Positions 1-64,000 of a stretch of 64,000 nt of DNA are shown one piece after another (positions within the stretch are counted from its first letter, which is position 1; every line of letters begins with the position of its first letter). Source of the stretch: Candidatus Promineifilaceae bacterium. Lineage in GTDB: Bacteria; Chloroflexota; Anaerolineae; Promineifilales; Promineifilaceae. The stretch is from NCBI GenBank assembly GCA_049650305.1, contig JBARZW010000065.1, forward strand, positions 10,585 through 74,584, read 5' to 3'. The position numbers were made by a program, and so were the translations under genes. The notes under the pieces were generated by a model. It was not told the origin of the DNA, searched no databases, and saw nothing but the letters and a program-made list of their open reading frames with translations.

Positions 1-789
1 ACCACCACCGATAGCCAGCGCTTTATCCGAGATGGTGAAGCAGGCGGAGACATCAGATCTGCTGTCGATATCGCCGATTTTCAGTCCAGCAGGTACTTCG
101 GTGCCGGGTGCGATCAAACCCCGAATGACGCCATCGAAGGGCGCGATTATTGCCTTCTTCTCTATAGCGCCAATGATCGCGCCCGCCTTCACCAGATCGC
201 CAATTTCATGCCCCCACTCGACAACACCGCCGGCTGGTGAGCGAAGGACCCTCTCTGCTAATTTACCCCCAACTAGACCAGGTGTGCCCGTGTCTGGATG
301 CGCCTTCCCCTCCCAGATCACGCGGCCGAGGCGATGCCCACGCATCGTTTCAATCACCGCGTGGCAATCGATACCGGCCGTAAAACCGGGGCCTAGGGCG
401 ATCACTGTCTTTGCCTGACTGAGATGGGTATCGATATTGCGTTTTGCCATTCGTGCATCAATAATCACAGCATTGGTGGGAGAAGGATCTGTCGATCCTT
501 TTGTCTTCCCACCGGCTCTCAGGACTTGGTCAGGTAATTGGGGAGAAACTAGGACTGGGATGATGTCCTTGAGGTCCATCTCCGATGCTTCAGTGAAATT
601 CTGGGCGACCCGTCCTACGAGCCCTTCTATCTCCACCTCCCCTTCGTGCACGGCCGCGGCTAGAGAGACCTTACGTCGGACGACAAGCGGCCAGGGTAGT
701 TCCAATACGATTATTGGGAATCCAACCCTGTGGAGGCGATAAGCCACACCAGTAGCCAGATCACCGCCCCCTCGGATGATAACTCGCAT
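1..789 (-). CDS. YqeB/EF2563-family selenium-dependent molybdenum hydroxylase system protein (C-terminus cut by window edge)
   Basis: Absent from the ORF track because there is no stop inside the window. My minus-strand translation from ATG 789 (alternative ATG 804) reads MRVIIRGGGDLATGVAYRLHRVGFPIIVLELPWPLVVRRKVSLAAAVHEGEVEIEG...IIAPFDGVIRGLIAPGTEVPAGLKIGDID and stays open to position 1. The GGGDLATG N-terminus and lipoyl-like C-terminal pattern match my recollection of this family, and the gene sits beside a Mo-hydroxylase operon. Confidence 0.6.
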   Translation of the reverse strand, partial: MRVIIRGGGDLATGVAYRLHRVGFPIIVLELPWPLVVRRKVSLAAAVHEGEVEIEGLVGRVAQNFTEASEMDLKDIIPVLVSPQLPDQVLRAGGKTKGSTDPSPTNAVIIDARMAKRNIDTHLSQAKTVIALGPGFTAGIDCHAVIETMRGHRLGRVIWEGKAHPDTGTPGLVGGKLAERVLRSPAGGVVEWGHEIGDLVKAGAIIGAIEKKAIIAPFDGVIRGLIAPGTEVPAGLKIGDIDSRSDVSACFTISDKALAIGGG

Positions 790-1062
790 ATTGTCGAACA
801 TCATCTGTCGATATTAGTGACGGTTTCCAAGAAAGGCAAACAGGTCTCGTCAGCTAGTCGGAAGAAATAGTAGGCCCATTAGGCCGCAAGAATGAGAAAT
901 GGGGCCCAAGCATGAGCAAAAATACAATACCCCCGACTCAAATCAGGATCCGGTCATCCAATATGTGAACCAGCTTTAAAAGAGCGGCGAAATCAGCATT
1001 GTGAAATATGTTACAATCTGATATTATTATAAGTAATTAATAGACACGCGCGTATGCTTCCA

Positions 1063-1075
1063 TAAGCGCGGCTTA
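1063..1075. promoter_or_regulatory. LysR-type T-N11-A box inside the palindrome ATAAGC-N3-GCTTAT (1062-1076)
   Basis: TAAGCGCGGCTTA has T, 11 nt, then A with dyad symmetry. It lies in the AT-rich divergent intergenic region between the yqeB-like gene and the LysR gene, about 235 nt upstream of the LysR start. Confidence 0.4.
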
Positions 1076-1309
1076 TAAGAATAGCCTATGCATATTATAA
1101 TGAATAGTTATAGATTCGCTTCTACATGGGCGTGCTTTGGTTTTTCCTTTTTCAGTGCTCTAGGCCTCAACCCACAGGACAAGTAGGTTCAGAAAAACCA
1201 TTCTTGTCATCACGGAAGAATATTGACCTAGCAAGATTAAGTGAATTCGGAAATGAACGAATCAACTCGACTCAATTTACTGTTTTCGTAACGCTATCAG
1301 GAGTGGAAC

Positions 1310-2257
1310 GTGTTAGATGCCCATCAGATGAATGTATTCCTTACAGCGGCCGAGACGCGGAACTTTACCAATGCAGCTCGACAGCTGCACATGACCCAGC
1401 CAAGCGTGAGCCAACATATACAAGTGCTAGAGCAGCACTTCCGGACTACGCTATTCATCCGCAAGGGGCGGAAAATGGTGCTCACAGATGCGGGCGAAGC
1501 CCTGGTTCCGTTGGCACGGCGAATGGTGGACTGGTCGGTCCGGATCGACGAGACCATGGAATCTCTCCAGGGTGAAGTGTATGGTCACCTGAAAGTTGGA
1601 TGCAGCACAACCTCCGGTAAGTACGTCCTTCCCATGCTGTTAACCTCCTTCATGCGAAAGCATCCACAGGTAACAGCCGCTTGCCAGGTGCTGCCTCGCC
1701 GTCAAGCAGTCGAGGACCTCGGCGATGGACTCCTCCATCTTGCTCTGGCCAGCCCGCGTGAATTCCATGGCCCAGTAGAATTCCAGAGATTTGGTTCAGA
1801 TCCGATTCGATTAATCGCGCCGCTCACCCACCCTTGGGCTGCGCGCGGCGAGATCGAACCCCATGAACTGTTTGAAGCGGATTTCATTCTGCGCGAAACA
1901 GGGTCCGGTACGCTTGACGTGGCCGCCGACGGCCTGGCAGAAGTAGGCATTCCGATCGATCAGCTCAGCAGGGTTCTGATCCTGGGAAATTCCGAGGCGA
2001 TCGCCCTGGCGGTTGAGCAAGGCTTAGGAGTGGGTTTCGTCTCCCAGATCGTCATCTCGCGCCTTGTATACGAGCGGGTTGCTACCATCAATGTGAGGGG
2101 CGTTGATATGGCCCAGGAGATATGCATCGGCCGCAACACGGCTCTACCTGGCACCACGGCTCAAAATGCCTTCTGGGATTTCGCTACGGACGCAGACAAT
2201 CCAGCACTAGAGCAACTCACTGAAAGCGGAATGTATGGCTCCTTGACTCCGGCGTAA
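1310..2257 (+). CDS. LysR family transcriptional regulator
   Basis: N-terminal HTH MNVFLTAAETRNFTNAARQLHMTQPSVSQHIQVLEQHF followed by a LysR substrate-binding-type C-terminus; 315 aa; GTG start. Confidence 0.9.
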   Translation: MLDAHQMNVFLTAAETRNFTNAARQLHMTQPSVSQHIQVLEQHFRTTLFIRKGRKMVLTDAGEALVPLARRMVDWSVRIDETMESLQGEVYGHLKVGCSTTSGKYVLPMLLTSFMRKHPQVTAACQVLPRRQAVEDLGDGLLHLALASPREFHGPVEFQRFGSDPIRLIAPLTHPWAARGEIEPHELFEADFILRETGSGTLDVAADGLAEVGIPIDQLSRVLILGNSEAIALAVEQGLGVGFVSQIVISRLVYERVATINVRGVDMAQEICIGRNTALPGTTAQNAFWDFATDADNPALEQLTESGMYGSLTPA

Positions 2258-2720
2258 CAAGAGTCAACTCTCAAGAACGCCAACTGCTTACCGTTTACGC
2301 GGGGCGATAACAAGGACTACGCAAGACGCCTGGCTCTGTAAAAGCAATCTCTATACCCATATACGTCTGATTCTATTCGCTGGCGAAGCGAAGACCACAT
2401 ATTGCGTCAATAGAGAATGTTAACGCGAGCTTCACCAATGCAATCTCCTTGGTAGGCAGTGTTGCAGGAGGTCCTATGGTCACCGATACTGCTGATGTAT
2501 TCGTCGAGGCTGTCCCTCCGACGAGCGTGTCTTTTAGCTCCTTCGACGGAAATGATTCGGGCTCTACCTGAGTATTGGCCTTGGCTGCTGGCGTTATCGG
2601 CGCCGGTGTGGTTTTGCTCATTTCCAGGCGACGCAGGACAGTATGATTTTTCCCTATCTCAACATGGAATGATTACTCAACCTACGTTGGGTTTCGGAGC
2701 ATTGGTTAGCTAGATATTGG

Positions 2721-2763
2721 CGAATGCCATGAACGAAAATAAATCGTGGCATTCGTCTTTTTT
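2721..2763 (+). terminator. Rho-independent terminator-like hairpin oriented for the plus strand
   Basis: 9-bp stem CGAATGCCA (2721-2729) / TGGCATTCG (2747-2755), followed by TCTTTTTT (2756-2763). The T-tract is present only on the plus strand. Confidence 0.5.
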
Positions 2764-4973
2764 CAAGATAGTTTATTTAGGATTCGTTCAGGGGTTATGG
2801 GGAGCTCGTCAAACCAGACACCTGTAGCATCGTACAACGCTGCGGCGATGGCAGGTGCAAGGGGTAAGAAGGGCATTTCTGCCATGCCCCTGGCTCCCCA
2901 AGGCCCGGCCGGATCTGGTATCTCCATTATGATCGATTCGACCTTGACAGGCTTATCTAACACACCGGGAATCAGGTAAGTGCTGAGATTGGGGTTTTGA
3001 ATGCGCCCGTCCACAACCTTGAGATCTTCCATCACCGCGTAGCCGTAGGCTTGGACCACGGCCCCCTCGATCTGTCCTTCTATCTGGGTGCGATTGAACG
3101 CCTTGCCGACATCGTTGGCGCAGACGACCCGCTCGATAGTTATGAACCCTGTCTCCACATCGACTACCAAGTCCACAATCTGAGCTACATATCCGTAGGT
3201 AATATTTGGATCGCATAATCCGGTCTCGGGATCATAGGCAGAGGTAGCCCTTGGTTTGTATCGATAATGCCCAACGGCGGGTCTCTCTTCGTTGTACCAC
3301 GCTTCCAGGGCAAGCTCGGCCGCGCCCCGAATCGCGTTCCCGGCCATAAATGTCATTCGCGATGCCGAAGAGGATCCCGAATCACCACTTGAGGCGGTAT
3401 CAGAAACATCAACTTCAACCATCTCCACCGGTAGTTTCAATGATCTGGCCGCCATTTGCCGGAAAACCGTGTGTGCGCCTTGTCCGACATCCGCACCCGC
3501 GTGGCGAACGATCGCCCGTTCGATCTCAGCTTCACCTCGGAGTACAACAGTAGCGTCACTTCCCTCTGGAAAGCCGAAGGAGAAGCCGATATTCTTGAAC
3601 GCACAGGCCATACCCCGGCCTCTGCGAAGTTTCGAGGGATCTGGTGGAAGCGACCGGAATGGAGAATGATGGACATCCAGGACAAGCTCCGGCTTGGCAT
3701 CGAGCCAGCCGGCTTCCTGGGCGCATCGAGTGATAACCTCAGGCATAGAGACGCCGGGAGGCATTGATGACTGGGTCGTAAGCTGGCTGCCTTCTCGAAG
3801 CGTATTCCGCAGGCGGATTTCGACCGGATCGATATCGAGTGCTGCGGCCAGCTTGTTCATTTGGCATTCCGCGGCAAACGCTCCCTGAGGCCCCCCAAAT
3901 CCGCGGAATGCGCCCCCTGGCACATTATTAGTATAGACAGCATAACTATCCACCCGGGCAGCGGGAATCTCATAGGGACCGGTGACCATTAAATTGGCAT
4001 TCCCCAAAACCTTGGTGCTGGTATAGGCATAGGCGCCGGCGTCTAGAATCAACTCCGCCTCTACGGCCGTCACTTTTCCCTCTAATGTTGCCCCCCATTT
4101 ACTCTTGATGTAAGCGGGATGCCGCTTGTGATGTCCGATAATGCTTTCTTCTCTGGACCAGATTATTCGTACGGGCCGGTTTATCCCACGCTCCCCTAGT
4201 CGCATCACGGCCAATCCAAGCACGATCTGCAGGGACATATCCTCTCGGCCGCCGAATGCCCCGCCAATAGCGGGATAACGAATCCGGACGCGATCCAGGG
4301 GTAGGTTTAGCGCATGGGCAACTTCTGCCTGATCTTCATGCGTCCACTGCCCGGCGATCTCAACGGTAACTCTGCCCAGATCATCGATATACCCGAGACC
4401 GGCTTCTGGCTGCAGAAAGGCATGTTCCTGGTAAGGCAAGCGGTATGAACCTTCGACGACTATATCGGCTTTCGCCCAACCCGCATCTATATCTCCCTTG
4501 CGGATCTTGTAGTGCTGGAGAATATTCGTAGCCTTCTCTGGGTGCAGAATGTTTACATCCTGCATCGCTTCAAATACATGGTTTACTATCGGCAGATCTT
4601 CCCATTCAATCCGGACGAGATCCCGTGCCCTGGAGGCCGCCAATTCATTCTCGGCAACAATCACCGCAACCTGATCCCCTTCCCAGAGGCTGACATCTCC
4701 CACTGGATTGGAGCTGCCTATTCCAACCAAAACGGGCTGGTCCGGCAGGATGAGGCCGTATTCGTTCACCGGAACGTCCCTGGCAGTCAGAATGGATACG
4801 ACCCCAGGTACTTCCGAAGCTGCGCTGATGTCCATGGACACCATGCGCGCATGCGGCTTGTTGCTAAATAGAACCTTACCTTGTAGAAGCTCGTCCGGGG
4901 AGAGGTCACCGGGGAAGAGGGTTCGCCCGCTAGCCTTCCCAGGTGCATCGATCCGCCTATCCGATTCAGTCAT
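2763..4973 (-). CDS. Xanthine dehydrogenase family molybdopterin-binding (large) subunit
   Basis: Aldehyde oxidase/XDH a/b-hammerhead and Moco-binding domains (GGAFGGRED, GGFGGPQ-like FRGFGGPQGAFAAE, WGARGMAEMP). The preferred start is ATG 4973 (MTESDRR), which overlaps the upstream stop by 8 nt; the track ORF extends to 5081. Confidence 0.9.
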   Translation of the reverse strand: MTESDRRIDAPGKASGRTLFPGDLSPDELLQGKVLFSNKPHARMVSMDISAASEVPGVVSILTARDVPVNEYGLILPDQPVLVGIGSSNPVGDVSLWEGDQVAVIVAENELAASRARDLVRIEWEDLPIVNHVFEAMQDVNILHPEKATNILQHYKIRKGDIDAGWAKADIVVEGSYRLPYQEHAFLQPEAGLGYIDDLGRVTVEIAGQWTHEDQAEVAHALNLPLDRVRIRYPAIGGAFGGREDMSLQIVLGLAVMRLGERGINRPVRIIWSREESIIGHHKRHPAYIKSKWGATLEGKVTAVEAELILDAGAYAYTSTKVLGNANLMVTGPYEIPAARVDSYAVYTNNVPGGAFRGFGGPQGAFAAECQMNKLAAALDIDPVEIRLRNTLREGSQLTTQSSMPPGVSMPEVITRCAQEAGWLDAKPELVLDVHHSPFRSLPPDPSKLRRGRGMACAFKNIGFSFGFPEGSDATVVLRGEAEIERAIVRHAGADVGQGAHTVFRQMAARSLKLPVEMVEVDVSDTASSGDSGSSSASRMTFMAGNAIRGAAELALEAWYNEERPAVGHYRYKPRATSAYDPETGLCDPNITYGYVAQIVDLVVDVETGFITIERVVCANDVGKAFNRTQIEGQIEGAVVQAYGYAVMEDLKVVDGRIQNPNLSTYLIPGVLDKPVKVESIIMEIPDPAGPWGARGMAEMPFLPLAPAIAAALYDATGVWFDELPITPERILNKLS

Positions 4974-5328
4974 AGTTGATAGTCTGATCATAAGGATCTT
5001 TTTCGGACGAGTAGGTAGTAGGCGTTCCTGGTCGCATCTTTGCTTTTGGAGATGTGACTGCGTAACCGATAAGGACAACAAACTGGATCATCAGAAAGAT
5101 GACAAAAGCCACGGCGATTTGCATGACAACCTCGCTGACGGTTTCCGGTATCCCGATATCCTCGTAGAAGAAATCCAGGCCGAGAATATCACTGCTCATT
5201 AGCCATCCAGCAGCCAAGTAGGAAATGGCGAAGGAGATAAACAACCAAAGACCAGCAAGAATCGTCCGTTTGGTTAATCCCTTCCGTTTTTCTAGTTCAG
5301 CCTCATGTTTCTTCTCGATGCGCATCAA
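4966..5328 (-). CDS. Small two-TM membrane protein, paralog A (unknown function)
   Basis: 120 aa with a basic N-terminus (EKRKGL) and two hydrophobic helices. It is a paralog of 6813..7172. Both ends overlap the neighbouring hydroxylase genes, which suggests translational coupling. Confidence 0.6.
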   Translation of the reverse strand: MMRIEKKHEAELEKRKGLTKRTILAGLWLFISFAISYLAAGWLMSSDILGLDFFYEDIGIPETVSEVVMQIAVAFVIFLMIQFVVLIGYAVTSPKAKMRPGTPTTYSSEKDPYDQTINYD

Positions 5329-6826
5329 AAACTTCCTTTTGCGATCTCCCCAATGCGATCGCCTCTAGAATCTTGTAATAACCCGTACAACGACAGAAAT
5401 TGCCCGTTAACGCTTGAGCGATTTCATCTTCAGTTGGACGGGGTTGCTCTTCCAGCAACTTAGCGCCTGCCATTACGAATCCGGGAATACAATAACCACA
5501 TTGAACTGCGCCAGTGTCTACGAATGCCTGTAGTAATATGTGGTCCTGACCTGCAACTTCCTCTGAGAGGTCAAGATCAGGAGAGAACCTCTTCAAGCCC
5601 TCAATGGTAACAACTTCTGCTCCATTGGCTCTTTGAGGCGGCACTAGACAGGACATGACCGCCATGCCGTCTAGAAAGACCGTACAAGCGCCACATTCAC
5701 CTTCAGCGCACCCTTCCTTTGTTCCTGTAAGTGATCCCTGCTCACGCAGCCACCGCATGAGATTAGTGGTTCCGCCGGCTGGAGCTGAAATTGTTGCTCC
5801 GTTCACATTAGAAACGATCGGTGTCTCTAGGTCATGGCTTGATTCGAATCGCGCTCCCGTCGGATAGCGACCGCCGGTCTGTCCCCATAGAGTCACCGGT
5901 CTTTCGAGCCAATTATCCCGCTCCTGGCGAGCGCCTAGGGCGGAGAGAGCCCGTCTAAGCATGACCGCCACCATCCGGGAGCGATAGGTCGCCGTACCGC
6001 GGAGATCGTCGATAGGCTTTGCCTCGGCGGAAGCCAATTTCGCGGCTTCAGCTGCGGTTTCATCGTTGAGCTCCTTGCCGATCAGATAATGCTCTGCTTC
6101 TTGGGCCGAGATGATTGTCGGCGCCACGCTGCCCAATGAAATCCGCGCTTCTTGAATTATCTCCCCTTCAAAATCCAGGACGGCTGCCAGGTGAACTACC
6201 GAGATGGCTTGCGCTCTCCTTAGACCGGATTTCACAAATATTCCTCTTGCGGTGTCCGGTAAGGGGGGAAAGCTGATCTCAACCAACATCTCTTCTGGAC
6301 GCATTACCGTCTGGCGAACACCTTCATAAAACTGCTTTAACGGCACCTCGCGGCGCCCGTGTATGGATGCCAACGTCACGGTGGCGCCAAGCACCCACAA
6401 GGGTGAGATAGTATCATTTGCCGGACTGGCAGTTATCAGATTTCCGGCGACAGTCCCTCGGTTGCGGATCTGGGGAGAACCCACTTCCCAAGCTGCTTGA
6501 GCAAGTGGCAGCGCGCGTTGCACTATCAGTTCTGATGATACAACCCGGTTATGCGTTACAAGAGGGCCGAGGTGGATATTGTCGTCGGAACCCAGGTAGA
6601 TGTCATCGAGTCCGGAAATACGGGTGATATCAATAATCGTATCCACTTCTGGCCGAATCCCGTTGCTCATCTCGAGCAAAAGGTCCGTACCTCCAGCCAC
6701 AATGCGAGCGCGATTTCGATAACGGGCCAGTAATTCCAGTACGTCACCAACCGAAACCGGCGTGATGTATCCTCGGATCGCACTGGTGTGATCTATGGTA
6801 TTGATCTCCGAATTAGTGATAGTCAT
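5303..6826 (-). CDS. Mo-hydroxylase FAD-binding subunit fused to a [2Fe-2S] subunit (order FAD then Fe-S)
   Basis: The N-terminus is CoxM/XdhB-like (IVAGGTDLL, NRGTVAGNL, TATYRSRM). The C-terminus is CoxS-like (GCAEGECGACTV, CGYCIPGF, NFCRCTGY). Confidence 0.9.
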   Translation of the reverse strand: MTITNSEINTIDHTSAIRGYITPVSVGDVLELLARYRNRARIVAGGTDLLLEMSNGIRPEVDTIIDITRISGLDDIYLGSDDNIHLGPLVTHNRVVSSELIVQRALPLAQAAWEVGSPQIRNRGTVAGNLITASPANDTISPLWVLGATVTLASIHGRREVPLKQFYEGVRQTVMRPEEMLVEISFPPLPDTARGIFVKSGLRRAQAISVVHLAAVLDFEGEIIQEARISLGSVAPTIISAQEAEHYLIGKELNDETAAEAAKLASAEAKPIDDLRGTATYRSRMVAVMLRRALSALGARQERDNWLERPVTLWGQTGGRYPTGARFESSHDLETPIVSNVNGATISAPAGGTTNLMRWLREQGSLTGTKEGCAEGECGACTVFLDGMAVMSCLVPPQRANGAEVVTIEGLKRFSPDLDLSEEVAGQDHILLQAFVDTGAVQCGYCIPGFVMAGAKLLEEQPRPTEDEIAQALTGNFCRCTGYYKILEAIALGRSQKEVFDAHREET

Positions 6827-7172
6827 AATGGTCTGCGTTTGGATCAGGTTCTGGCGACCTGAGAGACGCTCTTCCTGGACGCACCCGGCCTAGCGGACTT
6901 GCAAAAGCGTAACCAATCAGCACGAAAAAATTCATCAAAATAACAATAAGTACCATGAGTCCGGCACGAATAAATTCCTCACCGACCGTTCTGGGAATAT
7001 GAAGACGGTTGTAAATGGCGCCGATGGTGAGGATATCAGAGTCAAATAGCCAGTTGACGAGGAAGTATGCCGCGGTGAAACAAAGGCCAAACCAGATCAA
7101 GGCGATGATTGTCTTGATAGCCAGCCCCTTGCGCTTGGCTAACTCAGCGTCGCGTTTTCTTTCTAGTCGCAT
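6813..7172 (-). CDS. Small two-TM membrane protein, paralog B (unknown function)
   Basis: 119 aa and collinear with 4966..5328 without gaps (shared AEL-KRKGL, SDIL, IP-TV, FVLIGYA, RPG, DP). Its stop overlaps the FAD/Fe-S gene start. Confidence 0.6.
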   Translation of the reverse strand: MRLERKRDAELAKRKGLAIKTIIALIWFGLCFTAAYFLVNWLFDSDILTIGAIYNRLHIPRTVGEEFIRAGLMVLIVILMNFFVLIGYAFASPLGRVRPGRASLRSPEPDPNADHYDYH

Positions 7173-7272
7173 AATTCACCTACCAATTTCCGAGAACACA
7201 GGTCGTAAAACGATATTCCACGCCGCGAAATCTATCCGCAGCGTGCTTCTGAAAACAGCGCCCGGCAATAAA

Positions 7273-8103
7273 TCAGGCCGCATCTGACTTTGGCACAACT
7301 GCCATGCGATTACCGGTTCCACCGCGGTGAAGCATGATGACCTCGGCCAAGATGCTCAAGGCTATTTCCTCAGGCGATTCCGCATGCAGCTCGAGACCGA
7401 TTGGGGAATGAAAGCGGCTAATCTCCTCTTCGCTCAACCCGTCCGCCATTAGCAGTTTCCGGGTCTCTTCCCACCTCCGGCGGCTACCAATAACACCGAT
7501 GTAGGGGGCTTCCGTATTCAATAGCCTGGGTAAAACATGTCTATCAACTTCAGCGTTTCGGGTCACGGCAATTATATACGTTGTGATGTTAACCTTGAAT
7601 GCGGCGAGCAAGTTTTCGACAGATCCTGGAAAATAGAAATCTGCGTCAGGCACCATCTCTGGTGTTGCCATACCCTCGCGATCATCGCTTACCACGACGC
7701 GAAGACCGAGCCAACTCGCAAGCTGGGCCACGGCCCGTCCAACGTGTCCGCAACCGATAACTAGAATTGTGAGAGGCGGTAAATGGGGTTCCACATAAAC
7801 CTCGACTTCTCCACCGCAAACGCCGGGATCCCCGCGTTTTGGGTCAACAAGCGAATAAGGAACATATCGCGGCAGGTTATCTTCAAGAGAAGCCAATGCT
7901 TCTTGAACTACCCTTGCTTCTAATTCTCCGCCTCCGATAGTACCTGAAGTCCGACCACCGGCATATACGAGCATCTTTGTACCTGTATGCCGGGGGACAG
8001 ATCCCCGTGCCTTGACAATTACCGCCAAGGCAACCGGATCACCCGCTTGCCTGGCGGTCACTAATTCCTCAATCGCGTCGATAGTAGATGTATTTCTATT
8101 CAT
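7273..8103 (-). CDS. xdhC: XdhC/CoxI family Mo-hydroxylase accessory (maturation) protein
   Basis: VIVKARGSVPRHTGTKMLV and TIGGGELE motifs plus a Rossmann-like VIGCGHVGRAVA segment; 276 aa. Confidence 0.85.
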   Translation of the reverse strand: MNRNTSTIDAIEELVTARQAGDPVALAVIVKARGSVPRHTGTKMLVYAGGRTSGTIGGGELEARVVQEALASLEDNLPRYVPYSLVDPKRGDPGVCGGEVEVYVEPHLPPLTILVIGCGHVGRAVAQLASWLGLRVVVSDDREGMATPEMVPDADFYFPGSVENLLAAFKVNITTYIIAVTRNAEVDRHVLPRLLNTEAPYIGVIGSRRRWEETRKLLMADGLSEEEISRFHSPIGLELHAESPEEIALSILAEVIMLHRGGTGNRMAVVPKSDAA

Positions 8104-8164
8104 TCTAAAGATACGTCGAATGCCAAATCAGCATAACATCAATTCTTGGGATACGACAAGGTCG

Positions 8165-8590
8165 TCAGGATCCCAGGCACCAACCAGCCACCCAGGCTTG
8201 CCCATCGTCAGGCAGGACGATATTATAGAAAGGCGTATCAAGAGGTACGCCGCTGATTGTCCGAATGACTGAACGGACCTCCTTTCTAATAATGGTGACC
8301 GGCGTGTTGGCTTGAACGGCCTGGTCATGGTTTTCAAGGGCGGGTGCGGATCTAGCCATGAGTACGAACTCGGTGCCCAGCTCGTCCAACCCACATTGAC
8401 CTCTATCATGGCACTCTTCACTGCAGATAAGCGTTGCTTCCTCAACCTTCGAGGAATCTTCTTCTGGTTGTTCATCCTGAATGATCTTCAAAACGCTACA
8501 GGCGTTCAAAACAAAAAACGTACTTGCTAACAAGATGAGTAGGCAGATTCTTTGGACGATCCGCCACTTTGACCTTTCGATTAAACCCAT
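8165..8590 (-). CDS. Putative lipoprotein, unknown function
   Basis: Signal peptide with a lipobox-like VLNAC, an acidic linker, and a C-terminal SH3-like segment ending in WVAGWCL. Preferred over the overlapping ORF 8128..8475. Confidence 0.5.
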   Translation of the reverse strand: MGLIERSKWRIVQRICLLILLASTFFVLNACSVLKIIQDEQPEEDSSKVEEATLICSEECHDRGQCGLDELGTEFVLMARSAPALENHDQAVQANTPVTIIRKEVRSVIRTISGVPLDTPFYNIVLPDDGQAWVAGWCLGS

Positions 8591-8614
8591 TGCGTCAATA
8601 CATGCCCCAGTAGC

Positions 8615-9136
8615 TCACGGCAGTTGGTCAATCCGCCATCCAAGGGCGTCTGCATCGGCGCTGGCGATCAGCTCGTCCGGTATGTCAGCCAATGTCATAG
8701 CCGATTCTGCTGCTACTTTACCATCAGGGAGCACAATCTCTCCGGTAGCCTTTCCAAGCCGTCCTCGCAATCGAACAATCTTGCCCACAAGGTATAGAGG
8801 GGTCTCAGTCGGAATTGGATGACGATACTTTATTTCCATCCTGACCGACATCATGAAGTGATGGTGGTCGTCGATCATTGATACCCGGGCCACGACCTCG
8901 TCGAGCATAGCAGCCACGACGCCGCCATGAACCACGCCAGGATATCCCTGAAAAACCTCAGAGACCGTGTATTCCGAGAAAACTTCATTCTCTCCGTTGT
9001 CATAAAAGGACATGTAGAGGCCATTGGGGTTCTTCCGGCCGCATACAAAACAATAATCCGAGTTTGGTTGTCGATTGCGCAATGTCATTATTCCTAAGGC
9101 GATGGATTGGGCGCTCTTTGCGAACACCCATTCCAA
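8615..9136 (-). CDS. PaaI-family (hotdog fold) thioesterase
   Basis: CFVCGRKNPNGL followed by GYPGVVHGGVVAAMLDE, a typical hotdog thioesterase core. The start could instead be the internal MTLRN. Confidence 0.75.
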   Translation of the reverse strand: MEWVFAKSAQSIALGIMTLRNRQPNSDYCFVCGRKNPNGLYMSFYDNGENEVFSEYTVSEVFQGYPGVVHGGVVAAMLDEVVARVSMIDDHHHFMMSVRMEIKYRHPIPTETPLYLVGKIVRLRGRLGKATGEIVLPDGKVAAESAMTLADIPDELIASADADALGWRIDQLP

Positions 9137-9857
9137 AAGCAGCGATGTTTGTTTTTACATAACTAAATTATACCACAGCGAGTATCAACTTCTCTAGATG
9201 CCTGTCTAGTACCTCTATCCTGTTTTCGTTGGAGATGCTCGCCCTACCTGGATTTACTTGGTACACATCCACTGCTAACGATCTTCATAGATTTGTGCAC
9301 TACAATTCTGTTGATTTGGCTATTCGAGCTCAGGATCGGTTGATGAGAAGAACGCTTGCGTTTCTGTGCATGCCCTTTGCCATCGGCGGCTTCGTTTTCC
9401 TGGATCGACAGCGAATGCTGTTCGTACTTATCGACTCGGAGCCGGTAGACGGTGAACAATGATAGAGCCCGTTTGTTGGCTCAAATAAGGCCATTATGTT
9501 AATAGACTCGCTGGAGAACTCAAGTACTTCTTGCAGAGCTCAACCGCCAGATCGTTCAGAAATCATCCTTGATCCTCGGCGTTCATTCCTAATTAACCTC
9601 GGGGAAGGCCAGACAGGGTGCGAGCCAGTTGATCCATCCAGCGAGATTGCCTTAAAAATCAGTTCGCGATTGAACCAGGAATCATTCCCTCATCAACCTT
9701 GCCCTTCCGATCGCTCCCTTAAGATTCACTTAAGACAAACCATACACAGGCTTAAAGGCAATGACGCCATGGTATGTTAAGCTTCTGGTGCTCGCTGGAC
9801 AACCACCAGCTGGCTCGTACCGTAACTTAGAATAGTACCGATTTTGGAGGTATCTCG

Positions 9858-10850
9858 ATGAATATGACATCAATCCGTGATCTGAATATGCAAGTGAAAC
9901 AGGAATCAATATTCCTGCAAGATCTGCTTACGGAGATCAACAAAGTAATGGTCGGTCAAGACTTGCTCGTGGAGCGGGTACTGATCGCTCTGTTAGCCGA
10001 TGGGCACGTCCTGTTAGAAGGAGTTCCCGGTCTGGCGAAAACATTGCTGATTAAGACCGTTGCGCAGGCTATCCAGGCCGATTTCTCCCGGATCCAGTTT
10101 ACCCCGGATCTACTTCCGGCCGATCTAGTAGGTACCCAGATCTACAATCCTCGCACAAGCGAATTCAGCGTTCATCAGGGACCGGTTTTTGCTAACCTCA
10201 TCCTCGCGGATGAGATCAATCGTGCGCCGGCGAAAGTTCAAAGCGCTCTATTGGAAGCCATGCAAGAGCGCCAGGTGACCATCGGCGACACTACCTATTT
10301 AATGGAAGATCTCTTCCTAGTGCTGGCTACTCAAAACCCCATCGAGCAAGAGGGGACCTACCCTCTGCCCGAGGCACAGGTCGACCGGTTCATGCTCAAA
10401 GTTAAGGTGGATTACCCCTCAAGGGCTGAGGAAAGAATCATCGTAGATCGCATGACTGGAACACATTTGCCCGCCATCAATCCGGTTATCAACCCAGCCG
10501 ATATCATGCATGCGCGCGAAATGGTCCAACAGATCTATGTGGATGACAAGATCAAAGAGTATGTGTTGGATCTGGTATTAGCTACTCGCCAACCCGGGAA
10601 GAATGGGTTGGGCGACTTGAACACGCTGATCAGTTTTGGGGCTTCTCCTCGAGCTAGCATCTACCTGATTACAGCGGCCAGGGCCCACGCCTTCATCAAA
10701 GGTCGCGGATTCGTGACACCTGAGGATATCAAGCAAATTGCTCCTGATATTCTGCGCCACCGCATCATCACCTCATATGAAGCTGAAGCGGAGAGCATCA
10801 ATAGTGATCACATCGTGCAGCGCATTCTTGATCATACGGACGTCCCCTAG
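9858..10850 (+). CDS. MoxR-family AAA+ ATPase
   Basis: GVPGLAKT Walker A, ILADEINRA Walker B, ATQNPIEQEGTYPLPEAQVDRF. GGAGG RBS upstream. Confidence 0.9.
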   Translation: MNMTSIRDLNMQVKQESIFLQDLLTEINKVMVGQDLLVERVLIALLADGHVLLEGVPGLAKTLLIKTVAQAIQADFSRIQFTPDLLPADLVGTQIYNPRTSEFSVHQGPVFANLILADEINRAPAKVQSALLEAMQERQVTIGDTTYLMEDLFLVLATQNPIEQEGTYPLPEAQVDRFMLKVKVDYPSRAEERIIVDRMTGTHLPAINPVINPADIMHAREMVQQIYVDDKIKEYVLDLVLATRQPGKNGLGDLNTLISFGASPRASIYLITAARAHAFIKGRGFVTPEDIKQIAPDILRHRIITSYEAEAESINSDHIVQRILDHTDVP

Positions 10851-10946
10851 TCAGGACACCAACAAATAACCTCGAGCCTGTATGTCGATGTTGTGAACGT
10901 CCAGGTCAATAAGCGCTTCGGTAAACTGGCTCCTACGTTTGATTAA

Positions 10947-11846
10947 ATGGTGGTCACTATGATTACTTCAGACCTGATTAAGAAAATACGTCGGATCGAA
11001 ATACGAACTCGCCGGCTTGTCAACGATAGCTACGCCGGTGATTATCACTCGATCTTCAAGGGCCGTGGTATGGAGTTCGACGAAGTTCGACCATACCAGA
11101 TCGGCGACGAAATACGAACGATTGATTGGAACGTCACCGCACGGACGGGCGAGCCCTATGTGAAACGCTATGTAGAAGAAAGAGAGCTGACCGTAATGTT
11201 GGTTGTTGATGCCAGCGCCTCGGAGAATTTCGGCTCTGTGAACAGGTTCAAGCGAGAGCTCGCCGCCGAATTGACCGCAGTACTCTCATTTGCAGCTACC
11301 ACGAATAACGACAGAGTTGGTCTGCTCATCTTTACGGACCAAATTGAGCTATATATTCCTCCCAGGAAAGGCCGGCGTCACGTGCTAAGGATCATCCGCG
11401 AGCTTCTGGCATTCGTGCCGGAAAAACGTGGCACTGACATCAAAATGGCTCTTGAGAAAGTTAATCAAATGCTGAAACGTAGAAGTATCATCTTTCTCGT
11501 ATCCGACTTCCTGGCCGATCCTGAAAGCTATCGCAAAGCGATATCGATTACCAACAGGCGGCACGACGTAATCGCCGTGGATCTCCATGATCCCCTGGAA
11601 AGTGAGATAAAGGGAGTTGGCCTTATTGCTCTTGAAGATCCCGAGACAGATGAGATTGTCTGGGTTGATACAAACAGTAAGGTGTGGCAGATGGCATATA
11701 GCGACAATGTTCAGCGTTTAGAAGATGGCAAGTCACGCGTCTTCAGGCAGTCCAAGGTAGATCACATCGACATCGGAACAGATGAGGACTACACAGTGCC
11801 TCTCACGTCTTTCTTCAGGGAAAGAGCAAGGCGTATCCGCCACTAG
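10947..11846 (+). CDS. DUF58 domain protein (MoxR partner)
   Basis: YQIGDEIRTIDWNVTAR motif followed by a VWA-like VVDASAS segment. It follows moxR directly, the standard arrangement. The start may be ATG 10959. Confidence 0.85.
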   Translation: MVVTMITSDLIKKIRRIEIRTRRLVNDSYAGDYHSIFKGRGMEFDEVRPYQIGDEIRTIDWNVTARTGEPYVKRYVEERELTVMLVVDASASENFGSVNRFKRELAAELTAVLSFAATTNNDRVGLLIFTDQIELYIPPRKGRRHVLRIIRELLAFVPEKRGTDIKMALEKVNQMLKRRSIIFLVSDFLADPESYRKAISITNRRHDVIAVDLHDPLESEIKGVGLIALEDPETDEIVWVDTNSKVWQMAYSDNVQRLEDGKSRVFRQSKVDHIDIGTDEDYTVPLTSFFRERARRIRH

Positions 11847-11862
11847 TAAATGGTTCAACAAT

Positions 11863-12900
11863 ATGAACAGAAAATTACTTCTGATACCACTAATCCTTAT
11901 AGGTACCATGCTTGCTGCTGGCCCAGCGGCGGCTCAGGTGGACGATTCCATTGAAGCTTCCATGAGCGTCATTCCAGGAGACCATACTGTGGGTGACCCG
12001 ATCCAGCTGCAACTGGTCGTCAATCATCCTGCTAATAGCCATGTCATTATCCCTGAGCTGGAGTCTGAGTGGGGAAATTTCATAGTCCATTCGCAATCTC
12101 CTCCTGAATCCATCGTGAACGAAGATGGCGACAAGACGACCACACAGATGATTGACGTCCGTCTTTTCGCTCCCGGCGATTTCTCAACGCTGCCGCTATC
12201 TATAACAGTAGCCGGCGCCGACGGGCAACTATCCGAGGTGAATATCGATCCCATATCGGTATCGATCTCATCTGTACTCGTAGAAGGCGATGAGGCGCTT
12301 CGTGATATCAAACCGCAGGCTGATCTTCCTTATCTTGTAATCCTGCCGTGGATAATCGCCGCTGCGGCTATGGTTATCATCGCTTTGGCTGTCGCCTGGT
12401 TAATCAGACGCCGAAGGTCGGCCATCGTCATATCGGGAATCGATCTCCGCTTGCCCCATGAAGTAGCCCTAGACCGGCTAACTCGGCTCGAAAAGCTCGA
12501 TCTGCCTAATGAAGGTCGTTTTAAAGAACACTACACACTGGTTTCGGACTGTATCCGCATCTATGTAGAGAGGGCTTTCCACATAGCCGTGATGGAGAGA
12601 ACTACGGCTGAGATACAGCGGAGTATCAAACAAACCGCGATCTCGCCGACAGTGGTCCACCAGTTTATATCTCTGCTGGATGAGAGCGATTTGGTCAAAT
12701 TCTCGAAGTTCACTCCGAACGTTTCTGATGCCAGGCAAGCGTTACAGATTGGTCGTTCGATCGTTGAGGAAACGATGCTTCTTAATCAGCCTGATTACAT
12801 TTCGGGCTCTGCTGTTTCCCTCGCTAGAGCGGCCGGTGACCCCTCAGATCCTACTCTTTCAGTTAACGGAAATTATCGTCAAACAGAGGTGCGAGCATGA
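11863..12900 (+). CDS. Bat-operon membrane protein (signal peptide, extracytoplasmic domain, TM, cytoplasmic DUF4381-like tail)
   Basis: Start chosen at MNRKLLLIPLILIGTMLAAGPAAAQ. It has a mid-protein TM followed by RRRR, and it occupies the third slot of Bat-type operons. Confidence 0.7.
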   Translation: MNRKLLLIPLILIGTMLAAGPAAAQVDDSIEASMSVIPGDHTVGDPIQLQLVVNHPANSHVIIPELESEWGNFIVHSQSPPESIVNEDGDKTTTQMIDVRLFAPGDFSTLPLSITVAGADGQLSEVNIDPISVSISSVLVEGDEALRDIKPQADLPYLVILPWIIAAAAMVIIALAVAWLIRRRRSAIVISGIDLRLPHEVALDRLTRLEKLDLPNEGRFKEHYTLVSDCIRIYVERAFHIAVMERTTAEIQRSIKQTAISPTVVHQFISLLDESDLVKFSKFTPNVSDARQALQIGRSIVEETMLLNQPDYISGSAVSLARAAGDPSDPTLSVNGNYRQTEVRA

Positions 12901-13907
12901 CATTTCGTTTTGCTAATCCCTGGATATTAGCGCTTGCAGTGATCGTTCCGCTGCTCCTAGCAGGTCGCTATTATCTGGCTAGGCAACAGACTAGACCGGC
13001 GACAATGAAGTATGCCGCTGCAAGTCTAGGAAAAATACTACCAAGTACGTGGCGAGTGACTTGGCGACCGCTTCTGATCGCCATGCGTCTGTCGGCAATA
13101 GGATTGATCTTAGTCGGCCTGGCTCGCCCACAGATTGTGCAAGGACGGGAAACAATTACAGGCGAAGGCGTAGAGATTGCTCTTGCACTTGATATTTCGG
13201 GAAGTATGGCCTCCCTTGACTTCGAGCCGAAAAACCGTTTAGAGGCTGCGAAGCAGGTTATAGGCGATTTCGTCGAGGAACGACCCTATGATAAGTTGGG
13301 ACTCGTTATCTTCTCGAACGAAGCCTTTAACCAGAGTCCGCTAACACTCGATCACAGAATGCTCTCTCGCTCGCTTGAGCAGGTAGAGCTGGCGACGGAC
13401 CTTGGAATCGACGATGGGACGGCCATTGGATTGGGTATTGCCAATGCTGCCAATATGCTCGCCAACAGTGAAGCGGAGAGCAAGGTAATAGTCTTACTGA
13501 CAGATGGCGTCAACAACGCGGGTCAGATCGATCCCCTGACGGCCGCGGAGGCCGCCAAGGCGTTAGATATCAAGGTCTACACAATTGGGGCTGCCAAACC
13601 CGGACAAGTACCCGTGCCGGTCCAGTCTCTCTTCGGTGGCACTCAGGTCAGTTATCAAGAAAGTGTACTCGACGAAGCAACCCTCCAACAGGTCGCCGAT
13701 ACCACTGGTGGCAAATACTTCCGGGCCGAGGACACAGACGGTCTAGAGGCGGTCTATGAAGAGATCAACGATCTGGAAAAATCGCAGGTCGAGATCCAGG
13801 TCTTTAATCAATATGACGAACTTGTCGCTTTGCTCCTGGTCCCCGCGCTTCTGATATTGGCGCTGGAAACCATTCTCAGGAACACAGCGTTCATGACGAT
13901 TCCCTAA
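12897..13907 (+). CDS. batA: VWA domain protein, BatA-like
   Basis: N-terminal double TM (FANPWIL), MIDAS DISGSM, VLLTDGVNN, C-terminal TM. Start overlaps the upstream stop. Confidence 0.85.
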   Translation: MTFRFANPWILALAVIVPLLLAGRYYLARQQTRPATMKYAAASLGKILPSTWRVTWRPLLIAMRLSAIGLILVGLARPQIVQGRETITGEGVEIALALDISGSMASLDFEPKNRLEAAKQVIGDFVEERPYDKLGLVIFSNEAFNQSPLTLDHRMLSRSLEQVELATDLGIDDGTAIGLGIANAANMLANSEAESKVIVLLTDGVNNAGQIDPLTAAEAAKALDIKVYTIGAAKPGQVPVPVQSLFGGTQVSYQESVLDEATLQQVADTTGGKYFRAEDTDGLEAVYEEINDLEKSQVEIQVFNQYDELVALLLVPALLILALETILRNTAFMTIP

Positions 13908-13916
13908 AGGTGAACT

Positions 13917-15014
13917 ATGACTTTCGCGAATCCCCAATTCTTGCTGCTAGGTTTGATCCTAATTCCAGCAGTCGTCTTATTCCTTCTATGGGCCAGCAAA
14001 CGGCGCAGACAGGCGCTTCGCCTGTTGGGAGAGAAGAAGCTGATCGAACGTCTGAGCGATAATCTAAACTGGCGTGGCCGGCGTTGGCGTTCGGCTCTGC
14101 GGCTGGCTGCCTTACTCCTGCTCATTCTTGCCCTCGCCCGACCCCAGTGGGGCAGCGAGGTTAGAGAAATAGAACAAGAAGGCTTACAGGTTATGGTAGC
14201 CCTTGATGTCTCCCAAAGCATGCTTGCCGAGGATATCAAACCGACTCGCTTGGACAGGGCGAAACTTGAAATTGCCGACTTGATGGAAAGGCTGGATGGA
14301 GATGAAGTTGGGCTAGTGCTGTTCTCTGGCGCGAGCTTCATTCAGGTCCCGCTAACCTCTGATTACCTGACAGCTCTTTCATACCTCGATAACGCCAGAC
14401 CGAATGTCATCTCGAGACCAGGTACTGTGATCGGAGACGCCATTCGAACTGCCGTGAATGGCTTCGATCCCAACCTATCCAGCCAGAAGGTCCTTGTAGT
14501 AATGACAGATGGTGAAGATAGCGAGACCGATCCCATTGCAGCAGCACAAGAGGCTGCTGGACAGGATATTCTCATCTATACAATTGGATTTGGTACTCTG
14601 GAAGGAGAACCGGTACCCGAGACAAACCAGTATGGTGATGTCATAGGTTACAAGAGAGATGAACAAGGTAACGCGGTGCTTTCGAGGCTAGATGAAGTGA
14701 CTCTGCAGGAAGTAGCTCAGACTGGAAACGGCGAATACTATCGCGCTTCTGCGAACGGGGCCGAACTAGACAGTCTCTTATCGGAGATCGATCAGCTACA
14801 AAAGGCCCAATTGGAAAGCCGGTTCGAAACCCGCCAGATCGATCGTTTTCAGATCTTCTTAGCGCTGGCGGTTGCCTCTTTGCTCCTTGGAGAGTTAATT
14901 CCAGACCGGCGCTCCGAGGGATCATTCCCGAAGTGGAAAACGTGGATAGCGCGTTCTTCACACACAAGAGCCGTGGTAGGAAATGAACCATCGGTTGAAA
15001 GCACGTCCCACTAA
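13917..15014 (+). CDS. batB: VWA domain protein, BatB-like
   Basis: FANPQFLLL N-terminus, MIDAS DVSQSM, VVMTDGED. Confidence 0.85.
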   Translation: MTFANPQFLLLGLILIPAVVLFLLWASKRRRQALRLLGEKKLIERLSDNLNWRGRRWRSALRLAALLLLILALARPQWGSEVREIEQEGLQVMVALDVSQSMLAEDIKPTRLDRAKLEIADLMERLDGDEVGLVLFSGASFIQVPLTSDYLTALSYLDNARPNVISRPGTVIGDAIRTAVNGFDPNLSSQKVLVVMTDGEDSETDPIAAAQEAAGQDILIYTIGFGTLEGEPVPETNQYGDVIGYKRDEQGNAVLSRLDEVTLQEVAQTGNGEYYRASANGAELDSLLSEIDQLQKAQLESRFETRQIDRFQIFLALAVASLLLGELIPDRRSEGSFPKWKTWIARSSHTRAVVGNEPSVESTSH

Positions 15015-15031
15015 TACACGAGGTTATTCTT

Positions 15032-15871
15032 ATGATTCGAGTAAATAGGATCCAGACAGTAATCATTTTTGGCTTGCTAACGATGGGCTTACTGGCGACA
15101 GCTTGCAGCCCATCGGCCGAGAAGCTCAATAAAGATGGGAATGAGGCGTATGCCGAAGAAGCCTATCTGGAAGCGCTGGCAGCATACGAAGCCGCCCTGA
15201 TTGAGTCTCCTGAATTGGCTGAGCCATATTACAACGCTGCTAATACCCTCTACCGGGAAGGCGCGTTTTCAGAAGCCACAATGTTGATGCAGGAGGCACT
15301 GAAGTACGCCGATGCCGATTCTTTGGAGCAAAGCAGTTTCTACAATACGGGAAACTCTTCCTTCAATCTTCAAGAGTGGGAGGCGGCGATAGCGGCATAC
15401 ACTGAGGCACTACTGCGAAATCCTGATGATCAGGATGCCAAATACAATCTCGAGCTCGCTTTGCAGCAACTGCAGCAGCAGCAACAAGAACAACAGCAAG
15501 AAGAGAATGAGGAGCAGCAAGAAGAGCAGTCTCAGGATGGAGAAAGTCAAGAGGACGAGCAGCAGGACCAGTCTCAAAGCGGTCAAGATCAACAAGATCA
15601 GGATCAAGTAGACCAGGACCAGCAACAAGATGATCAATCGTCCGAAGGCGATGAAAACCAGGAGCAGGACAACGACGACGGTCAGCCGCAAGATGAGGAG
15701 GGTTCCGATGAGCAAGAGAGCCCAAGCCAGATGCCCCAGCCGGGGCAGCGAATGACCGCTGAACAAGCCCGTCAGCTGCTGGCGGCAATCGCCCAAGATA
15801 CCGAAACGCTTCAGGAGAGACTTGGTCAGATATTTATCGCCCCGCCGATCCCGCCCGCTCAGGACTGGTAA
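15032..15871 (+). CDS. batC: TPR-repeat lipoprotein, BatC-like, with a long acidic Q/E/D-rich tail
   Basis: Lipobox LATAC, TPR-like YYNAANTLYREG and AIAAYTEALLRNPDD, then roughly 100 aa of Q/E/D low complexity. Confidence 0.75.
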   Translation: MIRVNRIQTVIIFGLLTMGLLATACSPSAEKLNKDGNEAYAEEAYLEALAAYEAALIESPELAEPYYNAANTLYREGAFSEATMLMQEALKYADADSLEQSSFYNTGNSSFNLQEWEAAIAAYTEALLRNPDDQDAKYNLELALQQLQQQQQEQQQEENEEQQEEQSQDGESQEDEQQDQSQSGQDQQDQDQVDQDQQQDDQSSEGDENQEQDNDDGQPQDEEGSDEQESPSQMPQPGQRMTAEQARQLLAAIAQDTETLQERLGQIFIAPPIPPAQDW

Positions 15872-15902
15872 TATCGGCATGGCCGTTGATGGAGTAAGAA
15901 CC

Positions 15903-17762
15903 ATGAAGAGAGCAAGAATTTTACTTATACCAATTCTAGCCATCATCTTGGCGGTGACAGTTGGCAGGGTCAATGCCCAATCCCCAGTATCAGCCGAGGT
16001 CGATCGAACGACTCTCAGCACCGACGAATTACTGACGTTGACCATATCAATCGATGCGTCGGCAAGCATTGACTCCCGCCCAGAAATACCCCCTCTCAAT
16101 GGCTTCGAAATCGTGGGCTCTTACAGCGGAACCCAGATGAGTATTATTAATGGAAATATGAGCGTCCAAGAGACGTATACGTATCAGTTGCGGCCGACGC
16201 AGGTAGGAAACCTGGCAATCGATTCAATTTCGGTTAACGTTAGTGGGCAGACATATCGCACCGAGCCAATCCAAATAATCGTCACTCAAGGAACTGGTGT
16301 TCCTCAACCGGCTAATCCAATGGTGCCGAGTATGCCTTCGTTCCCTTCGTTCCCATCGTTACCGTCTTTTCCATCCTTGCCATCACCTTCTACCTCGCCG
16401 GCCCAACCACTAGATCCCTCTGTCGTTCCGGATCAGTTAAACGGACAGGACTTCTTCGTGGAAGCGGTCGTCGACAATCTTCGACCCTATCAGGGACAGC
16501 AGGTCGTCTATACCTTGCGATTTTTCCGGTCCGTCGCCCTTGTTGGTCAGGCAAATTACCAGACACCTAATTTCACCGGCTTCTGGACGCATACACATCC
16601 AGACCAGAGTGAATTCTCTGTTTCCAAAGCAGGACGTAATTACCAGTTGACCGAATTAAGAACCATACTCTTTCCGACGGTCGTCGGAGAAGTGACTATC
16701 GATCCCGCGAGTTTTTCTATTCCTGGTGGCTTCTTTAGCCAGAGTAAAGAGATTCTTTCAAATTCGGTTGCACTGGATGTCCAGCCTCTGCCGGATGGAG
16801 CTCCCGCGACCTTCACAGGCGCCGTCGGCCAGTTCGACATCCACACTTCGGTGGACCATCCGGAAACCAAGGTGAATGAGACTGTCACTTGGGAAGTGAC
16901 GATTAGCGGCCAAGGCAACATAGACAATCTGACCGATCCGGTTTGGCCTGAAACATCGGAGTGGAGGGCTTTTGACAGTGAAGCATCGGTAAGCACACAG
17001 ATCGCAAACAATGTATTTGGCGGCGCTCGAACCATCGAACGCGTTCTTGTGCCAACGATTTCCGGCGCCCTAACGCTCCCCTCAGTCGAGTTCCCCTATT
17101 TCGATCCTGACACCGCCCAATACGTGACTATCAGTTCAGATCCTATCGAAGTAAAGGTTGGACCTAATTCCGGAGGTTCGGCCCCTGCGATTGGTTCTCA
17201 ATCAAATTCGGTACCACCGTCGATTGTTGACCAGCAGGTGTCTGTTTCTGAGCCATCAGCGGGAATTCGGCCTAACAAACCGGCCGTGTCCACATGGGCG
17301 ATCGGCTCGCCCTTGGTGACCGATCGTTCTGGTTACTGGCTTCTTTGGGCAACGCCTTTGTTGCTAATAGCCGGTCATTTGGGTTGGCAGTGGCGTCAAC
17401 GACACCGGCATGAGACGTCCGAAATCCGTCGAACCCACCAGGCTAAAAAGGTTGCTCGTAACTCATTGAGAAAAGTAAAAAACAACGACTCCAGCAAATT
17501 CGAGACCGCCGGTCGATTTCTTTCAGAATACATTTCGACCCGGCTAAACCGATCTATCGTTGGTTTAACGCAAGCCCAGGTCTCGACATTGCTACTCGAA
17601 AGAGGGATCGACCCGCAGCTGGTTGACAGGGTTGGGCATGTCCTCACCCTCAGCGATATGGGTCGCTACGCGCCTTCATCTGGTGGTGTGGACGACGAGG
17701 ATATCGTCAGCACTGTTGAACATCTGATAGATGAACTTGACCGATCTTTCAGTCAACAATAA
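15903..17762 (+). CDS. batD: BatD-like (oxygen tolerance family) membrane protein
   Basis: Start chosen at MKRARILLIPILAIILA with GGAG upstream. It has repeated beta-rich extracytoplasmic segments, a late TM (YWLLWATPLLLIAGHL) and a cytoplasmic tail. The track ORF begins at 15822 inside batC. Confidence 0.75.
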   Translation: MKRARILLIPILAIILAVTVGRVNAQSPVSAEVDRTTLSTDELLTLTISIDASASIDSRPEIPPLNGFEIVGSYSGTQMSIINGNMSVQETYTYQLRPTQVGNLAIDSISVNVSGQTYRTEPIQIIVTQGTGVPQPANPMVPSMPSFPSFPSLPSFPSLPSPSTSPAQPLDPSVVPDQLNGQDFFVEAVVDNLRPYQGQQVVYTLRFFRSVALVGQANYQTPNFTGFWTHTHPDQSEFSVSKAGRNYQLTELRTILFPTVVGEVTIDPASFSIPGGFFSQSKEILSNSVALDVQPLPDGAPATFTGAVGQFDIHTSVDHPETKVNETVTWEVTISGQGNIDNLTDPVWPETSEWRAFDSEASVSTQIANNVFGGARTIERVLVPTISGALTLPSVEFPYFDPDTAQYVTISSDPIEVKVGPNSGGSAPAIGSQSNSVPPSIVDQQVSVSEPSAGIRPNKPAVSTWAIGSPLVTDRSGYWLLWATPLLLIAGHLGWQWRQRHRHETSEIRRTHQAKKVARNSLRKVKNNDSSKFETAGRFLSEYISTRLNRSIVGLTQAQVSTLLLERGIDPQLVDRVGHVLTLSDMGRYAPSSGGVDDEDIVSTVEHLIDELDRSFSQQ

Positions 17763-17843
17763 TTAATTGATTGGGAAAGATCATAGCACAATAAGCGTGC
17801 GACATTCAGCGAATAATTATGACGGATCGGAGAGGAAACTATC

Positions 17844-18668
17844 ATGTGGCGTAGTCTTATAAAAGTACTAGGTTCTGGCATCTTACTGTTGCTGATCCTT
17901 ATTGTCGGTATGAACTTCTTGATGCCGCAGAGCACGGCAAACATCGATGCCGTACAAACTGCCAACCAGCTTTATGATAACGATAATTTGGTAGAGGCTA
18001 TCGAGATATACGAACAACTCAAAGCCCAGGGCGTGCATGACAGCGTTGTCTTCTACAATCTGGGAAATGCCTACTACCGGTCAGGTGACCTCGGTCGTGC
18101 GCTCACAAACTACAGCCGCGCCGCTCAATTGGAGCCGCGCGATCCGGACATCAAGGCAAACCTGAATCTCGCCCGAAGTCAGATATCGGAACCGTTTATC
18201 GAGGATGATCCCGGCTTTGCCGGAGTTCTATCAAGAATTACTGATGGATGGTTGAGCGTGAATGAAGCTGCGATGATCGCCCTGTCTCTGTGGTTCATGG
18301 CTGGGCTTCTTTTTATAGGCATGCGCTATACGCAAGATAGGGATACACGAGCTGGCCTTCAATACGCAGCCCTATTAGTCATCCTTCTCCTACTGCTTAC
18401 GGGCTTATCTCTGAGCAGCCGGCTATACGTAGAGCAGACTCATCCGGAGGGCGTCGTCGTAGTACCAACTATTGCAGTCAGCAGTGAGCCCAATGATGGA
18501 TTCACCACCGATATACAGCTCTCCAGTGGCGCCGAGGTCAGATTTGTCGAAACTATCGGGAATTGGGGCCGCTTGGCAATTCCAGGCGACTCGATTCAGA
18601 GCTGGATTCCACTCGAGACCGTTGAAATGGTCGCCGCTCTATCACCCGGACTCTCCCTACTCGGCTAA
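17844..18668 (+). CDS. batE: TPR plus SH3-like domain membrane protein, BatE-like
   Basis: TPR-like VFYNLGNAYYRSGDLGRALTNYSRAAQLEPRDPD, internal TMs and a C-terminal SH3-like WGRLAIPGDSIQSWIPLETV. It is the last gene of the Bat-type operon. Confidence 0.65.
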   Translation: MWRSLIKVLGSGILLLLILIVGMNFLMPQSTANIDAVQTANQLYDNDNLVEAIEIYEQLKAQGVHDSVVFYNLGNAYYRSGDLGRALTNYSRAAQLEPRDPDIKANLNLARSQISEPFIEDDPGFAGVLSRITDGWLSVNEAAMIALSLWFMAGLLFIGMRYTQDRDTRAGLQYAALLVILLLLLTGLSLSSRLYVEQTHPEGVVVVPTIAVSSEPNDGFTTDIQLSSGAEVRFVETIGNWGRLAIPGDSIQSWIPLETVEMVAALSPGLSLLG

Positions 18669-18689
18669 CAGTCTGCAGGTCATCCGGCC

Positions 18690-19391
18690 CTACCCATCTG
18701 GATTACGAACGCTATGGCGCGTCTTTACAACCAGTCTCACGTAGTTAACCAGGTGCTTCAAGGGATTGATGTGGCTGCTCTCTCCGGCGTAGATTGTCCT
18801 GATGTTTACCCAGTCAAGATCGTATCCTCGCTGGACACAAGTTACGATCATCTCGACCTCAAACTCAAATCCCTCTTGTTGGCTGTCCAACATCTCCTGC
18901 ATGAGACGACGACTAATCAATCGATATCCCGACTGGTTGTCTGGAATTGTTCTGCCCATAGCCCAGGAAAAGGAACGCTTACCCAACCAATTTGCCAGCC
19001 GGCGAACTGGGGGCATATCCTTGAAATCTCTGGCGCCGACGATTAGGTCTGCATGGCGTTCCTTGAACGCGTGAATGAACTCTGGTATTTCGACAGGATC
19101 GTGCTGACCGTCCGCGTCCAAGGTAAGAGCCGCTTTGAACCCCTGCTGAATCGCATGCTTGAATCCTGCCTTCAGCGCCGCTCCCTTTCCCTGGTTCGGC
19201 TGCAACGAAAGCACCTGCGCGCCCGCTCGTTCGGCGACCTGAGAGGTATTATCGCTCGATCCATCGTCTATGACGGCTACGGGAAGGTGCTTCCTTGCCT
19301 CCGCGATCACAGGTTCGATTCGCAAAGCCTCGTTATAGGCCGGGATGAGCACAAGCACAGAATCACCGCTGTTATCGTCAGGGTGTTGCAT
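18690..19391 (-). CDS. Glycosyltransferase family 2
   Basis: VLIPAYNEA, VIDDGSSDNT, LDADGQH, QSGYR motifs. Confidence 0.85.
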   Translation of the reverse strand: MQHPDDNSGDSVLVLIPAYNEALRIEPVIAEARKHLPVAVIDDGSSDNTSQVAERAGAQVLSLQPNQGKGAALKAGFKHAIQQGFKAALTLDADGQHDPVEIPEFIHAFKERHADLIVGARDFKDMPPVRRLANWLGKRSFSWAMGRTIPDNQSGYRLISRRLMQEMLDSQQEGFEFEVEMIVTCVQRGYDLDWVNIRTIYAGESSHINPLKHLVNYVRLVVKTRHSVRNPDG

Positions 19392-19481
19392 CCTTCACTC
19401 CTGTCTGATGGTATGCTGGACTCTTTTCGGAGTATACTTTCTTGTATGCACTTTTTATCCTAAAATCCGATTCGGGCAACA

Positions 19482-20183
19482 GTGATGGCGAGACATATTC
19501 TCATTGTAGACGACGACAAGTTACTACGACGAAGCCTTAGCTTACAGCTTGACCAGGTTGGGTACCGTACAAGCACAGCTGCTAACGCTGAAGATGCCCT
19601 GGCTCTCGCCCGTCGCGACCTGCCAGATCTCATTTTGCTAGATGTTGGCCTTCCCGGAATGGATGGCCTCGAGGCATTGCGGCACATCCAGAAGGAAATG
19701 GACGTGCCTGTGATCTTCGTGACGGCGAGGCGGCGAGAACTTGACGAGATTCTGGGTCTCGAACTAGGCGCGGACGAATACATAACAAAGCCTTTTAATC
19801 CTGATATCCTTCTAGCTCGCGTGAAAGCAGTTCTCCGGCGAAGCAGTCGGCAGCCAGTAGGGCTGGCAGATTCATCAGCTCTAGAAGTTGGTGATTTGAT
19901 CATCGATCCCGCCGCTCACACCGTAATCGCGGCCGGCAAAACGGTCGAACTTACCGCCAGAGAGTTCGCATTGCTCCATGCCTTAGCTCAGGAGGCAGGA
20001 CGCGTCCTCTCCATCGATGACCTGTTGGCAAGAGTATGGGGAGCAGAGTTCTTTGGCGAACCCCAGGTCGTCTACGTCCATATTCGCTGGTTGCGGGAGA
20101 AGATTGAGGACGATCCCCAGAATCCCGTGCGGATCGTTAATGTACGAGGAGTGGGCTACAAACTCATTCCTCAGCCCAATTAG
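19482..20183 (+). CDS. OmpR-family response regulator
   Basis: Receiver domain (ILIVDDD, LILLDVGLPGMDG, KPF) plus a winged-helix C-terminus (LTAREFALL, VRGVGYKL). Confidence 0.9.
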   Translation: MMARHILIVDDDKLLRRSLSLQLDQVGYRTSTAANAEDALALARRDLPDLILLDVGLPGMDGLEALRHIQKEMDVPVIFVTARRRELDEILGLELGADEYITKPFNPDILLARVKAVLRRSSRQPVGLADSSALEVGDLIIDPAAHTVIAAGKTVELTAREFALLHALAQEAGRVLSIDDLLARVWGAEFFGEPQVVYVHIRWLREKIEDDPQNPVRIVNVRGVGYKLIPQPN

Positions 20184-20185
20184 CG

Positions 20186-21595
20186 ATGAAAACTTTACGA
20201 AGTCGTTTCATATTTAGCCACATCATACCTATCCTTGTTGTCATTCCACTGGCCGGAATCGCCCTCATCTACCTTCTGGAAAGCCAGGTGTTGCTCTCTG
20301 AGCTCTCGGATGACCTTACCGAGCGAGCCAATATCATTGCCGAAGCGGTTTCGGGTCAGCCTGAGCTCCTGCAAAACCCAGAATTGGCGGCGTCATACAT
20401 CACCCGGATCCAGCTCAATATCGAAGGGGAAGTACTGTTCTTAGGATCCAAGGGCACCCTGCTGGCAACGAGCGATCCGGATCTCCGTGAGGACATTGGC
20501 CAGATTCCTGAGATCGATGGCCTGGATAGCGCGGTAGCGGGCATTCCCTCGGTTGTTCTCCACTACTCCTGGAGCCAACCTAGTGGAACCGCCCTCGTCC
20601 CAGTTTCTGACGTTAACCAGCAGTTGGTCGGCGTCGTCGGCGTCACAGAAAGGCTGGATGCAGCTGCCTCACAATTTGGCGATCTAAGGCGACTGATCGT
20701 GCTCGCCATCTTGATAGCCCTGGTTATTGGCGTCGGTTTGGCCCTGATTCTAGCCCGTCGCCTGGAACGGCCACTGGTCTCGGTGACTGATGCAGTTGGA
20801 GAGATCGCCGAAGGACGACGCACAGAGCCGATTGCAGAAGAGGGTCCGGAAGAGATTCAGAACTTGATTCGATCGGTGAATGTCTTGGCGGCGAACCTCC
20901 GTTCCCTGGAGGATACGCGTCGCAGGCTGCTTGCCAACCTTGTCCACGAGCTTGGTAGACCGCTAGGGGCCATAAGAGCAGCTATCCATGCTCTAAGGAA
21001 AGGAGCTGCAGAGGATCAAGCGACTCAAGATGAGCTGCTGATGGGTATCGAAGATGAAGTTATTCGCATGCAGCCGCTGTTAGATGACCTGGCTCAGCTT
21101 CATGGTCAGGTCATGGGGCAGGTTAGGATCAACCCGGAGGAAGTCGCGCTTAGTGATTGGTTGCCCCCGCTTATCATCCCCTGGAGGGCTGCCGCCCTTG
21201 ACAAGGGATTGCACTGGGAAGCGCAAATTCCAAGGGATTTGCCGACCATTATTATCGATCCTGATAGGATCGGCCAAGTAATTGGCAACCTGCTTAGCAA
21301 TGCTATCAAATACACGCCGGAGGGAGGATCGGTTCGATTTTCGGCCAGCTCCACCGGTGACAAAACTCGGATCAGTGTAAGCGATAACGGTCCAGGTATC
21401 GCCCTTGGCGAGCATGAGAGGGTATTTGAGCCTTTCTATCGGAGCCAAGATTCTCGACGCTTTCCACAGGGCCTGGGCTTAGGACTTACCATAGCCCGCG
21501 ATCTCGTTGAGGCCCATGGAGGTCAATTGGAGATCTCGAGCCAGATCGGGAAGGGCAGCGATTTTGTGATCATCCTTCCTGTGGAGCCTGATTAA
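20186..21595 (+). CDS. Sensor histidine kinase (TM, HAMP, HisKA, HATPase_c)
   Basis: H-box LVHELGRPL, N-box NLLSNAIKYT, G-boxes DNGPGI and GLGLGLTIA. It starts 3 nt after the regulator stop. Confidence 0.9.
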   Translation: MKTLRSRFIFSHIIPILVVIPLAGIALIYLLESQVLLSELSDDLTERANIIAEAVSGQPELLQNPELAASYITRIQLNIEGEVLFLGSKGTLLATSDPDLREDIGQIPEIDGLDSAVAGIPSVVLHYSWSQPSGTALVPVSDVNQQLVGVVGVTERLDAAASQFGDLRRLIVLAILIALVIGVGLALILARRLERPLVSVTDAVGEIAEGRRTEPIAEEGPEEIQNLIRSVNVLAANLRSLEDTRRRLLANLVHELGRPLGAIRAAIHALRKGAAEDQATQDELLMGIEDEVIRMQPLLDDLAQLHGQVMGQVRINPEEVALSDWLPPLIIPWRAAALDKGLHWEAQIPRDLPTIIIDPDRIGQVIGNLLSNAIKYTPEGGSVRFSASSTGDKTRISVSDNGPGIALGEHERVFEPFYRSQDSRRFPQGLGLGLTIARDLVEAHGGQLEISSQIGKGSDFVIILPVEPD

Positions 21596-24543
21596 TCCTT
21601 TGGAGTCGTCTTCATCGCCTTATAGAGAACCTCGGCTGGATGGATTGCGGATCGTCCAGTACCTTGCATGATTTGCTCGCGGCAGCTGGCGCCAGCAGCG
21701 ACGATGACCGAATTGCCACTGGCCTCTCGAACGGCCGGTAAAAGACGTCGTTCGGCCATAGCAACCGATAGATCATAGTGCTCGGCTTCATAACCAAACG
21801 ATCCGGCCATGCCACAACAGCCGGAATCGACTTCCGTCACTGAGTATCCCGGTGGAAGTGACAGGATTTGCTTGCTCGACTCAGTGCCCGTTAATGCTTT
21901 CTGGTGGCAGTGCCCGTGTAACACGAGATCACGTGGATCATCCTCGAAATCAACATCAAATTCGCCCTTCTCGACAAGCTGGGAGATGAACTCCTCGAAG
22001 GTAAAGGCGTTATCTGCAATCATCTGCACGCGTTTATCATCAGGCAGGAGATATTTGTATTCGTCCCGCATCGACAAAAGGCAGCTCGGTTCAAGGCCCA
22101 CTATTGGTATTCCCTCTTCGGCGAAAGGCGCCAGTTTGTCAACTGTATCTTTGGCCGCCAGCAGAGCTTTTTCCACCAGACCCTTGGATAACATAGGTCT
22201 GCCGCAGCATTGATGGCCCGGTAGGAGGACCTCAAATCCGGAAGCTTCGAGCAGTTCCGTCGCTGCGATGGAAACCTGCGGATAGTAGTACGTGTTGAAG
22301 GTATCATTGAATAGTAGTACCTTCGACTTCCCTGCTGTTAATTGAGAGGCGCCGGCTTTCTGGCGGTTATGGAACCAGCTGGTAAAGGGATGGCGTGCGA
22401 ATGCGGGCATCGACCTCTGGGCACTAATCCCAATGGTGGATTCAATGCCCTTGCGAGCAATTTTGGTTTTAAGCATCCGGTTAATGATAGGTGCTTTGCG
22501 ACCACTGCTTAGACGACTTATTCTTGCGATATCGCCAAATAAGCGTGTCCTGAGAGGCGGTCCGTTCTTCTTCCAGTAACTATCTAAGAAGGCCAGTTTA
22601 ATCTTGGTCATGTCCACGGAGGAAGGGCATTCGGCTTTGCAGGCCTTGCACTCCACACAGAGGTCCATTACCTCAAACATTCTGGGGCTTGTGATATCCT
22701 GAAGCGGCAAAACGCCAGACATGGCGGCTCGCAGGGCATTCGCCCGTCCTCGTGTACTATGCTCCTCTTCGCGGGTTACCATGAAGCTGGGACACATCGT
22801 ACCGGTCGTTTTTTTCCGGCAAATCCCGGCTCCATTACACATCTCGATGGCCCTATCAAATCCGAGCTCGTTTTTGAAATCCACCCCTGTATCAGGCGGG
22901 ATGGCCAGGTAATCTTCCCCGAAGCGCAGGTTCTCGGTCATCGCGCCACCATTAACGACCATCCCCGGGTTCAGGAGGTTGTACCGGTCGAAGATTTGCT
23001 TTACTTGAGCATACAGATTGTAGAGGTCCGGACCGAAAAAGTGTTCGTTGAGCCAACTGCGCGCCCGACCATCACCATGTTCGCTCGATAGAGATCCACC
23101 GTAACCGTGAAGAAGGTCGACTGCAAAAGTAGAAATATTAGGAAGTTTAGCGACCTCTGTGGCTGTTTTGGTGTTGATAAGGGGACGGATATGCAGACAG
23201 CCCGCGCTCGCATGGGCGTAATAAGCGACCTCGGATCCAATATCATGGCAGAAGTGCTCGATTTTTTTCACGTATTCGGCAAGGTGTTCCACAGGCACTG
23301 CCGCATCCTCAATAAATGGAATCGGCTTGTGGTCACCCTTTATGCTCATCATGAGTCCAAGGGCGACTTTCCGGACCGTCCAGATGTTGCTCTGGCGCTC
23401 AGCCGAGAATGCCGGATTAACGGCGGTCGCACCGACCTTCTGCCGCTCGAGATGGCTTCTAAGCTTCTCTACCTTGGCTTTGAGCTCGCTCTCGGTCTGA
23501 CCATAAAACTCCGTAATTAGAACGCAATTTGGCTCTCCTTCGATAAACGTAGACAACAATCGAGCAAACTCGGGAACGTTCCGGCAAAGCGTTAGTCCGA
23601 GGTTATCGAGTAATTCGACCGCTGCCGGCTCCGTTTCCAACATCGTCGGTACGGCAGTTAAGGCAGTGAACAGATCATCAAAATGTACGATAGCCAGAGC
23701 TGTTCGCTGAGGTAAAGGGACTAGATTCAGTTTCACCTCGGTAATGACAGCTAGACTTCCTTCAGCGCCACAGACTAGATTGGCCAGGTTAAATCGCCGG
23801 TCTGATGGATATTTAAAGGTATACCCGTCTTCAGGGACCATCCTGTCCAGATTATAGCCGCCACACCTACGCCAGTGCTGTGGGGTCCCATCTTGGATCA
23901 TCTTTTGATTACTCGGCTCGTCGACAAGAGTGCTGATCTGCCGGTAAATTTCACCTTCCAACCCCCCTCTTCGGCTATGATCCTCTAGCAGATCGGATTC
24001 GACCGGCTTGAAATGAGCCTGGCTACCATCGCTCAAAATGACCTTCATTTCTAGCACGTGATCAGATGTCATACCGTAGAGGATCGAATGGGCGCCGGTA
24101 GAGTTGTTCGAAACGATGCCCCCGATTGCCGCCCTGTTACTGCTTGCCGGATCAGGGCCAAATTGGAGACCATACTCGCGAAGTGATTGGTTTAGCTCAT
24201 CAAGGACGATACCCGGTTGAACCCTCACCCAGCGTTCTTCTTCGTTGACCTCTAGCAAGGCATCGAGATGACGGGTGAAATCAATAACCAGGGCTTCGTT
24301 AACCGCTTGCCCGACAAGGCTACTTCCAGCGGTTCGCGGCAGGAGGGGTACGCCGTATGTGGCAGCAAGCTCTACGGCGGCTTGCACATCATCTGTGGTC
24401 CGAGGAATAAGTACGCCATGGGGCATTACCTGATAAATACTGGCGTCAGTGCTATAGAACATACGGCTGTAGAGGTCTGTTCGAACATCTCGGTCGCTAT
24501 TCGCCGTTAATTCGCTAAAAAATGACTTGAGTTTGTCGTTCAC
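21592..24543 (-). CDS. FAD-binding oxidase fused to an Fe-S/CCG-domain (GlcD-GlcF or YdiJ-like) oxidoreductase
   Basis: 983 aa. N-terminal FAD_binding_4 domain (PRTAGSSLVGQA), two ferredoxin-like Cys clusters (CNGAGICRK, CVECKACKAECP) and C-terminal CCG motifs (CCGRP, CCGMAG). Confidence 0.85.
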   Translation of the reverse strand: MNDKLKSFFSELTANSDRDVRTDLYSRMFYSTDASIYQVMPHGVLIPRTTDDVQAAVELAATYGVPLLPRTAGSSLVGQAVNEALVIDFTRHLDALLEVNEEERWVRVQPGIVLDELNQSLREYGLQFGPDPASSNRAAIGGIVSNNSTGAHSILYGMTSDHVLEMKVILSDGSQAHFKPVESDLLEDHSRRGGLEGEIYRQISTLVDEPSNQKMIQDGTPQHWRRCGGYNLDRMVPEDGYTFKYPSDRRFNLANLVCGAEGSLAVITEVKLNLVPLPQRTALAIVHFDDLFTALTAVPTMLETEPAAVELLDNLGLTLCRNVPEFARLLSTFIEGEPNCVLITEFYGQTESELKAKVEKLRSHLERQKVGATAVNPAFSAERQSNIWTVRKVALGLMMSIKGDHKPIPFIEDAAVPVEHLAEYVKKIEHFCHDIGSEVAYYAHASAGCLHIRPLINTKTATEVAKLPNISTFAVDLLHGYGGSLSSEHGDGRARSWLNEHFFGPDLYNLYAQVKQIFDRYNLLNPGMVVNGGAMTENLRFGEDYLAIPPDTGVDFKNELGFDRAIEMCNGAGICRKKTTGTMCPSFMVTREEEHSTRGRANALRAAMSGVLPLQDITSPRMFEVMDLCVECKACKAECPSSVDMTKIKLAFLDSYWKKNGPPLRTRLFGDIARISRLSSGRKAPIINRMLKTKIARKGIESTIGISAQRSMPAFARHPFTSWFHNRQKAGASQLTAGKSKVLLFNDTFNTYYYPQVSIAATELLEASGFEVLLPGHQCCGRPMLSKGLVEKALLAAKDTVDKLAPFAEEGIPIVGLEPSCLLSMRDEYKYLLPDDKRVQMIADNAFTFEEFISQLVEKGEFDVDFEDDPRDLVLHGHCHQKALTGTESSKQILSLPPGYSVTEVDSGCCGMAGSFGYEAEHYDLSVAMAERRLLPAVREASGNSVIVAAGASCREQIMQGTGRSAIHPAEVLYKAMKTTPKD

Positions 24544-24576
24544 CGTATTGCTCTCTTTGGCATTCCAAATATCAAC

Positions 24577-25695
24577 TCACCTATCCAACCTACACGGGGC
24601 TAATCCCACAGGCAGGGGGTCGGGTCTGTCACAGCGACTATCAATAACAATATGCCGCCCCAGTTCTGATGATTCCTCGATAGCCCTCATGAGGTCCAGC
24701 ACATGGAAGGCCATGTCCCCGTTTGCCCGGTGCTGGCGACCGCTTCTTAAGGCGTAGGCCATATCGGCAACTCCAATTCCGCGACTAACGGTGACAGAAT
24801 GGCTGTGTTGTATCTCAGACCAATCACCGTCGCCTGCCTGGCGTATGCGGACAACTCCCCCAAAATTGTTGGGATCGGGCACGCTTATTGTTCCCTCTGC
24901 ACCATAAATCTCAATCCGTGGTAACTGAGCGTACCAGATATCGAAGCTCATAATGATGCTTCCCACCGGTCCATCAACAAAATTCATCAATCCGGCGACG
25001 TGGGTGGGAACTTCCACCTTGATCTTCTCACCATACCGCTCTTTACTGGTAGCTATTCGTTCCGAGAAAGACGCGCGAGTTACGCTACTTACGCGTTCAA
25101 CAGGTCCGACCAGGTTTATTAATGCCGTCAGATAGTAGGGCGTCATATCAAAAAGGGGACCTGCGCCAGGCTGGTAGAAGAAACCTGGATTTGGATGCCA
25201 GCTCTCGGGTCCCCGCGATACCATGAAGGCCGTCGCTCCTACGACTTCACCAATCCAACCATCGTCGATGAGTTTTCGACAGGTCTGAATGCCGCCTCCG
25301 AGAAAGGTATCAGGCGCGCAGCCAACCAGTAGGCCAGCGTCGTTGGCAGCAGCCAGGATTCGCCGGCCATCACGCCGGCTGGTTGCCAGAGGTTTCTCGC
25401 TATAGACGTGTTTGCCACCATCAAGGGCAAACAGGCTTACCTCCGCATGAGCGTCTGGCGTGGTTAGATTGATGATGATCTCGATGTTGGGATCGGCCAC
25501 CATCTCGTCTACGCGGTAAGCTCTGGGCAACTCGAACTCGGCCGCCTTATCGACCGCTCGTTCAAATATCAGATCCGCACAGCCGGCTATATCGAGGATT
25601 TCAAATGAACGGCATCCCTTGATGTAAGCGCCACTGATATCCCCGCAACCGATGATGCCTACTTTAACCTTGCTTTCCATGGGCCAGTCCTTCAT
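24577..25695 (-). CDS. Gfo/Idh/MocA family oxidoreductase
   Basis: VGIIGCGDISGAY Rossmann motif and the EKP motif (YSEKPLA). The start may be the internal MESKV. Confidence 0.85.
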   Translation of the reverse strand: MKDWPMESKVKVGIIGCGDISGAYIKGCRSFEILDIAGCADLIFERAVDKAAEFELPRAYRVDEMVADPNIEIIINLTTPDAHAEVSLFALDGGKHVYSEKPLATSRRDGRRILAAANDAGLLVGCAPDTFLGGGIQTCRKLIDDGWIGEVVGATAFMVSRGPESWHPNPGFFYQPGAGPLFDMTPYYLTALINLVGPVERVSSVTRASFSERIATSKERYGEKIKVEVPTHVAGLMNFVDGPVGSIIMSFDIWYAQLPRIEIYGAEGTISVPDPNNFGGVVRIRQAGDGDWSEIQHSHSVTVSRGIGVADMAYALRSGRQHRANGDMAFHVLDLMRAIEESSELGRHIVIDSRCDRPDPLPVGLAPCRLDR

Positions 25696-26431
25696 CCGTC
25701 AAATAAGTAAAACTCCTCTCGACCGCCTCTCCCATATCTGTCGCGCAGCGGTCTAACTCTACTATTAGCCACTTGGCATGTCCGCCACTGGCCTGAATGA
25801 CACCGGGGTAATCGACAACCCCATCTCCAACCGCCACCATGGCTGCGCTGGTATCTGTCGCAGGACCATCTTTGATATGTAGAAACGGCGCCCTGGCTCC
25901 AATTTCGGCGACGATATCTCGAGGATCGTGACCTGCAACTTGAATCCAGTAGCTATCAAGTTCAAAAGAGATAGCCGGCTCCAGCTTATCCAGCATAACC
26001 TTATATGGATAGTGTCCTTCTACTTTTTCAAACTCCCACCAGTGATTGTGAATAGCAAACCGCAGGCCATGTTCTCCCGCAATTCGACCGGCTTCGTTAA
26101 ACAGATCACAGGCCTGGAGGATTTTTTCGTAGCTCTGAAAATACCCTCTGTCAATATTTCCACTGACGATCCACTTACTGTCCAGTCCAATGGCTGTTTC
26201 AATGACCTGATTCTTAACATCCCCAAGTGGCAAAGGAAGGTGAGCGCCGGCAACGATCAAGCCCAACTCCTTGAAAATTCTGCTCGCGATCTTAGGCGTG
26301 ATCGACTGGGGGAAGCCGGCTGTCTCAACGCCAACATATCCGATGGCGGCGATCCTATTGGCAATAAGCTCAAATTCCTCTTCCATCTCCTCTCGAAGAC
26401 TGTACAACTGAACTGCGATTGGTGTTGACAC
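25664..26431 (-). CDS. Sugar phosphate isomerase/epimerase (xylose isomerase-like TIM barrel)
   Basis: Family pattern IAVQLYSLRE...GYVGVE...FAIHNHWWEF...LHIKD. Start set at GTG 26431, preceded by GGGAGG with 5 nt spacing; the track ORF begins at 26455. Confidence 0.8.
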   Translation of the reverse strand: MSTPIAVQLYSLREEMEEEFELIANRIAAIGYVGVETAGFPQSITPKIASRIFKELGLIVAGAHLPLPLGDVKNQVIETAIGLDSKWIVSGNIDRGYFQSYEKILQACDLFNEAGRIAGEHGLRFAIHNHWWEFEKVEGHYPYKVMLDKLEPAISFELDSYWIQVAGHDPRDIVAEIGARAPFLHIKDGPATDTSAAMVAVGDGVVDYPGVIQASGGHAKWLIVELDRCATDMGEAVERSFTYLTDEGLAHGKQG

Positions 26432-26581
26432 TGTTACCTCCCAAGAAACAAACAAGTCCGGCGCATCACGGTTGTCACCTCAAAGTATGACCGATCATAG
26501 AAGCTCACTTCTACTCCTTTTCGTTTCATGCTTCGACGTTGCCGTTCCATCACGACTCATATACGCCTTCGACCAAAGAAT

Positions 26582-27325
26582 TTAAAGAAATATCAGCAGC
26601 AGAGCATTTATCAACAGCAAACCTACAATGATTCGCTCAAATGTCACCGCGTCTACGCGGCCTATTAACCAGCGTCCGGCCACTACACCTATCGGAACCA
26701 GGGGGAGTAGCCAGGTTATCTGCCTGAGTAATTCAGAATCAAAAAGATCCGCGTATATGTAAAAAGGTACCTTAATCCAATTTAGAATCAAGAAAAACAA
26801 GGCGGAAGTAGCGATAAAAACCTTAGGGGTCACTTCCTGCATCAGCAAATAAATGCTTACCGGTGGACCACCTGTGTGCGCTAGGGCGGATGAGAAACCG
26901 GTTATAGTGCCGGCGACCAAGCCGTGCCAGTCACGACTCTTGTATACCATCGTGCGAAGAATACGTTTCTCGAGAATCTTATATATGGCGAAGATCAGAA
27001 CGATAACACCCAGTAACGTTCTCAGCGTCTCCGTTGGGGCATTGGTGATTAATACAGTGCCGATGATCACACCTACGATGGATCCCGGGATGAGCAGTAA
27101 CACCAGTTTTCGATTCCAGCGGCCCCAGTGCAAGCCGACGGCAAAAATATCCGCCAGCATAAGAATAGGTAGCACCAGTCCGATGACCTTGTCCGCAGGC
27201 ATCACCAGCGCCAACATTGGGGTTGCCAACGCACCAGCCGTTCCTCCTAGCCCCCCTTTTGAAAGGCCGATCAGAAAGGCGACAACGGCTATGACCAGAA
27301 TTATTAGCGCTGCTTCGCTATCCAT
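26582..27325 (-). CDS. TauE/SafE family sulfite/anion exporter
   Basis: 247 aa polytopic membrane protein with GLSKGGLGG and GGPPVSIYLL repeats typical of TauE/SafE. Confidence 0.8.
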   Translation of the reverse strand: MDSEAALIILVIAVVAFLIGLSKGGLGGTAGALATPMLALVMPADKVIGLVLPILMLADIFAVGLHWGRWNRKLVLLLIPGSIVGVIIGTVLITNAPTETLRTLLGVIVLIFAIYKILEKRILRTMVYKSRDWHGLVAGTITGFSSALAHTGGPPVSIYLLMQEVTPKVFIATSALFFLILNWIKVPFYIYADLFDSELLRQITWLLPLVPIGVVAGRWLIGRVDAVTFERIIVGLLLINALLLIFL

Positions 27326-27557
27326 GCACTTGTGTTACTACGTCGCACCTGATCCGGACGATCAGATCATTCTCAGTGTTTTAGTTGCAGGTGAAAGATG
27401 CGACTGATGTCAGATCCCTCAATAACGGATTTGTGCTTACCGGCGCAGAATGAGGTCGTTGCCGGCTGGGAATTGCCAGGCGAGGGTATAGAATATCGAC
27501 CCGGAAAACAGCTTCTTGTCCAGCCTTACTACCAATTTATACACCTCGTATTCCGGG

Positions 27558-28562
27558 TTAGGAATACCCATCGGCGAATATATCAATCATCAACTTTGGA
27601 TCCCCTAGCGGGTAAAGTATCGGACAGGTCGCGCCGTGATCGAGATATTCGCGTACTTTCGCCTTGACTTCTTCCGGGGAACCGCTCGCAGTGCACATTT
27701 GGACAACATCGTCTGGCACGAGATGCATCGCGTTTTCGATCTCTTCCTCTGTAGCTGGCCAGGTCAAGACCTGGTGAATCTCATCAAGGAGCTCCTGACT
27801 GACTCCGCTTGCCTTCATCAAGTGCGGCTGTTGGCCCAGGTACTGGGTCATCATTTTACGAGCTCCATTTAAGGCTTTCTTGCGGTCGTGGTCTACGGAA
27901 CAGATTACGAGCTGCGGGCGATCGATATCGTCGAGCTTGCGGCCGGCCCTTTTGGCGCCCTTTTCCAGGGCATCCATAGCCTGTAAATTATAATTGGGGT
28001 GAACCAGGTAATTGAGGCAAACGCCGTCTGCAATCTCGCCGGCCAACTCCATCATTTTCATGCCAGTAGCCCCGATATACAGTGGCACGTTTCGGGGTTC
28101 CTTCTTTCCGTGGACAACATCCAGCTTAATACCGTCAACATGATGAAACTCACCCTGGAAAGTAACTGTTTCCATGGCCAGCAGGCGACTCAAGACCTCG
28201 ACTGTTTCTCGCATAGCTAACAACGGCTTTCTTCGCCGAATGCCGACTTTCTGAGCCAGTGGATCCCACCAGGCCCCAATACCGCAGATAATCCGATCTT
28301 CTGCGAGGTCGTCCAGGGTCAGAAATGTGGCCGCAAGCAGGCCAATGTTTCGAGTCCAATTGTTTGTCACTCCGCTTGCCACTTTTATCTTGCTTGTTGT
28401 CGCGGCAAAGGCAGCCATTGGCACTATTGCATCGCGGACCAGCCTACTTTCTGCCTGCCATACCGCTTCAAAGCCGTTTTTTTCTGCATATTGGACAAAT
28501 CCAATAGCATCATCCAGGTTATGGGCATCCTGCATGTATAATGCAACACGATCAGTTGACAC
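27558..28562 (-). CDS. LLM-class (luciferase-like) flavin/F420-dependent oxidoreductase
   Basis: Luciferase-like TIM-barrel pattern ([17 protein letters not shown]). The suggestion of F420 dependence rests on adjacency to cofC/cofD. Confidence 0.75.
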
Positions 28563-28609
28563 GATCTTCTCCTATCGATTAGTTCCAAAAATGAGCAGAA
28601 CCGGCATAG

Positions 28610-29266
28610 TTAGCTGCTCGACACGAGATTCATCTGCATCGACAGATATGCATTCCAGTCTTCCTCAGTGTCGATGTCGAACTTGATACCTGATGCTTCT
28701 ACAATCCTCGCTGACATCCCCAATCTGGAAGCCTCCTCAAGATGAAGATTGAAGCTGTTCGGGCCATATTGAAACGTAAAACCAGTAGGTGGGCAAATGA
28801 GGAGAGCATTACTACCATCACGATTGTGATCACTACAAATAGCAATAGCCCGGTGTTGGCAACCACCATCCCCACTCTTTCCTACCACAACTTCCTCGGT
28901 CGCCGGTTCAATCATCTTTTCGACATCTTCGGTGGTAATGAAGGGAAGGTCAGCCGGTATTATCAAGATGCAATCTGCCTTCTTCGCCGCGGCTATATGC
29001 GATGCACGGGTTAAGGCGCTATTCAAACCTTGCTTATCCGTCTCGCTGTAAGTCGATGCACCCCCATTCCGGGCAACCTTAAGGGCTTTCCGATCGCGAC
29101 TTACCACCAAAATGCGGTCAATGTCATTTACGCCGACCAGCACCTGGAGGGTGGATTCCAAGATGTGGCTCGTCAATGCCGCCCGTTCGTCGGGCGACAA
29201 GACATCTGCCAGACGACTTTTACTGTCGTGAAGTGGTTTAACTGGAATAATCGCCCAGATAATCAT
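28610..29266 (-). CDS. cofC: 2-phospho-L-lactate (or PEP) guanylyltransferase CofC/FbiD
   Basis: N-terminal WAIIPVKPLHDSKSRL and later ILIIPADLP. Its start overlaps the cofD stop. Confidence 0.75.
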   Translation of the reverse strand: MIIWAIIPVKPLHDSKSRLADVLSPDERAALTSHILESTLQVLVGVNDIDRILVVSRDRKALKVARNGGASTYSETDKQGLNSALTRASHIAAAKKADCILIIPADLPFITTEDVEKMIEPATEEVVVGKSGDGGCQHRAIAICSDHNRDGSNALLICPPTGFTFQYGPNSFNLHLEEASRLGMSARIVEASGIKFDIDTEEDWNAYLSMQMNLVSSS

Positions 29267-30246
29267 TACTCAATATGCTCCATGCAGAAAGTCAATATTT
29301 CCCGTGCCAACCTGCTCCGATCACCTTGGTCAACCATTAACGTATCCGTCTGCATTGTCAGTAAATCAGACTGGTCGGGAGAGTCTTCGTCCCGCACATC
29401 ACTGACAAATAAATCGATCAGGCCATCGTAATAGGAGGCAACTGCGCTCGAGGTAGCCGGCATTCCCATCTCCTGCATCATCTTCGCTGCCGGTCCCTTA
29501 ACCGCCTTCCCCGCGATAATTGGGCTGATGGCAACGACCATCGCGGGCAGATCCGTCACCATTTCCCGAATGGGGTATACGTTCAAAATCGGATCGATGC
29601 TTACAAAGGGATTAGACGGAGCGACGACTAAAATGTGCGTATTGGAAAGGGCGTTCACTACCTGCGTAGTTGCCCTGACGTCGTGGGGAAAGAGGATTTC
29701 TTTGACGGCCGGCTGCCACTGCTGTTCCACAAACCAGGTCTGAAAAGGGAGTTGTCCCTCATCTGTGTCTATTAGTGTCGGAGCTGGTTGGTCACTCATT
29801 GGTAATAGATCGACGCCGATGCCGAAAACATCACATAGATGATGGGTAACTCCGGATAAGGAGAGACCGTCCGCCAAGAGATGGGTTCGAATAAGGTGGG
29901 TTCCAAGGTCAAGATCCCCTAGGGCAAACCAATCAGGACCGCCCAGCCGTTTTACCTCCTCCATCGCTCGCCAACTTTCTCCTGAGCGCCCCCAGCCAGT
30001 TTCACTGTTTGCAACACCTGCTAACAAATACATGACCGTGTCAAGATCAGGACATATCCTGAGGCCAAGATGATCAAAATCATCACCGGTATTTACGACG
30101 ATCGATAAGTTCTCCGGAGAGACATGTTGGGCAATACCGTCAGCTATCTTTGCCCCCCCTACTCCACCCGCCAGAACCGTCACATGGATCTCTGCCAGCT
30201 TGTGACGCAAGTCACTCTCATCTCGGGTCGTGTTGCTAACTGACAT
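29266..30246 (-). CDS. cofD: 2-phospho-L-lactate transferase CofD (F420 biosynthesis)
   Basis: VTVLAGGVGGAKIADG, VVNTGDDF and APSNPFVSI motifs. Confidence 0.85.
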   Translation of the reverse strand: MSVSNTTRDESDLRHKLAEIHVTVLAGGVGGAKIADGIAQHVSPENLSIVVNTGDDFDHLGLRICPDLDTVMYLLAGVANSETGWGRSGESWRAMEEVKRLGGPDWFALGDLDLGTHLIRTHLLADGLSLSGVTHHLCDVFGIGVDLLPMSDQPAPTLIDTDEGQLPFQTWFVEQQWQPAVKEILFPHDVRATTQVVNALSNTHILVVAPSNPFVSIDPILNVYPIREMVTDLPAMVVAISPIIAGKAVKGPAAKMMQEMGMPATSSAVASYYDGLIDLFVSDVRDEDSPDQSDLLTMQTDTLMVDQGDRSRLAREILTFCMEHIE

Positions 30247-30412
30247 CTTAGAGAAAATGTATCAAAAATAGTTGGATGGGCACAGGGCATTCAGGCTACG
30301 TTTGGTCAACGATATTTCGCATCCCGATCCAAGATCTGTCTATGGTTCAGCGAGTGCTCGACTTTGGAAATAGGCAGATTTTCTCGACTAGAACAAGGCT
30401 CGAGCACGTAGA

Positions 30413-31150
30413 TCAGCTTACGAGGGATTCATTAGCGTTGATCGCTGCCAACTGATCCTGGCATATCTGTTCAATTCCTGTCCAGGCGAGATCTAATAGT
30501 TCATCAAGCACGTCACGATCCAGCGGTCGTTTTTCGGCCGTTCCCTGGATCTCTATAATCTCTCCTGTAGAGGTCATCACAACATTCAAGTCAACGTCAG
30601 CTGAGACATCTTCATCGTAGGCCAAATCGAGCATTGGTGTTCCGTTGACCACACCTACACTAATGGCAGCGATTTGCCGCTGCAATACATCACCGGTCAA
30701 TGCCCCTCGTTCGATCAGAGGTCGGAGGGCAAGATTAACGGCAATCCAGGCGCCCGATATTGCCGCGGTTCGTGTGCCACCATCGGCCTGAAGAACGTCG
30801 CAATCGACGATAAGTTGGCGTTCTCCCAACAATTCAAGATCCACAGCCATACGTAGACTTCGGCCAATGAGCCGGGATATCTCCTGCGTCCGTCCTTTTG
30901 GCCAGCGACGTTCCCGGCGGACCCGGCGTTGCGTGCTCCGGGGTAGTAAGGCGTATTCGGCCGTTAGCCAGCCGTGCGTTTCCGGCGATCTGAGCAACCA
31001 ATTTGGCAAGCTTTCCTCCAGAGTTACGTTACACAAGACATGAGTTTCCCCAAATCTCGCCAGCACAGAACCCTCGGCAAATAAGGAGAAATCCTTCTGA
31101 AACGTCAAGGGACGTAATTCATCCAGCAATCGCCCGTCGCTTCTATCCAT
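30413..31150 (-). CDS. rph: Ribonuclease PH
   Basis: RSDGR..ELRP, AEGSVL..FG.T.VLC, DCDVLQADGGTRTA. Confidence 0.9.
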   Translation of the reverse strand: MDRSDGRLLDELRPLTFQKDFSLFAEGSVLARFGETHVLCNVTLEESLPNWLLRSPETHGWLTAEYALLPRSTQRRVRRERRWPKGRTQEISRLIGRSLRMAVDLELLGERQLIVDCDVLQADGGTRTAAISGAWIAVNLALRPLIERGALTGDVLQRQIAAISVGVVNGTPMLDLAYDEDVSADVDLNVVMTSTGEIIEIQGTAEKRPLDRDVLDELLDLAWTGIEQICQDQLAAINANESLVS

Positions 31151-31163
31151 CTCTACTCCACTT

Positions 31164-33407
31164 TCAGCGTTTTCCTATAACGTAGGCCAGTGTACTGCGC
31201 CATTCAACAATCTGATTGAGTAGTTGACGACGGTAGGTTTCGCCGATCAACTCTATCTCACTCTCATCGAGCCCAGCAGCTTCCAACCTCGCCGCATATG
31301 TTGGCCTCTTTCCAGCCATCTGCCCATCGTTAATATCAAACCAGCGGTCCAAATGGCTGGCTGCAATTCTTCTCTGCTCTACCTGTTGTTCGCTCGTGGC
31401 ATGAACATCCACGAAACCTGCATCCCGTAGAGCGTCCACCAAAGCATCTTCATCCCAATTCACCAGAGGATCGTCTGAATTCAGATATATACTCTCCTCT
31501 GCCTGTCTTACCTTGTCCGAAAGATCCTTCGGAATGGCAGACCAATCGCAAAGCTCGTAGAGTCTCTGGCTTCGCTGGGGCACGACCTGGGTCAATGCGA
31601 TGCGCCCTCCAGGCCTTGCATGGCTCGCCACTCGACCTAGATTTTCTTGCCAATCGGTATGACGCGTAAACACGTTGCGACCGATAATCCGGTCAAAAAG
31701 TATGTCGGACTCTCCTCTCAAATCCAGCATCTTGTCTAATTCATCGATCTCGCCGATAAGAACTACTGGACGTTCCAAATTGGATAGCCGTTCTGATTGT
31801 TGGCGCAACGCTTCTCCAACACTCGGATCATCCGTAATAGCCCAGACGCCTCCCTCAGGGGCGCTTCTCAGGGCCTCCCAGGTAAATAATCCACTGCTCG
31901 CTTTCAGATCGAGTACGAGATGATGGCGCTGAATCTGTGCCTGTTCAAATACTCTATCGCGAACGTGGGCAAGATTTCGTCCACTATTGGCAATTGTGCG
32001 CTGTAACCAGGCATCGCGAGCACGATCCACCGGTCCAGTAGTCAAACCCTCCGGCATGGTCGCGTCTAATTCAATCATTGCTGCCAGTTGCTCTTCCCGG
32101 CGTCTGGAAACCTCTTCCCGAATACCATGTTCGTAACCCTGATCGCTAGGATTAAAAAACACCTTTCCCTGTAAGCTATCGGGCAAATACTGTTGGGCTA
32201 CCCAGTGATCGCGATAGGCATGAGGATAAAGATAGCCGGCACCGTGACCAAATCCTTGGGCATCACGACTGCTATCCCTTAAATGAGTTGGCACCTCCGT
32301 CTCGCGCTCAGCCTCCACGGTCGCCAGCGCATCGAAAAACGCCAATGTTGAGTTAGACTTCTTGCAGGTCGAGAGGTAGAGAGCAGCCTGGGCCAGATGA
32401 AAGCGACCCTCGGGCATACCAACACGTTCATATAGCTCCCAGCAACCAGCCACGACGACGGCTGCATTTGGGTCGGCAATGCCGACGTCCTCGCTGGCCA
32501 TAATCGCCATTCGCCTGAAAATAAACCGGGGATCCTCGCCGGCATAAACCATCTTAGCCATCCAATAGAGAGCAGCGTCAGGATCGGAACCGCGCAAGCT
32601 CTTTATGAATGCCGATATCGTATCGTAATGGACGTCACCTTCCTTATCATAGAGGACGGCTCGCTTCTGAATTGACTCCTCGGCTACTTTCAGATCTACC
32701 ACGATGGAGCCTTCATCATCAGGGGGCGTGGTCTCGACGGCAAGTTCTAGGGCGTTAAGGACTCCGCGCGCATCTCCATTCGCCACATCGACAAGATGAT
32801 CCAGTGCGTCTGGTTTGATTATTACATCGAGCTTGCCGTACCCCAACTCGGGTTCGGCAATAACCCTCCGTGCAATATCGTAGAGATCTTGCGGCAATAA
32901 TGGTTTGAGCTGGAATATCCGGCTTCGGCTGACGAGGGCCTTGTTCACCTCAAAGTACGGGTTTTCAGTGGTGGCTCCGATCATGATGATCGTACCGATT
33001 TCTACGTGTGGCAACAACGCATCCTGTTGGGCCTTGTTCCACCGATGCACCTCGTCAACGAATAGAATTGTGCGCTGTCCATACAAGTTGCGACGCTCTT
33101 TAGCTTCCTTGATCGACTCGCGAATCTGGGCAACTCCCGCCAGGACAGCATTGATGGTGATAAAGTGGCTCTCCGTCGTATTCGCGATAATCATTGCTAG
33201 CGTTGTCTTTCCCGTTCCTGGGGGTCCATAGAAAATGAGGGAAGACAACTGGTCGGCCTGAATCGCTCGGCGCAGCAACCGGCCAGGACCCACGATATGC
33301 TCCTGGCCCACGAAATCCTCGAGGGTTCGCGGCCGCATCCGGTTCGCTAAGGGAGACTCCTGTTCGATTTGTTCTTTGCGGCCGTGAGCGAATAGATCCA
33401 TCTTCAT
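31164..33407 (-). CDS. rarA: Replication-associated recombination protein A (RarA/MgsA) with a C-terminal extension of about 290 aa resembling a class I methyltransferase
   Basis: The first ~445 aa are RarA-like (GPPGTGKTT, LFVDEVHRWNK, GATTENP, GDARGVLNALE, MgsA_C region). The following ~290 aa contain VLDLKASSG and ARPGGRIALTQ, which are MTase-fold-like. Confidence 0.85.
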   Translation of the reverse strand: MKMDLFAHGRKEQIEQESPLANRMRPRTLEDFVGQEHIVGPGRLLRRAIQADQLSSLIFYGPPGTGKTTLAMIIANTTESHFITINAVLAGVAQIRESIKEAKERRNLYGQRTILFVDEVHRWNKAQQDALLPHVEIGTIIMIGATTENPYFEVNKALVSRSRIFQLKPLLPQDLYDIARRVIAEPELGYGKLDVIIKPDALDHLVDVANGDARGVLNALELAVETTPPDDEGSIVVDLKVAEESIQKRAVLYDKEGDVHYDTISAFIKSLRGSDPDAALYWMAKMVYAGEDPRFIFRRMAIMASEDVGIADPNAAVVVAGCWELYERVGMPEGRFHLAQAALYLSTCKKSNSTLAFFDALATVEAERETEVPTHLRDSSRDAQGFGHGAGYLYPHAYRDHWVAQQYLPDSLQGKVFFNPSDQGYEHGIREEVSRRREEQLAAMIELDATMPEGLTTGPVDRARDAWLQRTIANSGRNLAHVRDRVFEQAQIQRHHLVLDLKASSGLFTWEALRSAPEGGVWAITDDPSVGEALRQQSERLSNLERPVVLIGEIDELDKMLDLRGESDILFDRIIGRNVFTRHTDWQENLGRVASHARPGGRIALTQVVPQRSQRLYELCDWSAIPKDLSDKVRQAEESIYLNSDDPLVNWDEDALVDALRDAGFVDVHATSEQQVEQRRIAASHLDRWFDINDGQMAGKRPTYAARLEAAGLDESEIELIGETYRRQLLNQIVEWRSTLAYVIGKR

Positions 33408-33522
33408 GATTGTATCCAGATAGCGCGTGAAACCACAATGAAAAATGGGTTTGGCATTGTTGCCGATGCCATCGTGGAGAGAGTCGTGCGAGCCGCACGA
33501 GGCCCTCGCAGGACAAAACGAC

Positions 33523-33840
33523 TTAGATCTGGAAGCCTAGTTTATAGGGGATGACTTTGTAATCTAGCTCCGTGACATGGTTGCTTAGCTCTTCGGTTAG
33601 CTCCTCCCACGTTTCCCCTTCCAGCACATCTCTCAGGATATCGCCATCCTGGGAAATAAACCCGATGAGGCGATTCGGATATTCTCCAAAAGCGGTGTGC
33701 CAGGCCTCGCTCATTTCGAGTCCCATGTTTTGCATCTCGGGGATATATCTCCCCAAAACAAACTCGTAATATCCCTGGGCATCATCCAGGTTGATGTTGT
33801 AGCTTATCAGTAATTTCAGACCTTTTTCGACATCATTCAT
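33523..33840 (-). CDS. Hypothetical protein (105 aa)
   Basis: Clean ORF with ordinary composition; no family recognised. Confidence 0.45.
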   Translation of the reverse strand: MNDVEKGLKLLISYNINLDDAQGYYEFVLGRYIPEMQNMGLEMSEAWHTAFGEYPNRLIGFISQDGDILRDVLEGETWEELTEELSNHVTELDYKVIPYKLGFQI

Positions 33841-33998
33841 GAGAACTACCGTTGGCTGATCCGGATTATCGGTTTAGGACATAGGTCAGTGGCCGTATAT
33901 GCTCCTGCGGATCGCGCTTCCGTTCAATTGTAGCCATTGCCATCCGACCTGGCCAATCGAGCGGCTTATACTGGCAATACAGTGGAGAGGCGTTCGCT

Positions 33999-34682
33999 CT
34001 AGATATTTCCCTCTTGGTCAATGCGCTGAAAATAATCGCACTCTTCTTGGAGAAAACAGTCGGCACATCGCGGATTTCTAGCAATACAGATCTCACGACC
34101 ATGCCTGATTAGATTTAAATGAAAAGCATAGAAGGTATCAGGATCGCCCATTGCTTCGAGAATACCATGAGCCTTATCGGCACTGACTTTCGGCTCTAAC
34201 AAACCTATCCTCTTGGTTAACCGGTGAACGTGCGTATCTACCGGAAAAGCAGGACGGCCGAAAGCAAATAGCAGGACGATAGAAGCCGTCTTCGGACCGA
34301 CGCCTGGTAGGGCGATTAACCAGGCCTTTGCCTCATCGCGAGGTAACTCCTTTAGAAATTCAAGGCTTAATTCGCCGCTTTGCTCGTTGATCCGTCTTAG
34401 GGCATTCTGGATCCGTGGCGCCTTCTGGTTTGCCAGCCCGGCCGAGCGGATGGTGTCACGAACGTCTTCCTCTGGTGCCTCCATGACCAATTCCCATTCC
34501 GGATAGCGCGCTTTCAGGGAGAAGAATGCCATGTCTCGATTGCTGTCGGAGGTACTCTGGGAGAGAATAGTGCTGACCAGCTCGTCAACCGGGGGAAGAT
34601 GTTGGCGCCACTCCGGTTCTCCATACCTCTCGCCAAGAAGTCTATAGATAGTCTGATACTTCACCCGAAGATCCACGCTCAT
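33999..34682 (-). CDS. Endonuclease III family HhH-GPD DNA glycosylase/lyase with a 4Fe-4S cluster
   Basis: HhH LPGVGPKTASIVL with a Lys, catalytic VDTHVHR, and a C-x6-C-x2-C-x5-C cluster (CIARNPRCADCFLQEEC). Confidence 0.85.
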   Translation of the reverse strand: MSVDLRVKYQTIYRLLGERYGEPEWRQHLPPVDELVSTILSQSTSDSNRDMAFFSLKARYPEWELVMEAPEEDVRDTIRSAGLANQKAPRIQNALRRINEQSGELSLEFLKELPRDEAKAWLIALPGVGPKTASIVLLFAFGRPAFPVDTHVHRLTKRIGLLEPKVSADKAHGILEAMGDPDTFYAFHLNLIRHGREICIARNPRCADCFLQEECDYFQRIDQEGNI

Positions 34683-34708
34683 TCCCTTGTTAATAGCTAC
34701 CCTTCCTG

Positions 34709-36484
34709 CTAGTGACTGGCGCCGGCTTTCGTCTTTCTGATAGTCAATCGGTCCAGTAATGCTTCTGTGATGGCTACGCCTTCCATTGGTGAAAGGCCAA
34801 GGATGTCAAACACTACGGCGTTAAGCGCTTGCCAATCGGCTTGCCTGGCCTCGTCATAAACGCTGCCTACGGGACGATCGAGAAGAGCCTCAAAAGCAGA
34901 GACCAGTTCATCCGCCTGTACGGAAGGGAGGTATCTTGGATCGGGGAGCAACAGGCTTTCAACCTCATAGGTTGCCAACCAAAGGACCCCTTCGCCGAAA
35001 TTCACCCGCCCATTCAACTCTAACTGTAGCTCAAACCAGGCACTGTTAAGAAGCGCGGCGGCTGCATTCAGGGCGATACCATCGGCCAAATAGGTCTGGT
35101 ATAGTTGTTGATCCACAGCCATACTGCCATCAACTACCGGGGCGAAATGACGCTCCCAGATGCCTTTTGCCAGTAAGAGTGGGGCTTCCTCCTGCTGCGG
35201 AAGGTAATACCAGGGTCGACGCCCTCTGCAGGTTGTTCGCTGATGGAAGCCCTGGCTTTCTCCCCATAGGATATACTCGCCAACGGCCGTTCCTTTTAGC
35301 CGGTCATCTGGACCGACCGATAACAATTCAAGGTCACAATCGCCGGCACTCACTTTTCTAGCGTTGGTATTGCGAAAGGATTTGATCAAGGGTTTGCGGT
35401 ATGAATCCTCAATTTCCCATTCATCAACCGTTTTCTGATTGAGATAGAAGAATGAATTAGCGCCCGTTGTGTAGCCTCTCCTGACGGTGGCCCAGCTCTT
35501 AAAAGGGTGCAATTCGACCGCCTGTGTCCGTTGCAGGAGGACTGTTGGCGCTCTCAGGATATAGCCCCACTTCTCTGCCGGCGCCAACCCCTGCTGCATT
35601 ACTCCTCGCGTAGTGATGGCCTCGCCTTCGAAAGCATCCTCGGACACAATGGGTGTGATGAGGCTATCCAGGAATGGAAGGCGCCGGCTGTCATCCTCCT
35701 TATATGGGATTAGATTTCGCAGAGGGCTGCGAACCCGGACCATCTTTACCTGATTAGCGGCTCGCTTGTCAGCATCGCTGCACTTTTCAAGGATCACCAG
35801 ACAGGTGTTAATCTTGGCCTGGCTGAACCAACGTTCGACACTCGATTCGATGAGAGCGATGATCTTATAATGCTCAAGCAGGAACTGTTTAAGCCGTTCG
35901 CCATATGCCACGTCGAGCCAACTGTTTGGAACGACGAATCCGAATCGACCGCCTTCTCGCAAAAACTGGGTTCCATGCAAAAAGAAATAAGCGTGAAGAC
36001 CAGCTCTCCTACTGAGGGTTTGACTATCTGATCTTCCCTTTCTCCGGTAAGGTACAATGCCATCCGTGTCGTCGAACATGCTCAACTGCTGTGCGAATTG
36101 ACGTCGAATCCGTTGGTCCTTTTCTATCCAGCCGATCCATTCCGCCCTGGTATAAGGTGGGTTGCCGACAATGGCGTCAAAAAGCCCATCCGGCCAAGGT
36201 TGCATCTCGAAGAAGTTGCGTCCGATGATGTGCGCCTCGGGAACAACCTCCTGAGCATGGGCGGCAGCTTCCGAATCAAGCTCCACCCCCCACAATCTAG
36301 GGTTCGACTTCCGGCTAGGATCAAGCCACCGCTGCATCTGAGCGGCTCTGGCCAATATCGCGCCGTTTCCACAGCTGGGATCCAGCACACGATCTTCGGG
36401 ACGTCTCAGGCAAAAACCCAACAACAGATCTGCTACGTCGACGGGCGTTTCAAATTGCCCGTAAGCAAGTTGTTTGTCTGGCAT
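34709..36484 (-). CDS. N6-adenine DNA methyltransferase (gamma-class motif order, TaqI/Eco57I-like with a C-terminal recognition domain)
   Basis: Motif I VLDPSCGNGAIL is followed by motif IV GNPPYTRAEW. 591 aa, and I see no nuclease-like domain. Confidence 0.85.
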   Translation of the reverse strand: MPDKQLAYGQFETPVDVADLLLGFCLRRPEDRVLDPSCGNGAILARAAQMQRWLDPSRKSNPRLWGVELDSEAAAHAQEVVPEAHIIGRNFFEMQPWPDGLFDAIVGNPPYTRAEWIGWIEKDQRIRRQFAQQLSMFDDTDGIVPYRRKGRSDSQTLSRRAGLHAYFFLHGTQFLREGGRFGFVVPNSWLDVAYGERLKQFLLEHYKIIALIESSVERWFSQAKINTCLVILEKCSDADKRAANQVKMVRVRSPLRNLIPYKEDDSRRLPFLDSLITPIVSEDAFEGEAITTRGVMQQGLAPAEKWGYILRAPTVLLQRTQAVELHPFKSWATVRRGYTTGANSFFYLNQKTVDEWEIEDSYRKPLIKSFRNTNARKVSAGDCDLELLSVGPDDRLKGTAVGEYILWGESQGFHQRTTCRGRRPWYYLPQQEEAPLLLAKGIWERHFAPVVDGSMAVDQQLYQTYLADGIALNAAAALLNSAWFELQLELNGRVNFGEGVLWLATYEVESLLLPDPRYLPSVQADELVSAFEALLDRPVGSVYDEARQADWQALNAVVFDILGLSPMEGVAITEALLDRLTIRKTKAGASH

Positions 36485-36665
36485 GGCAACCTCGAATCAG
36501 CTACGACGAAACCATTTGATACATGTGGGTCGGCTCATTATACTCCACGGTATGCACAGGCAAAAAGAGTTTCCGTCTCAACCTGCACCAGGTCGTCTGC
36601 TGGTAGGAGAGCCTTGTGGCACCTAGCAGCCCGTCAGGTGAGAATCAGAGGATGATCCGGCCGAT

Positions 36666-37136
36666 ATGAGTGACAACGAAACCAAACTATCTCAGCGGGA
36701 CTTCTTGCGCACGCTGCCTGATGCCTTGCTTCCGCAACTACCGGAACCATTGCAGGGCATCAAAGTCAGGCAGCCATGGCGCTATCTGGTCCAATTTCAC
36801 TACGGTGAGCCTTGGCTTCACTACGAGGTGTCAAGAACCATACCGCGTGGTGGTTACGAGGTGGGTTTCCACTGCGAATCTCGCGATAAAGATCTTAACC
36901 ACTATCTGCTTCTCGGCTTTAGACAGCACTTATTTGAAATAAAGGACGAACTGGGGGATAGCATTGAAGCAGAGATGTGGGACCGGGGTTGGACGAAAAT
37001 TTACGAAGTTATTGCCGACGAGATATTGACGACCACTTACCAGCAACTCGTCGTCGCCAGGTTGGCTAAGATTATCATCTGCCTGCATCCTATCTATGTC
37101 GAGCTCAGAGGACAAATTGCCCGAATATATCGATAA
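36666..37136 (+). CDS. Hypothetical protein (156 aa)
   Basis: Clean ORF divergent from the methyltransferase. No family recognised with confidence, though there is a vague resemblance to small domains found near R-M genes. Confidence 0.5.
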   Translation: MSDNETKLSQRDFLRTLPDALLPQLPEPLQGIKVRQPWRYLVQFHYGEPWLHYEVSRTIPRGGYEVGFHCESRDKDLNHYLLLGFRQHLFEIKDELGDSIEAEMWDRGWTKIYEVIADEILTTTYQQLVVARLAKIIICLHPIYVELRGQIARIYR

Positions 37137-37240
37137 TGGCTGACAGGAGTCAGCTGGCTGACAGGAGTCAACGGCCAACAGGAGTTGGCTTCTGACAGGA
37201 GTCGACGGCTGATAGGCGTCAGCGGCTGATAGGAATCAGC
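37137..37240. repeat. Tandem array of six 16-18 nt hairpin units with an AGGA (AGGC in unit 5) tetraloop
   Basis: Units are at 37137-54, 37155-72, 37173-90, 37191-206, 37207-23 and 37224-40. Perfect 6-bp stems are GCTGAC/GTCAGC, GCCAAC/GTTGGC and GCTGAT/ATCAGC. The array fills the whole convergent intergenic space. Confidence 0.85.
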
Positions 37241-37246
37241 TTGGCA

Positions 37247-38581
37247 TCAAGGCCACATTCGGTTAATTGTTCGCGGATAGGGGCTTGTCTCGCGAATATG
37301 GGGTAGTCCGCAGATCCATCGTACAGCCCTTTCGAGACCCATGCCAAAGCCACTATGGGGGACCGTCCCGTACCGTCGTAAGTCGATGTACCAGCCATAG
37401 TTGCCCATGGGCAGTTCGTGGCGCTTAATGGCCTCGATCAAGACATCGGGATCGCTCATCCGCTCGCTACCACCAATGATCTCACCATACCCTTCGGGGG
37501 CTAGCAAGTCGACGCTTTTACAGAGCTCCGGCCGACCCGGCCAAGGTTCCATATAGAAGGCTTTCACAGCAGTGGGATACCCGTAGACGAATACCGGCTT
37601 GTCGAACTGCCCGGCCAAGGCTGTTTCATGGGGTGACCCGAAGTCTTCACCCCACGAAATCTCCAGCAATTCCCTTTCTTCCGGATCCTCTATACTGTCT
37701 CTCAACGCGTGCAATCGATCGATGGCCTCGTCATAACTGATTCGGGGAAAGGGCGATCGTACATTCTCCAGGGCTGAAGTATCTCGTTCCAACATCTCCA
37801 GTTCCACGCGGCGTTCTTGTAGCGTCGTCTGGACGATGTAGGTGACAAATGCTTCCTCAAAATCCATCATATCGTCCAGGTCAAAGAAAGCCATCTCAGG
37901 CTCGACCATCCAGAACTCCGCCAGGTGGCGGCGAGTCTTCGATTTCTCCGCCCGAAACGTCGGACCGAAGCAATAGACTTTGCCGAAGGCCATGATATTT
38001 GCTTCGTTGTACAGCTGTCCTGTTTGGGCTAAATAGGCCGTCTGGTCGAAGTATTCGACCTCGAAGAGCGAACTTGTTCCCTCTACCGCTGAAGGAGTGA
38101 TTATCGGTGTGTCTATGTTTAGAAAACCGTTGTCATCAAGGAAATCGATGATGGATCTCTTGACTGTGGTTCGAATGCGCATGATCGCCCATTGTAGACT
38201 CGATCGCAGCCACAGATGGCGCTGGTCCATGAGAAATTCTACGCCGTGTTCTTTTGGCCCAATCGGATAATCAACAGCGTTCTGGTAAATCTCAATTTTC
38301 TGGATCCCTATTTCATAGCCGCCGGGAATTCCCGGGGCGCGCGCGTCCGCCTTCACCATTCCAGTGATACTCAGCGACGACTCTTGACCTAAACGTTTGA
38401 TCTCCTCGAATACGTCGTCACCAAGATCAGGCCGGAATGCTACACATTGAACAATACCCGTTCCATCACGAAGCCGAAGGAATTGAATCTTTCCCTTCCC
38501 GGTCTTGAGATAAAGCCAGCCGCGAATGGTTACTTCCTGTCCGACGTGCTCTGTAATTTTGTCAATTGTTATTGTGCTCAT
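37247..38581 (-). CDS. asnS: Asparagine--tRNA ligase
   Basis: Class IIb synthetase of 444 aa. Motif 2 region FRAEKSKTRRHLAEFWMVEPEMAF is the AsnRS-type EFWM.EPE pattern; motif 3 is GFGMGLER. Confidence 0.85.
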   Translation of the reverse strand: MSTITIDKITEHVGQEVTIRGWLYLKTGKGKIQFLRLRDGTGIVQCVAFRPDLGDDVFEEIKRLGQESSLSITGMVKADARAPGIPGGYEIGIQKIEIYQNAVDYPIGPKEHGVEFLMDQRHLWLRSSLQWAIMRIRTTVKRSIIDFLDDNGFLNIDTPIITPSAVEGTSSLFEVEYFDQTAYLAQTGQLYNEANIMAFGKVYCFGPTFRAEKSKTRRHLAEFWMVEPEMAFFDLDDMMDFEEAFVTYIVQTTLQERRVELEMLERDTSALENVRSPFPRISYDEAIDRLHALRDSIEDPEERELLEISWGEDFGSPHETALAGQFDKPVFVYGYPTAVKAFYMEPWPGRPELCKSVDLLAPEGYGEIIGGSERMSDPDVLIEAIKRHELPMGNYGWYIDLRRYGTVPHSGFGMGLERAVRWICGLPHIRETSPYPRTINRMWP

Positions 38582-38878
38582 GATTTGTTCCTAATGAATG
38601 GGATCAGCGGGTCGTATTCTAACAACTTCGTCGAGTGATTCAAGTGAAGTTGAACCTCAGAGCGCCATAAAGATCCAGAGATGGGTAAGAATAGAACGGT
38701 AGATCAGCTGCGATTCGGGTAAGAGATGGCCTGCCCGAGGTTTCGAGACAATGGCCAATTTGCTTAATCGGTAGAACAAAAATCGGCCGACTGGTGCTCC
38801 ATATCCCCACATGTCACTAGAAATCCGACTCTTTTCCTGAGTATGGGCAACAAGTGCAATTTCCAACAAAAGGCACTG

Positions 38879-39850
38879 TTATCGAAGAAGTGCGAGACCC
38901 GGGTGCGATCGGCGAAGGTAGGCGACGCGCTGACCTAATCGGGACGGTTGGAAACCAAAATAGCGAAGAACCGAATCTAGGGGTGCTACTTCTGGGACAG
39001 AGTAACGATCCATAGCGAAGCGGGTTACCGGCGGATGCCGCCACCAACCGAAGAGAAGCATTGAGATGGGCCGGACCAACTTTATACCTGGCGAAATAGC
39101 TACTCGCCTCATTCCAGCCGTCAGCATCACCTGTCGAACGATTTCCGCGTAGCGGATACGTTCGGCACCCGCTAGCTCGATCGTCTCGCCAACCAAATCG
39201 GTGCGATCAAGGCAGGCAACAAGACAGCGGACCAAATCTTCGACCCACAGCGGCTGTAATGCGACCCGCCCCTTCCCAGGTACCCAGACAAATGGCCACG
39301 ACCAGGCAGCCAAACCGGCGATCACATTTAGAAATCGGTCATCACGACCAAACAAAGTCGCCGATCTCACTAATGTATAGGGGATGCCGCTCTCTATGAT
39401 CTGTCGCTCAACCAGGCCCTTGGCCCTGAGCAAGGCGAAATGAGAATTGGGATTGGCGCTCAAACGACTGATAACGATGATGCGCCGGACCCCGGATAAC
39501 CGGCATTCCTTGAGCAAGCTCTCCGTCCCCTCCACATCAACGCGCTGCAAGAGGCGAATTTGGTTTCTCGATTCCGCACTTGCCAGGTGGACAACGGCAT
39601 CGACGTCGACGAGCTGCGCCCGCAACACGAGTGAATCATCGATCCGCCCACGGTAGATCTTATAAGGTCTGTTTTCCTGTTTCAGTACCTCGGTCAGAGA
39701 CCGGCCGATGAACCCGGTTCCACCGGTAACTAGTATCACGCCGCCAATTCTATTTGGTAAGTAGCAGCCTGTAAACATCTCGACAAGACGAGGCGAGGAA
39801 TCAACCGGTTTCGCGATCTGTCCGCGGTTTATATCGCAGGCTATAATCAC
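38879..39850 (-). CDS. NAD(P)-binding SDR/epimerase-like protein (NDUFA9-like family)
   Basis: ILVTGGTGFIGRSL Rossmann motif. The start is uncertain: GTG 39850 or ATG 39778. Confidence 0.75.
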   Translation of the reverse strand: MIIACDINRGQIAKPVDSSPRLVEMFTGCYLPNRIGGVILVTGGTGFIGRSLTEVLKQENRPYKIYRGRIDDSLVLRAQLVDVDAVVHLASAESRNQIRLLQRVDVEGTESLLKECRLSGVRRIIVISRLSANPNSHFALLRAKGLVERQIIESGIPYTLVRSATLFGRDDRFLNVIAGLAAWSWPFVWVPGKGRVALQPLWVEDLVRCLVACLDRTDLVGETIELAGAERIRYAEIVRQVMLTAGMRRVAISPGIKLVRPISMLLFGWWRHPPVTRFAMDRYSVPEVAPLDSVLRYFGFQPSRLGQRVAYLRRSHPGLALLR

Positions 39851-39854
39851 CTCT

Positions 39855-40988
39855 ATGCAGCGCTACTGTCTTATCGGACCAACCCACCCGTTTCGGGGGG
39901 GGATCGCTCATTACACGACTCTGTTAGCCCGACATCTGAGGGTCGATAGAGAGCTTCTCTTCATATCGTTCACGCGCCAGTATCCGAGGTGGCTCTTCCC
40001 AGGACGAAGCGATCGTGATCCCAGCCACGAACCATTAATGGCAGATGCAGAATACCTGCTCGATCCCATCAATCCCTTAAGTTGGAGACGCGTACTCAGA
40101 CGTATAGCGGAATTCCGAGCCGAGGCCGTAGTCATCCCCTGGTGGGTTCCTTATTGGGCTCCAGCCTGGTCAACTATCGGTAGACGGATCAACAGGCTGC
40201 CTGAGTCTCCAAAGCTCCTTTATATCTGCCATAACGTTTACCCCCACGAAAGTAAACGCTGGGACAGGGCTGCGGCGAAGATAGCTCTGTCACCCGGAGA
40301 CGGGTATATCGTTCACGCTTCGACGGACGAACAAAAGCTCCTCGATCTGTTTCCAGGAGCAAGAGTTAGGGTGACACCCCTGCCATCGATTTCGGACCTG
40401 CTTACCGTCGAGCAAGCTCCCTTGCCGGTGCAGGTACCCGATGACCGGCCGTTACTACTTTTCTGTGGCTTCGTTAGGCCATATAAGGGCCTGGATATTT
40501 TGCTTGATGCGCTTCCCTCTGTACTGGAAAATCAGAATGTTCACCTCCTTATCGCCGGAGAATTTTGGGAGGGAGGTGATGTCTACCGGACGCAAATTGA
40601 GGAGCTTGGCCTGGCCGATGCAGTGACCATCATCGATCGGTACATACCTAATGAGCTATTAGCCACTTGCGTCGATCGAGCCGCCGTTGTCGTGCTGCCT
40701 TATCGAAGCGCGACCCAGAGCGGCATCGTTCAGTTGGCATTCGGGAAAAATACACCGGTCATCACTACTGACGTCGGTGGACTTGCGGAGTCGGTAGATC
40801 ATGGACGAACGGGTATGGTGGTCCCACCAGAAGATTCGAGCGCCCTTGCTGATGCCATCGTTCAATATTTCGACCAGGATCTAGGCCCGCAATTTGAACA
40901 GAATATCAAGAATGATTCGGAGCGATTCGGTTGGAAACGGCTGATCGTTCAGCTGGAAGAGCTTGCCGGCCCCGAAGCCGGTGTATAA
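39855..40988 (+). CDS. Glycosyltransferase family 4 (GT-B)
   Basis: C-terminal GT1/GT4 core (PYKGLDILL, LPYRSATQSGIVQLA, GGLAESV). Confidence 0.8.
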   Translation: MQRYCLIGPTHPFRGGIAHYTTLLARHLRVDRELLFISFTRQYPRWLFPGRSDRDPSHEPLMADAEYLLDPINPLSWRRVLRRIAEFRAEAVVIPWWVPYWAPAWSTIGRRINRLPESPKLLYICHNVYPHESKRWDRAAAKIALSPGDGYIVHASTDEQKLLDLFPGARVRVTPLPSISDLLTVEQAPLPVQVPDDRPLLLFCGFVRPYKGLDILLDALPSVLENQNVHLLIAGEFWEGGDVYRTQIEELGLADAVTIIDRYIPNELLATCVDRAAVVVLPYRSATQSGIVQLAFGKNTPVITTDVGGLAESVDHGRTGMVVPPEDSSALADAIVQYFDQDLGPQFEQNIKNDSERFGWKRLIVQLEELAGPEAGV

Positions 40989-41000
40989 TGTCACTGATCC

Positions 41001-41900
41001 ATGAGCTTCTCAACGTCCATTATCATCCCATCACTTAACTCACCAATCATCGATCGGGTTATTGCTCGTGTCCTAAGACAAGCGCGGGAACAGCCGAATT
41101 GCGACGTCATCGTCGTAGGAAAGGATGACGCGGGTCTGCTGAGGGCGAACGAGGCGATCACCTTCATAGATACCGGCGTTCCGGTTCTGGCGGGAGTCGC
41201 TCGAAATAGGGGCATCACAGCCACGGACGCTGAAGTATTGATATTCCTCGACAGTGACTGTATCCCCGAGCCACATTGGTTATCGGAACACCTCGCTGCC
41301 CAGGAATCTGGCCATCGTGTGGTCAGCGGTGGCATCGTACCGGCCGGCGACAACTACTGGCATTTGGTCTATAACCTGACTTTGTTCCATGAGGTGCTGA
41401 ACGTCGTTCCACCTGGACCACGCGATTTTTTGGCTACATTGAATCTCTCGGTGCATCGATCTGTCATCGAGACCGCCGGCGCCATGGACGAGGATGTAGA
41501 TCGGGGCGAGGATGTTGACTGGACGACTCGCATGCGTAAGGCAGGTATTCAGCCCTACTTCTGGCCCAAGGCAGCAATCTACCACGAACACAACCGTCGT
41601 ACCATGTCCACGGTATGGCGAGACTGCGCCCTATCAGGATTTCATATGAGGCGTCTCCGTTTGGAACACTCAGGTTGGCTTCAAGCACCGCGACTGCTGC
41701 GATATCGAAGGCTGGTTCTAATCCTCTCGCCCTTTATCGCTGCCTGGGCAACGATGCGCATTATCTTTCGGCGACCGGTGATCCTTCGCCGTTTTCCCTT
41801 CACGATTCCAGCGATTTTTCTGACGAAGATCGCCTGGTGTTGGGGGGCGAGTCGATCTTCTGCACCTGCTCAATGCTTCAGCGAGGAGGCAGACCATTGA
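41001..41900 (+). CDS. Glycosyltransferase family 2
   Basis: SIIIPSLNS, FLDSDC and GEDVDW motifs with a C-terminal hydrophobic segment. Confidence 0.8.
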   Translation: MSFSTSIIIPSLNSPIIDRVIARVLRQAREQPNCDVIVVGKDDAGLLRANEAITFIDTGVPVLAGVARNRGITATDAEVLIFLDSDCIPEPHWLSEHLAAQESGHRVVSGGIVPAGDNYWHLVYNLTLFHEVLNVVPPGPRDFLATLNLSVHRSVIETAGAMDEDVDRGEDVDWTTRMRKAGIQPYFWPKAAIYHEHNRRTMSTVWRDCALSGFHMRRLRLEHSGWLQAPRLLRYRRLVLILSPFIAAWATMRIIFRRPVILRRFPFTIPAIFLTKIAWCWGASRSSAPAQCFSEEADH

Positions 41901-42034
41901 CGCTTCCAAATTTCTTGATTATTGGCACTGCGAAATCAAGCACAACGTCTCTGTATCATTACCTGAACGAACATCGCCATGTCTATATGAGCCCCAAAAA
42001 GGAAACCGATTTCCTTGCCTATCGTGAAAAATAA
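41897..42034 (+). pseudogene. Sulfotransferase N-terminal stump (46 codons, PAPS 5-prime-phosphosulfate-binding loop only)
   Basis: TTG 41897 lies 7 nt after GAGGAGG (41883-41889). The translation LTLPNFLIIGTAKSSTTSLYHYLNEHRHVYMSPKKETDFLAYREK then hits a stop. It matches the PNF.I.G..K.GTTSL start of bacterial sulfotransferases, but the rest of the domain is absent. Confidence 0.5.
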
Positions 42035-42172
42035 TCTATCGTTAAAAGTTGGAGCTCTCCTCCTGCAATGAGCATTAACTTGATTGTGACTTTGAGAGAA
42101 TTCGCAAGCAATTCAATGGCGTCACAATCTGGAATAACAGTCACAAAACACTGATCTAGTTCAAGGTCCCCC

Positions 42173-42207
42173 AAAAAAAACAGAGGGGCAAGATATCTTG
42201 CCCCTCT
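42173..42207 (-). terminator. Rho-independent terminator of the secreted-protein gene
   Basis: Perfect palindrome AGAGGGGCAAGAT/ATCTTGCCCCTCT (42182-42207), followed on the minus strand by T8 (A8 at 42173-42180). It lies 35 nt past the stop at 42242. Confidence 0.8.
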
Positions 42208-42241
42208 TCTGATAGCAACAGAACGCTAAATGTTAGACGAA

Positions 42242-43756
42242 CTAGGGTTGTGGCGCAGCGTTGTATGAGCTTGCGCGATCTGTATAGACAATGTTAGCCG
42301 TGGCTACAAACTCCGCAGTCGCGTCGCCTATCTTGACGGTGATGCCACCAATGAAATTGGTGCCAAGGGCGTTAAAATCGCTCGCAGCTAGGTCACCACC
42401 ATTGTTAGTGTTCAGTCCAACGGCTGCGCCTGGCGCGAGGTTACTTGGTAACTGGTTACCGGTAAAAGACGCTACTGTAGTGCCGGCTGTATCGACATAC
42501 TCAATGAGAATGTCCGATCGAGCGATTGTACCAGTACCGACGTTCTGGAGGTTAAGCGAGGACCATTGTTTCAAGCCACCTGATCCGTAATTCAATCGAT
42601 ATTGAGCCGGTAGGAACAAGACACTGTCCGCTTTCTCTTGCGGAATCAAGGCGTACATCGTCTGCTTTGCTTCCTTGCCCCAGCGAGTAATGCCTGTTCC
42701 AACGAGAGGAATATTGTTATCAGAAATGATCTTGACCGATCCATCCCAGTCTCCATTGGGAAGCAGAGCATTAAACACATTAGGATTGAAATCTCCACCA
42801 TTATAGTTGTTCGCGCCGACTGCTGAACCAGGTGCGATGGTCCAGGTAAGCGTTAGATCTAGGGCGCCTGTATCACGATTGTAATACTCAATCGTGATAG
42901 GAGCCGACACGGTAGAGCTGGTATTCTGGATATTCACTGCCGAAAGAAGGGTTGGATCGCTACCTTGAACAATCGGCTGGCCTTGATTATACCGGAAGGA
43001 TGAGGGAGCGTATAGCACCGTACCCTGGTCACTGTTGTTTAGCGCCTGATAAGCGGACGATTCCTGAATCCGTGTGGCAGTCGACGCCCCAGCCAGCAAG
43101 TTTCCATTAACTGACGAAACAGTTACTGACCCGTCCCTGTAGTTAGCAGGAATGGTGCCACCGGGCCAGTCAGCAGGATTGCAACCGCAGTAGGTCTTCG
43201 AGCCATTGGCACCAAGTGTATCGGTTTTCGTGCCGATGAACGTGCCATCTCGCCTGAAGAAATCCAGCTCAATTGTAGCGGGAGTATTTTCAGTATTCTG
43301 GACGGTGATCCGGGATACTATGAACTCGAAAGCCCAAAACGAGGGGAAGAAAATGGTATCGGTACCCACAGATGCTCCGTTGTAAGCACCCTGTGTCGTA
43401 CCGTCAGAGGCGCCGGAAACTGAAGTATTCCGTATGCTGGTGACCGCTGCCACCGGCCGATCGGATGAAATCACCGCTGCGCCCTGGAATCCTGGGGGAA
43501 GAGGCTCAGCCTCAGTCTTTACCTCTACTACTGATTTAGGCGATATTGTTACCACTGCATTTGTATAAACAAGGCTACCGGCCTGGTCGTAGTAATCAAT
43601 CTGCACAGTAGCAGTTTCACCGGTTCCAGTCGCGAGATTCTGGAGAATCGCATTTGTCACCGAGACGCCCGGATCTGGAAAAGATCCTTGCGCACCAACA
43701 ATACCGACGGCAACTAATAAGAGCACCACTATAAAAATAAGGGTTCCTTTCTTCAT
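42242..43756 (-). CDS. Secreted protein with four internal repeats of about 115 aa (unknown family)
   Basis: Signal peptide MKKGTLIFIVVLLLVAVGIVGAQG. A repeated core [LIV]QN-x7-9-[IL]-x-[YFIL]-[YFV] occurs four times (ILQNLATGTGETATVQIDYY, VQNTENTPATIELDFF, IQNTSSTVSAPITIEYY, LQNVGTGTIARSDILIEYV). AGGAGG RBS. Confidence 0.75.
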   Translation of the reverse strand: MKKGTLIFIVVLLLVAVGIVGAQGSFPDPGVSVTNAILQNLATGTGETATVQIDYYDQAGSLVYTNAVVTISPKSVVEVKTEAEPLPPGFQGAAVISSDRPVAAVTSIRNTSVSGASDGTTQGAYNGASVGTDTIFFPSFWAFEFIVSRITVQNTENTPATIELDFFRRDGTFIGTKTDTLGANGSKTYCGCNPADWPGGTIPANYRDGSVTVSSVNGNLLAGASTATRIQESSAYQALNNSDQGTVLYAPSSFRYNQGQPIVQGSDPTLLSAVNIQNTSSTVSAPITIEYYNRDTGALDLTLTWTIAPGSAVGANNYNGGDFNPNVFNALLPNGDWDGSVKIISDNNIPLVGTGITRWGKEAKQTMYALIPQEKADSVLFLPAQYRLNYGSGGLKQWSSLNLQNVGTGTIARSDILIEYVDTAGTTVASFTGNQLPSNLAPGAAVGLNTNNGGDLAASDFNALGTNFIGGITVKIGDATAEFVATANIVYTDRASSYNAAPQP

Positions 43757-43933
43757 TAACGTTTCCTCCTACGAAACAGATATCTTCTCTTCTAATGATT
43801 AAACCATATCTTCAGTTCAATTTTTCATCAATTACCCTTTTGGGCTATTTAGGTATTATTAACGGTTCAGCTGGGTAATATTAGCCTACGTTCTATACAA
43901 TATCTAATAGGGAGAGGATTAAATTCAAGTTAA

Positions 43934-45133
43934 TCAGATCCTAGATACCCGAGAGAGGTAAATTTCCAATTCCGCAACCGTTTCAGACCAATTGTACTGA
44001 CTACGCACAAATTGCTTTCCATGCACAGCCAGAGATAGCCAGAGTTCGTCGTTTGTAAGTATACGAATTACCGCCTCAGCGAACTTCACAGGATCCACAG
44101 GCACGACGAGAAGGTCCCTATCTGGTTGAGCCTCAATTCCAGATATACCTTGTGGCGTGCTCACCGTTGGTCGGCCCGCTGCCATCCCGTTAAGTGTCTT
44201 TACGATGATCCCTCCACCGATGAACAGCGGTACAACATTTACCGCACACTGCTCATAATACGGCTTCAAGCTCGGCACTTCGCCTGTCACGATTATGCTG
44301 GAATCATCTCCCAAATCCCGAATGACTTTAGAGGGTGCATCGCCGACGATGAGGAAGATTGCGTCAGGAATTGCACTCTTAACTAATGGGAAAACCTCGT
44401 TAATAAAAAACAGAACCGCAGATGCGTTCTTTGGATTTTCCAAGGCTCCCATGAAAAGGATCTTGTTTCCTTCCGGGCGTTTCGACTCTATTGGCAATAA
44501 TTCTGATAATCCCTCGAACCAGGGTGAAATTACGGCTATTTCCTTGCCCGATATCCTGTGAACAAGCCAGTCGCGCTCATTCTTTGAACGAACCAGTACC
44601 CCATCACATCTTTGTATCGTCATGAATTCGAACAATCTTGTACGCTTCCATTCAAGCCAGGCAATCTGCCGCTGTAAAGTATTCCTCTTTATTCTGTATT
44701 CCTGGAATGCGACTCGCGAGTAGATATCTATCTCGTCGATAATCCGCCTCTCTCGGGGGAGCATCCACGCGTAGAGAGCCATCGTTCCTTCAATGACCAC
44801 TACATGGTATTTAGGGTCGGTAGTCAATGTTCGTAACGCTCTGGCATATGACAGTGATACATTTCGACCATACACTTTGGGAAATAGAACTCGCCATACA
44901 GCTCGCCGCAGTCGCGAAAATAAATCATCCGGATCATAGGGCACAGCAACAACTTGCTTGCATACACTCTTCATGTATCTGACCGCTTTACTTTGTTCGG
45001 ATGTGACAAATGCAATTAGTGAAACGTCATGTTTCTTGCTTAATGCTTCAATATAGTGGACTTGATCCTGCGCTCCACTAGTCCGAAATATTGGATGGGG
45101 AAGTAGGCGGGTGACGAATAGTATGTTCATCAT
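43934..45133 (-). CDS. Glycosyltransferase family 4 (GT-B)
   Basis: N-terminal MNILFVTRLLPHP and a C-terminal GT1 core (VPLFIGGGIIVKTLNGMAAGRP). Confidence 0.8.
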   Translation of the reverse strand: MMNILFVTRLLPHPIFRTSGAQDQVHYIEALSKKHDVSLIAFVTSEQSKAVRYMKSVCKQVVAVPYDPDDLFSRLRRAVWRVLFPKVYGRNVSLSYARALRTLTTDPKYHVVVIEGTMALYAWMLPRERRIIDEIDIYSRVAFQEYRIKRNTLQRQIAWLEWKRTRLFEFMTIQRCDGVLVRSKNERDWLVHRISGKEIAVISPWFEGLSELLPIESKRPEGNKILFMGALENPKNASAVLFFINEVFPLVKSAIPDAIFLIVGDAPSKVIRDLGDDSSIIVTGEVPSLKPYYEQCAVNVVPLFIGGGIIVKTLNGMAAGRPTVSTPQGISGIEAQPDRDLLVVPVDPVKFAEAVIRILTNDELWLSLAVHGKQFVRSQYNWSETVAELEIYLSRVSRI

Positions 45134-45393
45134 TAAGCAAATGAATGTTCCAGGCGAACTAATTGATGAGAAGAGGACACGTGCAGAATCCGATACGCGA
45201 GTTTTGATTGGTAACTCTTGCCAGATCGCTGCCTTCTCATTGGTTTAATTCAAGGTCGGATACCATGATGTTTCACGCAGTAAGATCCTATCCATCCATA
45301 TCGTTTTCGACTGGCAAAGTCGGATCTTTTCGCTGAATGTTATGAATTCTACCAATTCTAACAAATCCAGCGTAAGAAATTGCTACTCATAAC

Positions 45394-46830
45394 TCAACCA
45401 TCATGGTGAACGTTGCTGTCAATCAAGGAGGTTATATCCTGACGTGAAATCGTCTTTGAAACAAGCAGTAAAGATAGGAACAATGCAAGAATTACCACAC
45501 CGGCTACGATAGGATTCCAAAGTGCCAGCGGTATATAGATAACCAAACAGGTGATAACCAATATACCGGGACGAAGCAGGGCATACCGGCTATTAATCGG
45601 AATTACAGAGCGGGAGATGTGGCGCCAGTTCTGCAAATAACCCGCTAACTCCGTTACGGTCGCTGACAAACCCGCACCTAGTACTCCATATCTGGGAATC
45701 AATAAGACGTTGAGGGACAAGTTTACTACACTGCGTACTATGGCCGTATTAAGAGCCAGCTTCTCATGATTACTTGCTATGAGCATTCGGAACAGGAGTT
45801 GGCTTAGCGCTGTAAATATAAGGCTTATGGCAAGGATTCTCATCGGTGCAACTGAGTCCAAGTATTGTTCGCCAAACAATCGGACTGTAATCCATTCAGC
45901 AAGACTGATTATGGTTATCATTACTGGAAAAACACCGATAAGGATCAACTTCATCAATCTCTCGCCTATGTCAGCAAATCGCTCGATCGACGAGACATAG
46001 GCTCTCGACAAGGGCGGAAATAATGCTGTCAACGAAGCTAAGATCACCATCCTGGTGACCTCCGTTGGTATAGCTGCAGTAGCGTAAATACCAACAGTTT
46101 CCGAATCCCACCAATTCGACAGGAAGATACGATCAACCTGCTTAAAGGCTTCTCCTGTGAATACAATAAGAATGAGCGGGACGGCGAGGATAACTATCTG
46201 GCGCAGAACACTCCTGCTAATTCGAAGGCGAAAACCTGGAATGGAAACGTGAAGGACGATTAGAAGGAATGCGATGACCAACAGGCTTTGGATGGCGAAT
46301 AAAAAAAATATAACTCCGATGTGATAACCATTGGCTAGAAACAGCACTGCAAGTATTGTCCGAATTATTGTCGTAGGCAGACGAATGAAGGCGATCCATT
46401 CCATGTGCTCTAGACCATTAACTGCTGCCTCAACTACCCTTGCCTCAGCCCGTGGAAAGATATTTGTGACGATTGCGATGCCAATGAGCTGTCTCAGTTC
46501 TAGGGAGTAATCGAACACGTAAGTAACAGCTAATGCTACCAGGACAACTGGCACCGAAACAGCCGCGGTTATCAATATGGCATTGCCCAATATGGAGCCG
46601 GTATCACTTCGCCGGTTAGCGATCTCGCGGGGCAGCAATATGTCGGCCCCCCAGAAAGCAAACGGCATGAAGACAATAACGAAGGCCAGGGCTATACTAT
46701 ATTCTCCCCATGTTTCCTGGCTCTGTGTGCGAACAACATACCAGAGCAGAATAAACCCGACAGAGCGGTCAATTAGCGCGATTGAAGCTAGCGATGATGA
46801 ATTCTTAACGACGCGCCAAACCGGATTCAT
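45394..46830 (-). CDS. Oligosaccharide flippase (Wzx-like, MOP superfamily polysaccharide biosynthesis protein)
   Basis: 478 aa with roughly 12-14 predicted TM helices, located in a glycan cluster. Confidence 0.75.
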   Translation of the reverse strand: MNPVWRVVKNSSSLASIALIDRSVGFILLWYVVRTQSQETWGEYSIALAFVIVFMPFAFWGADILLPREIANRRSDTGSILGNAILITAAVSVPVVLVALAVTYVFDYSLELRQLIGIAIVTNIFPRAEARVVEAAVNGLEHMEWIAFIRLPTTIIRTILAVLFLANGYHIGVIFFLFAIQSLLVIAFLLIVLHVSIPGFRLRISRSVLRQIVILAVPLILIVFTGEAFKQVDRIFLSNWWDSETVGIYATAAIPTEVTRMVILASLTALFPPLSRAYVSSIERFADIGERLMKLILIGVFPVMITIISLAEWITVRLFGEQYLDSVAPMRILAISLIFTALSQLLFRMLIASNHEKLALNTAIVRSVVNLSLNVLLIPRYGVLGAGLSATVTELAGYLQNWRHISRSVIPINSRYALLRPGILVITCLVIYIPLALWNPIVAGVVILALFLSLLLVSKTISRQDITSLIDSNVHHDG

Positions 46831-46882
46831 TCGATCAGGCTTCCTCAGATAAGAGGCGGGTAATGGTTAATAATCCTTTGCT

Positions 46883-47938
46883 CTACTCCGTAGGACACCA
46901 GGTGGCTCCACCATCCTTACCAATATAATCGGTGATTTGCCTAAGATTTTTGCCTTCAGAGCTCATCAGGTACAGATCATGATCACCATCTTCATTTGAG
47001 GAGAAGACTATCAGATCATTCCCTATCCATTCAGGTTCTCTCTCACTCTCAATCAGCTCCGTCAATCGCGTTACTTCAGTCCCATCGGCCTGCATCCGAT
47101 AGATGTCATATGTCGCCGCTGCATCTGAGTCGAAAATGATAAATCGTCCATCAGGTGAAAACTCAGGGTTACGGTCCGAATAATTATTGTCGGTCAGTTG
47201 TCGCACATTGCCACTTCCATCAGCTCCAGTGACATATATCTCCCAATCTCCATCCCGATTACTTACGAAAATCAATTCTTCCCCATCTGGAGAGAAAGCC
47301 GGATTGGCATTGTCATATCCTTGTCTCTCCAAACAACCGAGATCCGCTCCTGACGCGTCAGCGAGACAGATATTGATTTTTGCATCCAGATTTGTTTGAT
47401 AGGCGACTCGATCTCCCTGTGGTGACCAGACCGCCGACCAATCTAAGGTATCATCCTTCATCATTTTGAAAAAGGGTAACGCCTCATAAGTATCCAAGCT
47501 TGTCCTGTACAGATCCACGATGGTTGCACCCGTCTGCTGCGAATATATCAACGTACGGCAATCCCGTGCCCAGGTTGGTTCGTATCCTTGGGTTACGCCT
47601 CCTGTTATTGGTGTTACCGTCCCATCCTGCCCATCGAATAAATATACCTGGAAACCGGCTCCAGCTTGCTCCGAATGAAAGGCTAGTTTGCCTGGAAAGC
47701 GTGCTTCGCCAAGTTGTACACTCGGTAGTTTTGTTGGTTGCTGGGGCGCTGGATATCCGTTATCACCCGCCGGCCCAGGGTAACCACTTTCAGCGGGGCC
47801 AGGATAACTGGAAGTCGTTGATATGGGTTCCTCTAAGATCTCCGCTGTGGGTTTAATTGCAGTCCCGTCCTCATTGCAGGCCACAAGAGAACTCGCCATT
47901 ATTACTAGAAATATCAGGATGCCGTAATGCTTGGTCAT
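46883..47938 (-). CDS. TolB-like beta-propeller (PD40/WD40-like repeat) lipoprotein
   Basis: Lipobox SLVAC, a Pro/Gly-rich linker, and repeated PD40-type motifs (PAFSPDGEELIFVSNRDGDWEIY, PEFSPDGRFIIFDS). Confidence 0.75.
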   Translation of the reverse strand: MTKHYGILIFLVIMASSLVACNEDGTAIKPTAEILEEPISTTSSYPGPAESGYPGPAGDNGYPAPQQPTKLPSVQLGEARFPGKLAFHSEQAGAGFQVYLFDGQDGTVTPITGGVTQGYEPTWARDCRTLIYSQQTGATIVDLYRTSLDTYEALPFFKMMKDDTLDWSAVWSPQGDRVAYQTNLDAKINICLADASGADLGCLERQGYDNANPAFSPDGEELIFVSNRDGDWEIYVTGADGSGNVRQLTDNNYSDRNPEFSPDGRFIIFDSDAAATYDIYRMQADGTEVTRLTELIESEREPEWIGNDLIVFSSNEDGDHDLYLMSSEGKNLRQITDYIGKDGGATWCPTE

Positions 47939-47958
47939 GTTGTTCCCACGATAAAGTT

Positions 47959-48795
47959 CTATCTGGATGAAGCAATCAACAAAGCGCGTAACTTAACCCA
48001 ATTTACTCGGCAACTTAATCGTGCCATCCTGATATCGTGCTCTACAAGTAGATCGTGAGTCGTATCAGATAAGATATGGCGAATAACGCCAAGAAATAAT
48101 CTGAAGGAATGGGCCTTGTTGATTTTCTTTGCCCGATAACCCGCAGTATACCAGTTAGCCATAGTTTGCAGTAGACTTGTCACATCATCTGTTCTCTGAT
48201 GGTATACAATAGCTTGAGGCAAGTACCAGAGTCGATATCCAGCGGCCGTTATTCTCAAACCTGCATCTACATCCTCGCCATTTGTCCGAAATTCAGGATT
48301 GAAGCCGCCTACTCCTCGTATCACAGCCAATCTGTAGGACATGCACAGTCCAAAAAGATGATCGACCTCCCTTTCCTTTTTTCCATGCCCCTGTGAAGCA
48401 TGTGCTCGACGCCAGCGGTCGGCGATTGAGCGGATATTCGATTCAACTCCTTGTCCTCCCACACCGCCAATATCAGGATCGGTATACCCGCCTGTTAGTG
48501 TCAACAACAGATCTTTCGCGGCCCAGGCATCTGAGTCAATAAAGACAATGATATCAGAATCGGCTTGCTTTATGGCTGTGTTACGTGCCGTCGCCAGTCC
48601 TCGATTATCGCTGTGCTGCACTAATTGAATTGGGTACTGGCGACAGATCTCCGCTGTTCTGTCGGTTGAACCATCGTCGATGACGATAAGCTCTTCTGCT
48701 GGTCGAGACTGGGTTAGAAGAGATTCGATGGTGGGTCCAATGAATTCTGCACCGTTATAGACTGGAATCGCAGCGGTAACTGTCAGGTTAGGCAT
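47959..48795 (-). CDS. Glycosyltransferase family 2
   Basis: AAIPVYNGAEFI, VIDDGSTDRT and IDSDAW motifs. The start is set at ATG 48795 (MPNLTV), overlapping the upstream stop by 8 nt. Confidence 0.8.
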   Translation of the reverse strand: MPNLTVTAAIPVYNGAEFIGPTIESLLTQSRPAEELIVIDDGSTDRTAEICRQYPIQLVQHSDNRGLATARNTAIKQADSDIIVFIDSDAWAAKDLLLTLTGGYTDPDIGGVGGQGVESNIRSIADRWRRAHASQGHGKKEREVDHLFGLCMSYRLAVIRGVGGFNPEFRTNGEDVDAGLRITAAGYRLWYLPQAIVYHQRTDDVTSLLQTMANWYTAGYRAKKINKAHSFRLFLGVIRHILSDTTHDLLVEHDIRMARLSCRVNWVKLRALLIASSR

Positions 48796-49741
48796 ATTCC
48801 TTTGCCCAGGCGATCGTGCTCTTGATGCCATCTTGCAAATCTACTTTCGGGCCCCAGCCGAGGAGCGTATTCGCTTTCTGAATGTCAGCCCTCATCTTAC
48901 GTTGGTCGCCCGGGCGTTCGTCCTGGTAGTCAACCCGATAGAGTTTTCGAGAATGACCAAAACCATCCAATATCATATCAACCAAGCGGTTAACCGTACA
49001 ATCTTGGCCGATACCGAGATTTATAACCTGGTTGTATGTTGAGGGACTTTCCAAAGCCGCCAGCCAGGCTTCTACCACATCTTCAATAAAGACAAAATCT
49101 CGCGATTGTTCACCGTCTCCATAGATCACAATCGGTTCGTCTCTTAAAGCATTGCCAATAAATATACCCATTACACCCTGGTATGGATTGTCCAACCTCT
49201 GACGGCTGCCATATACATTAAACATGCGAAAACTCGTGACGTTGAACGGCTTCTTCAGATCATTCCTGATTGAGGTGGCATGAACAAAGCGCTCAGCCGC
49301 GTATTTAGAAATCCCGTAATATGAGACCGGACGAACAGGTGTCGATTCGCTGATAGGGATCTTGTTTATATGCCCGTAGACAGTCATCGAACTGGCAAAT
49401 AAAAGACGAGGAACTTCGTATTCCAAGCATTTTAAGACGACATTCATCGTGCCAACTGTATTGACCTCTAGATCCAGATGCGGCTCGTCAAAGGATTGAA
49501 TTGTAGATGCTTGACCCGCGATATGGAAAACCGCATCCAGGCCTCCCGAGAAGGCTGCTTCGAGCTCAGCGGGATTGCGTACGTCCCCGAGAAAATATTC
49601 GGCGTCCTTGGGAATGTTCTCTACTCGCCCGGATGATTCATTATCGATAATGATTACCTCGTGTCCTAAGATGATCAGACGATCTGCAAGGTGACTGCCG
49701 ATAAATCCAGCGCCACCGGTAACCAACACACGTTTTGCCAC
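48788..49741 (-). CDS. NAD-dependent sugar-nucleotide epimerase/dehydratase (UDP-glucuronate decarboxylase/4-epimerase-like)
   Basis: VLVTGGAGFIGSHL and the YGISK catalytic motif; GTG start. Confidence 0.85.
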   Translation of the reverse strand: MAKRVLVTGGAGFIGSHLADRLIILGHEVIIIDNESSGRVENIPKDAEYFLGDVRNPAELEAAFSGGLDAVFHIAGQASTIQSFDEPHLDLEVNTVGTMNVVLKCLEYEVPRLLFASSMTVYGHINKIPISESTPVRPVSYYGISKYAAERFVHATSIRNDLKKPFNVTSFRMFNVYGSRQRLDNPYQGVMGIFIGNALRDEPIVIYGDGEQSRDFVFIEDVVEAWLAALESPSTYNQVINLGIGQDCTVNRLVDMILDGFGHSRKLYRVDYQDERPGDQRKMRADIQKANTLLGWGPKVDLQDGIKSTIAWAKEYA

Positions 49742-49786
49742 ACATACCTCCTAGATAGTGTAAAAATCCAAGAATAATGTCGACCT

Positions 49787-49828
49787 GAAGAAACGAAGGC
49801 GACATGGTTTCAATCGCCTATGTCGCCT
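49787..49828 (-). terminator. Candidate terminator after the 565-aa AP-family gene
   Basis: 9-bp stem AGGCGACAT (49797-49805) / ATGTCGCCT (49820-49828) with a 14-nt loop. On the minus strand it is followed by TCGTTTCTTC. Confidence 0.4.
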
Positions 49829-49866
49829 GGGGACAAATAACTTAACTACTCTAAACCACCAAGCAA

Positions 49867-51564
49867 CTATTCAATATATCCCATTCCGCGGAGCCTTTGA
49901 AGCAGCTGCGCTTCTTCCTCTCCTGATAATTCCTGCACGGGAGTTCCGGTCACAAGATCGCTGCTCTCCGCTTCTCTGGCAACGATTGGAAATGCATCAA
50001 TGTGAACCGGATCAAGGAGCTCGGTCAGGACTCGACCATCAAAGTTTGATGGCACAGGTAGTCCCATCAAGTACAAAATAGTTGACGGTATGTCAACCAG
50101 GCCAAGTAAAGGCAGATCTTCCTGAGGAACTACTGGTGGGCCCATGGCCATAAAGATACCATCTTGACGGTGTTCTCCAGGCCTAAATGGGGAAGTAGAC
50201 TCTGTCAGGAGTCGTCCCGCCAAAGATCCGCCGGCAATATATTTTGGTTTCAGCATTAGGATCACATCCGGGAAACGATCGACGTAGGGACCGCTGTACA
50301 GTTCCTCGCGTTTAAATGCCTCGTCGACTATTGGCTCTCCGCTGATGGGATCCAACATCTTCTTGGCTTCGCCGATGATGTATTCGCGTAATTTGTCGTA
50401 TTCACTGCCGGTCGAAACAATTCCCTCGCGCCTTTTTTCAACTAGGTTTATCTCGATACCACAAACATGAAAATAGATCGGTACCCAATAGGCTTGTGTA
50501 CTGTTCCAATCAATGATGTCAGTGCTAACCGATTCGGCGATTCCCTTGATCGATGATTGTGTTCTCTCAGGAATCACCCGCCGGATCAGGCGTTTTGCCT
50601 TATCGTTTCGGCCGATGCGTACTCTCCAGTACTCCATGTCCAAGAGACTGTCGCGTCTGCGTCTATGCAAAAGGCCAATCCTCTCTAACCAGATGTTCAA
50701 GTAGACCCGCCTGATCGGTGAAGCGCCAAAGCCATGATCTGATAACACCATAGAAACAGCCGGCTCGCCGAATGACTCGACCAATTGACCAATAGTCTCA
50801 TCCAACTCAGTTAGATAACGGACAATATCAGACTGAATTCGACCCGCGGCTTTGCCATCGTTTTGAACAATGGAATCCAGATCATCCCAAAAGAAGTGTG
50901 AAAGGCGATCAGTGCCCGTAAAGACGACCATGAAGAAATCCCATTGTTGTTCTTCAAGCAAACTTAGACATACTTTGCCCCGAATCTGAGACATCTCTCG
51001 AATTTTCGTCAGAATAACTGATTTCGGCGGAAATCCATGGTTTCGAAACTGATCATCTTCCCGGAGGAAATCCAGATCAATCACATAATCATCGCTCAGT
51101 GAAGCTGTAAGTGAGGGAGGGTATGTGTAATCTCGAGCACTTGGTGGCGTCAGCATTCCCGATACCATGTATCCATTGACTGCACGAGGTGGATAGGTAA
51201 GTGGCACATTGATCACAGCCACTCTCTTTCCATGATCGCTCATGATCTCCCACAGTGTATGCCCAAGGCGCCTTGAATCTACAAATCCACTTCCGGAGGT
51301 ACCATAGTTAAATAGATCGCGCTCCTGGAAAGATATGATCCCATGTTGGCCGGGATTCTGACCTGTAGCGAAAGTACTCCAAGCAGCGCCAGTAAAGGGT
51401 GGAATCGTCGACGCCAGTCGACCCCAAGATCCCTTTATCATTAAAGTGGCAAGATGAGGGAGAATTCCTTGTTTCACTAAAGGCAGCAAAACATCGAAAG
51501 TAGCTCCATCAAGACCGATTACGAGAATCCTTGGTTTCGTTCCCATGATTGAATGATTGTACAA
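49867..51564 (-). CDS. Alkaline phosphatase superfamily protein, nucleotide pyrophosphatase/phosphodiesterase (NPP)-like
   Basis: PRILVIGLDG (metal-binding Asp) and PPFTGAAWSTFATGQNPGQHGI with a candidate Thr58 nucleophile, which I align to the NPP T-F-P-N-H...HG motif. Later SDHGF. Confidence 0.75.
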   Translation of the reverse strand: MYNHSIMGTKPRILVIGLDGATFDVLLPLVKQGILPHLATLMIKGSWGRLASTIPPFTGAAWSTFATGQNPGQHGIISFQERDLFNYGTSGSGFVDSRRLGHTLWEIMSDHGKRVAVINVPLTYPPRAVNGYMVSGMLTPPSARDYTYPPSLTASLSDDYVIDLDFLREDDQFRNHGFPPKSVILTKIREMSQIRGKVCLSLLEEQQWDFFMVVFTGTDRLSHFFWDDLDSIVQNDGKAAGRIQSDIVRYLTELDETIGQLVESFGEPAVSMVLSDHGFGASPIRRVYLNIWLERIGLLHRRRRDSLLDMEYWRVRIGRNDKAKRLIRRVIPERTQSSIKGIAESVSTDIIDWNSTQAYWVPIYFHVCGIEINLVEKRREGIVSTGSEYDKLREYIIGEAKKMLDPISGEPIVDEAFKREELYSGPYVDRFPDVILMLKPKYIAGGSLAGRLLTESTSPFRPGEHRQDGIFMAMGPPVVPQEDLPLLGLVDIPSTILYLMGLPVPSNFDGRVLTELLDPVHIDAFPIVAREAESSDLVTGTPVQELSGEEEAQLLQRLRGMGYIE

Positions 51565-51660
51565 AGAATGTTGCTATGAAGACAGAGCTACAGTTTGGGC
51601 AAATTATATTCAGCCACAGCATCAAAGACTAAGTTGAATGATCTTAACGCTAGAGGTCAG

Positions 51661-53172
51661 CTAACATGGCGAAGGAAGCCACAGATCAATTATGGAAGAA
51701 GGCACGCCAATTTCCTGCCAATGGCTTATCAACTGATTGTGTAAATCTTGAGCGATCCCACATTGTGAGTCGATCAGGTTATCAAGCTGAAGCGGATCGG
51801 TGAGTAGGTAGTATAGCTCACTTGGGGCGTGGGCAGAGCCGTCCAGCAACGTCCACTCGCCATCTGTGACCGTGGCCCGTGGCTTGCTGGATAATGAAGC
51901 TACCAATGAGCGACTTGAAACAGCTATTTGCCTCGGAGATCCAGATTGACCATTCATATAAGGCAAGAGCGAATAACCGTGCATCGTTCCCGGATCAGAG
52001 GCCCCGGCCATATCTAGGATTGTAGGCATGATATCTGCAGGCTGGGCTAATGGTTCTAGCTGCGCAGGCGCCAGACCTGGAACCCGAATCATCAGCGGAA
52101 TATGATTTAGTTCCTGATAAAGCGGGTACGCTTCATAATGTCCTAGATGAGACCAGGCTTTTCCAACGGCGTTGTGCTCTCCAAGGAGGAAACCATGATC
52201 CGAGGTGAAAATAACAACGGTATTATGAGACAAGCCGAGGTTATCAAGTTCTGCTAGCAATATTCCAAACCAATGGTCCACCATGGTGATCTCGCCGGCA
52301 TAAAGGGCTCTGACGTGCTCAAGTTCTTCTGGAGTCAGATAATCTGGCGGCGCATACGCCGGGTATATGACCTCTTCACCCTCATATCCAGGGTTGTAGA
52401 GATCAACGTATGTCTGCGGTGGATCCCATGGTTCGTGTGGATCGAAGGAGTCGATATGCAGATAAAATGGACCGTAGGTCGTATTCCGGCGCAACCACTC
52501 TATGGCAGCCTGTATTGTCTGGGCTACAAGATAATCCGCTTCACCTGTTCGGCCGGATACGTTTCTCAGGTATTGTTCAACCGGTTCAGCTCCTCCACGG
52601 AATTTGGAGGGATCGGCGGGAAGAGTGGGGTGAAGAGGGTTGGCCCGAAACCGATCCCTCTCCTGTCCTCTGATCCATTCCCATGAGCTGAACCCGCGAT
52701 CGAAATAGAATCCCTCATCTTTCAGGTGCCAATTGTCAAATACGGCTCCAGTGGTATAGCCAGCTTCATTCATGACCGTCGCAGTAACAATCTCACCCTC
52801 TGGTAGATCCTCCCAGTCCATCTCGGTATACATGTAGCGCCCGGTAAATAGCTCAGCCCTATTGAGCACTGTTGGAAATCCCCCCGCGTATACGCGGTTA
52901 AATACTTGTGACTGCCCAGCGAAAGCATCTACGTTGGGTGTTTGAATCCAGTTATTCCCAAAGATTCCTACGTGATCAAACCGCCAAGTGTCGCACATAA
53001 CGACAATGAAGTTAAGCGTGTTTCCATCCGCTCGACCTAGGATTCTGGGTAGAAAGCAAAGATGGTTTTCCAACCCCTGACTTGGCAGCAGCTCGTTGGC
53101 GAATAGTGTCGTAGCTCCCATGGCGCCCGCACCTGCCATAAACTGCCGGCGAGTCACTTCTTTCCGAGCCAT
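51661..53172 (-). CDS. Tat-exported sulfatase-family (AP superfamily) protein lacking the C/S-x-P-x-R formylglycine motif
   Basis: Twin-arginine signal TRRQFMAGAGAMGA. Sulfatase-like FIVVMCDTWRFDHVG, GFPTVLNRAELFTGRY and FTSDHG. Confidence 0.75.
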   Translation of the reverse strand: MARKEVTRRQFMAGAGAMGATTLFANELLPSQGLENHLCFLPRILGRADGNTLNFIVVMCDTWRFDHVGIFGNNWIQTPNVDAFAGQSQVFNRVYAGGFPTVLNRAELFTGRYMYTEMDWEDLPEGEIVTATVMNEAGYTTGAVFDNWHLKDEGFYFDRGFSSWEWIRGQERDRFRANPLHPTLPADPSKFRGGAEPVEQYLRNVSGRTGEADYLVAQTIQAAIEWLRRNTTYGPFYLHIDSFDPHEPWDPPQTYVDLYNPGYEGEEVIYPAYAPPDYLTPEELEHVRALYAGEITMVDHWFGILLAELDNLGLSHNTVVIFTSDHGFLLGEHNAVGKAWSHLGHYEAYPLYQELNHIPLMIRVPGLAPAQLEPLAQPADIMPTILDMAGASDPGTMHGYSLLPYMNGQSGSPRQIAVSSRSLVASLSSKPRATVTDGEWTLLDGSAHAPSELYYLLTDPLQLDNLIDSQCGIAQDLHNQLISHWQEIGVPSSIIDLWLPSPC

Positions 53173-53429
53173 ATCTCAACCTTCCTTCTGATGTTTTTTG
53201 AGGTGCACGATAGATTCTAACCGCTGGATGGTAGGCCAGCTTACCGGTAAACGATAGCACACGTAACTGACCATCAGTTGAGCCAGAGATTAGAAATGAA
53301 TGAACTTTGATATTACTTTGTCCCCATCGATTAAGTACCCTACAATTGGTATGATAACAGCATCGTCGTTGGCGATGCTGTTTTGCCGTGAAAATACTAG
53401 ATAATAATTAGTTATACACAGGGAACTTT

Positions 53430-54647
53430 ATGACGGATTTTCAATCATCTGTAAATGTTGTTGCTCTCCTTGACGTAAGCCCTCCGCATGGTGGTCAGTT
53501 GGTCAACCGTATGATGCGTGGTCAGATGCGAAAAGCGGTGCAAGAGCGGGCGGAAGAGCTCGCCAAGGTCGAGTTGAGTCCATTTAGTTTGTCTGACCTC
53601 GAACTTCTTGCCCATGGCGCGATGAGCCCGCTAACCGGTTTCATGGGACAGGCTGACTACGAGCGCGTGGTTGGCGAAATGCGATTGAGCAACAATCTTC
53701 TATGGTCGCTACCCATTACTCTTCCCATCGATAGAGAAACAGCGAGTGGATTCCAGATCGGCCAGGAAATCGCCCTTTGCGAAGAGGGAAGGGTTCTCGC
53801 AGTCTTGGAAGTAGCCGAACTTTACGAATACGACAAGCTTCGGGAGGCAGAACTGGTTTATGGAACGACCGACGAGTCACACCCAGGCGTTTCCCGGTTA
53901 TTGCAACAGGGCGATATCCTGGTGGGAGGTGAGATCTGGGTAGTCGATTTGCCTGCTGCGGCGGCAAGCGAATTCCCTGAGTTGCGACACACACCTGCTC
54001 AAACACGAAGGATGTTCGCCAGGCGTGGTTGGCGCCGGATCGTCGGATTCCAGACCAGAAATCCTATACACCGGGCCCATGAGTATATTCAGAAAGCGGC
54101 GCTTGAAATTGTTGATGGGCTTTTCATCCATCCCCTGGTAGGCGAAACAAAACCCGACGATATCCCAGCGGATGTCCGTATTGCCAGTTATCAGGCAATC
54201 CTTCGTGATTATTATCCAGCGGACAGTGTGCTGCTGGGCGTATTTCCGGCGGCTATGCGATATGCCGGTCCTCGTGAGGCGATCTTCCACGCCCTGGTCC
54301 GCAAGAACTACGGCTGCACTCATTTTATTGTCGGGCGCGATCATGCTGGCGTCGGCGATTATTACGGCACTTATGATGCGCAACTTATCTTCGACACCTT
54401 CAAACGGGATGAAGTCGGCATCGAAATACTACCCTTCGATTACACTTTCTATTGTCGGAAATGCGGTATGGTCGTGAGTTCGAAAACGTGTCCGCACGAC
54501 CGCGAGAACTGGATCTTCTTGAGCGGTACGGAAGTGCGGGAGATGTTGGAGCGAGGTGAAATGCTCCCTCCTGAATTCACGCGTCCAGAGGTCTCGAAAG
54601 TCCTACTAGACGGTATGAAAGCGAAAAACAAAAACGATTCTCCGTAA
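53430..54647 (+). CDS. sat: Sulfate adenylyltransferase (ATP sulfurylase)
   Basis: FQTRNPIHRAHEY and HFIVGRDHAGVG motifs; 405 aa. Confidence 0.9.
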   Translation: MTDFQSSVNVVALLDVSPPHGGQLVNRMMRGQMRKAVQERAEELAKVELSPFSLSDLELLAHGAMSPLTGFMGQADYERVVGEMRLSNNLLWSLPITLPIDRETASGFQIGQEIALCEEGRVLAVLEVAELYEYDKLREAELVYGTTDESHPGVSRLLQQGDILVGGEIWVVDLPAAAASEFPELRHTPAQTRRMFARRGWRRIVGFQTRNPIHRAHEYIQKAALEIVDGLFIHPLVGETKPDDIPADVRIASYQAILRDYYPADSVLLGVFPAAMRYAGPREAIFHALVRKNYGCTHFIVGRDHAGVGDYYGTYDAQLIFDTFKRDEVGIEILPFDYTFYCRKCGMVVSSKTCPHDRENWIFLSGTEVREMLERGEMLPPEFTRPEVSKVLLDGMKAKNKNDSP

Positions 54648-54711
54648 CCATTCCGGTTCGCAGTCCGCTATCGTATTGCTTTCGGTTTGACCACCGCCAA
54701 GAGAAAAACGC

Positions 54712-56142
54712 ATGTTGAAGAGACTGTTTGGACGAAAAAAGAGCCCTAAGGTGTTCGTAATTGGGCTTGACTGCGCCCCGCCAGAGTTAATATTCCACTC
54801 CTGGCGAGACAAGCTACCCAATTTTAAGCGGCTGATAGATGGGGGTGCTACAAGCGAATTGTATAGCTCTACGCCGGCCATAACCGTGCCAGCGTGGAGT
54901 TCTATGACCAGCAGTAAAGATCCCGGTGTCCTCGGCTTTTATGGGTTTCGCAATCGACGAGATTATAGTTACGATAATCGTTACATAGCTACTGGTTTGA
55001 CGGTAAAAGAGAGACGCATCTGGGATATCCTCGGTGAGGCGGGTTTGCAGTGTACTATCGTCGGTGTACCCCAAACTTACCCAGTCAAGCCAGTCAATGG
55101 TTTTCTGATCTCCAGCTTTCTGACTCCAAGTACGACGAATCCGAAAGTCCAGTGGACTCATCCGGCGTCACTTCGAACAGAGGTTGAGAGTCTGCTCGCT
55201 CCGGACGTATATGATGTCGACGTGCCCCAATTCCGGACCGATGACAAGGCATTCTTGTTAAAGCAGATTTACGATATGACTGGGAAACGGTTTCGGGTGC
55301 TCCGGTATCTTATGGACGAGAAACCATGGGATTTCTTTATGTTTGTGGAAATGGGCGTCGATCGCATCCATCACGGTCTTTGGGCCCATCACGATCCAGA
55401 GCATCGAAAGCATGATCCTGACAGCCCATTCGTTAGTGCGATTTGGGAATACTATCTCTATCTTGATAAGGAAATTGGTACGTTACTCGAGAGAATACCT
55501 CCCGAGACCCATGTAATCGTTGTCTCCGACCATGGCGTAAAAAAAATGGACGGCGGGATTTGTATCAATGAGTGGCTCCGACGAGAGGGCTATCTCCAAT
55601 TGTACGACGATCCTCCAGAGGGCCATCTGTCATCCTTTGAGAAGGTGGAGGTGGATTGGGCTAACACAAGAGTATGGGGTGACGGTGGTTATTACGGCCG
55701 GATATTTCTTAATGTAGAGGGCCGCGAATCCAACGGCGTGATACCGGCAGACGAATACGAATCATTTCGCGAAACCCTGGCCGATCATATCAAGAGCATA
55801 CCCGCACCTGATGGCAAGATGCTGGACACCAAAGTTTTCAAGCCCCAGGATATCTACCGTGAAGTGCGCGGCGTGGCACCTGATCTTCTCGTTTATTTTG
55901 ACAACCTGGGTTGGCGCTCGGTAGGCAGTTTTGGTCACGGTGATATCTACACCTTAGAAAACGATACGGGACCAGATGACGCGAATCACGCGGTAAATGG
56001 CATATGGATATATACACCTCCCGAAGAGGATCTCGGCGGTGTATCCTTGCCTCCAACCCAATTGATGGACTTTGCGCCGACGATCCTTGATATATTTGGT
56101 CTGCCAATTCCCTCTGACATGCAAGGTAAAGTAATTAGATAA
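54712..56142 (+). CDS. Alkaline phosphatase superfamily protein, NPP-like (paralog type of 49867..51564)
   Basis: PKVFVIGLDCA and STPAITVPAWSSMTSSKDPGVLG with a candidate Thr58; later VVSDHGV. It lies between sat and cysC on the same strand. Confidence 0.75.
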   Translation: MLKRLFGRKKSPKVFVIGLDCAPPELIFHSWRDKLPNFKRLIDGGATSELYSSTPAITVPAWSSMTSSKDPGVLGFYGFRNRRDYSYDNRYIATGLTVKERRIWDILGEAGLQCTIVGVPQTYPVKPVNGFLISSFLTPSTTNPKVQWTHPASLRTEVESLLAPDVYDVDVPQFRTDDKAFLLKQIYDMTGKRFRVLRYLMDEKPWDFFMFVEMGVDRIHHGLWAHHDPEHRKHDPDSPFVSAIWEYYLYLDKEIGTLLERIPPETHVIVVSDHGVKKMDGGICINEWLRREGYLQLYDDPPEGHLSSFEKVEVDWANTRVWGDGGYYGRIFLNVEGRESNGVIPADEYESFRETLADHIKSIPAPDGKMLDTKVFKPQDIYREVRGVAPDLLVYFDNLGWRSVGSFGHGDIYTLENDTGPDDANHAVNGIWIYTPPEEDLGGVSLPPTQLMDFAPTILDIFGLPIPSDMQGKVIR

Positions 56143-56172
56143 GTAAGCGCTTAAAAATATAGATTCACTCAT

Positions 56173-56739
56173 ATGACGAAAACAGATTCAGCAAAAGAAC
56201 AGAAAGGATTCGTTCTCTGGATGACCGGTCTATCCGGATCGGGCAAGACCACCATTGCTCATATCCTTGAGGAGGAGTTGCGCGGGCGTGGTCTTAAGGT
56301 GGAACGTCTTGATGGCGATATTGTTCGTGAGAGCCTCACCCGCGACCTGGGATTCAGCAAGGAAGACCGTGAGAAGAATATCGAGCGAATCACCTTCGTA
56401 GCCAAGTTACTTTCTCGCAACGGGGTCGCCTGCATTTGCTCCTTTATCTCTCCCTACCAGTCGATACGCGATCGCGTTCGTGCGGAAACCACGCATTTCA
56501 TTGAGGTATTTGTGGACGCTTCTCTGGAATCCGTAATCGAGCGAGATGTGAAAGGCCTATACAAGATGGCCCTTGAAGGAGAGATCCCTAATTTTACCGG
56601 GATTTCTGATCCATTTGAGGCGCCGGCCAATCCGGATATTCATGTGCGTACCGATCTCCAGACACCTCTCGAGAGTGCTGGCAAAATCCTCGGCGAACTA
56701 GAGGATACGGGACTAATCCCGGTTGCGGAACTGGTATAG
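56173..56739 (+). CDS. cysC: Adenylyl-sulfate (APS) kinase
   Basis: GFVLWMTGLSGSGKTTIA P-loop, LDGDIVR, SFISPY. Confidence 0.9.
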   Translation: MTKTDSAKEQKGFVLWMTGLSGSGKTTIAHILEEELRGRGLKVERLDGDIVRESLTRDLGFSKEDREKNIERITFVAKLLSRNGVACICSFISPYQSIRDRVRAETTHFIEVFVDASLESVIERDVKGLYKMALEGEIPNFTGISDPFEAPANPDIHVRTDLQTPLESAGKILGELEDTGLIPVAELV

Positions 56740-56806
56740 AGCTAGTGTAAAAGCAGGATCTATCTGCCACAATCGCATTGTTTCAACATTTGGTTGATGA
56801 GAGGAT

Positions 56807-57679
56807 ATGACGATCAGGGAAGCCCTGGCAACCGGCCGGAAAAAGCTCATCGATTCACCATCCCCAGCCCTAGATACCCGCCTGATCCTGGAACATGTGA
56901 TGGCAGTGAGCCACCGCTATCTCATCACTCATGATGAGGAGAGCATGAATCCGGAACAGGCTTACCGCTATCTCTCGCTCTTGGAACGAGCCAGCACTGG
57001 AGAGCCCATTCCCTACCTGATCGGCAAGACTCAGTTTCATGGCCTCGACATTAAGGTATCGCCGTCGGTGCTTATCCCAAGGCCAGAGACTGAACAGCTA
57101 GTAGATTTAGCCCTGGAATGGGTTGCACACAGGTACAGCAGGCAGGAACGGCCTCATATCATCGATGTAGGAACCGGTAGCGGCTGTATTGCTCTGGCCC
57201 TGGCAAGTGAATTACCCAACGCCACGATTGAAGCGACAGATATCTCCAAAGCTGCCCTCGAGCTGGCCGAAGAGAATTCTCGGGTTTTAGGCTTTGACGA
57301 CAGAATTAAGTTTCATCAAGGCCAATATCTTCAGCCGATAATCGAAGCCCCGGATCTCGTGGTCGCCAATCTGCCGTATATTGCCGACCACGAGTGGACG
57401 TCACTAAACGTTGGTGTAAAATGGTACGAGCCGGACGTCGCCTTACGGGGTGGGTCTGATGGATTGGATGGCATTCGGCAATTAATGGCCCAGGCCAATA
57501 ACAGGCTGGCTCGCGGCGGCGCGATGCTTCTGGAGATCGGATGGCAGCAAGGCCAGACCGCGCGCATGTTGGCCCAATCCACCTTTCCCTCCGCTCGCGT
57601 TGATCTGATACAAGATTATGGCGGGCATGATCGTGTAGTTCGCATCTGTACCGGCGAAGCCGATAGCGATATTAACTAA
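56807..57679 (+). CDS. prmC: Release factor glutamine N5-methyltransferase PrmC/HemK
   Basis: PRPETE, IIDVGTGSGCIALALA and the NLPYI motif. Confidence 0.85.
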   Translation: MTIREALATGRKKLIDSPSPALDTRLILEHVMAVSHRYLITHDEESMNPEQAYRYLSLLERASTGEPIPYLIGKTQFHGLDIKVSPSVLIPRPETEQLVDLALEWVAHRYSRQERPHIIDVGTGSGCIALALASELPNATIEATDISKAALELAEENSRVLGFDDRIKFHQGQYLQPIIEAPDLVVANLPYIADHEWTSLNVGVKWYEPDVALRGGSDGLDGIRQLMAQANNRLARGGAMLLEIGWQQGQTARMLAQSTFPSARVDLIQDYGGHDRVVRICTGEADSDIN

Positions 57680-58305
57680 TGGCAAAGATGCTGGATGCTA
57701 GTCACCCGGAAGCAATAGAACAAGCAGCCGAACTGATCAAGCTCGGCTACCTTGTCGCCTTTCCAACCGACACCTTGTACGGCGTTGGGGTAAACGTCGC
57801 TGATCCGGATGCGATTGACAAGCTCTATATTGCGAAGAACCGTTCCCGTCAGAAGGGCATCCCTGTATTGCTTGCACGAAAGAGCGATGTGGACAGCATC
57901 GCCATGAGAATCCCAGCCGAAGCCAGAGCACTCATCGATAGATATTGGCCCGGGCCGCTTACTCTCATCCTCCATAAGCGATTGGATTTAGCCAGCGGAT
58001 TGTCCCCGAACCAAGGGATTGCCGTAAGAGTACCCGATAATGTAATCGCTCGTCGCCTAATTAACAGTGCAGGAGGGGCGATCGCGACGAGCAGCGCCAA
58101 CCAGTCGGGATCCAGCCCGGCCCTTACCGCCGATCAGGCAATGAGGGCCTTAAAGGGATCTATCGCCGCGGTCCTGGATGGAGGAGCGGTACGACACGGT
58201 GTTGCTTCCACGATATTGGATTTCACTTCCGATCCTCCGCGCATAATCCGGAATGGACCGATACCAACTAAAGAACTAATAGTTGGAGATTTGAAGCTGG
58301 CATGA
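57679..58305 (+). CDS. tsaC: L-threonylcarbamoyladenylate synthase (TsaC/YwlC/Sua5 family)
   Basis: FPTDTLYGVG, KNRSRQKGIPVLL, SSANQSG. Confidence 0.85.
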   Translation: MAKMLDASHPEAIEQAAELIKLGYLVAFPTDTLYGVGVNVADPDAIDKLYIAKNRSRQKGIPVLLARKSDVDSIAMRIPAEARALIDRYWPGPLTLILHKRLDLASGLSPNQGIAVRVPDNVIARRLINSAGGAIATSSANQSGSSPALTADQAMRALKGSIAAVLDGGAVRHGVASTILDFTSDPPRIIRNGPIPTKELIVGDLKLA

Positions 58306-58880
58306 GTGGAATAACGCTACCGATCATACTGACGGTAATCGCCGCAATTGCTGCGTTGATAGCCTACCAGGGAATTAGACGCGGAGGTGCGCGTTTTTAT
58401 ACCTTGGAAAGAGAATCTATGTTACGCCGAGCCAGGTTTACACTGCTCGGTAGCTTGATGCTTTTTCTGGCAGCCATCGCGTTGCTCATATACAGCTACG
58501 GACAGATTAGCGACGATAATGGTCTGAGTAGTGGCGATGATCCGTTGAATGTTGCCACGGAAGAACCGGATGAACTGTTTGAGACGCAGCCACCAACCCC
58601 TTCTCCATCACCCACAGTTGATCCTAGTCTCCCGACTCCAACGCCAACCGAGACTATCTGCCGGGCAATCGTCGAAGGCACATCTGGAAGTGGTCTCACT
58701 TTACGGGATGCTCCAGGTGGTGGCGAGATGACGATCCTTCGCGACGGGAGCTATCTCACGCTGATAGTTGGTGAAGAGCCGGTCGAAGCCAATGGCTTTG
58801 ATTGGATAAAGGTTCGAACTGTTTCGCTAGAGGAGGGCTGGGTTGCCGAAGAGTTTTTGATCATGGGCGAATGCCGCTAG
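58302..58880 (+). CDS. Membrane-anchored protein with a C-terminal SH3b-like domain
   Basis: Two N-terminal TM helices, a Pro/Thr linker, and LTLRDAPGGGEMTILRDGSYLTLI...WIKVRTVSLEEGWVAEEFL. Its ATGA start overlaps the tsaC stop. Confidence 0.55.
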   Translation: MSGITLPIILTVIAAIAALIAYQGIRRGGARFYTLERESMLRRARFTLLGSLMLFLAAIALLIYSYGQISDDNGLSSGDDPLNVATEEPDELFETQPPTPSPSPTVDPSLPTPTPTETICRAIVEGTSGSGLTLRDAPGGGEMTILRDGSYLTLIVGEEPVEANGFDWIKVRTVSLEEGWVAEEFLIMGECR

Positions 58881-58894
58881 GGGAAACTTCCGGA

Positions 58895-60004
58895 ATGATA
58901 ATCGGCATTGACGCCAGTCGAGCCATTGAAGGTGAGCGGACAGGAACGGAAGCCTATTCCCTCTTTCTTACGAGATCACTTATCCCACTAGCCACGTCCA
59001 GGGGGCATCGTATTCGCCTCTATTACAACGACAGACCGGCCGAGGAGATATTCCCAACCGCTGATGATATTGAGCATGTGGAACTATCATTTCCGCGCCT
59101 GTGGACACATCTGAGGCTTGCATCCGAGTTACATAGGAGGCCGCCGGACGTCTTTTTCACGCCGGCCCATGTCCTACCCTACTCCTACCGTCGTCCCAGC
59201 GTGGCAACCGTGCATGATCTCGGCTTCTTGGTATACCCAGAAGCCCATACACGACGGCAGCTTGTCTACCTCCGCTGGAGCACCGGGCACAATTCGAGGC
59301 GAGCCAGAAAGGTGATCGTCGACTCCGAAGCTACTAAAAAAGACCTGATCAAATACTATAAGATACCGGCCGAAAAAGTGGAGGTGATATTCCCCGGAAT
59401 TGACCCGGAATTAAGGCCAGTTATGGATGCAGATAAACGGGCGGCTGTCATGGAGAAATATGGCATAACACCACCATACATCCTCCATATTGGAACGATC
59501 CAGCCCCGCAAGAATCTGACGCGCCTTATAGACAGCTTCATTGGCAGCGGGGTGGATCACCAGCTTGTCCTCGCCGGAAAGCTCGGGTGGCTGGCTGAGC
59601 CAATCGTGGCAAAAGTGCAAGAAATGAAACCAGCCAATCGGGAACGTATTCTTCTTGCCGGTTACATCGCCGCTGAAGACAAAGGAGCCTTGATATCCGC
59701 GGCTGAGGCCTTGGTGTTCCCTTCGCTCTATGAGGGATTTGGATTTCCCGTGGTGGAGGCGAACGCCTGCGCGACGCCGGTCTTGGCCTCGAATTCCAGC
59801 TCAATTCCAGAGGTAGCCGGTGACGCTGCCTTGCTCGTCGATCCGCTCAACCAGACGGCTATTGGCAATGGGATATCTCATATTCTTGACGATGAAACGT
59901 TGCGCCATCGCCTAGTCAAAGCTGGTTTTAATAACGTCCGGCGTTTTTCCTGGGAGACGGCGGCCGTGAAAACCCTTGATGTACTTGAGAACGCAGCCAG
60001 CTAA
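58895..60004 (+). CDS. Glycosyltransferase family 4 (GT-B)
   Basis: Start set at MIIGIDASRAI. GT1 core FPSLYEGFGFPVVEANACATPVLASNSSSIPEV. The track ORF begins at 58802 inside the upstream gene. Confidence 0.8.
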   Translation: MIIGIDASRAIEGERTGTEAYSLFLTRSLIPLATSRGHRIRLYYNDRPAEEIFPTADDIEHVELSFPRLWTHLRLASELHRRPPDVFFTPAHVLPYSYRRPSVATVHDLGFLVYPEAHTRRQLVYLRWSTGHNSRRARKVIVDSEATKKDLIKYYKIPAEKVEVIFPGIDPELRPVMDADKRAAVMEKYGITPPYILHIGTIQPRKNLTRLIDSFIGSGVDHQLVLAGKLGWLAEPIVAKVQEMKPANRERILLAGYIAAEDKGALISAAEALVFPSLYEGFGFPVVEANACATPVLASNSSSIPEVAGDAALLVDPLNQTAIGNGISHILDDETLRHRLVKAGFNNVRRFSWETAAVKTLDVLENAAS

Positions 60005-60027
60005 CAGATAGAGACGTAACCTTCAAC

Positions 60028-60592
60028 TTATCTCCCTCGCAATCTGGCGACCGTGCTTCGCAGTATTTCTAGCGTCTCCTCTATCTCGTCCAGGTGCGTG
60101 CGAAAAGAGACGACGGCAAGGCGAAGGATATAATTCCCGCCAAGCCTGGTCGAGCTTATCAGCACCCGGCTGTCCGCTCTGAGCTCTTCCACTAAACGCC
60201 GGTTAAAATCATCGATGTCCCCCCGGTCTGGAATAGCCCGGTAAGTAGCGATTAGTAATCGCTGCCAGGTAATCGCCAAGCGCGGAGTGAAAGAGACCTC
60301 CTCCAGGTATATATCCCAGCATGCGCGGTGTTGCGGTGTTGATGCCTGCCGTATCACCACTTTCTCGTAGGATCTCTAAAGCATCTTCGACTTCGAGTCC
60401 GTATTCCCCAATCGGTGAGTCATATAGTGAGCGGCCGTCACCGGGCTGCTCTACAAAAGCCGGTGAATCTGGGAGCTGTTCTAAGAAGTCATCGGCGTAT
60501 GTGGCGATCTTCTTCAATATACTGGTCCACGACCTGGCATTCGGCTCGAGCCTGCGAGCTAACTGTTCTAGACGCCTTATCTCACTCTTCAT
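60028..60592 (-). pseudogene. Remnant of a group II PLP-dependent decarboxylase (N- and C-terminal fragments, central PLP domain deleted)
   Basis: Frame 1 (60209..60592) ends with TPRMLGYIPGGGLFHSALGDYLAAITNRY, an N-terminal decarboxylase pattern. Frame 2 (60028..60360) carries DIDDFNRRLVEELRADSRVLISSTRLGGNYILRLAVVSFRTHLDEIEETLEIL, a C-terminal pattern. The total is about 565 nt against roughly 1400 nt expected. Confidence 0.55.
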
Positions 60593-60702
60593 CTATCTCC
60601 TGCCTTCTTTTGACGAATTCGTTTTTTCGATCCTTGATGCCCCCCGTCAGTCAGAGTCTTTCTCTCATAGATAGTTTTATTCATCTCTGCTGCTTCGCCA
60701 AC

Positions 60703-61056
60703 TTATAATCCAAGGTCGCTTCTTAATACTAGCTTCTTGTCGACTACTACTTCACTGCCAGTTAGACCCGGATAGTGAATGACGAAGTGAAAGTAATCCT
60801 CGGTATTCGAGATAAATGTGTGCGCTTCACCAGGGTCGACCCGCAAAACATCACCGGCGCCGATCGTAATTGTTTGATCGTTCACCCTGACTTTGGCGTT
60901 TCCCTGTCCAACCAGATATATCTCGGTTACAGTTCCGTGGACGTGCGGTTCATCTATGCCCTTATTCGCATAGCCTATCGATAGCTCGCTATTCGAGTTC
61001 CAAGGACCGAAAAGCCAGCCTTTCTCCTGTGAGGAATCGGCGTGTTCTATTCGCAT
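60703..61056 (-). CDS. Cupin domain protein
   Basis: Cupin motifs EPHVHGTVTEIYLVGQG and GDVLRVDPGEAH. Start set at ATG 61056, preceded by AAAGGAG; the track ORF extends to 61134. Confidence 0.7.
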   Translation of the reverse strand: MRIEHADSSQEKGWLFGPWNSNSELSIGYANKGIDEPHVHGTVTEIYLVGQGNAKVRVNDQTITIGAGDVLRVDPGEAHTFISNTEDYFHFVIHYPGLTGSEVVVDKKLVLRSDLGL

Positions 61057-61229
61057 CCTGCTCCTTTCAATCGTACAAATCACCAGCCGGCTGCTATATT
61101 GTCGCTCAGTACCCTCCAAGATAGATTGTGCCATATAATCATCACTCGGAAAAAAGCGGTGACCGCGTTTCCTTTTGGAAAGTGGGGCATTATGACCTCT
61201 GGTGAAATGAAGGAAGTCTTAGCTCGATA

Positions 61230-62003
61230 ATGAAAGCAGTGGATCCAATCCTCCCAATTGAGGATGAAGGGCCCGAGGCGCTCTCGATTCTCGGTGTAAA
61301 GGTCCATAATGTAACCATCGAGCATGCATTAGCTCTTGCTACGCGCTACATGGACGAACCAGGCGTACACCAGATAGCGACGGTCAATCCTGAGTTCATC
61401 ATGACTGCACAGAACGACCCTGCTTTCTACCGTGTTCTCAATGCAGCTGATCTTTGCCTTCCGGATGGCATCGGCTTACTGCTAGCAGGTCGATGGCTCG
61501 GGCAGCCTCTTTCCGAAAGGGTCGCGGGCTCAGATTTTGTCTACAGACTGGCTGCCGAAGCCGCGAACCACGGCTGGCGATTATTCCTCCTGGGAGCTGC
61601 ACCGGGTGTAGCCGATCTAGCTGCGGAAATGCTCGAGGAAAAATACCCGGGATTGCGAATAGCAGGCACATACCCAGGATCCCCGGAAATGGATGAGAAT
61701 GCAGCCCTCGTCGACCGTATCAACGAGAGCGGGGCGGACATTTTATACGTTGCCTACGGGGCGCCCGCTCAAGATATTTGGATCGCCAGGAACGTTGATG
61801 CTTTTGATAACCTGCATATCGCCATAGGCGTCGGTGGTTCGCTCGATTTCGTCACCGGACGGGCCATTCGTGCTCCCCGATGGACTCAGAGGATCGGCCT
61901 TGAATGGCTTTATCGACTGGTCAGAGAACCTTGGCGATGGAAGCGCATGTTGGCTCTACCCCGATTCACCGTTCTTGTCCTGATGTCCAGAAGCAGGAGA
62001 TAA
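61230..62003 (+). CDS. WecB/TagA/CpsF family glycosyltransferase
   Basis: ILGVKVHNVT, VATVNPEFIM-like IATVNPEFIM, PDGIGLL, LLGAAPGVA, GAPAQDIW, EWLYRL. Confidence 0.85.
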   Translation: MKAVDPILPIEDEGPEALSILGVKVHNVTIEHALALATRYMDEPGVHQIATVNPEFIMTAQNDPAFYRVLNAADLCLPDGIGLLLAGRWLGQPLSERVAGSDFVYRLAAEAANHGWRLFLLGAAPGVADLAAEMLEEKYPGLRIAGTYPGSPEMDENAALVDRINESGADILYVAYGAPAQDIWIARNVDAFDNLHIAIGVGGSLDFVTGRAIRAPRWTQRIGLEWLYRLVREPWRWKRMLALPRFTVLVLMSRSRR

Positions 62004-62184
62004 CGTTTTACCTTTCCCGATTATGGCTCTACAATCACCGTCATCGGATGGTTATTCTCGATTATAATCGAAAACTGATCCTCGGCGACGGATATGGTTG
62101 GCCTATCAATTCGCAGGTCAACTTCCTTCTCCTGCGGCTGCTTGTATTCTGTCGTTGGCTTTCTGATAAAGGAGATCTGTGACT

Positions 62185-63135
62185 ATGCGCGTCTTGATTA
62201 CCGGATCTAGCGGTCAAATTGGAACGAATCTGGGTCTTTACTTGCAAGAGAAAGGTCACTATGTCTTCGGCATCGACAAGCGGCCGAATGCTTGGACAAA
62301 TGAGATCGAGACGCTGTTGCAGGACCTAAGCGCGCCGTACCGTGATTTTAAGAATGGACTCGGACATGTCGATTATCCGCCAGATCTGGATGCGGTGGTA
62401 CACCTAGCCGCCCACGCGAAAGTCCATGAACTGGTGCAGCAACCCGATCGCGCTCTGGAAAATATCACGATGACCTTCAACGTTCTGGAATTTTGTAGGC
62501 AAAACGATGTCCCGCTCATTTTCAGTAGTTCTCGCGAAGTCTATGGTGACATTCATCGCTACATTACCGAGGAATCTTACGCAGATTTCGCCTTCACTGA
62601 GAGTCCCTACTCGGCGAGCAAGATCTCTGGGGAGGCGCTGATTTACTCTTACGCGCAATGTTACGGCTTGAATTATTTAGTCTACCGGTTCAGCAATGTC
62701 TATGGTCGATATGACAATGACCTGGAACGCATGTCCCGCGTCATTCCAAAATTCATTCGACAAATAAGCGAACGGCAGCCAATTACAGTGTACGGGAAAG
62801 ACAAGGTCCTTGATTTTACCTACATAGACGACTGCGTTGGCGGCGTCGCCAGGGGTCTAGAGTTGTTGACTGGCGATAGTGACATGAACCAAACGATAAA
62901 CCTCGCCTTTGGACAGGGCAATAGCCTGGTAACATTGGCCGAATATATCGGTCAGGCCTTGGGAATCGAACCTGAGCTGCAGATCAAGCCGCCGCGTGTT
63001 GGCGAGGTTACCCATTATGTGGCCAACATCGGAAAGGCTCACGCGTTGCTGGGCTACACACCAGAAGTGTCGTTGAGAGAAGGTATCGAAAGGGCAGTTG
63101 CTTGGAGTACCGAGTGGTGGTCGACTCATCCTTAG
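62185..63135 (+). CDS. NAD-dependent sugar-nucleotide epimerase/dehydratase
   Basis: MRVLITGSSGQIG and the YSASK catalytic motif. AAGGAG lies 10 nt upstream of ATG 62185; the track starts at GTG 62179. Confidence 0.85.
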   Translation: MRVLITGSSGQIGTNLGLYLQEKGHYVFGIDKRPNAWTNEIETLLQDLSAPYRDFKNGLGHVDYPPDLDAVVHLAAHAKVHELVQQPDRALENITMTFNVLEFCRQNDVPLIFSSSREVYGDIHRYITEESYADFAFTESPYSASKISGEALIYSYAQCYGLNYLVYRFSNVYGRYDNDLERMSRVIPKFIRQISERQPITVYGKDKVLDFTYIDDCVGGVARGLELLTGDSDMNQTINLAFGQGNSLVTLAEYIGQALGIEPELQIKPPRVGEVTHYVANIGKAHALLGYTPEVSLREGIERAVAWSTEWWSTHP

Positions 63136-63143
63136 ATTTACAG

Positions 63144-63830
63144 ATGAATCGAGCCCAGTTGCTGGTTCACCTGGCCCATCTGATAAACAAGGTCACGTGC
63201 GCCCATCCTCTTCGCGTCGCTGTCGATGGCGTTGATGCGGCCGGCAAAACGACTTTAGCTCATGAGCTGTCCTTGAAGCTAGGGGAGATGGGACGGGTTG
63301 TCATCCTGTCGACTATCGACGGATTTCACAACCCTCGTTCAATTCGCTATCGTCGTGGGCCTATGTCTCCTGAAGGGTATTTCCATGATTCCTTCGACTA
63401 CCGGTCGATAACGAGCCGGCTTCTCATTCCTCTCGGACAAGACGGGGACCGGTGCTACCAGACGGCCGTATTCGATTACAGATCTGACCAGATCGTCAAG
63501 GTTCCGGTTCTCAGGGCGCCAGACGATGCGGTTCTGCTTCTCGATGGAATCTTTCTGCAGAGACCTGAGTTGGCCGGATTTTGGGACTTTTGCCTATTCG
63601 TTGATGCGACAGTGGAGACGGCCCTGGAACGAGCGACAATCCGGTACACAAGCACGAATGGCCGAGATCATCAATCGGCTGACGTCGCGGATCTGCGAAA
63701 ACGATACATGCTTCGCTATATCCCCGCCCAGCAAGATTATCTACGTAGCTGCCATCCAAAGGCAATGGCAAACGTCGTCATCGACAACAACGACCTAACC
63801 AGGCCATTTATAAGCCATACCCGGATATGA
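63144..63830 (+). CDS. P-loop kinase, uridine kinase/phosphoribulokinase-like
   Basis: Walker A VAVDGVDAAGKTTLA and a later LLLDGIFL Walker-B-like strand. Start set at ATG 63144. Confidence 0.6.
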   Translation: MNRAQLLVHLAHLINKVTCAHPLRVAVDGVDAAGKTTLAHELSLKLGEMGRVVILSTIDGFHNPRSIRYRRGPMSPEGYFHDSFDYRSITSRLLIPLGQDGDRCYQTAVFDYRSDQIVKVPVLRAPDDAVLLLDGIFLQRPELAGFWDFCLFVDATVETALERATIRYTSTNGRDHQSADVADLRKRYMLRYIPAQQDYLRSCHPKAMANVVIDNNDLTRPFISHTRI

Positions 63831-64000
63831 TTTTCGTCGACGTATCCGCCGCCGTGCATAGCCGCGCCGGGCTTGGTCGATACGCAGAGAGCCTTGCCCG
63901 ATCTCTTGCCGATATTGCTCCCGATCGCTTTGCCCTGTTCTACAATCGAGGTCGGGACGGGCGCATTCCGGATAGCCTTCATTCTCTACCCGGCAAAAGC
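63827..64000 (+). CDS. Glycosyltransferase (GT4-like N-terminus), 3-prime end beyond the window
   Basis: My translation MIFVDVSAAVHSRAGLGRYAESLARSLADIAPDRFALFYNRG resembles the N-terminus of the GT4 at 58895 (MIIGIDASRAI..GTEAYS). ATGA overlap with the upstream stop. Not in the ORF track because there is no stop inside the window. Confidence 0.5.
   Translation, partial: MIFVDVSAAVHSRAGLGRYAESLARSLADIAPDRFALFYNRGRDGRIPDSLHSLPGKS

Follow-up and report, generated by a model that had tools for sequence, protein, structure and literature searches.

Small predicted two-helix membrane proteins encoded within a probably selenium-dependent molybdenum hydroxylase cluster of Chloroflexota

A Candidatus Promineifilaceae bacterium (Chloroflexota) encodes two small paralogous proteins, here called sA and sB, that are predicted to be helical hairpins with both termini in the cytoplasm and whose genes are interleaved with those of a probably selenium-dependent hydroxylase of the xanthine dehydrogenase (XDH) family. 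Hydroxylases of this family are usually regarded as soluble enzymes. To our knowledge, the route to the electron acceptors and the site where the labile sulfur or selenium ligand is installed are understood for very few of them, with CoxG and CoxDEF of CO dehydrogenase as the main understood examples. We analyzed a stretch of 64,000 nucleotides of one contig (the window) together with a synteny set of about 30 distinct related loci. The hydroxylase cluster turned out to have a conserved, unannotated, putative three-part membrane module built into it, consisting of a lipoprotein (p141) and one or two hairpins. The explanation that we prefer, to which we give a probability of roughly 45%, is that this module is a redox-inert platform at which the hydroxylase system docks and is assembled at the membrane. 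The genes concerned are listed in Table 1.

Table 1. Genes of the hydroxylase cluster and its surroundings in the window
Feature	Position	Strand	Remarks
YqeB, N-terminal part	1..813	-	truncated by window start; selenium-dependent Moco biosynthesis protein
LysR-type regulator	1310..2257	+	convergent with operon
Molybdopterin-binding large subunit (Moco)	2763..4973	-	736 aa from ATG at 4973
sA	4966..5325	-	119-aa two-TM paralogue, clade A
Fused FAD-binding and [2Fe-2S] subunit (FAD/FeS), XDH-family hydroxylase	5303..6826	-	domain order FAD then FeS
sB	6813..7172	-	119-aa two-TM protein, clade B of new family
XdhC-family Moco insertion chaperone	7273..8103	-	PF02625, 74.6 bits; PF13478, 134.2 bits
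p141, predicted lipoprotein	8165..8590	-	lipobox ...NAC, external domain of about 100 aa
Hotdog-fold (4HBT) thioesterase	8615..9136	-	first operon gene

The two small genes are genuine and under coding selection. The dN/dS ratio is between 0.07 and 0.25 in every comparable pair of family members, and BLASTP of the translated ORFs aligned sA and sB without gaps (48/118 identities, 69/118 positives, E 1e-33), which agrees with the gapless alignment and the approximately 48 of 119 identical positions counted by hand in a preliminary description of this DNA. The motifs AEL-KRKGL, SDIL, IP-TV, VLIGYA, RPG, and DP are all found in both proteins, although the longer FVLIGYA listed in that description is contiguous only in sB and reads FVVLIGYA in sA. 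The sA gene had been taken as an ORF of 120 codons (4966..5328), but this ORF starts with TTG, and because the homologues all begin with MR[IL], the ATG at 5325 is likely the true start. Upstream of sB there is a Shine-Dalgarno-like sequence (GGTAGGTG). The idea that the two ORFs arose by chance, or are only spacer between the catalytic genes, has in our estimate next to no probability. Only their small size and the missing annotation speak for it, and the evidence of conservation and selection refutes it, including the paralogy, the dN/dS values, the homologous clusters of constant length, and the preserved MR[IL] start with Shine-Dalgarno-like sequences.

Judged by the searches, the family is undescribed and is seen almost only in Chloroflexota. 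An exhaustive profile search of 1.84 billion representatives yielded 66 clusters, with lengths of 113 to 126 residues except for fragments and one protein of 186 residues. Neither sA nor sB had a match over the cutoff in Pfam or NCBIfam, and a comparison of 48 family members with Pfam gave only sub-threshold matches reflecting transmembrane composition (DUF2207_C in 18/48 and DctQ in 11/48). The model of the sodium/substrate symporter small subunit (TIGR03647) scored 15.4 bits with sA, compared to a cutoff of 26.05, and did not match sB. A sequence-profile search of the PDB with the family gave no match, and the best Foldseek hit of the sB model in the PDB had an E value of 7. An MscL-like channel has the same architecture, but the Pfam match is absent and this candidate was rejected. 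A neighbor-joining tree separated clade A and clade B as monophyletic groups, with the single-copy genes as the outgroup. The proteins sA and sB are old paralogues derived from a single ancient duplication after which both copies were retained, as is expected for a heteromer.

Both proteins contain two hydrophobic segments (19-residue Kyte-Doolittle mean of >1.6), at about residues 17 to 41 and 65 to 95, and the earlier description of them as two-TM proteins stands. The AF2 model of sB (pLDDT 74) consists of helices at residues 2 to 44, 50 to 56, and 65 to 91, followed by a disordered tail at residues 97 to 119. Family-wide, the counts of lysine plus arginine are 5.9 for the N-terminus, 1.4 for the loop, and 5.1 for the C-tail, a positive-inside pattern that argues for the predicted N-in/C-in topology. 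Conservation peaks at 2.45 bits per column in the N-terminal helix, which is basic and amphipathic (MRLEKKRdAELaKRKG); the C-tail is intrinsically disordered yet conserved (SPxGRxRPG...S..DPDP.D..Y; 2.07 bits per column). The conservation of the N-terminal helix and the tail points to cytoplasmic binding surfaces.

The operon runs from the thioesterase gene through p141, XdhC, sB, FAD/FeS, and sA to Moco, with the LysR and YqeB genes beyond. The assignment of the neighboring genes to the FAD/Fe-S and Moco subunits of a molybdenum hydroxylase was confirmed; they encode an XDH-family fusion of FAD and [2Fe-2S] domains and a Moco large subunit that, among solved structures, is closest to 4-hydroxybenzoyl-CoA reductase alpha and Se-dependent nicotinate dehydrogenase. 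An RR-signal N-terminus is absent from both catalytic subunits, and a Tat-exported enzyme was rejected. The XdhC_CoxI and XdhC_C domains of the chaperone are both over the cutoff, and the top NCBIfam match of the LysR-type regulator, below the cutoff, is the selenium-metabolism-associated LysR. YqeB of the window is 73% identical to that of locus L001, and the YqeB proteins of L001, L002, and L016 score 317 to 325 bits against a cutoff of 220 (TIGR03309). YqeC (TIGR03172; 166.5 bits in L001, cutoff 73) and MocA/YgfJ are fused in syntenic loci; their position in the window would fall beyond position 1, outside the sequence. The XdhC/LysR/YqeB surroundings correspond to the accessory set of selenium-dependent molybdenum hydroxylases, and the hydroxylase is probably selenium dependent. 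The published list for the trait defined by this set (YqeB, YqeC, MocA [YgfJ], and XdhC) names no membrane protein (Haft and Self 2008, PMC2276186). YqeB is shared by the window, and YqeB, YqeC plus MocA, and XdhC are shared by the syntenic loci, whereas p141 and the hairpins appear to be an addition, almost only in Chloroflexota.

The small ORFs were first described as lying directly upstream of catalytic genes with overlapping stop and start codons, and this is borne out. The sB stop overlaps the FAD/FeS start by 14 nt (ATGACTATCACTAA), and the sA stop overlaps the Moco start by 8 nt (ATGACTGA), where the Moco gene starts at its ATG at 4973 and not at the TTG at 5081. We found a third junction as well, a 23-nt overlap of the FAD/FeS stop with the sA start, so that the sA ATG lies within the 3' end of the FAD/FeS gene. 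Overlaps at these junctions (-14; -11 or -23; -8 or -26) were seen again in the three other loci of the same arrangement. A visible Shine-Dalgarno sequence is absent before both catalytic genes. Because stops and starts overlap and the catalytic genes have no such sequence, translational coupling is suggested, which may result in roughly equimolar synthesis of the small and catalytic proteins. A promoter-like site (9196-9167) precedes the thioesterase gene, with promoter and terminator scans at chance level, and scanning the window against Rfam and for tRNAs gave no match.

Elsewhere, the homologues are mostly syntenic with molybdenum hydroxylase genes, contrary to the lack of synteny that the preliminary description had named as a reason to give up its idea. 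The order is XdhC-sB-FAD/FeS-sA-Moco in type I loci (the window, L001, L004, and L005; partially L015 and L021) and XdhC-FAD/FeS-small-Moco in type II loci (L010 to L013, L024, L031, L033, L038, and L053). A small gene is directly beside a catalytic gene in 15 distinct loci, with a spacing that ranges from a 26-nt overlap to a 106-nt gap. In type III loci (L007, L016 to L019, L022, and L032) the small genes are kept and the catalytic gene is not adjacent, as is also the case for the order XdhC-small-YqeB (L002, L023, and L025). Remnants of FAD/FeS or Moco genes were not found in the 180- to 230-nt spacer of tandem loci.

The strictest partner of the small family is not a catalytic subunit but the extracytoplasmic four-Cys protein p141, usually together with XdhC. 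The p141 gene is upstream of a small gene in every locus that could be judged, except for the distant L014, and in a metagenome locus scan with the p141 alignment as the query, a small gene was present within 2.8 kb of p141 in all 33 p141 loci whose downstream DNA was long enough. The prediction that p141 is a lipoprotein is based on a hydrophobic N-terminus followed by a lipobox, [LVA][STAN][AS]C, in 15/15 aligned homologues. The external domain contains four invariant Cys, and the end of the protein is GWVAGWC. Neither Pfam nor NCBIfam gave a match over the cutoff for p141, a sequence-profile search of the PDB gave no match, and the single-sequence AF2 model was unusable (pLDDT 54). The pair of p141 and a small gene also occurs where no Mo gene is near, in the three contexts L050, P0115, and P0088. 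This would fit an independent envelope module that has nothing to do with the hydroxylase in its function and was captured into the operon. The overlaps would then be relevant only to how the catalytic genes further down are expressed, which start within the last codons of the small genes and have no visible Shine-Dalgarno sequence. However, most of the approximately 30 loci hold the pair inside an XdhC/YqeB/hydroxylase cluster, in five gene orders, and the two copies of the small gene keep step with the two catalytic genes, so that we consider such independence very improbable.

The persistence of the small genes without an adjacent catalytic gene agrees better with an accessory or maturation role than with that of a permanent subunit. 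It could be that p141 and the small protein serve cofactor maturation, for example by bringing Se or Mo, or a signal thereof, to membrane-located XdhC, YqeB, and YqeC, and that the small protein is not a subunit of the mature hydroxylase at all. This explanation, which we consider unlikely, would agree with the nearly universal order p141-XdhC-small, with an 11-nt XdhC/sB overlap in type III loci and L035, with the order p141-small-MocA in L009 and L054, and with about 10 distinct loci in which small genes lie beside XdhC, YqeB, or MocA and the catalytic genes are absent there. The invariant Cys residues of p141 would fit as well, but they may merely form disulfides. Moreover, in the 15 loci mentioned above, the small gene is tightly coupled between or directly before the catalytic genes, a position typical of a subunit, and genes for Se or Mo are absent from the neighborhood of loci of the L050 type. 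As a transporter, a two-helix protein whose helices conserve no charged residue, Cys, or His is a poor candidate. That p141 and the hairpins constitute a trans-envelope device, in which the lipoprotein captures Se (or Mo) and a hairpin oligomer passes the element or a signal to XdhC, YqeB, and YqeC, is a long shot; if true, selenium-dependent molybdenum hydroxylases would have a trace-element supply line of their own.

The preliminary description proposed that the pair could tether the enzyme to the membrane or link it to a quinone or another electron acceptor. What remains of this proposal is that the predicted two-TM proteins are real and mostly syntenic with molybdenum hydroxylase genes, whereas their strictest partner is p141/XdhC and simple tethering does not account for an extracytoplasmic lipoprotein partner. 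A haem-type electron-transfer anchor is unlikely because the TM helices have no conserved His, Cys, or Met; in the family alignment, none of these reaches 30% in any column of the helices, except M80 (35%). Compared to haem-b/quinone anchors (SdhCD/FrdCD/NarI/FdnI-like), sA and sB have no family match, no conserved TM His, and two helices instead of at least three. FrdC and FrdD of Escherichia coli are haem-less anchors of the complex II type; each of them has three TM helices, and their quinone site is defined. Their resemblance to sA and sB is that of two small hydrophobic paralogous or partner subunits cotranscribed with a flavoprotein and an FeS protein, with a helix bundle to which the soluble part attaches. 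However, there is no detected homology, and the sA and sB genes are interleaved with the catalytic genes and not downstream. A four-helix A/B bundle with a haem-less quinone site on its cytoplasmic side, comparable to FrdCD and supplied with electrons by the FAD or FeS subunit, seems unlikely to us. The position of sB directly before the FAD/FeS gene would favor it, as would the residues conserved near the cytoplasmic helix ends (T21, W27, Y36, G87-Y88, and S92-P93) and N/Q81 in the middle of TM2, and Mo-CODH passes electrons to menaquinone through a membrane-bound partner (PMC12202499). Apart from the lack of haem ligands, the absence of similarity to quinone-binding anchor families or solved structures and the retention of the small genes beside accessory genes where the catalytic gene is not adjacent speak against it, and an external lipoprotein partner would be unexpected.

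For the docking and assembly platform that we prefer, sA and sB would probably form an A/B heteromer, and the protein of single-copy lineages a homomer. The redox-inert membrane platform would be made up of these proteins and p141, which is always co-located with them. The cytoplasmic N-terminal helix and C-tail may dock the soluble FAD/FeS-Moco hydroxylase, XdhC, or both, which would bring the probably selenium-dependent hydroxylase to the membrane for its assembly, maturation, and operation.

As a concept, a membrane partner of an XDH-family enzyme is not unprecedented, though sA and sB are unrelated to CoxG. The earlier remark that no dedicated membrane subunit of this type is known has to be revised, as CoxG of Mo-CODH was already known as a membrane-bound partner (PMC12202499). 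Our literature search on membrane anchors of the XDH family found nothing relevant. CoxG of [MoCu]-CO dehydrogenase consists of a menaquinone-binding SRPBCC domain, a linker, and a C-terminal TM helix (PMC12202499, PMC4240915). Encoded together with an XDH-family enzyme, it serves as the dedicated membrane-bound partner and draws the soluble enzyme to the cytoplasmic membrane, and the sA and sB genes are likewise clustered with XDH-family structural genes (15 loci). In contrast to CoxG, from which they differ in sequence and fold, sA and sB have no SRPBCC/CoxG soluble domain, have two TM helices instead of one C-terminal helix, and come with an external lipoprotein. CO dehydrogenase is matured with the help of the membrane-bound factors CoxD and CoxE (PMC4240915, PMC3471820). 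They are a precedent for maturation of an XDH-family active site at the membrane by proteins of the same cluster, but they have no relation to the small hairpins, CoxD being a MoxR AAA+ ATPase and CoxE being a VWA protein. Among our search matches was PDB 8gy3, which we take to be the XDH-family, membrane-bound aldehyde dehydrogenase of acetic acid bacteria. That enzyme is periplasmic and ubiquinone linked via a multi-haem cytochrome c subunit. It also works at the membrane, but through the cytochrome c subunit rather than small TM hairpins.

If the module docks the enzyme or its chaperone, it would be a second, unrelated way to place the XDH family at the membrane, and annotation would gain two new protein families. 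In practical terms the benefit is modest, given the narrow phyletic range. The host lineage is abundant in sediment and mostly uncultured, and the DNA runs that hold the region are from sediment metagenomes only; a search for RNA-seq runs containing it gave none. A divergent MoxR-DUF58-Bat operon, which is missing from type II loci, adjoins the cluster in the window (9858-18668).

The preliminary description had reported that the two small two-TM proteins interleaved with the Mo-hydroxylase genes, sB and sA, are related, and this was confirmed: they align without gaps, with 48 of 118 positions identical (E 1e-33). Word-indexed searches recovered 24 sB and 15 sA relatives; they come from metagenomes and from Chloroflexota, Anaerolineae and Promineifilaceae MAGs, and every one is unnamed or "hypothetical". 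When 1.84 billion representative proteins were searched exhaustively with a profile, only 66 clusters emerged (58 at E < 1e-10), which span 113-126 aa apart from fragments and one 186-aa protein. The dN/dS ratio between orthologues (Nei-Gojobori, pairs with unsaturated synonymous sites) is 0.07-0.25. The few clusters, their taxonomic spread and the low dN/dS indicate a small, taxonomically narrow family under purifying selection. A non-coding artefact was excluded. The family has no match in Pfam or NCBIfam, no sequence relative was found in the PDB, and Foldseek gave no match for the model of the small protein.

This AF2 model (22-sequence alignment, pLDDT 74) begins with one long helix (residues 2-44) that combines an N-terminal amphipathic part with TM1; a short helix in the loop (50-56) and TM2 (65-91) follow, and residues 97-119 form a disordered tail. 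Lys and Arg residues, averaged over 48 members, number 5.9 in the N-terminus against 1.4 in the loop, which carries a net negative charge, and 5.1 in the tail; this distribution predicts an N-in/C-in topology. Conservation peaks in the N-terminal helix (2.45 bits per column), and the disordered tail retains the motif SPxGRxRPG...S..DPDP.D..Y (2.07 bits). The helices of the same 48 members share a conserved Asn/Gln at the centre of TM2, and no conserved His, Cys or Met was found inside them. It had been proposed earlier that the pair could tether the enzyme to the membrane or link it to a quinone or other acceptor. This interpretation is partly supported: an electron anchor of the haem type is unlikely because no ligands are conserved, and a haem-less quinone site in the hairpin bundle seems improbable to us.

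Features of the window and their positions
Feature	Position	Strand	Remark
Hydroxylase operon	9136-2763	minus	single, tightly packed
Hotdog (4HBT) thioesterase	8615-9136	minus	operon gene 1
p141, 141 aa, without known family	8165-8590	minus	operon gene 2
XdhC	7273-8103	minus	operon gene 3
sB	6813-7172	minus	operon gene 4
Fused FAD-binding and [2Fe-2S] subunit (FAD/FeS)	5303-6826	minus	operon gene 5
sA	4966-5325	minus	operon gene 6
Molybdopterin-binding subunit (Moco), 736 aa	2763-4973	minus	operon gene 7
LysR regulator	1310-2257	plus	convergent on operon
YqeB gene start	1-813	minus	cut by window start
Bat-like operon	9858-18668	plus	divergent from hydroxylase operon
DNA methyltransferase	34709-36484	minus	Eco57I / N6_Mtase type
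504-aa ORF	42242-43756	minus	no Pfam match at E 1e-5

The start of FAD/FeS overlaps sB by 14 nt (6813-6826), FAD/FeS overlaps the start of sA by 23 nt, and the start of Moco overlaps sA by 8 nt (4966-4973); these overlaps recur in L001, L004 and L005. Since every homologue begins with MR[IL], the ATG at 5325 is the most likely sA start. Both catalytic genes start with ATGACT, placed within the Tyr-Asp (TAT-GAC) codons that end the preceding small gene. No Shine-Dalgarno sequence is visible before either of them, and SD-like sequences are present for sB (GGTAGGTG) and sA (AAGGAAG). This suggests that translation of the catalytic genes probably depends on coupling to the preceding small genes.

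The Moco subunit is closest to the alpha subunit of 4-hydroxybenzoyl-CoA reductase (1rm6, E 7e-80) and to nicotinate dehydrogenase, a selenium-dependent enzyme (3hrd, E 2e-74); in an NCBIfam scan it reached no equivalog cutoff. Selenium-dependent Mo hydroxylases (SDMHs) are marked by accessory proteins of the YqeB/YqeC/MocA kind, and no membrane protein is among the listed members of the trait (Haft and Self 2008, PMC2276186). Against TIGR03309 (cutoff 220), the YqeB of syntenic loci reaches 317-325 bits, and a YqeC+MocA fusion found there reaches 166.5 bits against TIGR03172 (cutoff 73). As these accessory proteins are present, the enzyme is probably an SDMH. In the window, the cut YqeB gene and the LysR gene, which most resembles the selenium-metabolism-associated LysR (192 bits, below the cutoff of 250), mark the cluster as a probable SDMH system. 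FAD/FeS has the FAD domain before the FeS domain, the reverse of R. capsulatus XdhA (residues 14-295 and 352-491 match 170-448 and 19-147 of 1jro_A, respectively).

To place the small genes in other genomes, 56 loci were gathered from a genome scan for the small family, homologue look-ups and a metagenome scan with p141, and were annotated by BLAST and HMM against the window proteins. Elsewhere the homologues are mostly syntenic with Mo-hydroxylase genes, which speaks against the refuting observation that the preliminary description had named, a lack of such synteny.

Gene arrangements, each distinct locus counted once
Type	Gene order	Loci
I	p141-XdhC-sB-FAD/FeS-sA-Moco	window, L001, L004, L005; L015 and L021 (cut after FAD/FeS)
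II	p141-XdhC-FAD/FeS-small-Moco	L010-13, L024, L031, L033, L038, L053
III	p141-XdhC-sB-sA-LysR-YqeB-YqeC/MocA, without catalytic gene	L007, L016-19, L022, L032
	XdhC-small-YqeB	L002, L023, L025
	p141-small-MocA	L009, L054
Without nearby Mo gene	p141-small-178 aa (weak DinB-like)	L050, P0115 and P0088 contexts
Distant	MaoC-small-YgjP-like, beside divergent Moco-subunit gene	L014

The overlaps are conserved in type I loci, and the spacing in type II varies between an overlap of 4 nt and a gap of 106 nt. In type III, where XdhC overlaps sB by 11 nt, the flanks match the window (thioesterase-p141-XdhC ... LysR-YqeB-YqeC/MocA-flavin reductase) and both catalytic genes are missing; no remnant of them was found in the 180-230 nt spacer. 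The small genes of these loci still have a dN/dS of 0.23-0.25, and the homologue P0076 alone is carried by 22 contigs. The small genes are linked to the whole hydroxylase system, most tightly to p141 and XdhC.

In all 15 aligned homologues of p141, a hydrophobic N-terminus ends in a lipobox Cys, so the protein is a predicted lipoprotein; the domain of about 100 aa that follows has four invariant Cys (C-x3-C-x5-C ... GWVAGWC). Single-sequence AF2 failed to model it (pLDDT 54). A small gene lies within 2.8 kb in 33/33 p141 loci with enough downstream DNA, and in each of the 21 p141 loci that lack one the sequence stops 34-2,517 nt past p141. The reverse situation, a small gene lacking p141, is confined to L014 (L003 and L006 being fragments of the L002 region). 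This near-constant co-occurrence indicates that p141 and the small protein form a conserved core, which sits inside the hydroxylase cluster in most lineages; that they are an unrelated envelope module hitch-hiking there is improbable.

In a neighbor-joining tree, both clade A and clade B are monophyletic and hold members from type I as well as type III loci; the single-copy genes from type II loci, L009 and L014 fall outside both. This indicates one old duplication, with both copies kept across different gene orders, which speaks against redundancy between A and B. An A/B heteromer would be the simplest reading.

Gene order and topology lead us to favor, with a probability of roughly 0.45, docking of the hydroxylase system at the membrane by sA/sB and p141. 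The A/B hairpin bundle would form a redox-inert membrane platform capped on the outside by p141, and the cytoplasmic N-helices and tails of the hairpins would dock the hydroxylase and/or XdhC. A subunit-like role agrees with the small gene lying between catalytic genes in 15 loci, with its tight coupling to them and with the duplication in register with the two catalytic genes. An accessory or maturation role agrees with the nearly universal p141-XdhC-small order and with the persistence of small genes next to XdhC, YqeB or MocA where catalytic genes are missing; that the small genes and p141 serve in maturation or delivery only is, in our view, rather unlikely.

The closest functional precedent for sA/sB is CoxG of Mo-CO dehydrogenase, a membrane-bound partner that binds menaquinone and combines an SRPBCC domain with a single C-terminal TM helix (PMC12202499). 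Maturation of the active site in the XDH family can also be membrane-bound, through CoxD and CoxE (PMC4240915). The likeness is that of a membrane partner of an XDH-family enzyme; sA/sB differ from these proteins in domain, fold and topology and stand outside all known families. The new elements are the hairpin and p141 families, both undescribed, whereas the system to which they are attached, an SDMH with XdhC, YqeB and YqeC, is known. The module exists, is conserved and lacks annotation, and it alters the view of where the hydroxylase is assembled or works, although its range is narrow and a precedent, albeit non-homologous, exists.

The Bat-like operon (MoxR AAA+, DUF58, a TM protein, BatA- and BatB-type VWA proteins, BatD and TPR) recalls CoxD/CoxE. 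It is syntenic in L001, L004, L008, L022 and L023 and absent from type II loci, and the link is probably coincidental. The trio in L050 (3372-4742) consists of a p141-like protein, a small protein and a 178-aa membrane protein with a weak DinB_2 match (E 0.0035); in none of the three trio contexts does a Mo or Se gene lie within several kb. The most distant homologue, in L014 (4948-9938), has an N-terminal acidic extension and a C-terminal KKRR tail, and its MaoC hotdog-small-YgjP-like order adjoins a divergent Moco-subunit gene and a sulfite-oxidase-like gene. In L012 (8440-10693) the Moco gene is in three ORF pieces, either a pseudogene or assembly frameshifts. L005 (DASRZI010000175.1) is labelled as a Zixiibacteriota MAG, and its Moco (84%), XdhC (78%) and small proteins are close to those of the window, which suggests mis-binning or recent transfer.

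Follow-up and report, generated by a model that had tools for sequence, protein, structure and literature searches.

REP, BIME and REPIN elements of Enterobacteria and Pseudomonads are extragenic sequences that occupy 3' UTRs, especially between convergent genes. They are imperfect palindromes that can fold on either strand and carry no poly-U, and both their presence and their copy number vary from strain to strain. In E. coli, REP clusters comprise 1-12 palindromic units without poly-U in 3' UTRs, are likewise strain-variable, and serve as partial Rho-dependent terminators, as blocks to 3' exonucleases and as mRNA stabilisers (bioRxiv 10.64898/2026.03.23.713779). The array described here lies in a 64-kb window, the term used for the whole stretch of DNA analysed, and resembles REP/BIME elements in all of these structural respects: it is an extragenic series of imperfect palindromes that fold as hairpins between two convergent genes. 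The differences are equally clear. REP units are 30-50 nt long, whereas the units of the array are 17 nt. BIME units alternate in orientation, whereas those of the array run strictly head to tail, in one orientation and with no linkers. REPs have a conserved GTAG foot, which is absent from the unit in the window. The loop is the most variable part of a REP but the best conserved part of the array. Finally, REPs are dispersed and are associated with a RAYT, whereas the 64-kb window holds no copy of the unit outside the array, and a scan of 14 of its proteins gave no match to Y1_Tnp (RAYT). The array fits best among the REP/BIME-like arrays of palindromic units, as a new variant from Promineifilaceae that is very short and runs head to tail; this placement stops short of membership in REP proper.

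Three other described systems share features with the array. The small RNAs CsrB/CsrC and RsmX/Y/Z also present multiple GGA motifs in hairpin loops approximately 18 nt apart. They are, however, independent transcription units with larger A(N)GGA(N) loops, whereas the array has tetraloops and no transcription unit of its own, is not conserved even among close relatives, and belongs to a phylum outside the known range of these RNAs. Bidirectional intrinsic terminators resemble the array in placing G+C-rich hairpins that exactly fill a convergent spacer, and the single-unit state of two relatives (L203 and L205, below) resembles a minimal shared 3' hairpin. Unlike such terminators, the array lacks a U-tract and multiplies the hairpin up to six times. 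Minisatellites or VNTRs, such as the mycobacterial MIRUs, are short intergenic tandem units with strain-variable copy number, but each unit of the array is a hairpin with pairing kept by covariation. MIRUs are also 40-100 bp long, and some contain small ORFs.

The array fills a spacer of 110 nt (37137-37246), which is the entire gap between two stop codons, the TAA that ends a 156-aa gene at 37136 and that of asnS on the minus strand at 37247-37249. Tandem Repeats Finder returned the array as one call at 37138-37240, with a period of 17, 6.0 copies and a score of 106, and found no second array of this kind in the window. The six units are 17-18 nt each. The features of the locus are listed below, with bit scores from a covariance model built from the units.

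36666..37136, plus strand: 156-aa conserved hypothetical gene; stop 1 nt before the array and 2 nt before the unit 1 stem
37138..37154: unit 1, GGCTGACAGGAGTCAGC, read as G+GCTGAC-AGGA-GTCAGC; perfect 6-bp stem; 28.8 bits; -9.7 kcal/mol on either strand
37156..37172: unit 2, GGCTGACAGGAGTCAAC, read as GCTGAC-AGGA-GTCAAC; 25.9 bits
37173..37189: unit 3, GGCCAACAGGAGTTGGC, read as GCCAAC-AGGA-GTTGGC; perfect stem; 26.9 bits
37190..37206: unit 4, TTCTGACAGGAGTCGAC, read as TCTGAC-AGGA-GTCGAC; 18 bits
37207..37223: unit 5, GGCTGATAGGCGTCAGC, read as GCTGAT-AGGC-GTCAGC; 22.4 bits
37224..37240: unit 6, GGCTGATAGGAATCAGC, read as GCTGAT-AGGA-ATCAGC; 25.5 bits
37241..37246: 6-nt tail, TTGGCA, between unit 6 and the asnS stop codon
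37247..38581, minus strand: asnS (asparagine-tRNA ligase), converging on the array; loops read UCCU on this strand

An earlier note on this DNA had described six tandem hairpins filling the convergent spacer, with AGGA in five loops and AGGC in one, perfect 6-bp stems in units 1, 3 and 6, and a T.G wobble in unit 5. This description is borne out by the present analysis, as is its reading of the minus-strand loops as UCCU: the minimum-free-energy fold of the minus strand consists of six independent hairpins with UCCU loops. Two of its generalisations apply to part of the array. A 6-bp stem in each unit holds for the three perfect units, but unit 2 has one pair that is a C.A mismatch when read on the plus strand and a G.U wobble when read on the minus strand (-3.9 and -7.4 kcal/mol, respectively), and unit 4, the weakest, has a stem of only 3-4 bp (approximately -2.4 kcal/mol). 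Similarly, the shared sequence ACAGGAGU is present in units 1-4, but units 5 and 6 have AUAGGCGU and AUAGGAAU, respectively, in its place. Unit 5 is also the sole unit in the window without a GGA loop. An additional T at 37155 follows unit 1, making the period 18 at that point. Unit 3 differs from unit 1 by two swapped base pairs and is orthologous to unit 1 of relative L002 and unit 4 of strain L001. Unit 6 has a U.A closing pair, and its sequence is the same in L001. A TTGG-like tail is present also in L001, L203 and L204.

The array stands apart statistically from the rest of the window, which has a G+C content of 51%. The 16-mer consensus, allowing up to three mismatches, matched five times against 0.55 expected, every time inside the array. 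Folding z-scores of the array were -4.0 (plus strand) and -5.0 (minus strand). The covariance model scored the six array sites alone in 64 kb, at 18-28.8 bits; the best site outside the array reached 15.2 bits (E 0.12). No solitary unit was detected elsewhere in the window by mismatch search, hairpin pattern search or covariance model, and no further copy was found in approximately 78 kb of flanking sequence from relatives, an observation that runs against the reading preferred below. A coding repeat was ruled out, as a 17-nt period is not divisible by 3 and stop codons bound the array on both sides.

The stop codon of the 156-aa gene is located 2 nt before the unit 1 stem, and therefore the array, with its AGGA loops, constitutes the 3' UTR of that gene. 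The 156-aa protein has approximately 600 homologs across Anaerolineae but no match in Pfam, PADLOC or PDB sequences. Its predicted model is confident (pLDDT 90) and bears merely a weak resemblance to type III secretion chaperones. Neither the sequence searches nor this weak likeness of fold provides evidence that the protein binds RNA or acts as a nuclease. A ToxI-like type III antitoxin array was also considered and ruled out, since the 156-aa gene is widely conserved without the array; the predicted fold is unlike ToxN, and in relatives the gene occurs with one unit or none. AsnS of the window is identical to NCBI MGB3713480.1, a protein encoded by a Candidatus Promineifilaceae bacterium MAG, and has homologs in Promineifilaceae, Anaerolineae and Chloroflexota. 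The neighbourhood is kept in relatives, with asnS converging on the 156-aa gene, followed by an Eco57I-like methyltransferase gene and an EndoIII-like gene. In the window, the type II N6-adenine methyltransferase gene (Eco57I-like) lies 650 bp from the array.

The same locus was compared in relatives, ranked by the nucleotide identity of their asnS to that of the window. The states were as follows, every compared array being from a metagenome assembly, in which short repeats can mis-assemble.

L001, asnS 99.85%: 6 units
L202, asnS 99.5%: contig ends exactly at the array / asnS stop
L203 and L205, asnS 92%: 22-nt spacer with one unit, GAGCCGACGGGAGTTGGAATGG
L002, asnS 90%: 5 units
L204, asnS 82%: 3 units and a 35-nt insert
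L003, L194, L195 and L196, asnS 71-78%: zero units

This comparison, which the earlier note had proposed as a means of assessing whether pairing is conserved, found pairing conserved but the number of units variable, at 6, 5, 3, 1 or 0. As with REP/BIME elements, strains differ both in presence and in copy number. In L204, unit 1 is inverted (GCTGAATCCCCTCAGC), placing a GGGA loop on the opposite strand, and the loop of unit 2 is ACGA. The spacer of L003 contains one unrelated 7-bp hairpin in place of the array, and the spacers of the distant relatives are mutually unrelated.

Variation is concentrated in the array even between near-identical strains. The window and L001 differ at 25 positions over 1938 nt, with 18 of the 25 located within the 62-nt centre of the array and merely two within the 1335-nt asnS. 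The contigs of both L001 and L202 break at the array. At greater distance, window units 3-6 align in order with units 1-4 of L002, with 1, 3, 6 and 2 differences, respectively. These orthologous units thus differ at 12 of 68 nt, compared with 9.7% for asnS. The ordered homology indicates that units persist while diverging at an approximately neutral rate. Judged from these alignments, entire units appear to be gained and lost at the array ends, with orthologous units persisting meanwhile. The array state is found across approximately 18% nucleotide divergence in asnS, and its units retain their positional homology.

Pairing within the units was assessed with the structure.((((((....)))))), counting pairs per stem cell, in 17 distinct units drawn from the window, two strains (L001 and L002) and two Promineifilum loci (L029 and L167). 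Pairing was found in 92% of stem cells. Both sides had changed at four of the six pairs (13 cells), and 11 further pair types were present. None of 500 shuffles reached the observed values for pairing and double change, and slid controls paired at 4-55%. A direct example comes from window unit 5 and its ortholog, L002 unit 3, which differ at columns 4/15 by a compensatory change from T.A to C.G. Intermediates with U.G are also seen, with GAT...GTC leading to GAT...ATC. The preservation of pairing by compensatory change, which the earlier note had proposed from the window units, is upheld by this larger set. These results therefore support selection, or a mechanism, that preserves intrastrand pairing.

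The loop is conserved to a greater degree than the stems. Among 21 units, the loop is AGGA in 12, GGGA in six, and AGGC, AAGA and ACGA in one each, so that 18 of the 21 have RGGA. Column identity is 89% in the loop, 83% in the inner stem and 74% in the outer stem. A model in which any stable hairpin suffices does not predict such a loop. Summed over 20 units, hairpin stability is similar on the two strands (-138 vs -128 kcal/mol), which fits a two-directional or DNA-level constraint. G.U wobbles, as read from the listed units, number approximately 11 on the plus strand and 5 on the minus strand, a difference that is not significant.

The unit is not confined to this locus at the level of the family. 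Three phased RCRGGAGT loops were sought in 185,579 species genomes. This search and a metagenome scan found a near-identical 17-nt unit, GGACGACAGGAGTCGTC, at no fewer than four unrelated loci in the sister genus Promineifilum. It shares with the window unit the 17-nt period and the frame G-G..GAC-AGGA-GTC..C, and differs from it at two compensatory pairs. Among the matches listed in the species-genome scan, which were mostly coding repeats, one was a true analogue: L029, from a Promineifilum sp. MAG, where at least three copies of GGACGACAGGAGTCGTC directly follow the stop of a 703-aa ATPase/HTH gene at a contig end. The metagenome scan revealed two copies each at L145 and L170, and at L167 GGACGACAGGAGTCGTC adjoins a compensated variant, GGCGGACAGGAGTCCGC. 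Gene contexts and orientations differ among L145, L170 and L167. L145 was assigned to Promineifilum via its Hsp70-family gene. There the pair of units lies inside an element of approximately 206 bp bounded by 15-nt terminal inverted repeats, and the left arm of the element (approximately 50 nt or more to the left of the units) is common to L145 and L170. A GTAG-headed hairpin, read from the sequence, flanks the units in L145. For the most part, the matches listed in the two collection scans were coding repeats with no relation to the unit (collagen-like ones, or 6-aa ones containing ACAGGAGT), and they were dropped after a check of stem pairing; the viral-contig scan gave matches solely of the coding-repeat kind.

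Given their dispersal and, at one locus, their position inside an element with inverted ends, the Promineifilum units resemble REPINs and MITEs, and in that genus the unit is part of dispersed MITE/REPIN-like DNA. The earlier note had considered that its own reading, a CsrA sponge, would fail if the unit were scattered as a generic REP-like element with no preservation of the GGA loop. The unit is indeed scattered in Promineifilum, but the GGA loop is preserved in the scattered copies.

No terminator-like site was found within 36400-38800, and no U-tract lies on either side of the array, so the combination of G+C-rich hairpin and U-tract that defines an intrinsic terminator is lacking at this gene pair. 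Elsewhere in the window, the minus strand carries a canonical terminator with a U8 tail (42207-42182). A single promoter-like match was found; it is weak (9/12) and lies inside the upstream coding sequence. Rfam 15 gave no match at gathering score over the window and none at E<=10 over 36950-37450, and eight related loci were likewise without a match; a known RNA family was ruled out on this basis.

The preferred reading, with a probability of roughly 55%, is that the palindromic units form a lineage-specific REP/BIME-like array that functions as a 3'-end hairpin stack for the two converging genes. Under this reading, it would be a minisatellite of a 17-nt palindromic unit, G-[G N N G A C]-RGGA-[G T C N' N' C], belonging to a family of Candidatus Promineifilaceae. 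The minimal state is a short hairpin separating two converging stop codons, with states running from one to six copies. Units would be gained, lost and occasionally inverted, presumably via slippage, unequal exchange or template switching between near-identical palindromes, and pairing within every unit would be kept throughout this turnover. Transcription of either gene is predicted to produce an RNA that ends in a row of stable hairpins without U-tracts. These hairpins would curb read-through from one gene into the other and stop 3'-to-5' exonucleases, and the stack would thereby define and stabilise the mRNA 3' ends of both the 156-aa gene and asnS. Copy-number polymorphism, covariation, anatomy and the dispersal of the family in the sister genus are direct observations. 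A terminator or stabiliser role is the most likely one by analogy with REPs and is inferred, as are transcription through the array and the mechanism of unit turnover.

The hairpins lie close to both stop codons, the first at a distance of 2 nt from one and the last at 6 nt from the other, and therefore terminating ribosomes would meet them. Ribosomes reportedly collide with REPs that are close to stop codons. The minimal state of one hairpin in a 22-nt spacer, together with the lack of a U-tract terminator, points to a 3'-end hairpin common to both genes, which in some lineages has been built up into a stack. The conserved RGGA tetraloop is a residual puzzle that this reading leaves without explanation, and it could hide something more specific.

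The main rival, which is possible but clearly less probable, is that the array is a functionless minisatellite maintained at the DNA level. A palindrome seeded by a dispersed element or by an original terminator hairpin would have been amplified by replication slippage and tolerated in an unconstrained spacer, with pairing preserved by template switching between the arms of a quasi-palindrome and by gene conversion among units rather than by selection. Much of the comparative evidence is compatible with such a history. Copy number ranges from 0 to 6, one unit is inverted around its palindromic stem, and orthologous units diverge almost neutrally (12/68 nt vs 9.7% for asnS). The mutually unrelated spacers of distant relatives and the absence of a strand preference in hairpin stability are also in agreement, and the contig breaks of L001 and L202 are what a polymorphic repeat would predict. 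However, correction of quasi-palindromes gives no reason for the unpaired RGGA loop to be conserved better than any other part of the unit. The array has also persisted over approximately 18% asnS divergence with positional homology of its units, and a convergent spacer of 22-110 nt with no other terminator needs something that ends transcription.

The earlier note had likened the array to a CsrB/Rsm-type sponge. In a sponge or platform for a protein, plus-strand GGA loops, carried by a small RNA or by the 3' UTR of the 156-aa gene, would titrate a CsrA/RsmE-type protein or another protein that recognises RGGA loops. GGA is exposed in five of the six window loops, RGGA in 18 of 21 units overall, and the loops are more conserved than the covarying stems. 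The spacing of 17-18 nt also agrees with the distance of approximately 18 nt that is reportedly optimal between GGA sites for bridging by a CsrA dimer. The excess of wobbles on the plus strand would point the same way, were it significant. Some Chloroflexota MAGs are also reported to carry csrA (PMC11650866), which counts in favour of a sponge.

Other evidence does not support this interpretation, which is improbable. Rfam models, including those for CsrB/C and RsmX/Y/Z, did not match even at E<=10. An independent small RNA would require a promoter and a terminator, but the locus has no terminator and no promoter space outside the upstream coding sequence. Searches by tblastn with E. coli and B. 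subtilis CsrA queries detected no csrA in the 64-kb window, and nothing was found in the literature linking Promineifilum with CsrA or FliW. The loops of the array are tight tetraloops closed by C-G, whereas known CsrA/RsmE sites have A(N)GGA(N) loops of 5-8 nt. CsrA sponge small RNAs are so far not known outside Proteobacteria, and in other bacteria CsrA is antagonised by FliW. Multiple sites are not conserved: the number of units falls to one or zero in close relatives, and L204 has one unit in inverted orientation. Any sponge function must therefore be dispensable, which is hard to reconcile with a selected multi-site sponge, and the single hairpin in a 22-nt spacer cannot act as one. The unit also lies inside a MITE-like element in Promineifilum.

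In a more general version, the C-RGGA-G tetraloop hairpin would be a module recognised by some RNA-binding protein of Promineifilaceae, CsrA-like or other, with 3' UTR arrays that titrate or recruit the protein and a strain-specific copy number that tunes the dose. This version is quite improbable. If true, it would be the first description in Chloroflexota of an RNA that serves as a multi-site sponge or platform of this type, with a mobile hairpin unit as its building block.

It is very unlikely that the units are instead tandem sites in duplex DNA, each a 17-bp operator-like sequence for a dimeric protein that could be a polymerase roadblock, a nucleoid protein as at BIMEs, or the Eco57I-like methyltransferase. 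The dyad symmetry of each unit, the invariant GAC...GTC core (the core GACNNNNGTC being itself palindromic), the regular 17-bp phasing and the N6-adenine methyltransferase gene 650 bp away would all suit such sites. Covariation of the outer stem, however, preserves complementarity rather than sequence, which indicates intrastrand pairing and not a sequence-specific duplex site, and G.T wobbles are tolerated. Relatives with the matching methyltransferase carry one unit or none, and the unit-bearing Promineifilum loci have no neighbouring methyltransferase gene. An array of restriction or methylation sites (GACNNNNGTC) tied to that enzyme was accordingly given no support, as relatives bear the methyltransferase without the array.

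Least likely of all is a minus-strand regulator, an asnS 3' UTR whose six CUCCU anti-Shine-Dalgarno-like loops would pair with target mRNAs in the manner of the C-rich loops of some Firmicute sRNAs: the minus strand does fold as six independent UCCU-loop hairpins, but the single unit of L203/L205 barely folds on that strand (-0.6 vs -6.2 kcal/mol on the plus strand), copy number is volatile, and one unit is inverted, as for the sponge.

If the REP/BIME-like hairpin stack is the correct reading, the array would belong to a so far undescribed repeat family of Promineifilaceae, made up of very short palindromes. These filamentous Chloroflexota inhabit activated sludge, and their non-coding elements and 3'-end formation are almost uncharted. 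One orthologous pair of convergent genes provides a natural series of 0, 1, 3, 5 and 6 hairpins, which would be suited to relating hairpin number to read-through and mRNA stability, a question that parallels one under study for the REPs of E. coli. As a hypervariable marker, the array could also serve in strain typing.

The hairpin unit has relatives in metagenome contigs of the sister genus Promineifilum, where two copies of it form the centre of a longer element.

L145 (a contig assigned to Promineifilum by its Hsp70 gene) 88-293, and L170 (a second Promineifilum metagenome contig) about 1230-1337: element of about 206 bp with two GGACGACAGGAGTCGTC units

This element looks like a MITE/REPIN-like mobile element. 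It is bounded by 15-nt terminal inverted repeats (ATCCGCAGATTAGGC and GCCGAATCTGCGGAT), GTAG-headed hairpins lie on the flanks of the GGACGACAGGAGTCGTC pair, and its left arm was found again at a second locus. On L167, another contig with two copies of the unit, CTCGTCACT is present on either side of the two-unit array (720-800), and the flanked array sits inside a tract of heptamer repeats (CTCGCCA). The CTCGTCACT flanks may represent a target-site duplication, or may merely be part of the local repeat.

The window also contains a canonical intrinsic terminator, located downstream of the gene at 42242-43756.

Window 42182-42207, minus strand: terminator with an 11-bp stem including 7 G-C pairs, followed by a U8 tail

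The source genome therefore employs U-tract terminators, unlike the asnS and 156-aa gene pair that borders the array.

The genes on the 156-aa side of the array are as follows.

Window 36666-37136, plus strand: gene that precedes the array and encodes the 156-aa protein
Window 34709-36484, minus strand: Eco57I-like type II N6-adenine DNA methyltransferase, 591 aa, with an M_Eco57I_C domain

Searches of Pfam, PADLOC and PDB sequences with the 156-aa protein returned no matches. The protein has approximately 600 homologs across the Anaerolineae (63-92% identity), which are adjoined by an Eco57I-like N6 methyltransferase gene together with an EndoIII-like one where contigs reach that far. The AlphaFold model is confident (pLDDT 90) and bears a weak likeness to the type III secretion chaperones ExsC, Spa15 and CesT (TM approximately 0.44-0.5, E 0.04). 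The methyltransferase of the window may be an orphan enzyme, because its position is kept in relatives and the adjoining genes include no obvious restriction partner.

Further hairpins or short repeats were observed at other loci.

L088 (an Anaerolineaceae MAG) about 400-470, minus strand: four tandem 18-nt GCGCAACAGGAGTTGCGA copies
L161 300-335 and L191 8850-8885 (metagenome contigs with no relation to each other): one intergenic element common to both, carrying a pair of CGCGACAGGAGTCGCG-type hairpins
L186 865-900 (direct GTGACAGGAGTCAC repeats) and about 975-1000 (inverted GTCACTCCTGTCACTCCTGTCAC copies)

The L088 copies are AGGA-loop hairpins of the same kind as those of the array; they lie in frame within a coding region, possibly a holB-like gene judging from its translation, and encode SATGVA repeats. 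In the L161/L191 element, the hairpins are followed by a conserved stretch of approximately 90 nt (AAAAYCGTAGG..CTCTTG.TTTAAGAAGAGG...GGAGGA.AACCGTCGGAGCAAAAGC). An Rfam search of this element gave no matches; it may represent either a structured RNA that has yet to be described or a repetitive sequence in another taxon. The L186 repeats look like operator-type sites. The direct repeats are found 3' of the end of an upstream ORF, which is putatively histidine-kinase-like by its C-terminal sequence, and the inverted copies are located approximately 100 nt further on, immediately ahead of the next ORF.

Short tandem repeats occur elsewhere in the window and are probably low-complexity coding repeats.

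Window 15480-15618 and 16335-16375: repeats with periods of 12, 15, 9 and 18, inside ORFs 15032-15871 and 15822-17762

Follow-up and report, generated by a model that had tools for sequence, protein, structure and literature searches.

The window, i.e. the whole stretch of 64,000 nucleotides of Candidatus Promineifilaceae DNA that was analyzed, contains the features listed in Table 1. The first-pass annotation had described two genes on the minus strand, NPP-like and sulfatase-family, followed divergently by sat, a second NPP-like gene (NPP476) and cysC with short gaps between them. This order was confirmed; the gaps are 64 bp (sat-NPP476) and 30 bp (NPP476-cysC), and no terminator-like sites were found in either. 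NCBIfam models identified sat as sulfate adenylyltransferase (556 bits) and cysC as adenylyl-sulfate kinase (252 bits). The sat product is an ATP sulfurylase of the homo-oligomeric, PPi-releasing type. The four genes downstream of cysC have the same direction as sat-NPP476-cysC, are separated by short gaps or overlap, and probably belong to the same transcription unit; they are not needed for the function proposed below for NPP476. The divergent intergenic region is presumed to hold promoters. A promoter-like match was found inside it at 53318-53346 (+), the number of such matches in the scanned region being no higher than the shuffled expectation, and Rfam gave no family match for this region.

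Table 1. Features of the sat-NPP476-cysC locus; positions are those of the window.
Feature	Position	Strand	Basis and remarks
NPP565	49867-51564	-	PF01663 Phosphodiest (Pfam); 565 aa
Sulfatase-family gene	51661-53172	-	PF00884 Sulfatase (Pfam); 503 aa; weak TAT signal
Divergent intergenic region, sulfatase-family gene/sat	53173-53429		257 bp; from gene coordinates
sat	53430-54647	+	PUA_2 and ATP-sulfurylase; Pfam 1.5e-98 and 5.3e-55
NPP476	54712-56142	+	PF01663, full length; 476 aa
cysC (APS kinase)	56173-56739	+	Pfam APS_kinase 2.5e-60
prmC, sua5/yrdC, 192-aa membrane/SH3-like ORF, GT4 glycosyltransferase	56807-60004	+	Pfam

NPP476 matches PF01663 with a score of 155.7 bits (Pfam cutoff 23) and has no NCBIfam model. 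The VIGLD motif (D20) and the candidate nucleophile Thr58, both noticed earlier, are indeed present and are invariant in 87 of 87 aligned orthologs. D20, T58, D217, H221, D273, H274 and H426 are invariant, Thr58 and all six metal ligands being kept in 88 orthologs; R80, N81, R175 and R402 are likewise invariant and specific to NPP476 orthologs. In the HMMER alignment Thr58 corresponds to the nucleophile Thr90 of Xanthomonas NPP, and D273/H274 to its D257/H258. An AF2 model (pLDDT 81) gave ENPP1/3/6 and Xanthomonas NPP as the best matches, with TM of about 0.5-0.6. No PDB chain was matched significantly by sequence, and there is no solved close relative. No signal peptide was detected. NPP476 is thus an NPP-clade protein of the alkaline-phosphatase superfamily with a Thr nucleophile and six metal ligands and, judging by its sequence, a two-metal enzyme of the NPP fold that is cytoplasmic and catalytically intact. 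Its orthologs form a single family across several phyla, a large and uncharacterised group of cytoplasmic alkaline-phosphatase-fold enzymes. The mean identity of relatives to the window is 59% for NPP476, 61% for Sat and 56% for CysC, and this parallel divergence is consistent with a small-molecule substrate in common.

A survey of homolog neighbourhoods, which the first-pass annotation had proposed as a check, was strongly positive. It covered 80 species-level genomes with one orthologous locus each, a neighbour being a gene within 3 kb. Forty-seven of the 80 orthologs are flanked by sat and/or cysC: by both genes in 32 loci, by sat only in 8 and by cysC only in 7. Our own rough estimate, which takes two targets among a few thousand genes and some six neighbour slots, puts the chance expectation well under 1/80, so the link of NPP476 to sat/cysC is not a matter of chance. 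At least four gene orders (sat-NPP-cysC, NPP-cysC-sat, sat::cysC-NPP and NPP-cysC) are scattered across the ortholog tree and several phyla, and start/stop overlaps are present at L040, L042, L076 and L082. The adjacent sulfurylase is always of the Sat type, without GTPase coupling, in the window and 90 loci. Neither the window nor any of the 90 loci contains CysD/CysN, CysH, CysI/J, CysQ or family-I Ppa. The order sat-NPP476-cysC-prmC-sua5 is kept in L081; L087 shows this run too, starting at NPP476 and continuing into SH3-GT4-WecG-epimerase, with no recognisable sat upstream of NPP476. In L081, L082-84 and L088 the trio stands free among unrelated genes and without glycan genes, which points to a role in PAPS synthesis itself and not in modification of a particular glycan.

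In-frame Sat::NPP476 fusions were found in 7 of the 80 genomes. Such fusions form at least 120 protein clusters, and all matches listed carry PUA_2, ATP-sulfurylase and Phosphodiest domains. Rarer architectures, each known from one to three gene calls in metagenomes, include CysC::NPP476 (P0260, P0445 and P0447), NPP476::PK-barrel::Sat with a pyruvate-kinase barrel, NPP476::PK, NPP::GT2 and, in two assemblies (P0285 and P0392), a cytidylyltransferase-type NTP_transferase::NPP476. The transferase part of the latter is 62-67% identical to proteins named L-glutamine-phosphate cytidylyltransferase by one source, and its NPP part shares 61% identity with the corresponding part of the Sat::NPP fusion P0393; the locus belongs to a phosphoramidate-type pathway and has no APS-kinase-type gene within 8 kb. 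Pyruvate kinase is used together with ATP sulfurylase, APS kinase and pyrophosphatase in PAPS synthesis in vitro. Overall, the data show that NPP476 is adjacent, translationally coupled or fused to sat/cysC far above chance. The survey and the Sat and CysC fusions tie NPP476 functionally to sulfate activation, and to this extent the first-pass annotation was right. Its suggestion that the enzyme acts on APS, PAPS, PAP or a sulfated product received no specific support: NPP476 domains 61% identical to each other are joined to Sat in one organism and to a cytidylyltransferase in another, and the trio occurs outside glycan clusters.

Sat and the cytidylyltransferase are unrelated fusion partners, and PPi is inferred to be the sole species common to their reactions. 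The best explanation, to which we give about even chances, is that NPP476 hydrolyses PPi set free by Sat and by other nucleotidyltransferases, thereby pulling an unfavourable reaction. NPP476 would then complete, as a third member, a prokaryotic module for PAPS synthesis (Sat - NPP476 - CysC). Sat converts ATP and sulfate into APS and PPi with a very unfavourable equilibrium; NPP476 would remove PPi before its build-up stalls the reaction and, together with APS kinase, would pull sulfate activation forward. In other organisms it would act likewise for further nucleotidyltransferases that release PPi while producing activated donors for the decoration of glycans. Thr58 would attack PPi at the bimetal site, giving a phospho-Thr intermediate that is then hydrolysed, and R80, N81, R175 and R402 could bind the polyanion. 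Pyrophosphatase is rate-limiting in an ATPS/APSK assay (PMC10322725).

Several observations count against PPi hydrolysis. Thirty-three of the 80 orthologs have no sat or cysC within 3 kb. A canonical ppa is closely followed by a haloarchaeal paralog (29% identity), which would be redundant there if paralogs shared this activity. Characterised NPPs are diesterases/nucleotide pyrophosphatases for which PPi is a product and not a substrate, so that its hydrolysis by NPP476 would need a monoesterase-like adaptation. NPP476 is also large, at 476 aa, for a task performed by the 175-aa Ppa.

The CysC::NPP fusions and the tight NPP-cysC pairs without sat (7 loci) fit a pAp phosphatase equally well. 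NPP476 would in this case be a non-orthologous replacement of CysQ, a 3'-phosphatase clearing toxic pAp (pCp in the phosphoramidate pathway) after PAPS use. The absence of CysQ homologs from the window and the 90 loci agrees with this; genes for pAp phosphatases are known within sat/cysC clusters, and the activity has evolved more than once, in the FIG and DHH folds. However, the commonest fusion partner is Sat and not CysC, sat-NPP pairs without cysC occur in 8 loci, and the cytidylyltransferase fusion has no APS-kinase-type gene nearby. Moreover, in L089 a PHP-family gene, a separate candidate for pAp phosphatase, comes right after NPP::PK::Sat and overlaps its end, and in archaeal clusters an NPP-type gene has the gene of a proven DHH pApase as its neighbour (PMC8268124), indicating that the pAp role is already filled in those clusters. 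We consider pAp hydrolysis by NPP476 unlikely.

The fold and the full NPP catalytic set could also indicate a nucleotide pyrophosphatase of the classical kind that uses APS/PAPS or a Sat side product (such as dinucleoside polyphosphates) as substrate and keeps APS/PAPS from building up, in the manner of a safety valve or a house-cleaning enzyme. As the first-pass annotation argued, APS and PAPS resemble NPP substrates chemically, being phosphosulfate anhydrides, and APS strongly inhibits both Sat and CysC. Yet a hydrolase fused to the enzyme that makes its substrate would be futile, and 1:1 translational coupling with sat and cysC speaks against trace house-cleaning. In NPP476, Val/Ile takes the place of the adenine-clamp Phe that adjoins the nucleophile of Xanthomonas NPP (TFPNH), and the fusion to a cytidylyltransferase is also at variance with such a role, which we regard as very improbable.

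The locus contains two further alkaline-phosphatase-fold proteins. NPP565 probably starts at an ATG located six codons inside the ORF, which would give a protein of about 559 aa. It is cytoplasmic and shares some 25-30% identity with NPP476; all metal ligands are retained, and the C-terminal tail ends in ...LQRLRGMGYIE. Paralogs of its type are present in 14 of the 80 loci, and in the alignment PF01663 paralogs keep six ligands with T or S as the nucleophile. For the sulfatase-family gene, the identity of a formylglycine sulfatase was rejected as Thr replaces the Cys/Ser of Cys/Ser-x-Pro-x-Arg (FPTVLNRAELFTGR), and 'sulfatase' is a family-level assignment only. Thr or Ser occupies the nucleophile position in all six sulfatase-family partners aligned from related loci; the divergent sulfatase/sat arrangement recurs at L006 and L009. 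The envelope-glycan setting described earlier is real in the window and several relatives, and the PAPS made here is most likely used for envelope-glycan sulfation and not for reductive assimilation. The 'sulfotransferase stump' reported in the cluster was not borne out, no window ORF of at least 100 aa having a sulfotransferase Pfam domain.

NPP476 and/or the paralogs (NPP565-type and Thr-type sulfatase-fold) may be group transferases replacing the missing canonical sulfotransferase, passing a sulfuryl (or phosphoryl/phosphoramidyl) group from PAPS/APS or CDP-X via Thr to a glycan or lipid acceptor. No canonical sulfotransferase (Sulfotransfer Pfam domain) was found in the Pfam gene tables of L081-L090, nor any sulfotransferase among the neighbour families matched by at least 2 of 131 de-duplicated neighbours, but this absence covers 10 kb and not the whole genome. 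Several loci are glycan clusters with 2-5 AP-superfamily genes, an NPP::GT2 fusion exists, and most of the sulfatase-fold partners with a Thr/Ser nucleophile lack a signal peptide. Transferases of this superfamily with a covalent Thr/Ser intermediate are established (EptA/MCR-1, LtaS and BcsG). For NPP476 itself the stand-alone trios, the third of orthologs that have housekeeping neighbours (nusB-tatC, for example), the high conservation tracking Sat/CysC and the 61% identity between copies fused to makers of chemically different donors all argue against transfer, and the window's sulfatase-family protein bears an export signal and would not meet cytoplasmic PAPS. We hold the transferase explanation to be unlikely, slightly more so than the pAp phosphatase; with no canonical sulfotransferase in the window or tabulated loci, it stays open for the variable paralogs.

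Among known systems, Xanthomonas NPP (2GSN) and ENPP1/3/6 share the fold of NPP476 (Foldseek probability 1.0, TM 0.5-0.6), PF01663, the Thr nucleophile and six metal ligands in the same order. Identity is only about 14%, however, and NPP476 is cytoplasmic whereas characterised NPPs are secreted or ecto-enzymes. It also has an extra region of roughly 100 aa, Val/Ile in place of the aromatic adenine clamp and four invariant residues of its own and, unlike NPPs, is genetically wired to Sat/CysC. EptA/MCR-1, LtaS, OpgB and BcsG are AP-superfamily enzymes with a Thr/Ser nucleophile from clusters for envelope-polymer decoration, and the window's PF00884 protein shares their Thr-for-formylglycine feature. 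They are extracytoplasmic, membrane-anchored and use lipid donors, whereas NPP476 and NPP565 are soluble and cytoplasmic; we know of no transfer activity for PF01663 proteins. The pAp phosphatases CysQ/HAL2 (FIG), NrnA and archaeal PAPP (DHH) and Cv1693-type (PHP) have folds unrelated to NPP476. They too are accessory phosphohydrolases of sulfate activation, often encoded beside sat/cysC, but NPP476 is mostly fused to Sat and not to CysC, and similarly annotated or related genes coexist with DHH or PHP candidates within one cluster.

The first-pass annotation knew of no described role of this kind, which is nearly correct: for clusters such as Pyrococcus yayanosii PYCH_17520-17560 (sat - DHH pApase - 'type I phosphodiesterase/nucleotide pyrophosphatase' - cysC - TauE), Jin et al. 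2021 (PMC8268124) speculated that the PF01663-type protein degrades PPi, only the DHH pApase being characterised. This cluster, like the window, combines genes for ATP sulfurylase and APS kinase with one of PF01663 type, PYCH_17550 being likened to NPP476 by annotation only. A TauE/DUF81 permease gene lies near it, and L085 also has TauE, between Sat::NPP and cysC; the bacterial loci surveyed differ in having no recurrent DHH neighbour. Stramenopiles and haptophytes provide a precedent for the proposed PPi removal by NPP476 in their fusions of ATP sulfurylase with inorganic pyrophosphatase, for which the stated rationale is that removal of PPi shifts the unfavourable ATPS equilibrium (Patron et al. 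2008, PMC2275785). As in Sat::NPP476, a third activity is physically joined to ATP sulfurylase; the eukaryotic partner is a canonical inorganic pyrophosphatase, whereas the bacterial one is an NPP-fold domain without similarity to family I PPases and with putative PPase activity.

The sat, NPP-like and cysC genes reported in this order by the first-pass annotation were recovered as open reading frames at exactly the same places. The 476-aa product of the middle gene is here called NPP476. Spacing in this trio is tight, with 64 bp between sat and the NPP476 gene and 30 bp between the latter and cysC, and a terminator scan detected no terminator-like site in either gap. Promoter and terminator scans of the 49.5-60.5 kb region gave counts not above shuffled expectation, so co-transcription of the trio is suggested by its spacing only. 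No Rfam match was obtained in the whole window, and hence no riboswitch was recognised upstream of sat. The genes 3′ of cysC, assigned by Pfam and separated by short gaps or overlapping, are prmC, sua5/yrdC, a 192-aa ORF and a GT4 glycosyltransferase gene. The translation-related prmC and sua5/yrdC directly follow cysC in two other loci as well, and this linkage of PAPS synthesis to housekeeping genes is an odd yet conserved operon-like pairing in the lineage of the window.

Features of the window and of homologous loci (L handles, loci in other genomes; P handles, individual fusion proteins; ::, in-frame fusion in one ORF; PK, pyruvate kinase)
Feature	Locus	Position	Strand	Description
NPP565, paralog of NPP476	window	49867-51564	-	PF01663 (type I phosphodiesterase/nucleotide pyrophosphatase); Pfam
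C-terminal tail of NPP565	window	49867-49920		RLRxLGY type
Sulfatase-family gene	window	51661-53172	-	PF00884, weak TAT signal; Pfam
sat	window	53430-54647	+	PUA_2 + ATP-sulfurylase; Pfam
NPP476 gene	window	54712-56142	+	PF01663 across whole profile; Pfam
cysC	window	56173-56739	+	APS kinase; Pfam
prmC + sua5/yrdC	window	56807-58305
prmC + sua5/yrdC	L081	12249-13651
prmC + sua5/yrdC	L087	11915-13411
Bat-type operon	window	9858-17762		aerotolerance-like
TauE/SafE-cofC-cofD group	window	26582-30246	-
Methyltransferase gene	window	34709-36484	-	Eco57I-type N6-adenine DNA methyltransferase domain, 591 aa
Sulfatase-family partner	L006	6876-8456
Sulfatase-family partner	L085	4556-6025
Sulfatase-family partner	L086	1120-2712
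Sulfatase-family partner	L089	5602-6873
Sulfatase-family partner	L090	3146-4441
Sulfatase-family partner	L094	1102-2388
NPP476::PK barrel::PUA_2-Sat	L089	7459-10914		P0303, 1,151 aa
NPP476::PK barrel				P0335
CysC::NPP476				P0260, P0445, P0447
NTP_transferase::NPP476				P0285, P0392; two assemblies
NPP476::GT2				P0294; marked partial by source
Glycan cluster, metagenomic	L090	1-18175		contains P0285 gene
NTP_transf_3::P-loop kinase	L094	3217-4536		439 aa; kinase AAA_17/18/33; Pacearchaeota contig
Haloarchaeal paralog	L096	7044-9338		Natrinema thermotolerans plasmid CP031304.1; annotated nucleotide pyrophosphatase

A polysaccharide-type cluster spans about 38.9-64 kb of the window and contains epimerases, GT1, GT2 and GT4 glycosyltransferases, a Wzx-like flippase, a PD40 protein and a WecG/TagA-family transferase. 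The remainder of the window holds unrelated housekeeping genes. Among these are the Bat-type operon (MoxR AAA ATPase, DUF58 protein, an unassigned ORF, two BatA/VWA proteins, a TPR protein and BatD) and a methyltransferase gene flanked by an HhH-GPD glycosylase gene on one side and, on the other, by a 156-aa unassigned ORF followed by an Asp/Lys/Asn-type class II tRNA synthetase gene. A TauE/SafE-family anion permease gene is grouped with genes for a luciferase-like monooxygenase and for F420 biosynthesis (cofC, cofD), 27 kb from sat. In locus L085 a TauE gene lies between a Sat::NPP476 fusion and cysC, and one has been reported beside an archaeal sat/cysC cluster (PMC8268124).

NPP476 matched PF01663 with 155.7 bits (cutoff 23) over profile positions 1-342 of 342, and its N-terminus has neither a signal peptide nor a hydrophobic stretch. 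The VIGLD metal site and the candidate Thr58 nucleophile proposed in the first-pass annotation are present (V16-I-G-L-D20, T58). D20, T58, D217, H221, D273, H274 and H426 are invariant across 87-88 orthologs; this set corresponds to the Thr nucleophile and the six bimetal ligands of NPPs (Asp; Asp, His; Asp, His; His). In HMMER alignments, where the profile-search matches were marginal and local, T58 and D273/H274 paired with T90 and D257/H258 of the Xanthomonas NPP 2GSN. The AlphaFold2 model (pLDDT 81.4, pTM 0.84) has a predicted NPP-type fold: its top 50 PDB matches, with E-values down to 7e-14, included ENPP1/3/5/6, Xanthomonas NPP, snake venom phosphodiesterase, autotaxin and phosphonoacetate hydrolase. 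Even the best of the solved structures (ENPP1/3/6, Xanthomonas NPP, phosphonoacetate hydrolase) gave TM-scores of only 0.5-0.6 at about 14% identity. No PDB chain was matched by sequence at E ≤ 0.01 and NCBIfam has no model for the protein. On the basis of the active-site set and the modelled fold, taken with these two negative searches, NPP476 is placed in the NPP clade as a genuine yet distant member that awaits characterisation. The Phe with which NPPs clamp the nucleotide base next to the nucleophile (TFPNH) is replaced: of 87 orthologs, 81 have Val and 5 have Ile at position 59 (TVPAW). R80, N81, R175, R402 and D422 are among the residues that are invariant in the orthologs and not in paralogs.

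The family together with its paralogs comprises 4,534 clusters at 50% identity (E ≤ 1e-30), and more than 8,000 clusters at 90% identity matched the NPP476 query. NPP565-type paralogs, present in 14 of 80 loci examined, are only 25-34% identical to NPP476. Matches on haloarchaeal plasmids were rejected as orthologs, being distant paralogs of 25-29% identity. All 29 plasmid matches are haloarchaeal paralogs; the gene for the one in L096, 29% identical, follows a canonical inorganic diphosphatase gene of the same strand at a distance of 420 bp, and a second paralog that was looked at, L097, belongs to a glycan cluster. An acidic stretch followed by an RLRxLGY(L/I/M) C-terminal tail is common to otherwise different AP-superfamily proteins (...LQRLRGMGYIE, ...LDHLESLGYL, ...EERLRDLGYM, ...DRLRALGYLE). 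It occurs in NPP565, the Sat::NPP476 protein of L043 and the sulfatase-family partners of L085 and L006, is absent from NPP476 of the window, and may be a docking or sorting motif.

Relatives were collected with one genome per species, which gave at least 594, and the loci of the best 80 were examined; this set is restricted to the closest relatives, with identities of 50% or more. Its members belong to Chloroflexota, Planctomycetota, Verrucomicrobiota, Latescibacterota, Marinimicrobia, Calditrichota, Acidobacteriota, Thermodesulfobacteriota and others. NPP476 is also present in complete genomes, namely CP070688.1, CP070811.1, NZ_CP195100.1 (Tundrisphaera), NZ_CP155447.1 (Singulisphaera) and OX638329.1. 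The survey of homolog neighbourhoods proposed in the first-pass annotation was strongly positive: sat and/or cysC were found within 3 kb of the ortholog in 47 of the 80 loci (both in 32, sat only in 8, cysC only in 7), and these counts are lower bounds because most of the loci are on MAG contigs. With at least 3 kb of flank on each side, the fraction was 23/45. By a rough estimate, chance would yield well below one such locus in 80. At least four gene orders were observed, sat-NPP-cysC (Anaerolineae), NPP-cysC-sat (Ktedonobacteraceae), sat::cysC-NPP and NPP-cysC, and start/stop overlaps are frequent. Linked and unlinked loci were interleaved on a neighbour-joining tree, which indicates one orthologous family and not a linked subclade. 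Across 37 trio loci the mean identities to the respective window proteins were 59% (NPP476), 61% (Sat) and 56% (CysC); the three evolve at similar rates.

A single uninterrupted ORF of about 860-970 aa encodes both Sat and NPP476 in 7 of the 80 genomes; the L011 protein is an example of such a fusion. A query with one such fusion retrieved at least 120 clusters from NCBI, JGI, ENA and Logan, 63-98% identical and all with PUA_2, ATP-sulfurylase and Phosphodiest domains. Rarer architectures, known from few gene calls each, join NPP476 to CysC, a PK barrel, a GT2 domain or an NTP_transferase. The NTP_transferase of P0285 is 62-67% identical to NTP_transferase + GATase proteins, one of which is named L-glutamine-phosphate cytidylyltransferase by JGI, and P0285 and the Sat::NPP fusion P0393 are 61% identical in their NPP domains. 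Further genes of the P0285 locus, L090, specify a separate Peptidase_C26/GATase, a CTP_transf_like + PPDK_N protein, LicD and PEP mutase; this content corresponds to the Campylobacter O-methyl-phosphoramidate pathway (Cj1416/1417/1418; references in PMC6429109) together with a phosphonate pathway. In some organisms NPP476 partners other nucleotidyltransferases, ones that make activated donors.

In the L090 glycan cluster the genes of phosphoramidate type are those for the GATase, the cytidylyltransferase and the PPDK_N-type kinase, which is fused to the CTP_transf_like domain; with them occur the PEP mutase, as a PEP mutase::NTP_transf fusion, LicD and a 1,090-aa NTP_transferase-aminotransferase-B12-radical-SAM protein. 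A glycan cluster on the Pacearchaeota contig (L094) has NPP476 and a Thr-type sulfatase-fold gene without sat or cysC. The NTP_transf_3-kinase fusion encoded there parallels bifunctional Sat::CysC in architecture and may make another 3′-phosphorylated activated donor.

Any function proposed for NPP476 has to account for three points: Sat is its commonest fusion partner and neighbour, what is in essence one enzyme also occurs fused to an unrelated nucleotidyltransferase, and the trio is able to stand alone. The partner reactions would be ATP + sulfate → APS + PPi and CTP + phosphorylated acceptor → CDP-X + PPi, and we infer that PPi is the only species common to both. NPP476 would then hydrolyse the PPi released by Sat and so pull the unfavourable activation of sulfate forward. 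The first-pass annotation had proposed APS, PAPS or PAP, or a sulfated or phosphorylated product, as the substrate; action on APS, PAPS or PAP is not favoured, since the Sat and cytidylyltransferase reactions would share only PPi. In particular, an APS/PAPS pyrophosphatase that hydrolyses the product of Sat would be futile when fused to Sat, and we consider it very improbable.

ATP sulfurylase has a very unfavourable equilibrium, which is relieved by PPi hydrolysis, and PAPS is synthesised in vitro with four enzymes: sulfurylase, APS kinase, pyrophosphatase and pyruvate kinase for ADP recycling. By analogy, the PK-barrel fusion would complete this set, and one guess is that a PK barrel beside Sat recycles ADP. 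The barrel, lacking the PK C-terminal domain, stands between NPP476 and Sat in P0303, on NPP476 alone in P0335, and between an IspD-like NTP_transferase and Sat in P0435; no APS kinase was found within 8 kb of the L089 fusion. When an archaeal ATPS/APSK assay was reconstituted, it was pyrophosphatase that limited the rate (PMC10322725).

The CysC::NPP476 fusions and NPP-cysC pairs could also be explained if NPP476 were a CysQ-like phosphatase of pAp, the by-product of PAPS use. However, Sat fusions dominate, a cytidylyltransferase fusion occurs in a locus without an APS-kinase-type gene, and pAp phosphatases seem to be co-resident, making this explanation unlikely. One candidate, in L089, is a PHP-family protein encoded in overlap with the end of NPP::PK::Sat; the PHP family includes 3′,5′-bisphosphate nucleotidases. 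In Pyrococcus yayanosii and other archaeal sat/cysC clusters a characterised DHH pApase adjoins a "type I phosphodiesterase/nucleotide pyrophosphatase", PYCH_17550 in P. yayanosii, which the authors speculated to degrade PPi (PMC8268124) and whose annotation is like that of NPP476. NPP476 itself has no FIG, DHH or PHP domain in Pfam and no similarity to E. coli CysQ.

Overall, the fusion and adjacency constraints, the shared PPi, the PPi-limited sulfurylase and the co-resident pAp-phosphatase candidates make PPi removal, as a dedicated third component of PAPS-synthesis modules, the most likely role of NPP476, a reading that we hold with moderate confidence and that draws on genomic data and one speculation in the literature. 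Counting against it, known NPPs produce PPi instead of hydrolysing it. NPP476 would work like the known PPases (family I Ppa, family II DHH, membrane PPase) without being a member of their families: Pfam gives PF01663 only, and E. coli Ppa had no match in the window.

When E. coli CysD, CysN, CysH, CysI, CysJ, CysQ and Ppa were used as tblastn queries, no match was obtained in the window or any of 90 loci; family II, DHH and PHP enzymes were surveyed through Pfam tables only. Embedding of the trio in a reductive assimilation pathway was therefore dropped, as was a known pAp phosphatase (CysQ) or family-I PPase encoded alongside. With CysD/N/H/I/J missing nearby, NPP476 accompanies the Sat-type sulfurylase only, with no local link to the reductive branch. 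The trio is found among unrelated genes in L081 (a close relative, 82% identical, sat-NPP-cysC-prmC-sua5), L082-84 and L088, and inside glycan clusters in the window, L085, L086, L087 and L089. When 131 de-duplicated neighbours were sorted by family, only glycosyltransferases (six GT4-type, three GT2), response regulators and sigma-70 region 4 were represented three times or more; the context of NPP476, where there is any, is glycan synthesis.

Other recurrent neighbours were an HddA-like GHMP kinase, SIS isomerase, inositol-1-phosphate synthase, nusB, tatC and a thioredoxin-like protein, of which only the GHMP kinase occurred in two phyla. This sugar kinase is encoded beside the module in six Ktedonobacteraceae loci (L014, L015, L019, L020, L022, L039) and three of Verrucomicrobiota (L067, L071, L075). 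Ktedonobacteraceae have the order NPP476-cysC-sat-GHMP kinase-SIS isomerase and, upstream of it, an inositol-1-phosphate synthase gene; the Chthoniobacterales order, without sat/cysC, is GT2-NPP476-GHMP kinase-571-aa NPP paralog-acyltransferase-GT4. A heptose-bisphosphate phosphatase (GmhB-like) role for NPP476 was rejected as it leaves the Sat fusions unexplained.

Glycan-cluster loci often carry additional AP-superfamily genes; in L086, two sulfatase-family and three more PF01663 genes surround Sat::NPP476 and cysC. The sulfatase-family protein of the window reads T-V-L-N-R at the motif position, with Thr for Cys and no Pro, and so departs from the Cys/Ser-x-Pro-x-Arg of formylglycine sulfatases. 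Thr or Ser occupies the formylglycine Cys position in this protein and in all six related partners (Table), which are therefore not classical sulfatases. Five of the six partners begin at the first beta-strand without a signal peptide, and that of L086 has a long hydrophobic N-terminal extension. This cytoplasmic Thr-type PF00884 subfamily recurs in sulfate-, phosphoramidate- and phosphonate-type glycan clusters. The "sulfotransferase stump" mentioned in the first-pass annotation could not be recovered: no sulfotransferase domain (Sulfotransfer families, Stf0) was detected in any window ORF of 100 aa or more, whether NPP476, NPP565, the sulfatase-family protein or another, or in the 700-bp gap at 60.0-60.7 kb, and the Pfam gene tables of L081-L090 list no Sulfotransfer domain either. 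That canonical sulfotransferases are consistently missing from these glycan clusters suggests a sulfation step still to be assigned.

This lack, and the abundance of AP-fold paralogs in the clusters, would suit an AP-fold group transferase, an explanation that we find unlikely. Stand-alone trios and conservation across different donor chemistries argue against it for NPP476 itself; the idea is more plausible for the NPP565-type and Thr-type sulfatase-fold proteins. In clusters with sat/cysC and NPP476 but no canonical sulfotransferase, envelope glycans might be sulfated (or receive phosphoryl or phosphoramidyl groups) by AP-fold enzymes, namely the cytoplasmic, variable NPP565-type PF01663 paralogs, the Thr-type sulfatase-fold proteins or NPP476. 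The enzyme would take the group from PAPS/APS or a CDP-activated donor, forming a covalent sulfo- or phospho-Thr intermediate. We assign this proposal a low probability; if true, it would define a new sulfotransferase class unrelated to the P-loop-like PAPS sulfotransferases.

Searches of the literature on COG3379, on AP-superfamily sulfotransferases and on sat/cysC with "alkaline phosphatase family protein" returned nothing relevant except one speculative aside, for archaea only (PMC8268124). If NPP476 proves to be a PPase, it would represent a soluble pyrophosphatase of NPP fold that serves specifically to pull such activation reactions, and it could readily be used in the enzymatic production of PAPS; should it turn out to be a pAp phosphatase or a transferase, it fills another, equally open gap. 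In either case, "alkaline phosphatase family protein" annotations beside sat/cysC can be read as part of a PAPS module. Sulfate activation is thermodynamically uphill, and in textbook prokaryotic schemes Sat (or CysDN) and CysC act with PPi removed by a generic pyrophosphatase. The data presented here show that Sat and CysC have a dedicated and often fused third partner, a very large family represented in Chloroflexota, Planctomycetota, Verrucomicrobiota, Latescibacterota, DPANN archaea and other groups. What is new relative to those schemes is an NPP-fold enzyme apparently recruited as the dedicated third component of prokaryotic PAPS-synthesis and related donor-activation modules.
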